Made by a program: the position numbers and the translations under genes | Shown here: piece after piece, positions 1 through 52,024 of the stretch | Numbering within the stretch: position 1 is the first letter of the stretch | Layout of the letters: every line of letters starts with the position of its first letter | The notes under the pieces: generated by a model | Databases searched by the model: none | The model's input: only the letters and a program-made list of their open reading frames with translations | What the model was told of the DNA's origin: nothing | Origin: Squatina squatina | Lineage: Eukaryota | Length of the DNA stretch: 52,024 nt | Assembly: GCA_031763465.1 (NCBI GenBank) | Contig: JARFOE010000100.1 | Span: 435,948 to 487,971, forward strand | Reading direction: 5' to 3'

Positions 1-104
1 TTCAGCTACTCGACACTTAATGATTTAACTTGTGTGGCAAATGAGTAAACTGCTTTCTCTTTTTTGTTCCCCTTTCCAATCCCGTACACGCCCCTCCTGC
101 CTAG

Positions 105-215
105 TTTGAGGCTCCTGGGCCTCTGCAGGATGAAGGAAGCCTATTGGACTTGGACTTTGATCCTCTGAAGCCAGAGTCCGGTACAGTAGTGAGAGCCGCG
201 TCACCAGTCTCTCAG
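105..215 (+). CDS. BIN1: BIN1 (amphiphysin II) internal exon of the CLAP (clathrin/AP-2 binding) region: [37 protein letters not shown]
   Basis: Long pyrimidine tract and CTAG acceptor (AG 103-104), CAG|GTTTGT donor (GT 216-217). 111 nt, phase 0/0, open frame. Contains the clathrin box LLDLD. The peptide closely matches the recalled human BIN1 segment [23 protein letters not shown]...PSGQ, and FEAPGP favours BIN1 over AMPH. Confidence 0.9.
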
Positions 216-419
216 GTTTGTTCAAGCTCGGCCTTTTCTCTAGTTAGTGACCCAGCCGTTCATAGCATCGCAAATTCTGTTCGTGTAAGAGTTGACTGCT
301 GGTTGAACCAAGCCGTCGTGTTCTTCTGTGAGGTATCTCTATGGGCTCTCGGAGGGGAAAAGATAACCACCTGCTCAGGCTGCTGGTTGCCCGGAAGATG
401 CCACACCTTGAAATTTTAG

Positions 420-640
420 CATCTTTTCTTTTGTGCTCGCGAGGTGGGCGAGGCTTCATTTATTGCCCATCCTTCGTTGTCCCAAAAAGATGTTGGTAGG
501 GTTTGGCCTCGAACTACTGTAGTCTGTTTGGTGATGGTGCTCCCACGATGGTGTTGAGTATTGAATTCCAGGATATTGACCCAGTGACCACTGCTGTTTA
601 TAATTGGGATCCAGTAACCCACCAAACTGGCATTGGTGGT
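420..640 (-). mobile_element. 3' end of an abundant non-LTR retrotransposon (degenerate copy)
   Basis: Shares TTTATTGCCCATCC and GAATTCCAGGAT.TTGACCCAG.GAC with the copies at 17690-18270 and 11565-11675. Confidence 0.6.
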
Positions 641-2033
641 TGAAGAGCATTCACTAATTATAGTTAGTAGCTTCTAGTTGCCTGAAGTTTTTAAAAACTG
701 CACCTCAGAGAGTCAAATGACACATTTAATTTGTGATCTCAAAGTCAGACCTGCACTGACTAAGCATTTATTGAATTAACTTATGTAGCTATTATTTGTA
801 CACTTCTTGTTGTTGAAGGTGAAGACTCCACTGTGTTAGATGAAATCTTGATGTTTTTATCTAATTTTTTNNNNNNNNNNNNNNNNNNNNNNNNNNNNNN
901 NNNNNNNNNNNNNNNNNNNNNNNNNNNNNNNNNNNNNNNNNNNNNNNNNNNNNNNNNNNNNNNNNNNNNNCTTTGGGGCTGGTGTCCTAGACACCAATTC
1001 GAGGAGCTGATTAGAGATTCAAATTACACATGCAAATGACTCTATTAGTTGGATTCACTGCCCAAATTCACGGTCGATGATCGATGACATTTATAATAGT
1101 AACAGATAACAGCAACACAATTAAACAGAACAAAAGAAGACAAATTGTTATCACCTTAGCAACAAATAACACAAATGGATTGCCACAGCCGCCCGCTAGT
1201 ATTCAATTATCATGACAATGTTTAAATACCAAAGAGTTGTTTTCAACATGCTCAGTGCTTAGTGCATAGTATTTAAGATTCAGCTCTTGCCTCCTTCGAT
1301 TGATTTATGTGGCTGTGTGTTGGGGAAAATTGTGTGTCCTTTTCACTGAGCTGGGCACCACTTCTTGAGGTGGCTTTATGGAAAACAAATTAGTCTGGTT
1401 TCAGGTTAGCGTGATGTTAAGATTCCTCTTTAATGTTAGGCCTCGAAGCTTTGGCCGTTGAGTGGCTTAGGCGGCGAGAGGATTTTCGTAAATGATATAA
1501 AATAAAATATAATATATTGATTTGAAGAGCTTTAAGCTACCTGAGGTATGTACACTGTTGGATCAATTTGTTGGGAGANNNNNNNNNNNNNNNNNNNNNN
1601 NNNNNNNNNNNNNNNNNNNNNNNNNNNNNNNNNNNNNNNNNNNNNNNNNNNNNNNNNNNNNNNNNNNNNNNNNNNNNNTCCATCTTGTACTCTCACGATA
1701 ACACAATTACAAGTTGTTTTGTCACACAGAGTAGCAGAAACACAATGTCCAGCCAAACTGTAAAAGGTTGTTTATGAAACATTCATCAAATCTGTTTCTT
1801 ATTTCCTTTGAATTTAGCTCTTTCAAAAATTGGATTTCTGTAGATAAACATTTCTCAAATCAATCTTTTACTATTTCATCAATATCTGTGCCATTCCTGG
1901 ATTGTGTTGAAACGCTAACAAAAAATCTTCCACTTCCTCACCAACCGAATGTATCAAAACAAAAAAAGAGTCTTGCATTTATATAGTGCCTTTCATGACC
2001 ACTGGACGTCACAAATTTTACCTCCCATATGGA

Positions 2034-2160
2034 AGTCTCACCAAGACTACCCTCATGAAAGTTACCAATGATACTCTGTGTGACTGCAACCATGGCACTC
2101 TCCTTATCCTCCTCTCCCTCTCTGCAGCTTTCAACAGTTGGCCATTCTATCCTTCCCTAC
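2034..2160 (+). mobile_element. L2-clade LINE reverse transcriptase fragment
   Basis: Translates TKTTLMKVTNDTLCDCNHGTLLILLSLSAAFN, matching the L2 RT motif STETALxKVTND...LxLLDLSAAFD. Confidence 0.75.
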
Positions 2161-2174
2161 CATCTTTCCTGTGT

Positions 2175-2375
2175 GAACATAGAATCATAGAAACTTACAG
2201 CACAGGAGGAGGCCATTTGGCTCATTGTGCTTGTGCTGGCTCTTTGAAAGAGCAGTTGTGCTTACTCCCACATCTTCACTTTTTGGCTGTAACCCTGTAA
2301 GTTCCTCATTCTCAAGTTCTTGTCCAACTCTCTTAAAATTATTTATGGAATCACCTTCCAACACCTTTTCAGGTA
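2175..2375 (-). mobile_element. CR1-type LINE 3' end
   Basis: Reverse-oriented (TTCTATG)-like tail (CATAGAATCATAGAA) plus GGAGGCCATTTGGC. The - strand translation EKVLEGDSINNFKR resembles the CR1 ORF2 C-terminus. Confidence 0.65.
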
Positions 2376-2475
2376 NNNNNNNNNNNNNNNNNNNNNNNNN
2401 NNNNNNNNNNNNNNNNNNNNNNNNNNNNNNNNNNNNNNNNNNNNNNNNNNNNNNNNNNNNNNNNNNNNNNNNNNN

Positions 2476-2878
2476 CCGTAATGTAGGAGATGCGGCAGCC
2501 AACTTGCACAGCAAGCTCCCACAAACAAGCAGGCAATTTGATAATGACCAGATATTCTGTTTCAGTGATGTTGGTTGAGTAATGCATGGAAACACGGCAG
2601 CCAATAACGACCAGGTCATCTGTTTTCGTGGTGTTGGTTGAGGGACAAATAGTGGCCCAGGACACCGGGGAGCACTTCCCTGCACTTCTTCAAAAAATAG
2701 CGCCCTGGGGTCTTTTGCATCCACCTGAGAGGGCGAATGGGGCATCAGTTTAACGTCTCATCCGAAAGACAGAAGCTCCGACAATGTGGTGCTTTCTCAG
2801 TACTGCATTGGAGTGTCAGCCTAGGTTATGTGCTCAAGTCTCTGGAACGGGACTGTGAACCCAAACCCTTCTGACACA
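2476..2878 (-). mobile_element. tRNA-headed SINE with Deu-like core (SacSINE1/DeuSINE-like)
   Basis: Homologous to 16375-16790, 44750-45139 and 49240-49644. Core TTGCTGTGCA..TTGGCTGCC. Short internal duplication (2544-2579 versus 2607-2643). Confidence 0.75.
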
Positions 2879-3855
2879 GATTGTTACCAACAGAGCGTTT
2901 TTGCGTTTACAGAACGCTTGATCGAGTGAACTTTATTCCTGCTCCCCATGGAAGCTCTTTTCTAACTATCAGGTAATGTAATCCCGGATAAGAAAATGGT
3001 GTTTTACTGATGCCTCTGGGTTTAAATAATTAGGTTTTATTGAACCTAATTTCTGTTACAATTGTAAACTTTTTGTCTTGTTTTTATCAACTGCGCCACA
3101 AATGGTTTTGTAAGGAGAGCAACTATTTGAATTATTAACATGCATGTATAAATGAACTGAAACATCTGCACCACTATCCATCATCGTAATAGTCTTCCCC
3201 TATTGGCAAATGCAAAGTAATTCTTTGTAAGGGAGAATGAGGGCAGCAAAATCACACATGTAGGGAGTGTCAACTTCACGGCTGAATTCATTAGTTTTCA
3301 TTTATTTTAATAAGCACATTCAGCACAGTAATGATGTGGGTCTGTTTACAATTTCCTTCCCTTATGTAGATTCCGCCGTGCAAAAAAATAACTGCAGGGC
3401 GATCAGAACCTGAAAGGATTGTCACCCAGGATTCAGAGATCAGATTTGAAGTTATGAATCTAAGCCGGGTTTTTTTTTTGCTCAGAAACTGATTGGCAAG
3501 AACAGCAGTTTGAATATTCTTCACTTACGCGGTGACATAATTAAATAACTGACCTGTCTGTAGTACTCAAAAAGAACCTAGCTTGATACAAATAATTGAA
3601 CATTTATTGCACATTTCAAGACTACTTTTCGTATTGTTCATTTTATTAATTGGTTTTCTTTCCAGCCTGTCACAGTAGTTGTGCCTTATTAGTCAGAGCT
3701 GATTTCAATTAGTAATTAGTCATCAAGACCTGATTTAGAACAATAAATTAATAATTCATTAGGTGAAATGTTGTGAGATGGAACAACCACCTGATCAGTT
3801 CTATAAATGAAAGGCGCTCTTCCTCAGAATTCTGTGACATTCACGATTTTATATC

Positions 3856-4105
3856 AAATCCCCAGGGCTTGATAATCTACATCCCAGAGTACTAAAGGAA
3901 GTGGTCCTGGAAATAGTGGATGAATTGGTAGTCATCTTCCAAAATTCTTTAGACTCTGGAGCAGTTCCTATAGATTGGAGGGTGGCAAATGTAACCCCAC
4001 TATTTAAAAAAGGAGGGAGAGAAAAAATAGGGAATTACAGACCAGTTAGCCTAACATCAGTAGTGGGGAAAATGCTAGAGTCTATTATAAAAGATGTAAT
4101 AACAG
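3856..4105 (+). mobile_element. CR1 LINE ORF2 (reverse transcriptase N-terminal) fragment
   Basis: KSPGLDNLHPRVLKEV...DWRVANVTPLFKKGGREKIGNYRPVSLTSVVGKMLESIIKD is a canonical CR1 RT motif. Confidence 0.92.
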
Positions 4106-6473
4106 NNNNNNNNNNNNNNNNNNNNNNNNNNNNNNNNNNNNNNNNNNNNNNNNNNNNNNNNNNNNNNNNNNNNNNNNNNNNNNNNNNNNNNNNNNNNNNN
4201 NNNNNCTGAACCACTGCTAAATGTGTGAAATGAGATATGGGGTAATATCTACGATTCCCAAATGTGGGTCAAGTTGAACAGTACTTCAGTGGTTATTGGA
4301 TTCAGTAGACCAGAACCTAATCCCTTCATGCTAAAAACCCATGATAAAGCACAATATCTAATTTATTAATGGACGTTCCTCTCCCTGAATAAGAATGAGG
4401 CATGAGCCACTTTAGGTTATGAGAGGGCCATATTGGTTTGCAGATTGAAGTCTCTGCTGATCAGATTGCTGCTGTATTCTGAATGCCCTAACTTCCGCAT
4501 TGTCCCTCATTTCTTTTGCCATTAATATTTTCAGCATGGATTAAGCCACCTTCCCCATCTGTCACAGTGAGCTATATGCTGGTATCAGTAGATATTACTG
4601 TAGAAAAATACATAAATTCATCATAAATTCTCTGGTGGAAATATATGCTGTAGAGGAGTCTACATTTTGATGTGTTTTTCAATGCAGACTGCATAATCCG
4701 CACATTTGACAGTGGGCCCAATATTCAGACTGCTGGGTTTAATGGCACCTCTGGAAGTGTGTGTGGTGGCAACCATGGATTCTGTGACCTTTGGAACTGG
4801 CTGTGCATACCCTGCTTCTGGATTGATTACGTGTGTTAAATGCACCACCGATGTGTGCAAAACCAGGAGGCCAGTGCAGCACTCTGAACACAGNNNNNNN
4901 NNNNNNNNNNNNNNNNNNNNNNNNNNNNNNNNNNNNNNNNNNNNNNNNNNNNNNNNNNNNNNNNNNNNNNNNNNNNNNNNNNNNNNNNNNNNNTTTCAAA
5001 TATATGGTGGCTTTTGAACAAATCAGGTTTATTGCTCTGTGTCCAAGGGTCCGATAATTAATATCCTATAGCTAGAATATCAAACTGCTTATAAGAACTC
5101 CAGTGTATTATTTCACATAACCAATGAAATCGTAAGTTACATGTACAAATGGCCAATCGTGCTGAATATTAAAACAGTAAAGTACACTCAAAGAAGACTC
5201 GAGATTGCTGGGATCATTTAATCAGCTTTTTTTCTGTAACTATTCATAAACAAAATGGTAATTGCTAATTTAATTGAGTGTAAATTGAATACAGCCCATT
5301 AAGACGTGGTGAGTGGCATTATCTGGTGTCTCAAACCGAACAGTTGTTAATAGCAATAAACTGATATTGTGGGATTTTCATGCTGTGCTCTATCTTGTAA
5401 TTCCAGTCACAGTTATGAAGTCTTTAGAGAAAGGACTGCATGATTAACTGGAGCAATAGCTGTCCAAGTAGCAGATATTATGTTGGTTTGGTTGATAGCA
5501 CTTATGGGCTCCAAGAGCCCAGTCCAGGACTTCAGCGTATAATCGTGGTTGACATTTCAGTGAGGTAATGAGCAAGTGTGGTGTTCAGCCTAAGTTGTAA
5601 GCTGAGGCCCTGTCTGCCTCACCTGTGGACATTAATGACCCCCGGACATCATTTTGTAAAACAGCAGGAAGTTCTGGTGTCCTGGTCAACATTCTTGCCT
5701 CAACCAACCAAAAGCTATCAAAAAACAGGTCACGCATCTCATTGCTATGTGCAAAATGTTTGCCACGTTTGTCTACTGCACTTGCAAGTAATNNNNNNNN
5801 NNNNNNNNNNNNNNNNNNNNNNNNNNNNNNNNNNNNNNNNNNNNNNNNNNNNNNNNNNNNNNNNNNNNNNNNNNNNNNNNNNNNNNNNNNNNATTATCTG
5901 AATGGTGGCCGATTAGGAAATGGGGAGGTGCAAAACGTCCCCTATTCTGGGAATTAATTTTAAAAAACTAGTTTGAATCCCAGCAAACACATAATTGGTT
6001 TGACTCATTGTAAATTGTAGCTAGTCTGAAGTCTGAAGTAAGTGCATTATTATCTCAGTGAACATCTAACAACCTTGAACCCTTTGCAAACGTGACCAGT
6101 TTACTAAAGAAGCGCCTACTTGGAGCAGAATTCCTGTGAACTTTGGTTAACGGAAGACAATTTACAAGCCTCACACTGTAACCCTTTCAATCATTCATTC
6201 AACATTCAATTTAGATTCACCTCAATTGGAATAAAAACCCAAAACACAGACCAAAAACATTGATTTTGCACAAAATTGATTAAACTTCTAAAATGTGGTC
6301 CTGTCTCTGGAGAAAACGTGACAGCGAATTGATTGATTGCAACTTGACACACGTCTGCAGCGAACACCTTCAGGCCTTCTGTTCATCCCTCTGAACACGT
6401 TCCACTCTGATTCACCGTGATATGTACACTACAGTACACCATGTCAGCCTCTGATCCAAGCAGTCAGTCACAC

Positions 6474-6805
6474 CAACAACCTGCACTTATATAGCGTCTT
6501 CAATGTGGTATGCCTCTCAAGGTGCTCGACAGGGGCGTTATCAGAATAAATCTGACACCCAGCCGCATAAGGAGATATTGGGACGGGTGTCCAAAAGCTT
6601 GGTCAAAAGAGGTAGGTTATGAGGAATGTCTTAAAGGAGGAGGAGAGAGGTGGCGAGGTTTAAGGAGAGCCTGGGCAGCTGAAGGCACGGCCACCAGTGG
6701 TGGGACAATGGAAATCAAGGGGCCAGAATTGGAAGAACACAGAGTTCTCGGAGTGTTGTAAAGCTGGAGGAGGTTACAGAGGTAGGGAGGGGTGAGGCGA
6801 TGGAG
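6474..6805 (-). mobile_element. L2-type LINE 3' end
   Basis: The - strand reads LHRLTPPYLCNLLQLYNTPRTLCSSNSG. Tail GCTATATAAGTGCAGGTTGTTG. Same family as 47695-47961. Confidence 0.75.
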
Positions 6806-8404
6806 NNNNNNNNNNNNNNNNNNNNNNNNNNNNNNNNNNNNNNNNNNNNNNNNNNNNNNNNNNNNNNNNNNNNNNNNNNNNNNNNNNNNNNNNNNNNNNN
6901 NNNNNAGTGGTTGGCGATGGTTGATCCCTGCTGGAATGGGATAAGGGTTCAGGTATGATGTCCTTTGTGTGAGGTGTACAGGGAGTTGCAAGCTCCTTGG
7001 GAACCAAAGCCCATCGGGGGTCCAATAAATGATAAATTGTGAACAATAAGGAGTCACTCATGGACAAGTAATTACTTTCCTTTCCTGGGAGAATGGGTAC
7101 CATGAAGATAGTGGCAGGGAGTGAGGGATGTAGTTAGGACGGAATGCGTTTTAATGGCCATTGGCCTGGGAAAAGCAGTGGACCAAAGATGTATTTTGCA
7201 TTTCTGTTGCCATTTGGAGAACAAGAAACCAACCCTCACACTAATCTAACATGTTCTTACTGAATGCAACCATTACAAAAGAAGCAAAGGCAGGGAACTG
7301 CTTCCTGTACAAAGTACTCCCCATCTGTCGTTTTAGAAGAAAACATATCTCCTCACTTTTGTAAAGTAGCTTTGTTTGAGTGTCATATTTTCCAGGCTCA
7401 CATTGGCCCAATATTTCAGTGTTCCTGAGTGACTCAGGCTATATAGAGCGGGATTCACTGAACAGGAACAAACACCCAACCTCAGTCCCGCTTATCATAA
7501 CAACAGTCACCAATGCTGAGTATTCAGTGGCACCTTGTTGTTCCTAACTTTTCCATGATTTCTGGCTGGTGACAAACGCAGACTCCCGCTAAACTCAGGG
7601 GAGCCATTCAGGGATGCACACCTGCTGCCCCCATAACTTTCACCACAAGAGTAACTCAAGACTGGAGCGGAGGCCTAAAATGAGGTGGTGGATGAGACTC
7701 TACTAATATAAGGATGCTTCCTAATTGGTGAGATAAGGAATATTTCATACACAAAATATTCCTTTTCCCCCCCCTCTTTTAAGTCATGCAACATTGAAGT
7801 GCTCGCTCTCATACTCTGCCTTATTCAAAGGACCCCTATCCATTCTATCCCGAGGCTCAAGTTTGATGTGTCGGGCAGGTATAACTTATTGTACAAGGGT
7901 TCAAAATTCTCCGGGCAATATTAGTAACGAAGGCAATGCTAATTTTCAACAGGTTAATGCCTTTCTTAAATAGCAAATGGAGGACTTCCATGCAATGGTC
8001 CACCATGTTCCTTATCGCACAACTCGATTGCAATTCTTCTGTGTTAGCTGGTGTGTGAAGGGAATGGCAGGACGCTTTTTCATATCACGTTACATTTTAT
8101 ACAGGCAGCGTACCAAGATCCTCGTAAAGTTATCAGCACTCAAAATATGAAAAAAAAATTATCTGGTTGCATTATCTTTTACCATATGAACCAAAGTAAT
8201 GCCTGACATCTAGCCTTATGACATCAGAATACGTATAGATGAAATGATAAAACTATGAGCGGAATGATAAGCTATTAGTGGCACTGTGAATCCTTGACTT
8301 CTTGGCAAATTGAGATGTTGCAACCTTTGGTGTATCGACTTCATTGATACCAGGGTTATTGCGCCTCTGAGCTTACCTCTCTTGCATCCCCGAAGCTCCA
8401 AATA

Positions 8405-9195
8405 TGTCCTTCCNNNNNNNNNNNNNNNNNNNNNNNNNNNNNNNNNNNNNNNNNNNNNNNNNNNNNNNNNNNNNNNNNNNNNNNNNNNNNNNNNNNNNNN
8501 NNNNNNNNNNNNNNNNNNNNNNNNNNNNNNNNNNNNNNNNNNNNNNNNNNNNNNNNNNNNNNNNNNNNNNNNNNNNNNNNNNNNNNNNNNNNNNNNNNNN
8601 NNNNNNNNNNNNNNNNNNNNNNNNNNNNNNCCCTGCCTTCTTTCCTTCCTGCTTTCNNNNNNNNNNNNNNNNNNNNNNNNNNNNNNNNNNNNNNNNNNNN
8701 NNNNNNNNNNNNNNNNNNNNNNNNNNNNNNNNNNNNNNNNNNNNNNNNNNNNNNNNNNNNNNNNNNNNNNNNNNNNNNNNNNNNNNNNNNNNNNNNNNNN
8801 NNNNNNNNNNNNNNNNNNNNNNNNNNNNNNNNNNNNNNNNNNNNNNNNNNNNNNNNNNNNNNNNNTTCTTTCTTTCCAACCATCTTTCCTTCCTGCCTTC
8901 CTTCCTTCCATCATTTCTTCCTGATTTCCGTCCTTCTTTCCTGCCTTACTGCCTTCCTTCCTTACTTCCTCCCTACTTTCCTTCCTGCCTTCCTTCCTTC
9001 CATCATTTCTTCCTGCTTTCCGTCCTNNNNNNNNNNNNNNNNNNNNNNNNNNNNNNNNNNNNNNNNNNNNNNNNNNNNNNNNNNNNNNNNNNNNNNNNNN
9101 NNNNNNNNNNNNNNNNNNNNNNNNNNNNNNNNNNNNNNNNNNNNNNNNNNNNNNNNNNNNNNNNNNCACTGCCTTCATTCCTTTCTGCCTTCCTT
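8405..9195 (+). repeat. Degenerate (CCTT)n polypyrimidine microsatellite, partly gapped
   Basis: CTTC/CCTG-rich stretches flank three sized gaps. Confidence 0.85.
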
Positions 9196-10231
9196 TGATC
9201 TTGTTGTCTCACCTTCCTCCCTGCCAGTTAGATTGTCATCAGCTTAGATGCTCCAAACCGCACAGATGAAAGTCAGTGGTCTGTGGTATTGATGTTCCTT
9301 CTCACTTATTGTAGTCTTTCCATGGGACTCACAGAGCACTTGGCAATTTTAAAACACAATCTTCCTTTGTGCCTTTTTAATTAGGAAAAGCTTTGAAGTT
9401 GAGGAAACCCTTGGGTTGCTGGTATAATCACAACAATATAAAATGATAAATTTATTGATGTAGAGATCCCAGAAGGTATGTGCTGAGACATAATTCTTTC
9501 AATTTGAAACATTGCACATGCGAGTAATACAAACAAAAAACACAATCACAAAAGTGGGCCAGCTCGTCATCTCCAGAGAGTGATAGAACATAGTTTTAGT
9601 GTGAAGAAACCTATTACTGTTTGGACATCGGAATTCATACCAGAGACACATAAAGTAGGAAGCAATTGGGGATTGGTACTGAGTCATGGGGTATTAATTC
9701 AATTGAACAGCTCTTGTGATTCAAACAGATTTTGAAAATATAGTTTGACTGGTTTAATAACAGCAGCAAATCCCAGCCATGAGGTGAGAGGGGCATGGAG
9801 GCAAGGGGTGTGAGAAAGGTAAGAGGGAGAATGGCCTGTTCTGAGCCTAGTGTCATTCATTTTTATTAAACCTTGTTATCAAAGTCAACAATATTTTCAC
9901 AGTTGCAAATATTGCAGGGGTCATTTTACAAGGCCAGTCTCCTGGTCCAGCAAAGCCTTGCATTGAAAAAGTCAACCTTAAGTTCAAANNNNNNNNNNNN
10001 NNNNNNNNNNNNNNNNNNNNNNNNNNNNNNNNNNNNNNNNNNNNNNNNNNNNNNNNNNNNNNNNNNNNNNNNNNNNNNNNNNNNNNNNCTTGTTCTTGCC
10101 ACCAAAGTGGATACCCTCACATTTATCCACATTATACTGCATGGCATGGGCTTGGTGGGCCGAATAGCCTTCTTCCGTGCTGCAACCATTCTCTGATTCT
10201 ATGAAGGTGTAGCTTTAATAATGACTATAAA

Positions 10232-10492
10232 TCCAATAAGGAATTCAGGAGGAACTTCTTTACCCAGAGAGTGGTGAGAATGTGGAACTTGCTGCCACAG
10301 GGAGTGGTTGAGGCGAATAGCATGGATGCATTTCAGGGGAAGCTGGAGGAGTACATGAGGGAGAAAGGAATAGTATTATATGCCGATAGGGTGAGATGAA
10401 GTAGGTTGGGAGGAAGCCCGTGTGGAGCATAAACGCTGGCATAGACTGGTTATGCCGGGCCTGTTTCTGTGCTGTAAATTCTATGTAATTAT
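10232..10492 (+). mobile_element. CR1-derived 3' end repeat
   Basis: GAATTCAGGAGGAACTTCTTTACCCAGAGAGTGGTGAGAATGTGGAAC encodes RRNFFTQRVVRMWN. Related to 12560-12685 and, in reverse, 39180-39418. Confidence 0.8.
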
Positions 10493-11564
10493 GCCCTTGT
10501 TTCTGAAGATCTACCCAATGGTGAGACACCACATGAGTAACAAAATAGAACAATATATGAGAACATTTTAGCTGGCCCACACTGCACCTATGTGATAGTC
10601 TCTGTTTAATGAAGCCTTTTGTTTACTAGACATGCACAAGACAGTGGCTGCCAGAATAACTAAATGTCAAACCCACAGATGCAGGCATATAAAAGCATGA
10701 ATACCGTTTATTGTCACTGACAGGGCCAAGAAATGAAATTTATGGGTAATATATTACATTTGATTATGAAAGCCAAGCTGGCCACAATTTAATCACCTCA
10801 AATCAGGAGCAGGAGAGAGAGAGGGAGATGGACACCTCAGCCAAACCATGCAAGCCAAATCAGACTCAGCGCGTTTAATTACGTTTTTTTTTAAAATTAC
10901 ATTTTAAATGCTCATTTGCGTCCCAGCTGCACTATTAAATTCTGTCTGACTCTGCAGCGTGTTGCTTCAGAGCAGGGCCAAGAGGGGAATGCTCTGAACA
11001 TATTGTCCTCGGAGGTTACTTTATTTACACAGGCCCATCTCCGTTGCTCCTGCTTGGTACATTCGATCACAATGGAAGGTAGGACTTCCATCTCGAAAGC
11101 TCCTCGGCAGCAGGCTTTACAACATTGAAAGTCAAGGTTTGCTCCGCAGTGGCTGATCTGTCACTAATGAGATTCGGATGGCTGATCAGTCTGCAATCAA
11201 TAAATTAAACGGTTGGCATCTTCCCGAGAAGGGACTGGCAATCTCTGTTGGTTTTCCAAACACTGGTGGAGTGATGCAAAGGACACCAGAACGGCTCTTC
11301 TCGTCACTTGCGCGTGACAACAGCATGATGAAAACATTTTTATTCAGGTCACGAGGGAAGTTCCTTGAAGTTGACAAAAAAGTAGATTCGAGGGACCATT
11401 TGCTGAGGGAAGGATTGTGGGCCATGGTGAGAAATGANNNNNNNNNNGTCTTTGTGCTTCGATTTTAAAATGGGGGGGGTGGGGGCGGGTGAGCCCCAAA
11501 GTGTGAGGCACACCCGACGACTCATTGATGCCTATCTTAACGACAGGGCTTCATTTAAGTAAAT

Positions 11565-11675
11565 GTGCAGCGGTTCAAGAAGGCGGCTCATCACCACCTT
11601 TTCAAGGGCAACTAGGGATGGGCAATAAATGCTGGGCTTGCCAGCGATGCCCACACCCCAGGAACAAATAAAAAA
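11565..11675 (+). mobile_element. Extreme 3' end of a non-LTR retrotransposon with an A-rich tail
   Basis: CAGCGGTTCAAGAAGGCGGCTCATCACCACC...GGGATGGGCAATAAATGCTGG followed by an A-run. Reverse complement of the 17690-17800 region. Confidence 0.7.
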
Positions 11676-12004
11676 AAGAAGTTCCTGGAGTCACGCCTGA
11701 CAACCNNNNNNNNNNNNNNNNNNNNNNNNNNNNNNNNNNNNNNNNNNNNNNNNNNNNNNNNNNNNNNNNNNNNNNNNNNNNNNNNNNNNNNNNNNNNNNN
11801 NNNNNGTGCCTCAATTCTGCAGTCAGCGCCTCCATTGAGCAGTTAGCGCCTCCAAACAACGTCACTCCAGAAAAGTTAAAGAAATGCCGAATTTCCATCC
11901 AAATAATGCCTTCATGGCCAGGCGTGATTAAGGCGCTAAAAAGTGGTGCAACGTTTTTAGCGTGGCGCTACCGAATTTCACCCCCATGTGTAGTGTTCGG
12001 GTTA

Positions 12005-12265
12005 AAGAATACAAAGAGCCTGCATTTATATGTTGCCTTTCATGACCTCAGGACGTCCCAAAGCTCATTCCAGCCAGTGAAGTAATGTTGAAGTGTACTC
12101 ACTGGTGTAAAGTAGGAAACACAGCAGCCAATTTACGCACAGCAAGCTCCCACATACAGCAATTAAATAAATGACTATATTATCTGTTTTAGTGATGTTG
12201 GGTTTCCAAACGTCCTTCATTGGCTGTAAAGTGATTTGGGATGTTCGCAGGGTGTGAAAGGCACA
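12005..12265 (-). mobile_element. 3' half of the DeuSINE-like element, followed by a short oppositely oriented tail piece
   Basis: TGCATTTATAT...GGAAACACAGCAGCCAATTTACGCACAGCAAG, homologous to 44750-44950. Confidence 0.7.
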
Positions 12266-12502
12266 GTGGGAAAAGCATTTTCTGCAAGTTTACTGTATAA
12301 ATGTTAACCTAGTTAGGGAAAGCATTAACAGGTTTGGTCTGAAGATTGTACAGCCTTGTTTAGATGGTACGTTCTTAATGAAACCATATAATGAGACACC
12401 CTNNNNNNNNNNNNNNNNNNNNNNNNNNNNNNNNNNNNNNNNNNNNNNNNNNNNNNNNNNNNNNNNNNNNNNNNNNNNNNNNNNNNNNNNNNNNNNNNNN
12501 NN

Positions 12503-12548
12503 TCTATCTATTTATTACCTACCTATATATCTATTATCTATCTATCTT
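12503..12548 (+). repeat. Imperfect (TCTA)n microsatellite
   Basis: TCTATCTA...ATCTATTATCTATCTATCT at a gap edge. Confidence 0.7.
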
Positions 12549-13443
12549 AATTACGGAGAAAAGAATAGTAGGATATGTTGATAGGTTTGGGTGGGAGGAG
12601 GCTCGTGTGGAGCATAAATGCCAGCATGGACTAGTTGGGCCGAATGGCCTGTTTCTGTGCAGTAAAATCTATGTCATTCTATATTGTTAATTACACACAC
12701 ATATATACTTCATCCTGAAATCTCTATTTGGTGCCACAGCTTTACAACAGATCAGACTTCCAATTGGTTCTCAACAAGCTGAGCATGTTATTGTCAACCC
12801 CACGGCTTGCTGTGCTCAATGTAGTCTGTAGTTCAGCTAGCCAAGTGGGGAAAGATGGTTGCCAGAGCTTTGCCTCTTTCATTACAAAGAGTGAATGCCA
12901 TGTGTACTTTGCGGACCTGATTTGCATTGCACCAGCTGGTGACATATGCACTCTGAGTATTGCAACAGCTGCCATAGGCACTTTGTTCTGGCCAGATTTC
13001 CTCAGTTCATATTCTTGGATTAATACAAGTGAAGTGAGAGCCTCCTTTCAAAGTGCAGTCATTGATTTTCTGGTAAGATCCATTTGCATTTCCCAGTCAT
13101 CTCAAAGAAGATGTAGGCAAGCAGTGCATCCACAGGCTCCATTAGTGTCATTAATCCCACCTCCTTGGTGTAAATGATCTCCTCCAGCTTCTCTCTCGCC
13201 ACAGCAGAGAGATTATTAACAGCTGATCTAATTTTTTTTCCGCTGTCACTTTGAAAAGTAGATGAACATAGAGGAAAATGTACTGATTGCAGAGCTGTGC
13301 TGATTATAAAGAGGCTTTAATCTGACCAGTGTAAGATTGGAAAACAAATGCCACTGGCCCAGTGCCAGAAAAAAATGATTCAAAAGCTAGACTTTTGTGT
13401 GAAAATACTGCAGCTCAAAACAGGGCTCGAATTAAACCATCAA

Positions 13444-13614
13444 CAAGACAGGCCTATCTACAAAATAGACCTAACTACAAAACAGGCCTACCCACAAAAT
13501 AGGCCTACCTACAGAATTGGCCTAACTACAAAATAGGCCTACCGACAAAACAGGCCTACCCACAAAATAGGTCTTAACTACAAAATCGCCCTACGCACAC
13601 AATAGGCCTACCCA
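13444..13614 (+). repeat. 17-bp minisatellite, about 10 units, consensus CAAAATAGGCCTACCYA
   Basis: Ten consecutive units can be parsed by eye, one of them 18 bp. Confidence 0.9.
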
Positions 13615-13996
13615 TAAATTGCATCCCTTAAAGGCACCACTTCCTACCTGAATCCCCATCTAATTGGAAACATCAGATTTAATATAACTTTAAAGAATCT
13701 TTAAACTGAAAGTTTCATCCAGAGAAAGGGAACCAAAGTCTCCTTTGTCTCTACTGGTCCTGTGGGAAATAATTTTGGGCCGACAGCGTTAAATTGCCCT
13801 CATTCCACATACATTGTCGACCTCAACCAGACAGGCCAGATGATGACTGCTATGGAAATGGGAAAACTGATGCATTGCTCATCTGAGGCTGGTACTNNNN
13901 NNNNNNNNNNNNNNNNNNNNNNNNNNNNNNNNNNNNNNNNNNNNNNNNNNNNNNNNNNNNNNNNNNNNNNNNNNNNNNNNNNNNNNNNNNNNNNNN

Positions 13997-14157
13997 TCAT
14001 GTCACCTCTAGTTCTTTGACCAATCACCTTAAGTCTGAGCCCTCTGGTTATTGACCCTTCAGTCATCGGCAGCAGTTTCTCTTTATTTACTCTATCATGG
14101 TTTTCAACACCACTATCAAATCTCCTCTTAGCCTTCTCTGCTCCAAGGAGAACAGGA
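13997..14157 (-). mobile_element. CR1 ORF2 C-terminal fragment
   Basis: The - strand encodes EGSITRGLRLKVIGQRTRGDM, preceded by an FSLEQRRLRGDLI-like sequence. Confidence 0.75.
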
Positions 14158-15026
14158 CAAGTAACTGAGCAGGTGGGAAGGAGATCCTACCTCGAGTCTA
14201 GTGGTGTTCAAATGTTTCTGGGTGTGTGGTGGGGGGGGCGCTCTCCATGTCCAATGTGCACTCCCCCACAACCTAACGTTCCAAACACAGTCAGCTACCA
14301 AAAGGAAAATGCTTTTCTTATTATACAGGAACTGAAAGCAGTCGGTCAACAGATGCCGCAAGTTTCGGCTTTTTTTGTTGAGATTTAAGGCATGGTATAA
14401 ATGAGTTGGAATGCTGAACTCCCATGGTCCCACCGACCATGGCGGTCTTGCTTTCACAAGAATACAGATAGATTATAGAGTACAGAATGCAAGATGTGGT
14501 GTGCCTGGCCCCCCCACCCCCAAGATAGACTGAAAGCTAATGACCAAGGACACAGGTTTCCAAACTGGGAGCCTCTCACTGAACAACCCCCAGGGGCCAT
14601 GGATCCCAGTTTGAGCACCTATCCCCTTAAGATGTCCAGTAATTGGCTGTGTGATAACTGTCGAGATTGTCTAATCCAATTGTATTTTAAAACAGAGACA
14701 AAATAGAGAGACATCTATGATGGTATATTTAGAGCTTAACAGAAACAAGAGGCAACTTCAGATGAGCAACGACCACAGTATTGAAATAATAAGGTGGACA
14801 AGAAAGTTTCTGACACACATAGAAGGTACAGAAAGCATACAAGTTTGCAGATTACAATGTTATTTTAACTGAACAAAATGGAATTTCTGCACATCACCCA
14901 TTTGAGGAAACCTTTGTAGGCACTTAGATCAGTTGTTTCTGTGTGTAACTGAGCTTGTTGGAGTCGGAGTGATTCGGCCCTTACCAAATTTCTGATACTT
15001 TGCTCTTGGTTAGTCATCCTTAATAA

Positions 15027-15383
15027 GCAGCTGTAGCTGCACTGTACTGTGTACAGCGGCAGCAGGAGGAGGAAGAGCAGCAGCAACAACAACAGCAGCA
15101 GCAGAGCCCTCAAAATGCAAGGGGAGCTGCAGTTGGACCTCTCCGAAAGCAGCAGGCAAGGGAGACAGCTCACAGAAGGAACTAATCACCCAACAGGGTC
15201 TGCAGATCACCAGTCACCTTTCTTGAGATGTCTGAGGAACAGTGACAGTGGCTGTGCTCGTTTAGTCAGGTTGTTGCTGGCCTCTGCAGCCTCCTGCAGC
15301 AAGACCTGCTGCCTGCTGGACAAGGGGGCAATGTCATACCAGTGGCTGTAAAGGTTACCACCGTCCTGAATTTCTATGCCTCA
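15027..15383 (+). mobile_element. Degraded PIF/Harbinger (HARBI1-like) transposase N-terminal fragment with a poly-Q/E leader
   Basis: One frame reads QQEEEEQQQQQQQQQSPQ...RRN*SPNRVCRSPVTFLEMSEEQ*QWLCSFSQVVAGLCSLLQQDLLPAGQGGNVIPVAVKVTTVLNFYAS. The end matches the Harbinger PVAVKVT.ALNF.ASGSFQ motif. Two in-frame stops, then an N-gap. Confidence 0.75.
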
Positions 15384-16374
15384 NNNNNNNNNNNNNNNNN
15401 NNNNNNNNNNNNNNNNNNNNNNNNNNNNNNNNNNNNNNNNNNNNNNNNNNNNNNNNNNNNNNNNNNNNNNNNNNNNNNNNNNNTTGTTGTTGTAGAAGAG
15501 TTTTTTGTTACGAGCTTGACATAATTGCGTTGATAATTATCACCCAGATGTGCTCTGATTGGATTGTCACATGGAAGGCTGTGTCTTTGCTTGAAGTAGT
15601 TGCAGTAAAAAAAAACGCTGCACGTTGATGTTTCGTCAGAATCGTTACAACAAGTGACAAGAAAATATTGAAGTACCTGCCTCACTCCACTGAAGCAAAT
15701 GGATTTAAGTTGTGTTTCTGATGAGGGTTTCAAAAAAGGGGTGACAGAAACCGCACAGCAGATGTCTTATTAAAGAGAATGAAAAGTCTTTTGATGAAAC
15801 AAAAATTGCCCCAATGAATAAAATGTCAACCGATTTAAAATGAGATGCTTGACTATTTTGGGTATGATTGTTCAAACACCCTCTTCAGTCTTTGAAGGGG
15901 ATTTCCATGAAAATGAGTATCTGAAACTCAGAAAAGGCTTCACCTCGGAGCTCTGTTGTTTTTGTGCGAATGCAGATGAATCACTATTCATTGCCAGGAG
16001 AACAGATTGAGTGGGTAGTTAAAAGCTGTTGCATAATATAATTGGTTGCCAGCGAGTTCTGCTTTTAATTACAAAAGCATGAATTTTTAGTGATATTTAG
16101 AGGCTAACTTAGCGGTAGAAACGTCAATGCTGAAATGCCTCGAAGGTGGGCTGCACAAGAGTTGAGTTTCGGCCAATCTACAACCATGCCAGGAAATAGC
16201 AATTATGGNNNNNNNNNNNNNNNNNNNNNNNNNNNNNNNNNNNNNNNNNNNNNNNNNNNNNNNNNNNNNNNNNNNNNNNNNNNNNNNNNNNNNNNNNNNN
16301 NNNNNNNNCGTGTTTGTGATTTCCTCCCACTGTACCTATTGTGTGAGCTGGATTGCAGCTGTGACCTTCTTTGC

Positions 16375-16790
16375 TCGTAATCAAGTGTCAGAAGGTCATG
16401 GATTCAAGCTCACTCCAGAGACTTGAGAAAATTAACCAGGCTGGCACTTCAGTGTAGTACTGAGGGCGTGCTACAGTGTCGGAGGTGCTGTCTTTCAGAT
16501 GAGACGTTAAACTAAGGCCCGTTTGCTCTCTCAGGTTGACGTAAGTGATTCCATGGCATATTCAGTGAAGAGCAGGTAAGTTCTCCCCGGTGTCCTGGTC
16601 AATGTTTATTCCTCAATCAACACCTAAAAAACTGGCCATTTATCGCATTGCTGTTTGTGGGATCTTGCTGTGTCGGTGGCCACATTTCGTAAAATACAAC
16701 AGTGGCACTTAAATAAGTACTTAATGAGCTGTATCTTTGGGGCATCCTGAGGTTGTGAAAGGCACTTAATAGATGCAAATTCTTTCTTTA
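16375..16790 (+). mobile_element. Near full-length DeuSINE-like element
   Basis: B-box-like GGATTCAAGCTC head, GGTGTCCTGGTCAA, core GATCTTGCTGTG, tail AAAGGCAC..ATAGATGCAAATTCTTTCTT. Confidence 0.75.
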
Positions 16791-16863
16791 TAATAGTAAA
16801 ATGTACTTTGCTTAGGTGGAACATTATGTTCCGAGACTAATGTCACAATGTGTGATTTTACAG

Positions 16864-16918
16864 CCCCAATGGAAGTGCTGTTCTCATTCGATGTGGGTAA
16901 TGGTCCATCTGAGGTTAC
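16864..16918 (+). CDS. Copy A CASPR/CNTNAP5-like gene, 5' part of the laminin-G3 exon ([18 protein letters not shown]), truncated by an N-gap
   Basis: TTTTACAG acceptor (AG 16862-16863), phase 1. FSFDVGNGP is the CASPR LamG3 motif. Homologous to the start of the - strand exon at 33328. Confidence 0.9.
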
Positions 16919-17018
16919 NNNNNNNNNNNNNNNNNNNNNNNNNNNNNNNNNNNNNNNNNNNNNNNNNNNNNNNNNNNNNNNNNNNNNNNNNNNNNNNNNN
17001 NNNNNNNNNNNNNNNNNN

Positions 17019-17247
<229 letters not shown>

Positions 17248-17689
17248 TAATTAGAGCAGGACATTGGATTCCATCAATGGTATCTTGCTAATACACAATG
17301 TAATTTAATGTTATTGAATGGAGCAATGTAATAGCTGTTTGTAAAAGTGTTTTTAATGGATGTGATAATTTTTCACAAGGGCACCATTACCTTGTAAGGC
17401 AAATCAGATGGTTAATTGAACAAGGCAAATACTTCACTGAAAATAATTTGCTTGCAGATCATTGCTACTTATTACTCTCACAGTAAAGTCAGTTTAATCA
17501 GTTTCAAGATCGCAAGCTATGTTTGTGTTCACTACATACAACTTGGGAGATGCCTCAGAAGTAGGCAAATATCTTACAAAAGGCGGAAAGAAGACGGGGC
17601 TGCGATCACATCTGGAATTAGTATATCGGAAGCCACTAGTGAGCTTATAGCATCCCCGACGCTCCCCAACTCAACTAGCCCTTTTCCAA

Positions 17690-18270
17690 TTTGTTATTAT
17701 TCATTCTTGGGATGTGAGCATCACCACCAAGCCCAGTGTTTATTGCCCATCCCAAATTGCCCTTCAGAAGGTGGTGGTGAACTGCCTTCTTGAACTGCTG
17801 CAGTCCATTTGGTAAAGGTACTGCCGCAGTGTTATTAGGCAGGGAGTTCTAGGATTTTGATCCAGCGACGATGAAGGAACGGCAGTATATTTCCAAGTTG
17901 TGGCCTGGAGGGAAACTTGGAGCTGATGGTGCTCTCATGCGTCTACTGCCCTTGTCCATCTAGGTGGTAGAGGTCGTGGGTTTGGCAGCTGCTGTCGGAG
18001 GAGCCTTGGAGAATTGCTGCTGTGCATCCTATAGGGGGTAAACACTGCAGCCATGTTCGGTGGTGGAGGGAGTGAATGTTTAAGATGGTAGATGGGGGAG
18101 CCGATCAAGCGGACTGCTTTTTACTGGATGTTGTCATGTGTCTTGAGTGTTGGTAGAACTGCACCCATACAGGCAAGTGCAGTAAATTGCATCACACTCC
18201 TGACTTGTGACTTGCAGGTGGTGGATTCAGGAGGTGAGCCACTCGCTGTGGAATACACAGCCTCTGAACC
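17690..18270 (-). mobile_element. Non-LTR retrotransposon 3' portion in an intron of copy A
   Basis: Longest copy of the family also seen at 420-640 and 11565-11675. The - strand has degenerate LINE C-terminal coding (SFIVAGSKS.NSLPN). Confidence 0.7.
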
Positions 18271-18967
18271 ACTCAAGTCGCCTCTAGGTGTATATAATTA
18301 AAATTATATACACCAGCTGTATATTTAATGTTGCTGAAATTGAAGCAGAGTCTTTAATGGTATTGCTGGTTGAAATCAGGACTACTTGTGGGAGTATTTA
18401 ACTTATCATAACAGAACCTTGTACATTGATTAGATGCAAGATGGCCATGTTCCCAAATGAATCTGCCATTGTCGCTGGCTGACTGTGCTGTATTCCTGAT
18501 TTGACGGTGTCTCCTGTGAGGAACTGCCATTCATTTCCATGGGTGGCAGTAATGCAGACTCACCTCTCGGTACTTATTGGTGTTTGAGACAATGTGGAGT
18601 AGAGTTTCCCACAAGGTTTTCCCGAACTCCCACTTTACCTTCAGTGGAAAACCTGGAGGAACGAAGCGGAGGTGGATAACCGTTTTTAGCCCTTTCTCCC
18701 AAAGTCCCGCTGACCTCCCACAGGAAGTTCCGCGCCGAGACTTTAGCATAAAATGACGTCCAATATCAAAGAAGAGCAGGGGAGTCCCTCAACCAATGGA
18801 CTCTTCAGCCAAGTTTGTGTTAGCTTGTTCCCCTTGATATCACTGCTATCTCTGGCTCAGAAGGTGTNNNNNNNNNNNNNNNNNNNNNNNNNNNNNNNNN
18901 NNNNNNNNNNNNNNNNNNNNNNNNNNNNNNNNNNNNNNNNNNNNNNNNNNNNNNNNNNNNNNNNNNN

Positions 18968-19112
18968 GGGAGTCAAAGGTTATGGGGAACAGGCAGGAAA
19001 GTGGAGTTGAGGCCAGAATCAGTTCAGCCATGATCCCATTGAATGGCGGAACAGGCTCGAGGGGCCGAATGGCCCACTCCTGTTCCTATTTCTTAGATTC
19101 TTATGTTCTTAT
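18968..19112 (+). mobile_element. CR1 3' UTR with (TTCTTATG)n tail
   Basis: GVKGYGEQAGKWS* ORF2 end, GGCTCGAGGGGCCGAATGGCC hairpin region and TTCTTATGTTCTTATG tail. Confidence 0.82.
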
Positions 19113-20192
19113 GTCAACAGACTGTTCTAAACATGACAAACACATAGCTCCATTTCTCCTGCTGCTGGATCCCACAGATCTCAGGTGGACAGCTTTCCCT
19201 CTCATGTTTCTCTATAACCCTTCAACCACCCAGTTGATATCTGCTGAGATAGGGAAGCCGCTTCTCGGCGCAATGGAGGTTATAAACCCTGCAGCCTGCC
19301 ATTCCGCGATAAGACATATTGGAGGTCTCACTCCACCTGGTATGAGAAGTGAAACTGTAGGAGCTGCTTTTCTCAGACACGCAGCAGTGCAACTAGAGCC
19401 TTAGTTCACACGCGACCTTTGCTCTACCCAACCTGAGATTACTCGATGCCTGAGTGTTCAGTCCCCAGCAATGATGTTCCATCACCTTGATGAGAACAAG
19501 ATCCTCTATATTAAATCAAGGTGGTTTTTGTTTGAAAGTAATTTGAATTATTATCATTTTGTACGTGCCTGCTTAAACATCGTCCCAATGTCAGAAGGCC
19601 CAGTATTCACGACCCATACCATTGAAAACAGGCACTGTGCACAAGAACACACTCAAAGAGAGCATCTTGGCATCAGCAGTTGTGCAAGAGGGGGGTCTCC
19701 ATCTCCCCCTATGCCCAACACATGGCAGGATGGGGTGAACCAGGCCTGGATGGTGAGCTCAAAAGTTCTGATGAATTGATGATAATTCATTGAATATCTT
19801 CATCATCAGAACCCACATATTATAAGGAAACAAGGTAAGTGGGGAAATTGGAGCCCTCTTTAAAAAAAAAAATGCCCATTCCCCATTTTATATTATTAAC
19901 ATTCCCAATCAACCTAATGATCAATGCGTCTGCCCAGTCTGAAAATGGATTGATTGCAATTTGAACGGGCGAAACTGTCCCCATCAGGAGGGCATCTTGT
20001 CAGCTCGTATTATGGAGGGGCTTTACCAGGGGTTTGGCACGGTTCACAGCTCTATTTGCCTTGTATCCATGGGCTTTTCCATTGTGCCTGTTTTTGCTGT
20101 AAGTTTCGGATCGACTCTTTCTGAAAGCTTGGTGTCCTTTTACTTTTAAGCTTCATATCTTGTAAATTGAAAGCAACCAACTTTTGTTGCAG

Positions 20193-20326
20193 GGAGTCTC
20201 CAGATCAGATACAAGCTGGATAATGATAAAGACACCGATATCTTCAGCATCGATGGCAGAAGGTTGGCAAATGGACAACTCCACAGTGTGAAGATTGATC
20301 GGGAAGGAAGGGATATCTACATTCAG
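20193..20326 (+). CDS. Copy A CASPR/CNTNAP5-like gene, laminin-G4 exon (GSLQIRYKLDNDKDTDIFSIDGRRLANGQLHSVKIDREGRDIYIQ); absent from the ORF track
   Basis: TTTTGTTGCAG acceptor (AG 20191-20192), CAG|GTAATG donor. 134 nt, phase 1/0, no stops. GSLQIRY...ANGQLH..I.REG matches CNTNAP LamG4, and the size matches the recalled CNTNAP2 exon 20. Confidence 0.92.
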
Positions 20327-21721
20327 GTAATGCAGCCATTTGTTCAACAAGAACATTAAAAGTGCAAACACAAAGATGGTTTTAGTTGAAATTGAGAAAG
20401 CAAGTTCTAGGGTCACCATGGAATTTGCAAAGTGTAGGAGAGAACAGTAGATAAGGCAAAATGCAATCATTTCAACAGGATGCAGACTGTGCAATTAAGG
20501 GAAGATGAAAGGAAGTAAGGAGTTCAGTCATTTTGAGGCCAGCGGAAAGAATGAATTTGAGAAAATGAAATGAGTCTTTATTTCAACACAGTGAAAGTGC
20601 ATGGATAAGGAAGGACATATTTGGCATTTGGGAGAGGTAAGACAAAGTTCAGAGCATCATTAACTACATATCAATAAAAAGNNNNNNNNNNNNNNNNNNN
20701 NNNNNNNNNNNNNNNNNNNNNNNNNNNNNNNNNNNNNNNNNNNNNNNNNNNNNNNNNNNNNNNNNNNNNNNNNNNNNNNNNACCCAGAGGCGAGAGTGCC
20801 ACTCATTGAGGCACAGGAATTGGGAATGTCAGCGGGTGGAGGATTGGAGATAACTGAGCCTTGAGGTGATGGAGTAAGAGTGAAGCAGCGTAAATCAGCG
20901 CTCCTGTTTAGCAGCTATCCTGTTGCATTCCTCTCATCTTCACAGCACTGTTCTCTTCATGATTGACTGAAAATCACATTTGGCAATTTATTGCTTGGTT
21001 GGCTTCAATATTTCCCCTAATGTCCCTGTAGATTTCTTNNNNNNNNNNTCGATGTGTAAACAAAGAATAGGGATGTGCATGTGAGAAAAAAACTTGGAAC
21101 CTGTTGGCTTTCCTTAATTAAATCAGGTCTAGATTTTAATTATCAGACTTAAGTGATAAATCATCAAAATTCAATGAAAAATGCAGACTTCTTCACATCT
21201 GTACATCTGAATAAGGTTTGGACATAATCCGCTGGAGTGAGCAGCACTGCAGCACTCTGCATGGTCCAGTGACTAGAAATAAGGATCATGTTTACTTAGT
21301 TCCCACTCAGCAGCCCCTTTACTGGCACCATTCCCCATGTGACAGACAGGCCATTAGTTGCAGATTCATGCATTCGCTTTACTGCCTGATAGCCATCTGC
21401 TGCCTGCGGTGACNNNNNNNNNNNNNNNNNNNNNNNNNNNNNNNNNNNNNNNNNNNNNNNNNNNNNNNNNNNNNNNNNNNNNNNNNNNNNNNNNNNNNNN
21501 NNNNNNNNNNNNNTGGATTATCACTCCAGTAACGTAACCACTATGCTACCGTACCCTATATTTCCTTATATGGCTTGGAGTCAAATTTTGTTTGATAATC
21601 GCTCCTGCACAGTGCGTTGGGATGTTTTACGACGTTAAAGATGCTATATAATGCGAGTACCGGTAGTTTTTACAGTGCCCTGAATGTACAGTTTCTATTG
21701 TATGAGTACCTGGCAAGTCTT

Positions 21722-21728
21722 TACTAAC
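21722..21728 (+). promoter_or_regulatory. Perfect U2 branch-point consensus TACTAAC before the terminal exon of copy A
   Basis: TACTAAC about 30 nt upstream of the CAG acceptor (AG 21753-21754), followed by a pyrimidine tract. Confidence 0.7.
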
Positions 21729-21754
21729 TTTTCTACTCCCTGTAAAATTCACAG

Positions 21755-21951
21755 GCGTGATAGCGATGGTGATCTTTGTCATCCTCTGTATCGTCGCTGT
21801 GATGGGTCGTTTGCTGTACAGACACAAAGGCACGTACCGCACCAACGAGACAAAGGGGGCGGAGTATGCCGAGAATGCAGAAGGCTCACTGAAGAACAAT
21901 GCCAATTACCAGGACTCCGTTAGCGAAGGCAAGAAGGAGTATTTCATCTGA
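21755..21951 (+). CDS. Copy A terminal exon: transmembrane helix, protein-4.1-binding (GNP/4.1m) motif and PDZ ligand (GVIAMVIFVILCIVAVMGRLLYRHKGTYRTNETKGAEYAENAEGSLKNNANYQDSVSEGKKEYFI*); CNTNAP5/glycophorin-C-like
   Basis: Acceptor AG 21753-21754, phase 1, 197 nt to TGA 21949-21951. Hydrophobic stretch followed by RHKGTY and C-terminal KEYFI. Confidence 0.95.
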
Positions 21952-22180
21952 CAGCGATGCAAGCCCTCCTTATTACTACAGTTACAGCAGCAAGTTAATA
22001 ACACTACAGCCGGGACTCGCTGTCTGTGCTATGAGTCAGCTCCAGACTAAACGGCCAAACGTTAACGTTCTAAGTACGCGGCACATGACAAATGACTGGT
22101 TTACACTTTTGTTCACTTTGACAGGACAGGGATAAAACCTATTGTTTCCTGCTAACTCTAGGTCAGCTCAGGGGAGTAGA
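21952..22180 (+). other. Proximal 3'UTR of copy A, homologous in inverted orientation to the 3'UTR of copy B (about 27775-28006)
   Basis: Aligns by eye with the reverse complement of 27775-28006. Shared blocks include ATTACTACAGTTACAGCAGCA, GGGACTCGCTGTCTGTGCTA, GACTGGTTTACACTTTTGTT and AACCTATTGTTTCCTGCTAA. Confidence 0.88.
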
Positions 22181-22858
22181 AATAAGAATTTTGTAAACTC
22201 TATGTGAAAACAGCAGAGAAAAAAATTACCATTATATTAATGTACTGCATGAAAAATAAGCAACTATTCACTCTTATTTTCTGTTTGGTTTCTGTTGATG
22301 GTTTTCCCACCAGATTTTCTCCCCACTGATTCAGTGCTGACTCAGTCTGGGGTAAGGTTTCTGGCAACCCTCCAGCACCTGATAAGCCAACAACAACAAC
22401 TTGCATTTATATAGCACGTTCAACATAGTAAAACGTGCCNNNNNNNNNNNNNNNNNNNNNNNNNNNNNNNNNNNNNNNNNNNNNNNNNNNNNNNNNNNNN
22501 NNNNNNNNNNNNNNNNNNNNNNNNNNNNNNNNNNNNNNNNNNNNNNNNNNNNNNNNNNNNNNNNNNNNNNNNNNNNNNNNNNNNNNNNNNNNNNNNNNNN
22601 NNNNNNNNNNNNNNNNNNNNNNNNNNNNNNNNNNNNNNNNNNNNNNNNNNNNNNNNNNNNNNNNNNNNNNNNNNNNNNNNNNNNNNNNNNNNNNNNNNNN
22701 NNNNNNNNNNNNNNNNNNNNNNNNNNNNNNNNNNNNNNNNNNNNNNNNNNNNNNNNNNNNNNNNNNNNNNNNNNNNNNNNNNNNNNNNNNNNNNNNNNNN
22801 NNNNNNNNNNNNNNNNNNNNNNNNNNNNNNNNNNNNNNNNNNNNNNNNNNNNNNNNNN

Positions 22859-23271
22859 TCACACAGACACACACACGCACAGACACACTTCCACACACAC
22901 AGACACACTCACAGAGACAGACACTCACACAGACACACACACAGATACACACACCACACACACAGATGCACTCACACAAACACAGACACAGTCGCACAGA
23001 CACACTCACACACAGACACTCACACAGACACACACACGCACAGACACACTTCCACACACACAGACACACTCACAGAGACAGACACTCACACAGACAGACA
23101 CACAGATACACACACCACACACACAGACACACTCACAGGCACACAGACGCACACACACATAGACCCTCTCACACAGACACACACACAAACACACTCACAG
23201 ACACAGACACACTCACAGACACAGACACTCAGACAGACATACACACAGACACACTCACACGCACATAGACA
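22859..23271 (+). repeat. Complex CA-rich repeat (ACAC/ACAG/ACTC) with a 161-bp higher-order duplication
   Basis: The block starting at 22859 recurs at 23020, including the rare CACTTCCAC and CACCACAC variants. Confidence 0.88.
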
Positions 23272-23878
23272 CTGGACTCCTGACAAATATCCCTTTCCTG
23301 GCGAAGCCCGCTAATGTCAATTTTAGCATCCCTATTGTTAGCCCAGCTGAAATCAGCTATCTCAGCACAGGCCAAGATTCAAGCTGTTCATATATGCTAG
23401 AACGTGTATAGAGTGCGCATGTTTGGCAAGGCAATGCAGACAGATGTTTAGTAAATCAAGGCAACAGTAATCAAGGAATGTCGGATGGAATGACTGACAC
23501 TGAGCTACAGTAAGAAGGCGCTGGTGGATCTTGATATTAGTTACACGTGGTAACTGGGATGTAGGCTTTGGGAGACCATAGCACCAACATCCCTGACACC
23601 AACCAATGCAAAAAAACATCTCCGGAGTTCATGTTCGTCATTTCCCGCATAATGGTAATTTTTCACTGCTTTTATTTAATTCCATTTTATGAAAATCTTG
23701 GGTCTAATCCTATGACCTGACCTCAACGACATTTCCGTACTGTAATACACGTTCTTTTTGTACCCGGAATGTGAAACGACCGACTATCTTGCGACTTAAT
23801 TAACACGGGAGATGTTGGCTCTCTGAGTGATCATAGTGCCAGATGGAGCTGAGTCCTTTACTCCATTATTCACCATAT

Positions 23879-23882
<4 letters not shown>

Positions 23883-23910
<28 letters not shown>
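23883..23910. repeat. (TA)14 microsatellite
   Basis: Perfect TA run. Confidence 0.95.
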
Positions 23911-23915
<5 letters not shown>

Positions 23916-24922
23916 AAAGTGCTTTGTAAATTATTTTTGTGATGTACAGCAGAACTCCACCCCAAGCACAAACTGTTTTCAGGGTTAACATGCTGGAGCG
24001 TCACGCACACGGGAAAGTGGAACAGAGAGCCCGCTGCTTCTCTTGTTTCCGAAAGCTTCATATGAGAATGAAGGGCAGGAAAAGACCAGCTGGCCCAACC
24101 ATCCTGACCCACACCTGCTGGCTGGAGCTTCACGATCAGACTCTTCCTACATGCTCCACCTCCCTCCCAACCCGCTCACGCCGTCCCACAACCATATAAT
24201 CTCCCGGGAGAGGCACAGAAACAGAGAGAGACCTTGTGAAGGAGACTTTGTAAATGGCGTCCTTGGCACCTTCCTGATTGTCCACCTGTGATCCAATCAG
24301 ACTTTTCCCAACACATTATGTGAAATCTTTCCTATGAGGCGGAACAAGTTTGAGTAAATATTCTGAGCTTTATTTATTATTTCGGTAACCGGTGTAGATG
24401 ATGGTTATCATGCTATGGCCGTTTTTAGTTTGTCGCTTTGAACCATCTGACCTCAGAAACCATCATGGTTAGAACATGGCCCTGGGGAGCAAAGCTGATT
24501 GTGCATTGTAAAGAGGTGTGTGCTATTCCGAAAGTCCCATTGTACCGCGAAGGATGTCTCATAGTCACAATGCGTTAATCGTGCAAACAAATAACTTCAG
24601 AACCAAAAGCTTTTTGTTGGGTCGAAGTGAGAGCCTGACTGAACTTGAGACAAAATGATGGCTTGGATTGGCAAATAACTGAGTGATGTCCAGCCTTAAA
24701 CATGAGCTCGGTTTTGCCTCTTTATAAAATGTCACCGTGCACAGACGTCCACCAAAGTTAACCTGTTATATAAAGGATAAAGGGCTGGGTGCAAATGAAT
24801 GGGCACTGTTTGTGGGTGCAGCNNNNNNNNNNNNNNNNNNNNNNNNNNNNNNNNNNNNNNNNNNNNNNNNNNNNNNNNNNNNNNNNNNNNNNNNNNNNNN
24901 NNNNNNNNNNNNNNNNNNNNNN

Positions 24923-25000
24923 TGAGAGTGTCAGCCTAGATTTTTATGCTCAAGTCTCGGGAGTGGGACTTGAACCCACAACCTTCTGACTCAGGGGCAA
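24923..25000 (-). mobile_element. 5' head of the DeuSINE-like element
   Basis: GTGTCAGCCTAGATTTTTATGCTCAAGTCTC...GGACTTGAACCCACAACCTTCTGACTCAG. The - strand contains the B-box GGTTCAAGTCC. Confidence 0.7.
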
Positions 25001-25779
25001 AAGTGACAAGTGTGAAAGAGAATCGCAAAGACCATGAAATATGTTGACTTTAGATAATGCCCATTGTCTGCCAGGCATCAGCATACATTACACTTTAAGC
25101 TGTGTGGTAAAACGGAATTGATGACTAACTGCTAATCTTAATCGTAACGGCAATAACTGAGCACCCCCTGTTGGATTCTTGCAAATGCCACATTAGAAAA
25201 TCTCCAATAGAAAGTAGGAACTTTTTAAAACGAAGTGACATTTGACGCCAGACATGGGATTAATAAAGATGAAGTGAAATAAAGATGAATGAGAAGAAAG
25301 GTTATGTTGAATAATGTATTATGTCAGTGAGTTCCTAACTCTTGTCACAAGAGCCAATGTTGGAAAATGGAATGAGATTCACTACTGATGCTATTTCATT
25401 TAACAGCTCAGTATGATCGATGCTTGTTTTCATACACGGTACTCCAAGAGGAGTTAGACAGGTTGCCCTTACCTGCATGTAGAAGGCCGGATAGGCTGTT
25501 GAAGCTTGAAGCTTTTCAACTACAGGCCCCGATTTTTAACTCAGGGCGGGTTTTGGGCTGGTGGGGACCGCAGAACTCAAGGCCCAGGCTATGCAAAGGC
25601 CCAGGCCCCGTGAATACCTCGCCAGTTCACTTCCCGCCAGTTCTGCCAGGCAGGAAGTGGCGGAAAATCTCATGGCCGGGGCAACAGGCAATTAGCAAGG
25701 TTGGTGCCCAGGCCGTGCTGTGTCCTGTGGGGGTTCTGCAATTAGCCATGGCGGGGGGGGGGGGTATAAAAAGAGTAGG

Positions 25780-26793
25780 GCATCATGGGTGATTTTAATC
25801 TTCATGCTGATTGGGTTAATCAAATTGGAAATGGTAGCCACGAGAACAAATTCATAGAGTGCATTCGGGATAGTTTCCAAGAGCAATATGTTGTGGAGCC
25901 AACCAGGAATCAGGCTATTTTGGATCTGGTAATGTATAATGAGGCAGGTTTAATAAATGATCACAGAATAAAAGATCCCCTCGGAAGTAGTGATCATAAC
26001 ATGATAGAATTTAGCATTTAGTTTGAGAGTGAGAAACTTGGGTCTGAAACAACTGTGTTAAACTTAACTAAGGGAAATTACAAAGGAACGAGGACAGAGT
26101 TGGCTAAAGTGGACTGGACAAATAGATTAGCAGGTAAGACAGTAGACAAGCAATGGCAGACATTTAATGAGATAATTCATGACTCTCGGCAAAAATATAT
26201 CCCAGTGAGAAGGAAAGATTCTGAAGGAGGGATGAACCAACTATGGCTAACCAAAGAAGTTAAGGAGGGTATTAAGTTGAAAGAGAAAACATATAAAGGT
26301 GGCAGAAGTTAGTGGTAGGCCCGAAGATTGGAATAAATTCAGAATCCAGCAAAGGAGGACTAAAAAAAAAAGAGAGAAAATAAACCGAGGGCAAACTAAC
26401 GAGGAATATAAAAACTGACAAGATCTTCTTTAAATATATAAAAATGGAGAGGTCTAAGTGAACATAGGCCCCTTAGAGAATAAGGCTGGGGAAATAGTTA
26501 TGGGGAACAGAGGAGTTGAACAGATATTTTGCATCAGACTTTACGATGGAAGATACTATGAACATCCCATTAATACTAAAAAAATGTGGGGGAGGAATTA
26601 AATACCATCACCATCATTAGAGAATTAGTTGTTGGAAAACGAATGGGGCTGAAGGCTGATAAGTCCCTGGCCCTGATGGTTTGCATCCTAGGATCCTAAA
26701 AGAAGTGGCTACAGACATAGTGGATGCATTGGTTGTAATCTTCCAAAAATCCTTAGATTCTGGAGAAGTACCGGAGGATTGGAAAACTGCCAA
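25780..26793 (+). mobile_element. Degraded CR1 LINE ORF2, from the endonuclease C-terminus to the start of the RT
   Basis: IMGDFNLHADW...VEPTRNQAILDLV...PLGSSDHNMIEF (APE endonuclease), then LHPRILKEVATDIVDALVVIFQKSLDSGEVPEDWKTA. Multiple stops and frameshifts. Confidence 0.92.
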
Positions 26794-27774
26794 NNNNNNN
26801 NNNNNNNNNNNNNNNNNNNNNNNNNNNNNNNNNNNNNNNNNNNNNNNNNNNNNNNNNNNNNNNNNNNNNNNNNNNNNNNNNNNNNNNNNNNNNAGAATGG
26901 AGATAATTGGGTCATTTCCCCGTCAATCATGATTGGAGGCTGCACTGCTGTGGGCCACTGGGTTTGATTTTACATACATAATTTGTATTATGTAACTGTC
27001 CTTCGCTCACTGTGTTTTGCTGAAGAAACCACCCTTCTTTTATGGGGAGACGTTGCTGTAGTTTCAGTCAGTTCTGTTTGCAGTTGTTTATGGAGACTCT
27101 GCTTAATTAGACTCGTTTTGCTACTTGCTAATTAAATAGGCTCTATTTGCTGCAAGTCCTGCCATAAGCTCCACCCTGCCTGCAACTCATTGGCTGACAC
27201 ATTGGTGTCAATAGCCATTCTGGTGAAGCTAGGCTCACGTTGCCAAGAGTCATGGGCCTTGTGAGTGTGTTGGGGCACAGCTGACATTTAACTGGCTAAA
27301 ACTCCGCAGTTAACCTGCCTGACTTTAGCTTCTGATCGTAATAGATCGGAATATGCTCTGTTATGATTTATGTAACAGTAAGTCCCAATTTAGAAAGGAG
27401 CATGCCGGGAGTTCTTTAGGCTAAAACTATAGTATGAGCAATTGTGACCGTATGTGTGTAGCTTCCTCTAATAATCGATTAGATCACCAAATCAGCAATG
27501 GTAAATTGGGTGCTGAGCAAGAATGCAGGTCTCACCATAAACTAGCACTTAACCAGCTTGTCAACCTTATTCGCAGTTAACCTGGTTAATGGATAAATAA
27601 ATAAATTGGTCCCTCCGCAAAAAAAAATACAGAAATAAATTTTGTGAAGATAACCAAAATATCTGGTTACAATTGAAAGTTTATATTAATGGTTTACATC
27701 ACTCGGAGGAGGAGTGTCAATACATTTTAAATAGCTGCTGTTATTGTAACCTTAAATTTGTGGATTCTCCATTC

Positions 27775-28006
27775 TCTCCCCTGAGCTGGCATTTATTAGC
27801 AGGAAACAATAGGTTATATCCCTGTGCTGTCAGGTAAACAAAAGTGTAAACCAGTCGTTTGTCATATGCCGTGTGTTTTGAGCGAACTTTTGGCCATTTA
27901 GTCTGCAGAGTCTGGAGCTAACTCTTAGCACAGACAGCGAGTCCCAGCTGTTAGTGTTATTAATCTGCTGCTGTAACTGTAGTAATGAGGAGGGCCTGTA
28001 TCGCTG
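27775..28006 (-). other. Proximal 3'UTR of copy B, with a candidate AATAAA signal at 27792-27797
   Basis: Directly follows the stop codon and is homologous to 21952-22180. TTTATT on the + strand at 27792-27797. Confidence 0.82.
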
Positions 28007-28203
28007 TCAGATGAAATACTCCTTCTTGCCTTCGCTTACAGAATCCTGGTAATTGGCATTGTTCTTCAGTGCGACGTCTGCATTCTCAGCATATTCCGTT
28101 CTTTTTGGTTCGTTATTTTGATACGTGCCTTTGTTCTGGTATAACAAACGTCCCGTTATAGCAAAGATGCAGAGGATGACAAAAATCACAATCGCTATAA
28201 CAC
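28007..28203 (-). CDS. CNTNAP5: Copy B CNTNAP5-like terminal exon (GVIAIVIFVILCIFAITGRLLYQNKGTYQNNEPKRTEYAENADVALKNNANYQDSVSEGKKEYFI*)
   Basis: Acceptor AG at 28205-28204 on the contig edge. 197 nt, same length and phase as the copy A terminal exon. TM helix and EYFI PDZ ligand as in CNTNAP5. Confidence 0.93.
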
Positions 28204-29346
28204 CTNNNNNNNNNNNNNNNNNNNNNNNNNNNNNNNNNNNNNNNNNNNNNNNNNNNNNNNNNNNNNNNNNNNNNNNNNNNNNNNNNNNNNNNNNNNNNNN
28301 NNNNNCTGCTGGAGAATTCATGCAACAATGTTTAACTCTTGCCCAGAGGTGAGTTCAGGAACTCAGTTTAATGGCGGATGGTGTCATGAAGATTGTGATT
28401 GTAAAGTCCTGTCCCATCTAAAACAGAACAGTGCCAATCGCTTGTGTTACCATGCCAGTTTAGCTCCACCCAGTTACAAATTAGAGATTCCACGGCAGCA
28501 CAAATTATGCACAATTGGAAGAAATGACCTTTTCATTATTCCATTCATTATTGAGGGGATTGAGGAAACAGCGAGCGGGCATTTTGAATACCACCTACGC
28601 TTTAGTAACTTCGTATCGAGGCACACTCTAAGCAGGCAGCACTCCCAGCCTCTCTCCGACTTGTGGTTTAAAAGTGTAAGACACATGGACAAGGGATGAG
28701 AAACAGATACCTGTACATGTCCAGAGATCTCTCTCAGTGACATTTATGGTTATGCAACAGTTCAGATAAATACTCTTCATTATGCAGCTGAACAAACAGC
28801 GGGTGTGCTGCAACAGTCTTATCTATGAATCTGGCATGACTGAGATTTTAGCTTAAGTAGTATAATGGCAAAAGGTTACTGGTGAACGTCTACTCATTCT
28901 GGCAGATATAATTATGCAAGTAACGCACAAGGTAGGGTGGGCCAGCTAATGTCCATTGCTGAGGTATAATTTTCAATAGCGATGTGACATTTATTATAAA
29001 TGTAAGCGTGACATTTAAAATGGAAAAATTTGAAAGGCACTGAATCAAGCTTTAAAGCCTCATTATTGTTGGAATCACTTTCACATTTTCTTATCTTTTT
29101 ATGGTCACTTAATTAGAAACGGAAATTGAAAAAAAAAGTAATCTAATAATGAATAAAGATAATAGAGCTAAGAGGGTGTGAATGATAATGAAAAACATTT
29201 GAACACAATTAACTCTCTCCGAGAACCCAATTTGATTTTCATCCTAATTTGTTGCTTTTTTCGAAAGTTTAAGGCGACTTAAAAATGCAAAGCTGCAGTG
29301 TAAATCTTATGTTGCAAGATTATCTTAATGCTTGTGATTTATCTTG

Positions 29347-29851
29347 GCCTGGGAATTGCGGTCGGAAAATGCGTCCGAACCACAAGAAAGGTGCACTCCT
29401 ACCTGATGGCTCTGGACCTTCGAAGACTCGCGCTCCTGGGCCTGCAGGCATAGGCCTGCGGAAAGGCCCACGTATCCAAGGAGCGCAGGCGGTTCATGAG
29501 CATCTCTGAGATCACGTGAGCTGGCCCANNNNNNNNNNNNNNNNNNNNNNNNNNNNNNNNNNNNNNNNNNNNNNNNNNNNNNNNNNNNNNNNNNNNNNNN
29601 NNNNNNNNNNNNNNNNNNNNNNNNNNNNAAGACAGGTGGCAGCGCTGCGCTGAACACTACTCGGCGGTCTGCCCCGCTCACTCCATTTAGCACTCTAAGA
29701 GAAGTGGTAGCACTTGATTAAGCATTCCACTTCCATCTTGGAGCGCTAAAGCGGAAATTCCCGTGAGCAGCAAATCTTTTTTGACCGGCGATACTTTTGT
29801 GTGTCCTGAAAAGTTATCGCCCTAAATGAAGCGCAACACAATTTCTAGCCC
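29347..29851. mobile_element. Possible GC-rich non-autonomous DNA transposon (MITE)
   Basis: The left end GGCCTGGGAATTG imperfectly matches the reverse complement of the right end CAATTTCTAGCCC. The interval is CpG-rich but spans a gap. Similar GC-rich blocks occur at 11806-11985, 43619-44170 and 49745-50060. Confidence 0.4.
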
Positions 29852-29975
29852 GATGTCTTGGGAGAATATGCAAAACACAGGGAAAAGGTTGTAAGACCAG
29901 CACATACAGATATTGTTTCCTGTAACTACCGGGTCTGTTTTTCTGTGGGAAATAAATATTTGAGACTAAAACCTA

Positions 29976-30293
<318 letters not shown>

Positions 30294-30885
30294 TCATTTT
30301 GTTTTTGTGTAGCTTTGTGTACTTAGAAAATCAAAGGAAAACATGTGAAACAATTCAAATGGTCTCATGGTCAGTGAACGTCACATTTTGTAGATTGTAG
30401 AATCAGAGGTGATGAATACAAAATTCAAAGCTTAAAACAAGACGAGAAACTAGATGAAGACTTCCCATAGAGGAGCAGTGCTGGTTTAATTAATTTTTTT
30501 GAACAAGAATTGGCTAAATATCCAAATAGGAATGGGATTGGTAGTCAGAAGGTTAAATATAGAAATAGATGATGAGATACTTTATGGATTACAACGTGTT
30601 CCATATATAATGGAAATGTTAACTGTAGAATGCAAATGGTCAGGACTAAGCTATGTCAGTTAAAACGGTTTCAAACTGCAAAGGTTCTCATCAGACTTCC
30701 ATCCGTCTCAGGCCAGAGATACGGCACACAGCCAACACAATGTCTGGAGAATTCTGTATTTTATATTTGTGTTGACTTTGGAGCATATTGTTTCTAGTTC
30801 GGTATATTAATAAAAAAAAAATAGCACTAACAGTGTGGAGGATGAATTCCTGGAATATATACGAGATGATTTTCTAGATCAGTAT

Positions 30886-31088
30886 ATAAACAAAAAATGC
30901 TGTAAAAACTCAGCAGGTCAGGCAGCATCTGTGGGGAGAGAAACAGAGTCAACGTTTCGGGTTGATGACCCTTCGTCAGAACTGAAAAAAGCCAGAAAGG
31001 TTTTCAAGTATGTGCAGTGGCAGGGAAAGCGGGGAGGGGGAGGAAAGAACAAAGGGGGAGGTCAGTGATTGGGTGGAAGGCAGAAGAG
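30886..31088 (-). mobile_element. Penelope-like retroelement terminal repeat fragment
   Basis: ACTCAGCAGGTCAGGCAGCATCTGTGG.GAGAGAAACAGAGTCAACGTTTCG, shared with 34213-34405. Carries a hammerhead core. Confidence 0.65.
30947..30983 (-). ncRNA. Minimal type I hammerhead ribozyme motif
   Basis: The - strand reads AGUU CUGACGA A GGGU cauca ACCC GAAAC GUU GACU: CUGANGA box, 4-bp stem II, GAAA box, palindromic ACGU stem III, GUH triplet and 4-bp stem I (AGUU/GACU). Confidence 0.6.
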
Positions 31089-33044
31089 NNNNNNNNNNNN
31101 NNNNNNNNNNNNNNNNNNNNNNNNNNNNNNNNNNNNNNNNNNNNNNNNNNNNNNNNNNNNNNNNNNNNNNNNNNNNNNNNNNNNNNNNTTGTATACTGCC
31201 CATCAAATAACCATTATCCACTAATACTGTTACATCTTGAAAGAATGGCAGTAAATATGTTAGGCAGGACTTAAATCTATATTAGCTTGTAACTCTTTAT
31301 TCTCATTGAATGGAATAGACCAGCCTCATTCAGATAGACCCCAATGTTCTTTCCACTGTAAATATAAAGGTAACACACAAGTAATTCACAGGAATGAACT
31401 TTTGATCTTAGTTTGTTTTCTGTCATTGGAACAAATGTGACCGAGTTGACATTTGCGCACTATTTAATTTATTGGCTTAATGGGCTGTGAAAATATCTTG
31501 CTGCAGGTTCGATAATTTGGCTCTTATTTGGATGTATTATATCTGGTCCTCTTATATTAGGAATATTCAGGTACTCCAGAGGCAATTTTAACTTTACATT
31601 CCAGGCTAAAATCAGACTGGTGGGCAGTTAACATTGCCCAGGTTAACTTACCTGCCCTCCAGGTAAGTTGCTGGGAACTTGCGATTTTGACTCAGGGCGG
31701 GAAGTGGATCACTGGCATGTTCGGGAGTTAAAATAGCCCAGGCCTGCTTTCCGCTGCTGCGGCTGATCCTTTCACCCACTCACAACCCACCTATTGTTAA
31801 AATTGGGGCCGTCCACTTTCCCTCTGAGTTTAACAATCTTTCTGGTGCCAGTTTTCTCACGTTTCTCTCCCCTCCTGCGAGTTACAGATACAGTTCTGGC
31901 GAAGAAGAAGGAGCGGAACGATGGAAATACAATTCAATGCTTGGTTTGTTAAGAGAGAACGAGCAGGTGAATTGTAAAACTATGGATGAACTGCGCTGAT
32001 AATAACGATATTAATAACCACCTTAAACAAGACAATTGAAGCATGTAATTTCCAAATCAGACGACAGGAAAGATATAATCATTCAAATGATGAAAGAATA
32101 TGCCATCTTAATGGCCAGTAAAAAATAAAACTATATGACATGCAACATTAAATGAAGTGACAAATCGGGTACAAAATGAATGANNNNNNNNNNNNNNNNN
32201 NNNNNNNNNNNNNNNNNNNNNNNNNNNNNNNNNNNNNNNNNNNNNNNNNNNNNNNNNNNNNNNNNNNNNNNNNNNNNNNNNNNTGCATGCTTTTGGTTTA
32301 AGGAACTATCAGTAAGACTCCAGCGCGTTTCATTAACTTCCTTGCTCCTTTAACAGTAATGTAGCTCAGAAGCAGCAAATGTCAGACAGCAACAAAGAAA
32401 TAAGCAAAATAAGTAATACACCTGCAGCAGCAAAGATTGAGGTGGAGGGGAGCAGCCTCGCATGTAGCACTCATTTCTTACATGGGCGCTTAATGACAGG
32501 AGTGTTGTTCAGGCAGTACAAATGCATTATGAAGCCGAGTAGTCATGGAAACACTTTTCATTCCCATTGCAAGTCTAGGTGTGAAATGGGCACTTCTGGA
32601 TGTGGTACTGAGCAAGCCTCAGCTTTCAGATCCTCATAATGTGAGGAGCAGCACCCGGCGTTCAGTAGTGATTCAGGNNNNNNNNNNTTGACTAGCAGTT
32701 CCCTAATTCCATCCTTGCATACATTATTCATAAGGAATAACAGGAGTCATTTCTCCAGCCTGCCAATGTAAAATTGTTAAAACTACCACTGGGCCAGATT
32801 TACTCTTAATCCTGCATCCTGTAAATAACCAAATGTTTTCAATGGATAACTTCTGTCGCTAGGCAATTGCAAGCTTTGGCAGGCCTCACTCACGAAATGC
32901 TAGCGACCGTGATGGGAAATGAGCCAAAAATGCTTTGTCTCGCACCATAAAATTGGGATTTATTTTTGCAATGCGGTCCTTTCTTGGTTTGTATACCGTT
33001 AATGTAGGCAGTCAAGTGAGAGAGAAAAATGAAAGGAGTAATCA

Positions 33045-33368
<324 letters not shown>

Positions 33369-34212
33369 TTAGCTGTACAGCGGGGTTTTCTAATTCATGG
33401 ACATGGAAGATTCATTTCTATTCAAATGTCAATTGTGCTTTTTGACCATGCGAGGCTTCTTTTGAAGGGCAAGACAGAAATAAAAGACACTTCACAGCAA
33501 AGCCCTTTCAATCTCTTTCACTGGCCTGCCCTCTCTAACTGCTAAAAGACAAGTTATGCTTTTTAACTATGTTTTGTAATTGAATCTTTGGAATTCTCCA
33601 CCCCAGAGGGCTGTGGAGACTCATTCATTGAGTATATTCAAGATNNNNNNNNNNNNNNNNNNNNNNNNNNNNNNNNNNNNNNNNNNNNNNNNNNNNNNNN
33701 NNNNNNNNNNNNNNNNNNNNNNNNNNNNNNNNNNNNNNNNNNNNTGCCCTGGAGTCCCCAGGAACTAACGATTAATCTCCAGGATACTGCTGCACGCAAC
33801 CCAGGAGAAATATCACAGGGGCATTAAAAAAAAAAAATTATTTTCATTTTCATTGAACTCTTTTGTTTATTAGTTATAAAAATCTTGGTGATATTGGGCA
33901 GAAAAGCTTTTTGACTGGGGCTGGGCAGCTGGTGCGGGAGATGCGGTGACGAAACCTTCAGGAATGCATCCAAGGAGTCTGTTCACCCGCACAGCACCTT
34001 CACGTTACAGAATGCAGCAATACTGTGAGTCACATGTAAATCTTTCCATTGGATGTATCTAATCTAAATGTTATTCCGGTGATGTTTAATGTACCTTCTG
34101 TGTTGCAGGGGGAAAATGTGCAACAGCCAATGAGAGTAATGGAGATACCCACTTTGAGGCAGAAGGTAGAGTGTTGCGTACCCCACACGTAAACACCTTA
34201 ATATTTAGGGAA

Positions 34213-34405
34213 CAAAAGTAAAATACTGCTGATGCTGGACATCTGAAATAAAAACAGAACATTCTGGAAATACTGAGCAGGCCAGGCAGCATCTGCGAAC
34301 TCAGAGATATGATGAAAGGTCATCGGTCTGAAACGTTAACTCTGTTTCTCTCTCCGCAGAGGCTACCCGACTTGCTGAGTGTTGCCAGTATTTTCTCCTT
34401 TTATT
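34213..34405. mobile_element. Two head-to-head fragments of the Penelope-like terminal repeat forming an imperfect inverted repeat
   Basis: CTGGAAATACTGAGCAGGCCAGGCAGCATCTGCG (about 34264-34297) versus CGCAGAGGCTACCCGACTTGCTGAGTGTTGCCAG (about 34355-34388), with a decayed hammerhead core between them. Confidence 0.65.
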
Positions 34406-36645
34406 TAATATTTATACCCAAGGGTTTATGCATCGCAGGTTCTTTGAAATATGCTGCATTTGTAATATAACAATTTTTACCTCCACAGTACTCACCTAAT
34501 GCATAGCCATTGTTAACATTTTATCTTCAAATCAGAGAATAATGAAAAACTCACACACATTAGATGTAAAATGAAGGCAATTCATGTTAATCTATAAAGA
34601 AATAAGAGAAGAAAATTGGGTTATGCAGATATGATCACACTAATTCTACAAACACGGCAGGGTGCACTTCCCATGTTTGGAGTTTGTTTATACTTTTTTC
34701 CAATGAACTACCTAATTAAGGTCATCCCTCACCACATGGTAACCTTAGTCCCAAGAATGTGAAAATCATCCCAATTCAATTTTATGGTATTCCTGACAAT
34801 GATTAATGATCCCAACAACTGACAAGATCATCTGTCACCAAACAAAAGTGAACCTTTGTCAAATTTCTTTTATTAATTTGAAAGGGGCCTGTGGAGAGAC
34901 ACATCATTGCCTGTCAGTGCAGACTGGATGGTGCAAGCAGGGGGAATCAGATAAACTCCTTTCGTGGCACAAACCTGGATAATGCTCTCATCTGGTACAT
35001 GCGAAGGTTAATTAATGTCTGTTCAATTTAGAGTATTACCATATACTCACACACACGGGGTAGACATGCAAAAATCACTAATAGGATCCAAAGTGCAAAC
35101 TACTACATCACTAACCTATAGGGACAGCTTCTTAAATAATTTTAAAGCTCTCAAGTGAATGGAAATTAACTAACTTATGATATACGTTCCAAGGAGGGAA
35201 AAACAGATTAAGAGAACTTAACTTTTCTCTTCTAAAATGGGTATTTTGTAGGGCTGGTCCATATAGTTACTTTGAAGGGTATATTTGGCAAACTATTTTT
35301 GTCAACCTTTTTTTTACATGTATTAAAGGAGAACATTACTGTGGGAACAATGCTTTCAATTCAACTATCCTTCTTTTTAAATAGGCCAATTTAAAGTTGT
35401 TTTAAACTCACTGACCTGCTCGAAGAAAACATCGCTTGATTCCCCTCCCTTGCACTTATGAAGAACTAACACTTTAAGCCAGGTGGTAGCCAGAGAACTA
35501 TTCTGTTGATCTCAGCCAGCAGCTCAAGATGCTAAAAGGTTATTGGTCCTCACTGATTCAATAGAGCTGTTGATTGACTAAGGATACAACTGATACTAGC
35601 TTGGCTTAGTGGTAGAGCTCTTCTCTCTCATGATGTGTGATGGGTGAACGGGACTTCGTGCAAGTTAGGACACGGGCAGCCGAGTTTCGGATGAGCTTAA
35701 GTTTATACAGCGTGCACGGGTGGAGGCTGGCCAGGAAAAGACCCTTCAGAAAAATTAACCGGTCTTTCAGATAACTATAGATCTACCGTGTATCTCCATA
35801 ATTTTCATTGTTTATTATTATATTATTTGTATGAGTATGCAGTGAATTGGCTCCAAGAATAACGTGTTGTATAGGAACATTGTAAAGTTAATGGGAGCTT
35901 CACAACCAAGGGTAAATAAACCCTTTATCTAGTCATTTCCTTAAGCAAAATGTTTCGAATATTGGCTGAATCAATCAGGGCTCGAGCAAAGTTCCCATTA
36001 GCAGGCTGGAAATTGCACAGAGCGTGTTATAGTCTGATTATTGGATCAGTTTATGAGTTGTTCAGATAGCAGAAAGACCCAGGAGCTCATTAGCTCAAGT
36101 GACACAAATCAAACATGCTGTGCATCTTCTAGCACCTTGTATGAGATGAGGAAATTGGGTCCTGTTAGCGAGGATTATGCTTTAATCTCTTGATTCATTG
36201 GATTCAAATTGAAATGGAAATTTGAGAATTTTCATCTTTTCAGATTTAATCTGTGTGAACCACATTTCAGGACTGACAATCCTTCTTTGTTCAATTAACA
36301 GTTCAGGCAATGTTTCATCTGTCTTTTCAACGTACAAGTACCTGAATGGAATACTCTTTGACACTGTCTCATTTCACACTTTTACCAATGCCTTCAGATT
36401 GCACTGATTGGAAAACTGCAGTTGAACTGAGTTGTGAAGTCATCAAGTGGATGTAGCATCAAGTGCCAGCAAGTAAGAAGAGACCATCTTAAAGAGGTTG
36501 CCTCAGACCCCTTGGGATTTCCAGTGGCTATAGTATAGTAGAACANNNNNNNNNNNNNNNNNNNNNNNNNNNNNNNNNNNNNNNNNNNNNNNNNNNNNNN
36601 NNNNNNNNNNNNNNNNNNNNNNNNNNNNNNNNNNNNNNNNNNNNN

Positions 36646-36950
36646 CAGGGTGGACACCGAGAGGCTGTTTCCCCCTGGCTGGGGAGTCCAGACCAGAGGT
36701 CGTAGTCTCAGGATAAGGGGTCGGCCATTTAGGACTGAGATGAGGAGGAATTTCTTCACTCAGAAGGTGGTGAATCTTTGGAATTCTCTATCCCAGAGGG
36801 TTGCGGAAGCTCAGTCATTGAGCATATTCAAGATAGACATTGATACATTTTTGGATATTAAGGAAACCAAGGGATATGGGGATCGGGCGGGACAGTGGAG
36901 TTGAGGTCAAAGATCAGCCATATGGCCTACTCATGTTCCTAATTCTTATG
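36646..36950 (+). mobile_element. CR1 LINE 3' end
   Basis: RLFP...TRGRSLRIRGRPFRTEMRRNFFTQKVVNLWNSLSQRVAEAQSLSIFK...KGYGDRAGQWS* followed by an AATTCTTATG tail. Confidence 0.9.
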
Positions 36951-37238
36951 GTCCCGGGTAGCCTGTGATCTCCACCCACAATCCCCTTGACCTGGGGAAG
37001 GAGGGAAGCAGAAGTTTTGCCCATTGCTCCTTCTTCTAAATTTTGCTGGCCTTCCTAAATGGGACAGAATCCCAGTCAAACCAGGTTCCACTACAGTTTC
37101 CTGTGCCCTGTCGGGTGATCCACCCTTGGCCCCATCGGAAGATCGGGTCCTAAGTTTGAAATGCTAACATCTGCATTGAACACACATGACTTGAACAATG
37201 GGAACAGGCTCTGAAATATTACTGTAATAAAGCTGTTA

Positions 37239-37436
<198 letters not shown>

Positions 37437-37799
37437 TCAAATATTACCAAGAATAAAACTGTCAGGGACACTGGGCTTTCCCGCTAATAAACTTCTCAAT
37501 TACTTTTATGGCATGGGGGCTTTCATGAAGGTGAGCGATAACAGTCCTGTGAAAGAAAAAAAAAACGCTTCTCTCTCTGTACCGATACTGGGGTTGCCAA
37601 CTCTGGCTGGTTTATTCCTGGAGGTTCCATCACTGANNNNNNNNNNNNNNNNNNNNNNNNNNNNNNNNNNNNNNNNNNNNNNNNNNNNNNNNNNNNNNNN
37701 NNNNNNNNNNNNNNNNNNNNNNNNNNNNNNNNNNNNCAACCACGAGTGACATATTTCATTGGAATGTTATAACTTTGCACTGTGTTTGGAATCAAATTC

Positions 37800-38105
37800 A
37801 TACCCGCCCACACATATACACACCGCACCCGTACCCACGCATCCGCATCCAGATATGCATATACACACGTATACACGCATGCAACGTATGCACACACATT
37901 CACATGCACACAACATATACATAAACATACGCACATAAACACACACTTATATGCACATATTTACACACACATATATACACATACATGCACACCCATACAA
38001 ACACATGCATACACACACATACTTACACACACACACACACACAACCATACACACACATACATACACAACCATACATACACACCCATATGCACACATACAT
38101 GTATA
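37800..38105 (+). repeat. Degenerate (CA)n/(CATA)n low-complexity tract
   Basis: Alternating purine-pyrimidine CA/TA-rich sequence with a perfect (CA)n core near 38025-38043. Confidence 0.88.
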
Positions 38106-39179
38106 TATTTCTTCAGGCTTCTCCCCAATATTTATTGTCTTGTGTTCAGGCAAGATGCGGCAATAAGGAACAATTTTAAAATAATTAGAGTTAAAATGCA
38201 AATTCTTTTCCCTAAGTTTTAAAATGGAGAACTACAGATATGTGTCTGTGGGAAGCAATGAATATCTTTGTTCATAAAGCAATTAAGTCAAAAGTGGCTT
38301 TGATGTTTGGAGCAGTACTTTTGAATTGTTAATATATGTAGATTGATTCAGATAATCCCATTATTTCGCAACACTGAGCCATTAGAGGAATCAATTAAAG
38401 GGGTGAAACTCCACTGAGGGGAAATCAATGCAGGAAATGGCAAATTCCAGGCATTAGCAGTCCACCTCAAGAGCTACAAGATATGTTAAACCCTCAGTTC
38501 CTTTACTGGAAAAGAAGTGTTGACAACATGAAAGGAATTCCATGGCATAAATCATGACCCTGCTGTTAAGCATTGTTGTAAGTCAGGAATCCGAGCTCTG
38601 CGGGCTAATTGGAACTCTTGTCATTCACACAGAGCAACTCACCTTAAAGGTCTACCAAGGAACAAGTCTGGTGATCTCACCCAGAAGCTTTGTTGCTTCT
38701 TAGACTATGTAAAATAATGAGCTGAGATCCCTTGAACCCATTCAGGGAGAAGGAACTTTGTCCACCACTTTGGACATGTCATGACTCTATGCCAGATCAC
38801 AGTGACATAGGGCTATTAAGATAATCAACAGGGGTGACCTACATCTGCTACTCCAGGGCGAGCACTCGGTCCTTACCAGGCCAAAGATTCAAGCTCTGCT
38901 TTGATCTCGATCGGGAATAATTACACCACTCAGCCTCCCACCCCCACAGCTTCAAGGATCAATTATATTTCTGAATTTTTATCTTCAGACTTTCTGTAGG
39001 CTCACAACAGAGCACATGAGTGCTCTCAGCAAGCATGGCAATCGTTGGGTGGAAGAGTGGCGCAATGGGTGGAACTGGCAGGAAATACGAGGGCTGGGCA
39101 GACAATGTGCTGCACTTCACCTACCCACTATCACCCGCTATTGCTCAGATGAGGGATAAGTAATCCAGCCTTTCAGTAT

Positions 39180-39418
39180 TGCACAGAATTACATGGAATG
39201 TACAGCAGAGACACAGGTCGGTCGGTCTTTATGCCTCATATGAGCCTCCTCCCACCCCTCTTATCTCACTCTATCAGCATAACCTTCTATTCCTTTTTCC
39301 CTCATGTGCTTATCTACATTCACCTTACATGCATCTAGGATATTCATCTCAACTACTCCCTGTGGTAGCAAGTTCCGCAGTTTAACCGCTCTCTGAGTAA
39401 AGAAGTTTCTCCTGAATT
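39180..39418 (-). mobile_element. CR1-derived 3' end repeat
   Basis: The - strand reads FRRNFFTQRAVKLRNLLPQGVVE. Reverse homologue of 10232-10492. Confidence 0.8.
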
Positions 39419-41224
39419 NNNNNNNNNNNNNNNNNNNNNNNNNNNNNNNNNNNNNNNNNNNNNNNNNNNNNNNNNNNNNNNNNNNNNNNNNNNNNNNNNN
39501 NNNNNNNNNNNNNNNNNNCAGGCAGAGTGAGTTGAATAGCAAACCTTCAGTGCCGTAAATTTATATGATTCTATGAAACCGTAAAATAATACTTCAAGGT
39601 GATAAGTAAAATAGACAATAGAAAAAAAACGTTTACTCAAAGGGTAATAAATGCATCCATAGTCGAAGCAATTAGGGCATTCTAAATGCATTTGGATGTT
39701 AACTTGGGGTCGATGCAGTACTGGAGGGACAGCTGCACTGGAAGCTAACTAGATGGAGTTAAGATACAGATCAGCCAGGATCCAATTGAATAGCGGAGTA
39801 GGCTCGAGGGAACAAATGACCATTACTGATTCTTGACTTTACTTATCTCTTGTCATGCGACTGCACCTGTACAAGATCTCTGTTGTATTCCTGTGCAAAA
39901 TTATTAGCTCATAAGTGTTCTCCCATCTCTCCATACACTGTAACCATAATATAAAACTATTTATAGTCTAACCAGAATACGGAAATGCTGAGTTCAGTGC
40001 TTTAATTACTTGTAAACTGAACAAACAGCTGTCGGGTTTTTTAATTTACTTAGCTACTAGTTTTCTCAACATTAGGTCCCCATATGTAACAGTAATTAAA
40101 CCCACCACATGTGGAAAATAAATCAGAGAGCAGACTGTTCTTTAGTGGACGTTTTAGTTAGTAATGAAACTAAACACAGCTGTGCAGACTGGCGCTGTGA
40201 TCACACCACAAAAGTTATTAAGTGTGGCTTAGAACGGTTTATCGGCAATGGACATAATACAATCTGTTGATAGTACAGCCAACATACTTGCAACGTAATT
40301 TTGAAAAATCTACATACTGAGGGGCACCGGGGAACAGAGTTTTCAGCAAAGTGCTGTTAGAAACAGTTTGAAGTGTCGTGTAAGCAAATGAGATGTTAAT
40401 GGGTAGAAGGTAGGTTGTGCAGCTGGGTAGGGCTTGCATTCTCATTCATTGCCGCCTGCCTGTCGCGACCACAGTTCAAAGTCAGCACCTCCACATCACG
40501 GCCACAAATAGGCAGCATTCTGCTGGCCTTGAATAAACTCTCACTGGATGTGAATGCATAATGTGTCGACAGCCCCAAATTCAGCCCTAAATTCACAAGT
40601 GATGAAATGGTAAGGCAAATGGCAGCAAAAGAACTACAGCTTTCTATTGGTCTTGAAGTAAGTGATGGGTTTGCAATACAGAGTTAAGGTCTTTGGTGTG
40701 CGGTTGTTGTTGTGCTGTGTTGCAGGGTAGATTAAGGGCCAATATGTCAGCCGCAGGCTGATGAGGACCCTGATCCCCGAGTAAGGGTATGGCCCTGTAT
40801 GAAACTTCACCTTTAAGAGGAGGGGTATGGCCCCTTTAAGACCTTCCTGTTAAAAAGGTAATTGTAACTGAGTGGGAGGAGAATTCCCACAGTCAGCTGA
40901 GCATGAAGGTTCAAAAGAAGTAAGCAAAGCTGGAAGATGTACTGTCTGGTCTTCTTTAATGTCAGGAGGTTTCCTCAGATGACCACCTGTTTCTAACTGC
41001 CCTGCCTGTACACCCCCACCATTGGTTGCCTGACTCATCCATCCTCGCACCGCTTTGTTACCCAGTTGGATGAATCTCGATCATCAGTTAGACAGACTTT
41101 TCTTCCCTTTATTTCTTAATTTTCTTTACACCCCGAAGTTTTGTTTTCTCCCGGGTTTTACTCGCAGCAGCTTCTGGGGAGATTAATCCTTAATTCCTGG
41201 AGACTCCAGGACAATCAACCCTAC

Positions 41225-41415
41225 CCTCAACCAACACTGCCAAAACAGGTAAATGGTCAGTCACCTCATAGATATATGTGGAATATTGCAATGTGTAAAA
41301 TGGCTGCCAAGTTTGCAAACAGTGACTACATTTCAAAAGTACTTAATTGGTTGAGACCCTTTGGGATGTCCTGAGATTGTGACAGGTGCTATATAAATAC
41401 AAGTTTGTTCTTTCA
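41225..41415 (+). mobile_element. 3' half of the DeuSINE-like element
   Basis: AAAATGGCTGCC...ACAGTGACTACATTTCAAAAGTACTTAATTGG...GGTGCTATATAAATACAAGTT. Confidence 0.65.
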
Positions 41416-42772
41416 TTTTCTGAATTATGCACTACAGTCAGTTTTCTGATATATTGCTAGCCTCAAAGATTTTCTAAAAAAATTAAACATAATATATAAA
41501 ACACATACAGATTGGAGGGTCCTATTTAACTTCCGTACGCATAATAACATAATGCCACTCTGAGGAAAAGCCTAAAATGTAGTTGCTGAACTGAAGTAGA
41601 TGCGATTATATTGATGCTACATTCCTCACCATATTTACTGCTGACTCACTGAACTGCATGTAGGTATTGACCACTAAGAGATTCTCTGAGGGCTAGTTAG
41701 GAATATAATTAGCTTTCTATGGACTTTATACAGACTTTNNNNNNNNNNAATGTTGACAGGCATACCAGTGACTTCTTTTTGTTAACACTAATTCATTCAT
41801 AGTTTACCGTACCTAATCGTTCCGTGATAATCAATGCTACAGCCTACACTTCTTCATTTAATGATAATAAATCACTTAATTATGCTGCGTGTAAGACTAC
41901 ATGCCCTTAACAAAAATTTCAAGACCTGGAATTGTAATATTAATCTAATATGCCCTCTTAGACATGAAAAAGGTGGACACGTGCAATTATAGCACTTGAA
42001 ATTCTGATTCAGCTGCAGTGCTGCCAACCAGAAAACAAGGAAATGCAAAAAGAAAGTGGTCACAGCCAAAGAACAGAATGAACCTACACTGCACATAAAT
42101 TAAATGCAAAGGAAGTTGATAGTTTTGCCATGCTTTCCAGTATTACTTCCAACATATTAGTTGCTAAGCCCACTTTCTTAAATGCACTCAACTCCTGATG
42201 CTGATGGAATAATATAACATTTCTAAGACTCATTTACATTTTATTCATCATTGTAAACGGTTAAATCAGTTAATTGTCAGCAGCTCATTTGCACTTAAAC
42301 TGTCTGGGGTAAAGACAGGGACACGAGAAGATTTTCAAAAAATAGTTTTCATATGGTTCTGTACCCTCAACAAATTGACTTTTGCATGGTGGAGATGTTG
42401 GGGGAGAAAACATGCTGGAGTACAGTGATTTTCACTGGAGACTCAAATAAAACTGGTTGCCCAGAACAGTTTCAGTTCAAAATATGAATTAAAGAGCAGC
42501 AAGTCCAGCAAAAAATAAAATCCATTTACTTTACTAATATGATTATGACAGACTGGGATGTAGAAAATGTAATTTGTAAAAGTTTTACCATACTGCAGGA
42601 GTTCTACCTCCTAATAAAAGAATCACTAGTTTTATTTTGCACTTGAACATAAAACTTCAGCCACTTTTTATTNNNNNNNNNNNNNNNNNNNNNNNNNNNN
42701 NNNNNNNNNNNNNNNNNNNNNNNNNNNNNNNNNNNNNNNNNNNNNNNNNNNNNNNNNNNNNNNNNNNNNNNN

Positions 42773-42912
42773 CTACAGTGAATGATGTACAGCCCCTCGC
42801 CCCTCTTCCCCTACAGTGAATGATGTACAGCCCCTCTCCCCCAGAGTGAATGATGTACAGACCCTCGCTCCCCTCTACAGTGAATGATGTACAGCCACCA
42901 GCCCCTACAGTG
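42773..42912 (+). repeat. Minisatellite with a constant CAGTGAATGATGTACAG core and a variable C-rich spacer (4 visible units, extending from a gap)
   Basis: The core is repeated four times at roughly 30-38 bp spacing. Confidence 0.9.
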
Positions 42913-44749
42913 ATTCTTGTGCACCATGATGGATCAAAATTAGTTCAAATGAGAGCAAATTTACGAAGCAGTGATAAGCTGCCTGAATCAAAGCACTAAT
43001 GATTCTGAGTTTGGGTCAGCACATCCCTAGTAAAAGATCTGGCTCCTGAAGACTTTAATACTTCATTATAAGGTGAATTACACCAGCCAATCAACTGATA
43101 ATGAATGTGACAGAGTCGACCTATTCAAAGGCTCTAGATTTCATTATTGCAAAATAATGATGCAATTTATTACAAAACATCATATAATGATCTGCTCAAT
43201 GGCTTTGTAATAAAGGACTAGAGTACCATTCAGCAAGAGATATTTCAAAAAAATGCCAGTGCCAGGAATGTTTATTGAAAGTGACAAAACATTTTAATTC
43301 TAGCTGTCTACAAGTTGATTTGAAAAGCTGATTTACTCTGCACATGCAGTTACAGTTGTCTCTCAAGAATTACGAATACGTAAATCAAATTAATCCAAGA
43401 AGAACAATTGAACAAGAAAATACAAGTCCTTGCGTTTCTATAGCACCTGATCAAGTCAGATTTTGGAGTATTTGGCACAGTCAATTGAATCTGAGCTGCA
43501 AGGGCTGCTATGTAGGTANNNNNNNNNNNNNNNNNNNNNNNNNNNNNNNNNNNNNNNNNNNNNNNNNNNNNNNNNNNNNNNNNNNNNNNNNNNNNNNNNN
43601 NNNNNNNNNNNNNNNNNNGCACAGCGTGCTGACGTCAGCAGGAGTGCCAGGCTTCCCTTAAAGGGGAGGGCCACTGGCCATCCCAAACGCATTACCCTGG
43701 GTCACTAGGGCTACCAACAACCAGGCCACCAGCCTGGAACACTAGCCGGCGTGCCGGGCGAGGTGATGGTGGCCCGATACGGCTGAGGGGCTGCCATTTA
43801 TCGACCGATTAGAAAGTCGGCTGATAAAAAAAAATGGCAGCCGGAGGCGCAGACGCCCTCGCCTTTAAGGGGCCCATTGCAGCAACAGGTTTTCCTGTGC
43901 TGTGACCGCCTCCCGTGGATGAATTTCTCCGCTGAATGCAAACGGAGCGGCAGAGGCATTGTGGCTGCGCGGTGCAGGTTAGTGCGCATCTTGATGACAT
44001 CACGCGCGGACTTGCCGCGAAATTCAGCTGGGCAGGTGCAATTACCTTTGTGGCCCAGCTGATTTTCGGGGGAGGCTAGCTGCCGCCTCCTGACGCCATT
44101 TTTTCTTTTAGCGTCTCATTAGAGCCCCTCAGAGGCACTAATGGGATGTTAAAAGAGGCCAGTTTTGGGCCTTTTGCGTTGGAATGTACATAGCACAGCT
44201 GGGATGGGACCTAAATGAAGACCTTTTGGGAATATAAACAGTGTGCAATAACTGTACGTGCAAGTTAGTTATGATGGTTTTTCACAGATGTGACAGATTT
44301 CCCGCACTACACCAAACATGGTCTGAGCTTCAATGTATTCTGCTGGGTTGCTTTTAAACTGGAACTCCATCATGCGGTGCAGACCATTAAGCTGTAATTA
44401 ATTACAGCTAGTAACCATTTCGATATTTGCTTCAGTTAATTATCATGATCCTGGAATGAGGTATTATCAGTAAAGCCTACAGAGCAAAGATAAATTCTGC
44501 ACTTTCAATTCAGCCTGAGCTTCATACATTTTCATGAGCTCAGCTCGTCCAACATTGACTGTGGATCGAACCTAGATCTGTGTGTGGCTCAGTTCCTCAT
44601 TAAGTCAGGCACTTATCAACTGAGCCATCAGGGGGAGCCTAAAGAGGCTTTTTACCAAAAGTGTTTGTGCATATTAGAAGAACTTAAGGAAGGGTTAGCA
44701 GAGGAACGATCACGTATATAACACAATTCACTCGAAAAGGGAACGAAAT

Positions 44750-45139
44750 AAAAGAAAGACTTGCATTTATATAGCACCTTTCACGACAACCGGACATCCC
44801 AAAGCGCATTACATCCAACAAAGTACTTTTTGAAGTATGGTCACTGTTTAATGTAGGAAACATGGCAGTCAATTTGCTCACACCAAGCTCCCACTAACAG
44901 CAATGTGATAATTACCAGATAATCTGGTTTTGCTATGTTGATTGAGGGATAAATATTGGCCAGGACACCAGGGATAACTCTTTTTCAAAATAGTGCCATG
45001 GGATCTTTTATGTCCACCTGAGAAAGCAGAAGGTTTAACATCTCATCCACAAGATGGCAACTCCGATATGCAGCAGTCCCTCTGTACTGTAGTGTCAGCC
45101 TAGATTTTTGTGCTCAAGTCGCTGGAGTGGGAATTGAAC
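44750..45139 (-). mobile_element. Near full-length DeuSINE-like element
   Basis: Reverse homologue of 49240-49644 over tail, core and head. Confidence 0.78.
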
Positions 45140-46654
45140 NNNNNNNNNNNNNNNNNNNNNNNNNNNNNNNNNNNNNNNNNNNNNNNNNNNNNNNNNNNNN
45201 NNNNNNNNNNNNNNNNNNNNNNNNNNNNNNNNNNNNNNNNNNNNNNNNNNNNNNNNNNNNNNNNNNNNNNNNNNNNNNNNNNNNNNNNNNNNNNNNNNNN
45301 NNNNNNNNNNNNNNNNNNNNNNNNNNNNNNNNNNNNNNNNNNNNNNNNNNNNNNNNNNNNNNNNNNNNNNNNNNNNNNNNNNNNNNNNNNNNNNNNNNNN
45401 NNNNNNNNNNNNNNNNNNNNNNNNNNNNNNNNNNNNNNNNNNNNNNNNNNNNNNNNNNNNNNNNNNNNNNNNNNNNNNNNNNNNNNNNNNNNNNNNNNNN
45501 NNNNNNNNNNNNNNNNNNNNNNNNNNNNNNNNNNNNNNNNNNNNNNNNNNNNNNNNNNNNNNNNNNNNNNNNNNNNNNNNNNNNNNNNNNNNNNNNNNNN
45601 NNNNNNNNNNNNNNNNNNNNNNNNNNNNNNNNNNNNNNNNNNNNNNNNNNNNNNNNNNNNNNNNNNNNNNNNNNNNNNNNNNNNNNNNNNNNNNNNNNNN
45701 NNNNNNNNNNNNNNNNNNNNNNNNNNNNNNNNNNNNNNNNNNNNNNNNNNNNNNNNNNNNNNNNNNNNNNNNNNNNNNNNNNNNNNNNNNNNNNNNNNNN
45801 NNNNNNNNNNNNNNNNNNNNNNNNNNNNNNNNNNNNNNNNNNNNNNNNNNNNNNNNNNNNNNNNNNNNNNNNNNNNNNNNNNNNNNNNNNNNNNNNNNNN
45901 NNNNNNNNNNNNNNNNNNNNNNNNNNNNNNNNNNNNNNNNNNNNNNNNNNNNNNNNNNNNNNNNNNNNNNNNNNNNNNNNNNNNNNNNNNNNNNNNNNNN
46001 NNNNNNNNNNNNNNNNNNNNNNNNNNNNNNNNNNNNNNNNNNNNNNNNNNNNNNNNNNNNNNNNNNNNNNNNNNNNNNNNNNNNNNNNNNNNNNNNNNNN
46101 NNNNNNNNNNNNNNNNNNNNNAACTATCTCTGAACATTATACTTAAAAGCTCACACAGTGGTGGAAACCGAAAGCATTCAACAGCAGGAATATACTTCCC
46201 TACACATTCAAACGCAGCGAGTTTGGTAATAAATTATATGTGCAACTGGAGAAGAGAAGCTTTATTTTTGGATCCAAGATGCAATTAGAACTATGCAGTT
46301 ACCAAATGTTAGACAGAAACTCCATTATTTTATATATTTTTCTCAAACAGAATCAATTTTGTATTGACTGACCTCCCGTTCTTTAGAATTAACATTTGTA
46401 ACTGAAGGAGAATTTGCATTGATATGTGCTATGGTTTCACTAGCTGGCCTTATTGCAGCAGTATTTTAAAAAGAAATAATGCACAGGAATTAGTCGCAGT
46501 TTGTAACATGTTACTGCGCTGTTCTCTGTCGATGCAATATTATAAAAATGGCAAAAGGATCCAGATTGCCTTGTAATTGTATCCTTGCAGACAATGTGGA
46601 GCTCATGCAGAACAATAATGTACAAATGACTTGTTTGGTCTCATTTCAAGAATG

Positions 46655-46935
46655 CCTTTATTAGCCGAGGCATGGAATATAAGAGCAGGAAGGTTATGCT
46701 TGAAATGTAGAAAACACTAGTTAGGCCACAGCTAGAGTTCTGATCACCACATTACAGGAAAGATGTGGTTGCATGAGAGAGGGTACAGATGAGATTTATG
46801 AGGATGCTGCCTGGACAGGAGAATTTTAGCTATGAGGAAAGATTGGATAGGCTAGGGTTGTTTTCTTTTGAACACAGGAAGCTGAGGGGAGACCTAATTG
46901 AGGTGTATAAAATTATGAGGGGCCTAGATAGAGTG
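46655..46935 (+). mobile_element. CR1 ORF2 C-terminal fragment
   Basis: LVRPQLE...SPHYRKDV...RFMRMLPG.ENFSYEERLDRLGLFSFEHRKLRGDLIEVYKIMRGLDRV. Confidence 0.9.
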
Positions 46936-47035
46936 NNNNNNNNNNNNNNNNNNNNNNNNNNNNNNNNNNNNNNNNNNNNNNNNNNNNNNNNNNNNNNNNN
47001 NNNNNNNNNNNNNNNNNNNNNNNNNNNNNNNNNNN

Positions 47036-47137
<102 letters not shown>

Positions 47138-47694
47138 CTATGAAGAAAGATGACAGAAAGAGATTAATGATGACAACTTTCAATCAATAATTCCTTAATT
47201 GCTCCTTACACCCAAAAGATGCAATTGGACATTTCTGAGTCGTCAAGCTCAGAAGAGTTTTTCTGACAAAATATACATTTTTGATTTACCTTTGTAAACC
47301 AAGTCTATCTTCAACAGATTTTTTATCTTCCAGCCTATTTTAAAAAAAAATCTTTCATTTGGATTGAAGATTTGCTATGTGTTAGCGACATTGTAAACAT
47401 AGCTTTCTATCCCTATGCCAAGACAAATCTTATTGAAATGTTTGAAGATTTTGGGGGGCCAATTGGACTGCCCTGAGTTACTGGCGCTGAGGGACGCATT
47501 GATGCGTGCAAAGTTCTGGTTTCGGAAATCTGCAATTTGGCACTAAGAAAAAAAAATTCTGACAGCTTTAAAAAATGTNNNNNNNNNNNNNNNNNNNNNN
47601 NNNNNNNNNNNNNNNNNNNNNNNNNNNNNNNNNNNNNNNNNNNNNNNNNNNNNNNNNNNNNNNNNNNNNNNNNNNNNNCCAAATTCTACCCTCT

Positions 47695-47961
47695 GTAGCA
47701 TCCCTGATTATAATCACTCAACCTTCGGTGGCCGTGCCTTCAGCTGCCTAGGCCCTAAGCTCTGGAACTCCCTCCCTAAACCTCTCTGACTCTCTACCTC
47801 TCTTTCCTCATTTAAGATGCTCCTTAAAACCCATCTCTTTGAGCAAACTTTTGGCCATCTGCCGTAATTTCTTCTTATGTGGCTTGCTGTCAAATGTGAA
47901 GTGCCTTGGGACGTTTTACTACATTAAAGGTGCTGTACAAATACAAGTTGTTGTTGTTATT
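47695..47961 (+). mobile_element. L2-type LINE 3' end with (TTG)n tail
   Basis: GGRAFSCLGPKLWNSLP...SSFKMLLKTHLFEQTF, then AAAGGTGCTGTACAAATACAAGTTGTTGTTG. Confidence 0.82.
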
Positions 47962-49239
47962 GAGTACTCTTACAGGTCTTAGAAGGACTTGTGCATCCTC
48001 CCCCACTCCCGACCTGTATCGTCCTTTTCCCACCCCCAATGACCCACTTACTTGACTGACTGTGGCCTCCAGCCATGCCTGCCCGACTCCTGCCTGCTGA
48101 CCTGTCATCACTGATGCTGGGAGTCAGGCCTGGTATATTTAAAATGAAGCCTGGGTGCTAAAATGCCCACAGCCTCACATCAGTGAACCCTATGCACACT
48201 GCTCACCCCCAGTTAAAATTGGGCCTTCATTTTCCACCTTTATGCTGTGTAAAAATTAGCTTTTATTTAAATTAAAACACTAAGGCCTCATCCTGTGATT
48301 GAATTCCCAGATAAATTGAGAATACTTCAGGCTCCTTGCTTAAAGCACATTATCCCATTGAATGACCTTTCAAATTAAGTTATCTGAATTCATGCCCCCT
48401 CTGGATAACTTTTAAAAGTTAGAACATTGGAAATGAGATAGGATTGGATTCGGTTAATAAAATAGAAGGGCAATAAATCTTTACGCAATTAAATGAAAAA
48501 TGGTAAATGATGAAATTTTCTTCTAGATAAGACAGCTCTTAAACTTTAAATGATACTAATTTCAATTGAAGCTATGAGTAGCTTCAAAAACCTTCGATAA
48601 CAGACTCAAACACCATAGATTAGGTTCATTTCATCTTATTTACCCTTCTCCCCAGGTTTTTACAATCAGAATGAATTTCTGTTACAGGATTGGCACATTG
48701 AATATGCTCTTAAATGAGGAGCAGAGAATGCCCCGTGGCTGCTAGTGTAATACCATATTCATATCACGAGGGATGTGACCTCCCGTCCATGAGTCATATA
48801 AATCTTATCACAAGGAGTGCACTGTTAATACAAAGTGTCAGCTATTCTTTCTCTTATACTCTGAATTTCTATTTTAATTTAACTTAAGTTTTGGCACTTG
48901 TTTCCATGGTTTCTTGGAGCAGGTTTCTGAGCCAACACAGACCCACGATGCACTTTTGCTACGCTTACATCGCTACGGTCCTTTATCATTCTACCAATCC
49001 TATCATCACATGAGCCACAGGGTGACCGTCATCATATGAATGATCTTGTCAGACTTCACCTCAAAATGCTCCTTGAGCTATTAAATATCTCAGTGCTCCT
49101 TCAAGACCAAATTTAATCAATGACTCATCAATCCTTTCCTTCGACTGTACTAATGCTAGCACTGATTATTTCCATGTTAGCAAATTTCCGTCTTCCCGAT
49201 TGTCATTGTGGAGGAGGCTATTGGGCTGCCTGTTGGTTG

Positions 49240-49644
49240 TGGTTTCAAGTTCCACTCCAGAGACTTGAGCGCAAACATCTCGGCCGACACTCCAGTCCAG
49301 TAATAAGAGAGTGCAGCACCAGCGGAGGTGCCTTCTTTCAGATGCAATTTAAAACAAGGCTCCGTCTGAGCTCTCAGGTGGATGTGAAAGGTCCTGTGGC
49401 ACTATTTTGAAGAAGAGCAGTGGAGTTATCCCTGGTGTCCTGTCCAATATGTGTCCCTCGATCAATATCACAAAAACAGATTATCTGGTTACTATCACAT
49501 TGCTGTCTGTGGGGCCTTGCTGAGTGCAAATTGGCTGTCATGTCTCCTACATTCCAATAGTATCTACACTTCAAAAGTACTTTGTTGGCTGTAAAGCAGT
49601 TTGGGACGTCCGGTGGTCGTGAAAGTCGCTATATAAATGCAAGC
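49240..49644 (+). mobile_element. Near full-length DeuSINE-like element
   Basis: GGTTTCAAGTTCCACTCCAGAGAC head, TGCAAATTGGCTGTC core and GCTATATAAATGCAAG tail shared with the L2 3' ends in this window. Confidence 0.78.
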
Positions 49645-52024
49645 NNNNNNNNNNNNNNNNNNNNNNNNNNNNNNNNNNNNNNNNNNNNNNNNNNNNNNNN
49701 NNNNNNNNNNNNNNNNNNNNNNNNNNNNNNNNNNNNNNNNNNNNCTGGGAGACAAAGTGAGATTGAAGCCTAGTCCCAGTGCTTTCATTCGCGTTGAAAA
49801 TCCTTAGTTGAGGCATGTCAATGCAAAAAAATGGGGCGTTGTTACCGCTAATTTTAAGGCTCAGCAGCCTTGTTGAATTCTCCAGCGGGCGGCCATTTTG
49901 GATGTTGCACCCACTGATGATGTCATTGAGCCACTCTAACGCTGAACTTTGCGATTGGAGCCTTAAGGGGTTAGCGCCAGTGTTAAGGGGGGTTGGATTT
50001 CGCAGCGCTAAATTTAATGGCCAAAATCGGCGTTAAGCTCTTAATGCCCATTTAGCTCCACTTTAACAGTGAAAAAAGGGACGAATTGGGCATCCACCAT
50101 CTTTCTTTTCTTTACCACTTCATTTCCCCAAACCGAGGTCACTGGCTCATGCTGGATATAGTTCCACAGGCACCAACTGAAGTCCACTAACCTCACACAA
50201 GTAGTCTTTCTGCAACATGTCAGGTTCGAAGGTGCTCACTGTCAGGCTATTCAAACATGAAGGGGGAGACATCACAAACAACCAACTGCCACCTATAAAT
50301 CCACACTTCCTATCAACAGCTATGGGATACGATCAGTAGACTACCATTCCCTCCCTAGCCCAGAGGTGCTGAGGTCAATGCTGCCTCCCTCACTGCTGTC
50401 CAGCTGGGATCTTAGCACTGACTAGGGATCGAGCATGGGGCCTGTATCGCTTAATTAGCTACTGGGAAAGGCATGATAAAATATTTAATGGCCTATCAAT
50501 ATGCTTTAAGGTGTGCCATATTGGGATTTGTATGTGTGTTTACCCTGGTTCTAAATGAATTTATATTCCTTGCTTATAATTTAACTGAATGGGTGTCTGA
50601 CAAATGGCTCTTTAGCAGAATTTGAGCCCATTTATTCTTCACAGAGCTAGGCGAGCTTAATGGACTGAGCAAGTGCTGCATAATGAACAATTAAAGCAAG
50701 ATCACTGCTGCGCACACAAGGGCCATTCATCCTGATTTCTTTCATAATATGCAATTTTTTTTTTAAATAGAAAAAAATTGCAAATCATATTTTACGCATA
50801 ATAATGAAATAAACCAAATTTGTGTTACATTATCACAATCTAATCTTAAAAGATGTCACCTCCACAATGTGCTTAGATATTTGACTTACAAACTGGATAG
50901 GAAGCATTTAAACATTTAACTGCATCTCAAATATTAATTGTCTGACTGCGAAAATGCAAACTTAATTTAGAGTGCAAAGTGAATATCAATCTCATTTTTT
51001 TTAAATCACGATCAGATCATTACACAGTATGGGGTGAGACTGATGGTCTATCGTGTCAAACAGTTAGGAACTTCAGTCGGGAGTCCCAAGGCAGACCATT
51101 AGAGCTGCACCACTAATAAGCAGCCAGCCAGAACTCTGTGATTCGAATGACGCCATTTCTGAAAACTGGCCCAGCAGTCCTGTCACTTGATTTTACAATC
51201 ATGCAGCGCTTCTCAGTAAGACAAATTNNNNNNNNNNNNNNNNNNNNNNNNNNNNNNNNNNNNNNNNNNNNNNNNNNNNNNNNNNNNNNNNNNNNNNNNN
51301 NNNNNNNNNNNNNNNNNNNNNNNNNNNGCTCCTACTTCTTATGGTCTTATGATAGGCCTCAATCTCTTTCTCTATCAATATCTCAATCTCTTTCTCCAAC
51401 TGAAATATAATTGCCTCTTGAAACCGTTTATAGTGCTTGTTTCACCTTCTTTCCCTTCCAGCTTAATGCACAAAAAAATATTACATTTTGTGCGAAACGA
51501 TTCTGCCTCAATTCCCTACATTCCTTATCCTGTGAAATAGTGAACAATATGCATCACTATCATCTTCAAAATTGCAAACGGGTCACCTTGACACCTCCTC
51601 TTTACAAAGAAAGCGAGTCCAACTTCCTTAACCTATCTTCCAATTCTGACACCTGAATCATTATCATTTCTTACCTCTCCACCCCCTTAAGGGCAATAAT
51701 ATGTTTCCTAAGATTAGATTAGAACTGCAGACATGCAGACTGAATAATATCTTACACTTTTACAATGTTAGCAGTTTAGATTTGTGCTCTGTCCCTTTGC
51801 TAATATAATTCAGTGCCATACTTTAAAAAAAACAAGCTAAGCTCTGAGGTTATAGTTTCGTAGATTTGACATCTAACAGCTGCCAGGAACATAGACCTCC
51901 ATTTTATGGGGGCACTGGTTATTGGAAATAATTCACTTCATATATCAGGCCTGCGACTGAGTTAATGCTCTCACTATCACCCAGTGATAGATTTTGTAAT
52001 AAACCACCGGTGCTTGCATGTATC

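What the first reader, a model, noticed from the sequence alone, without database searches (positions are those of the whole stretch)
21889..22180. Identity step: last 20 codons and 3'UTR are more similar between paralogs than the upstream coding part of the same exon
Hand alignment of A versus B gives 33 differences in the first 134 nt of the terminal exon (about 75% identity), only 3 synonymous differences in the last 63 nt (about 95%), and about 9 in the first ~98 nt of 3'UTR (about 91%). The UTR stays alignable for about 230 nt. Non-coding sequence being more conserved than adjacent coding sequence suggests a gene-conversion tract between the inverted copies, or a strongly constrained RNA element spanning the stop codon.
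Basis: partly seen in the sequence, partly recalled or inferred. Interest (0 to 1): 0.7.

Follow-up and report, generated by a model that had tools for sequence, protein, structure and literature searches.

The report
Shark Caspr paralogs swapped gene ends
Two very old neighbouring copies of a nerve-cell adhesion gene in a cartilaginous fish share a nearly matching tail end, most likely because one copy overwrote the other long after they had diverged, a known process seen here in a new gene family.

Summary
The counts hold: 33/134, 3/63, and 8 substitutions plus indels in 98 UTR bases. A and B are the 3' ends of two tail-to-tail CNTNAP (Caspr) genes, two of three ancient elasmobranch paralogs. 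The coding step is weaker than claimed: about half the upstream differences are replacements, and silent divergence within the exon alone is not significantly uneven (p 0.05-0.20). The UTR is the solid anomaly: 25/222 mismatches (K 0.12) against background dS 1.43. Mismatches are evenly spread, with several indels, no fold and no Rfam match. Across 14 shark and ray proteins the last 20-29 residues evolve faster than the ectodomain yet carry no paralog signature (dlnL +9.9/+13.3 against at most 3.6 in control windows). Carpet-shark paralogs group by lineage in the tail (ortholog tree rejected, p-AU 0.0006) and are closest to each other in one internal exon. Best reading: old non-allelic gene conversion of about 320 bp (21862-22178), plus moderate UTR constraint. 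UTR DNA from other species could not be obtained, so pure constraint is not excluded. Known mechanism, new family; interest 0.4.

The parts
21862..22178 (+). Proposed conversion tract in copy A: last 29 codons, stop and about 227 nt of 3' UTR. The 5' edge lies between 21862 and 21887.
   Evidence: dS 0.25-0.28 for codons 36-64 against 1.43 background, LRT p 0.001-0.002 (boundary chosen from the protein alignment); UTR 25/222 mismatches
27775..28096 (-). Matching tract in copy B
21755..21951 (+). Last coding exon of gene A (paralog group A1): transmembrane helix, juxtamembrane segment, cytoplasmic tail ending KKEYFI, stop
   Evidence: AG acceptor and translation; tblastn to shark CNTNAP5-like proteins
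28007..28203 (-). Last coding exon of gene B (paralog group B); the upstream intron is an N gap (28206-28305)
   Evidence: 95% identical to P0007, 67-77% to A-type proteins; gap list
21952..22178 (+). Alignable 3' UTR of A
   Evidence: 88.7% identity to B, 17 transitions and 8 transversions, K2P 0.124
27775..28006 (-). Alignable 3' UTR of B
27792..27797 (-). AATAAA hexamer in B, UTR base 210, ending 17 nt before similarity stops; absent at the matching place in A. Its role as a poly(A) signal is inferred from the recalled consensus only.
   Evidence: chance of such a placement about 0.04, noticed after the fact
21922..21958 (+). Longest identical stretch between A and B (37 nt, across the stop)
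17020..17217 (+). Gene A EGF-domain exon (5' part in an N gap); background pair with B 30016-30290
   Evidence: Pfam EGF E 3.3e-07; pS 0.64, pN 0.048 against B; 95-98% to A1 proteins
30016..30290 (-). Gene B EGF-domain exon
16862..16918 (+). Gene A laminin-G exon, 5' piece; background pair with B 33276-33326
   Evidence: pS 0.84 over 17 codons; 94-100% to A1 proteins
33060..33329 (-). Gene B laminin-G exon
   Evidence: Pfam Laminin_G_2 E 6.9e-13
20192..20335 (+). Gene A laminin-G exon piece; no B counterpart visible
37257..37424 (-). Gene B internal exon (residues about 696-750), a second patch where A1 and B look homogenised
   Evidence: 91% to A1 P0002 and 89% to B P0007
47036..47137 (-). 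Gene B early exon piece (residues about 131-164)
   Evidence: 94-97% to B proteins, 74-79% to A-type

Best explanation
A and B are two of three CNTNAP genes that arose by local duplication before sharks and rays split. Long afterwards, non-allelic gene conversion copied about 320 bp (last about 29 codons, stop, proximal UTR) from one onto the other. The tract has since decayed to about 11% UTR divergence and dS about 0.25. Shown: the divergence pattern, the three paralog groups, the loss of paralog signal in the tail, and lineage-wise grouping of paralogs in carpet sharks. Inferred: (1) the exchange is DNA-level recombination between neighbouring inverted copies; (2) it persists here because last exon plus UTR is a long unbroken island of similarity while introns no longer align; (3) the 5' edge is held by selection, since B keeps its own juxtamembrane residues in all 4 B proteins while the terminal residues are interchangeable; (4) the UTR also evolves somewhat slower than silent sites. 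Direction and exact date are not determined. With Ks about 0.2 per 100 My (PMC9122587, section 7, quoting Hara 2018), the UTR gives at least about 60 My and tract dS about 130 My (interval about 45-335 My).
For: UTR K 0.124 against background dS 1.43 (0.98-2.35); tract dS is compatible with the UTR value (p 0.12-0.42), background is not (p about 1e-27). UTR mismatches are unclustered (permutation p 0.10-0.95 on four measures), with about 6 indel events, as expected for decay after one homogenisation. The last 20 residues are not tightly constrained: shark-ray orthologs differ at 0.28 there against 0.16 in the ectodomain, yet cross-paralog distance is 0.25-0.26. Collapsing the three paralog stems improves fit by 9.9 (last 20), 9.0 (without KKEYFI) and 13.3 (last 29) log units; maximum 3.6 in 60 and 41 non-overlapping ectodomain windows, of which 6 and 3 were positive. 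With bony outgroups the last 20 residues give paralog stems 0, 0, 0 and a shared stem 0.26, against 0.10, 0.09, 0.14 and 0.06 in the ectodomain. Carpet-shark A1 and A2 differ at 1 of 46 and 1 of 44 tail residues but 26% overall; A1 orthologs differ at 9 of 46; ortholog topology rejected for the tail, p-AU 0.0006, and strongly preferred for the ectodomain. Carpet-shark A1 and B differ at 2 of 55 residues in an internal exon, fewer than either from its nearest ortholog (4 of 55). Precedent in sharks: tail-to-tail scpp/sparc-L (PMC9122587).
Against: No UTR DNA from another species was available, so the decisive tree was not run. Within the exon alone the silent step is not significant (p 0.05-0.20); fourfold sites show none (2/5 against 18/43); any-window permutation p 0.23. 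The window's last 20 residues equal those of P0007, so lineage-specific sharing between A and B themselves is not shown in the tail. Stegostoma A2 and B tails differ at 14 of 44 and Scyliorhinus A1 and A2 at 7 of 46, so homogenisation is not recent everywhere. For the A1-B pair the tail is not unique: dlnL 8.8 against 7.5 at residues 710-738, and 37 of 454 overlapping windows match its distance ratio. Carpet-shark comparisons are across genera, use 90%-cluster representatives and predicted gene models, and the alternative topologies were chosen after seeing the data. Background dS rests on 115 codons.
Confidence: 0.72

Rival explanations
1. No exchange: purifying selection on a shared element covering the protein tail and about 230 nt of UTR has kept both copies alike since duplication.
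For: Silent step within the exon not significant. KKEYFI-type end conserved into bony vertebrates. UTR divergence (0.11) is below tract pS (0.25), though not significantly (p 0.16). Paralogous conserved non-coding sequences exist near brain genes (PMC3595034, abstract start and 3 passages; no identity figures seen).
Against: Needs the UTR to evolve at about 0.09 of the silent rate (0.124/1.43), as slowly as replacement sites in the same exon (p 0.28), while taking about 6 indel events and showing no invariant core (longest run 21, permutation p 0.95). No fold, covariation or Rfam match. The protein tail is fast-evolving among orthologs. Constraint cannot make carpet-shark paralogs group by lineage.
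Confidence: 0.15
2. RNA-templated conversion: a cDNA of one paralog's transcript end recombined into the other, giving a tract that starts in the last exon and stops at the poly(A) site.
For: Similarity ends 17 nt after an AATAAA in B (chance about 0.04, after the fact). All three paralog pairs show tail homogenisation anchored at the stop.
Against: A lacks the hexamer. No transcript data. An internal exon far from the 3' end is also homogenised. A constrained short UTR would end at the same place. The intron before B's last exon is a gap, so intron involvement could not be checked.
Confidence: 0.07
3. Artefact: mis-joined short contigs in the window, or chimeric gene models in the database.
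For: 42 N runs, 33 of exactly 100 bases; both last exons sit on short pieces (21514-22439, 26894-28205); a 37-nt identical stretch spans the stop. Database proteins are predictions.
Against: The UTRs differ at 11% plus indels throughout, so they are not collapsed reads. The loss of paralog signal is seen in independent assemblies across 14 proteins. P0002 keeps the Met seen in 4 of 4 A1 proteins in the transmembrane part of the same exon, where 3 of 3 shark A2 have Thr or Ile (ray A2 also have Met), which argues against a borrowed exon.
Confidence: 0.06

Closest known systems
Elasmobranch scpp / sparc-L pair (PMC9122587; passages and section 7 read)
   Same: Tail-to-tail local duplicates older than the shark-ray split; discrete converted patches; converted regions group by shark lineage while the rest groups by paralog.
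   Different: There the patches cover 5' coding exons and are recent enough to pair by species. Here the tract is the 3' end with UTR, has decayed by about 11%, and three paralogs take part.
Capitella Dlxa/Dlxb; hexapod engrailed/invected (PMC3199776, passages; the engrailed work seen only as cited there)
   Same: Tail-to-tail duplicates with mosaic conversion running from coding into adjacent non-coding sequence.
   Different: Conversion there centres on the most conserved domain, with 100% identity in Capitella. Here it covers a fast-evolving tail and is old.
Human RHD/RHCE (PMC12962860, passages)
   Same: Tail-to-tail paralogs that exchange segments.
   Different: Young duplicates over 90% alike throughout; here background silent sites are near saturation.
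CNTNAP4/CNTNAP5 (Caspr4/5) of bony vertebrates
   Same: Laminin-G and EGF domains, one transmembrane helix, tail ending in a similar EYF-hydrophobic motif.
   Different: The three elasmobranch genes form their own clade (SH-aLRT 100) and A and B are neighbours. One-to-one orthology with CNTNAP5 was not shown.
Paralogous conserved non-coding sequences of vertebrates (PMC3595034, abstract start and passages)
   Same: Non-coding similarity between old paralogs of brain genes.
   Different: Here similarity runs continuously through silent coding sites, tolerates indels, and comes with tree discordance.

Membership tests
Non-allelic gene conversion tract | Local divergence at non-coding or silent sites far below the paralog background | tested here: met
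   UTR 25/222 against 55/88.8, p 7e-19; codons 36-64 dS 0.25-0.28 against 1.43, p 0.001-0.002
Non-allelic gene conversion tract | Silent step detectable within the exon alone | tested here: inconclusive
   p 0.05-0.20
Non-allelic gene conversion tract | Paralog signal lost in the tract and kept outside it, across species (protein level) | tested here: met
   Stems collapse in last 20-29 residues, not in the first 17 cytoplasmic residues for B
Non-allelic gene conversion tract | Paralogs group by lineage in the tract | tested here: inconclusive
   Met for A1-A2 tails in carpet sharks (p-AU 0.0006) and suggested for A1-B at residues 696-750; not shown for the A-B tail itself
Non-allelic gene conversion tract | Same grouping in UTR DNA of several species | not testable with these tools
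   No vertebrate DNA collection is offered
Non-allelic gene conversion tract | Bounded tract | tested here: met
   3' edge at 22178, beyond it z 0.41; last paralog-diagnostic residue at 1283 of 1312
Conserved structured RNA element | Folding better than shuffles | tested here: not met
   z +0.71 and +2.08
Conserved structured RNA element | Compensatory changes | tested here: not met
   0 of 57 pairs, two sequences only
Conserved structured RNA element | Match to an Rfam family | tested here: not met
   0 matches at gathering score in the whole window, 4227 families
Conserved non-coding element (sequence constraint) | Conservation among orthologs far above neutral | not testable with these tools
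   No ortholog UTRs available
Conserved non-coding element (sequence constraint) | Patchy conservation with invariant cores | tested here: not met
   Four clustering measures p 0.10-0.95; modest power with 25 mismatches
CNTNAP (Caspr) family | Laminin-G and EGF domains, transmembrane helix and tail, in family order | tested here: met
   Pfam hits for 3 of 6 exon peptides, none informative for the other 3; exon order by tblastn; 9 of 9 hits CNTNAP5-like or a fragment of one
CNTNAP5 ortholog | Groups with bony-vertebrate CNTNAP5 to the exclusion of CNTNAP4 | tested here: inconclusive
   Own clade; beside CNTNAP4 under midpoint rooting (quick tree; careful search unfinished); no CNTNAP2 outgroup in the set
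Glycophorin C (GYPC) | Short ectodomain without laminin-G or EGF domains (recalled) | tested here: not met
   Upstream exons encode laminin-G and EGF domains

The most novel reading that the evidence does not exclude
Three Caspr genes in sharks and rays have kept exchanging a 3' module (terminal residues plus proximal UTR) for hundreds of millions of years through an RNA intermediate that ends at the poly(A) site. Selection keeps ectodomains and B's juxtamembrane segment distinct, so different adhesion heads share one scaffold-binding and mRNA-control foot.
Probability: 0.07. Interest if true: 0.72.

Novelty: new member of a known kind. Interest (0 to 1): 0.4.

Why it matters
It adds a long-lived, three-way case of mosaic gene conversion in a neural adhesion family of slowly evolving vertebrates, at a depth where silent sites elsewhere are near saturation. 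The edge of the tract falls between a paralog-specific juxtamembrane segment and a shared tail, which offers a natural test of where selection stops conversion. Practically, tails and UTRs of these genes mislead orthology calls, probes and antibodies. The mechanism itself is well known, with a shark precedent. I found no paper on this cluster in the library searches, which miss most subscription journals.

Tried and rejected
Structured RNA across the stop: rejected. GYPC identity: rejected. Recent duplication of the whole gene: rejected, since background dS is 1.43 and introns do not align. A duplicated block reaching into the intergenic space: no inverted match with E below 0.09 in 22179-27774. 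The pooled background included an exon pair out of register; its Nei-Gojobori pooled values were discarded and redone. The window scan reused stale output for windows where some proteins lack the exon; redone. The careful tree did not finish; quick trees are quoted. Rows left out: 14 of 17 elasmobranch clusters found were used; P0001 (167-residue fragment), P0016 (isoform of P0015) and P0123 (model without the last exon) were dropped. Members of the 90% clusters could not be listed, so same-species trios and per-species tails stayed unchecked. No chimaera protein appeared in the 9, 120 and 120 rows listed. Literature searches: searches gave one irrelevant abstract book (listing only), one search gave 20 listed of 216 with none on shark CNTNAP by title or abstract start, searches gave 0, one search gave 2, one search gave 4, one search gave 8, one search gave 5. 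The bacterial, phage and plasmid DNA collections were not searched, having no bearing on a vertebrate UTR; the metagenome and viral contig collections stayed unchecked. No structure or complex prediction was run.

Full report
What the region is. Self-comparison of the window finds two exon-sized inverted matches, 21753-22189 with 28205-27764 and 17026-17219 with 30209-30016. They are exons of two convergent genes, A on the plus strand and B on the minus strand. Pfam finds EGF and laminin-G domains in upstream exons. All 9 hits to A's last exon are from sharks or rays, 8 named contactin-associated protein-like 5 and one a fragment of such a protein. tblastn shows four exon pieces of A and five of B. 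The source is therefore a cartilaginous fish, most likely a shark: B's last exon is 95% identical to P0007 and 83-92% to ray B proteins. The scaffold has 42 N runs, 33 of exactly 100 bases, and most exons are missing, so the 5.6 kb spacing is a minimum and the layout rests on scaffolding.

The observation. The UTR aligns to 22178 with 25 mismatches in 222 columns, K2P 0.124; past that point, and in the intron tested, scores equal shuffles.

The coding step is weaker than it looks. About half the upstream differences are replacements. Silent divergence is 3/12.0 in the last 20 codons against 16.5/32.3 before them (p 0.17-0.18; codon model p 0.05-0.08). Against pooled silent sites it reaches p 0.008-0.027; fourfold sites show no step (2/5 against 18/43), and some 20-codon window this quiet arises in 23% of permutations. 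The edge at 21887 comes from three replacements in 5 nt, and at the first A alone departs from 14 of 14 relatives. Taking the protein-defined edge (codon 36, 21862), tract dS is 0.25-0.28 against 1.43 (0.98-2.35), p 0.001-0.002. The strong anomaly is the UTR: p 7e-19 against silent background.

Constraint or conversion, from the window alone. Neither copy folds better than shuffles (z +0.71, +2.08), 0 of 57 consensus pairs are compensatory, and Rfam gives 0 matches. UTR mismatches are unclustered on four measures (p 0.10-0.95), and about 6 indel events are tolerated. Constraint alone would need the UTR at about 0.09 of the silent rate. Tract dS is compatible with the UTR value (p 0.12-0.42). 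This fits one homogenisation followed by decay, but two sequences cannot prove it.

Cross-species test on proteins. Three searches gave 17 elasmobranch clusters; 14 were used. They fall into three clades, here A1, A2 and B, each with sharks and rays, together forming one clade apart from bony CNTNAP4 and CNTNAP5 (quick trees). Window A is A1 and window B is B by their upstream exons. Paralog pairs of one species share the same longest-contig length in three species, which suggests one cluster. In the last 20 residues shark-ray orthologs differ at 0.28 against 0.16 in the ectodomain, so the tail is not tightly constrained, yet cross-paralog distance is only 0.25-0.26. Setting the three paralog stems to zero improves the likelihood by 9.9 (last 20) and 13.3 (last 29); control windows reach at most 3.6, positive in 6 of 60 and 3 of 41. 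With outgroups, the last 20 residues put all change on the shared stem (0.26) and none on paralog stems. In the first 17 cytoplasmic residues B stays distinct (stem 0.72) while A1 and A2 do not.

Lineage-specific exchange. Carpet-shark A1 (P0002) differs from carpet-shark A2 at 1 of 46 and 1 of 44 tail residues despite 26% overall divergence, while A1 orthologs differ at 9 of 46. The ortholog topology is rejected for the tail (p-AU 0.0006) and preferred by over 670 log units for the ectodomain; the alternatives were chosen after inspection. At residues 696-750 carpet-shark A1 and B differ at 2 of 55, fewer than either from its nearest ortholog (4 of 55), so the pair seen in the window appears to exchange elsewhere too. 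Against: the window's last 20 residues equal those of P0007; Stegostoma A2 and B tails differ at 14 of 44 and Scyliorhinus A1 and A2 at 7 of 46; for A1-B the tail signal (8.8) barely exceeds the internal patch (7.5), and 37 of 454 overlapping windows match its ratio. These proteins are predicted models and cluster representatives, and no species gave all three.

How it most likely works. Local duplication made three genes early in cartilaginous-fish history (shown as tree shape; date inferred). Neighbouring copies recombine non-reciprocally in islands of surviving similarity (inferred; PMC3966223 passages say conversion occurs between adjacent paralogs in either orientation and in interspersed high-identity regions). 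The last exon plus UTR is such an island. Exchange of the terminal residues and UTR was tolerated, whereas B's juxtamembrane residues were kept, which would fix the 5' edge (inferred; that these segments bind protein 4.1 and PDZ scaffolds is recalled knowledge of the family, not tested; one search shows only a source's neurexin/syndecan/glycophorin domain name). Using Ks about 0.2 per 100 My (PMC9122587 section 7, quoting Hara 2018, not seen), the last A-B exchange is at least about 60 My old by the UTR and about 130 My (45-335) by silent sites. The absence of any paralog-diagnostic residue in the last 29 across sharks and rays implies an exchange near the shark-ray split or separate ones in both lines. 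I put DNA-level conversion at 0.72, pure constraint at 0.15, RNA-templated conversion at 0.07 and artefact at 0.06. The RNA-templated idea rests on an AATAAA (recalled consensus) ending 17 nt before the tract's end in B, absent in A, chance about 0.04 after the fact.

Comparison with what is known. It works like the tail-to-tail scpp/sparc-L pair of sharks (PMC9122587; passages and section 7 read; its supplements with the Ks values were not opened and bear on the dating). It also resembles Capitella Dlx (PMC3199776, passages) and RHD/RHCE (PMC12962860, passages). It differs in covering the 3' end with UTR, in age, and in involving three genes. PMC3595034 (abstract start and three passages) shows paralogous conserved non-coding sequences exist but gave no figures to compare. 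The genes belong to the CNTNAP family; CNTNAP5 orthology is unproven and GYPC is rejected. Searches found no paper on this cluster (listings only).

Verdict. The feature is real. It is a new member of a known kind; interest 0.4. The multi-species UTR alignment remains the decisive test and could not be run here.

Noticed in passing
P0002 against P0004 and P0006, last 46 residues: A third paralog (A2), not in the window, shares its cytoplasmic tail with A1 in carpet sharks (1 of 46 and 1 of 44 differences; 26% overall). A1 and A2 have no diagnostic residue after position 1236 of 1312.
   Followed up: yes
window 37257-37424 (-); protein residues about 696-750: Second A1-B homogenised patch: carpet-shark A1 and B differ at 2 of 55 residues; the window's B exon is as close to A1 as to B. 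A's copy of this exon is not visible in the window.
   Followed up: partly
protein windows starting at residues 220, 270-310 and 620: Weaker A2-B stem-collapse signals (dlnL 2.6-5.0 among 126 overlapping windows) may be further old patches or noise.
   Followed up: no
whole window: 42 N runs, 33 of exactly 100 bases. Only 4 exon pieces of A and 5 of B are visible; B jumps from the EGF exon to the last exon in 1.8 kb, and no A exon was found before 16854. Gap sizes look nominal.
   Followed up: partly
21882-21886: Three replacement changes in 5 nt between A and B; at the first, A departs from the Asp of all 14 relatives. They create the apparent sharp edge.
   Followed up: yes
2604-2879, 12004-12201, 16385-16789, 41224-41418, 44746-45139, 49235-49644, 22389-22439, 24926-24994: Dispersed repeat family, copies 68-92% alike. 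Resembles a shark SINE (recalled, not tested). One piece lies about 210 nt downstream of A's tract.
   Followed up: no
3838-4104, 26620-26793, 10205-10396, 39184-39418: Repeat fragments whose translations resemble LINE reverse-transcriptase ORF pieces (recalled, not tested).
   Followed up: no
13443-13612; 22859-23272; 42773-42913: Tandem arrays: 17-nt unit, 9.5 copies; CA-rich 161-nt unit between the two genes; 30-38-nt unit.
   Followed up: no
trees: All three elasmobranch genes are annotated CNTNAP5-like but form their own clade; three ray-finned fish proteins named CNTNAP5 (P0124, P0158, P0174) group with CNTNAP4.
   Followed up: partly
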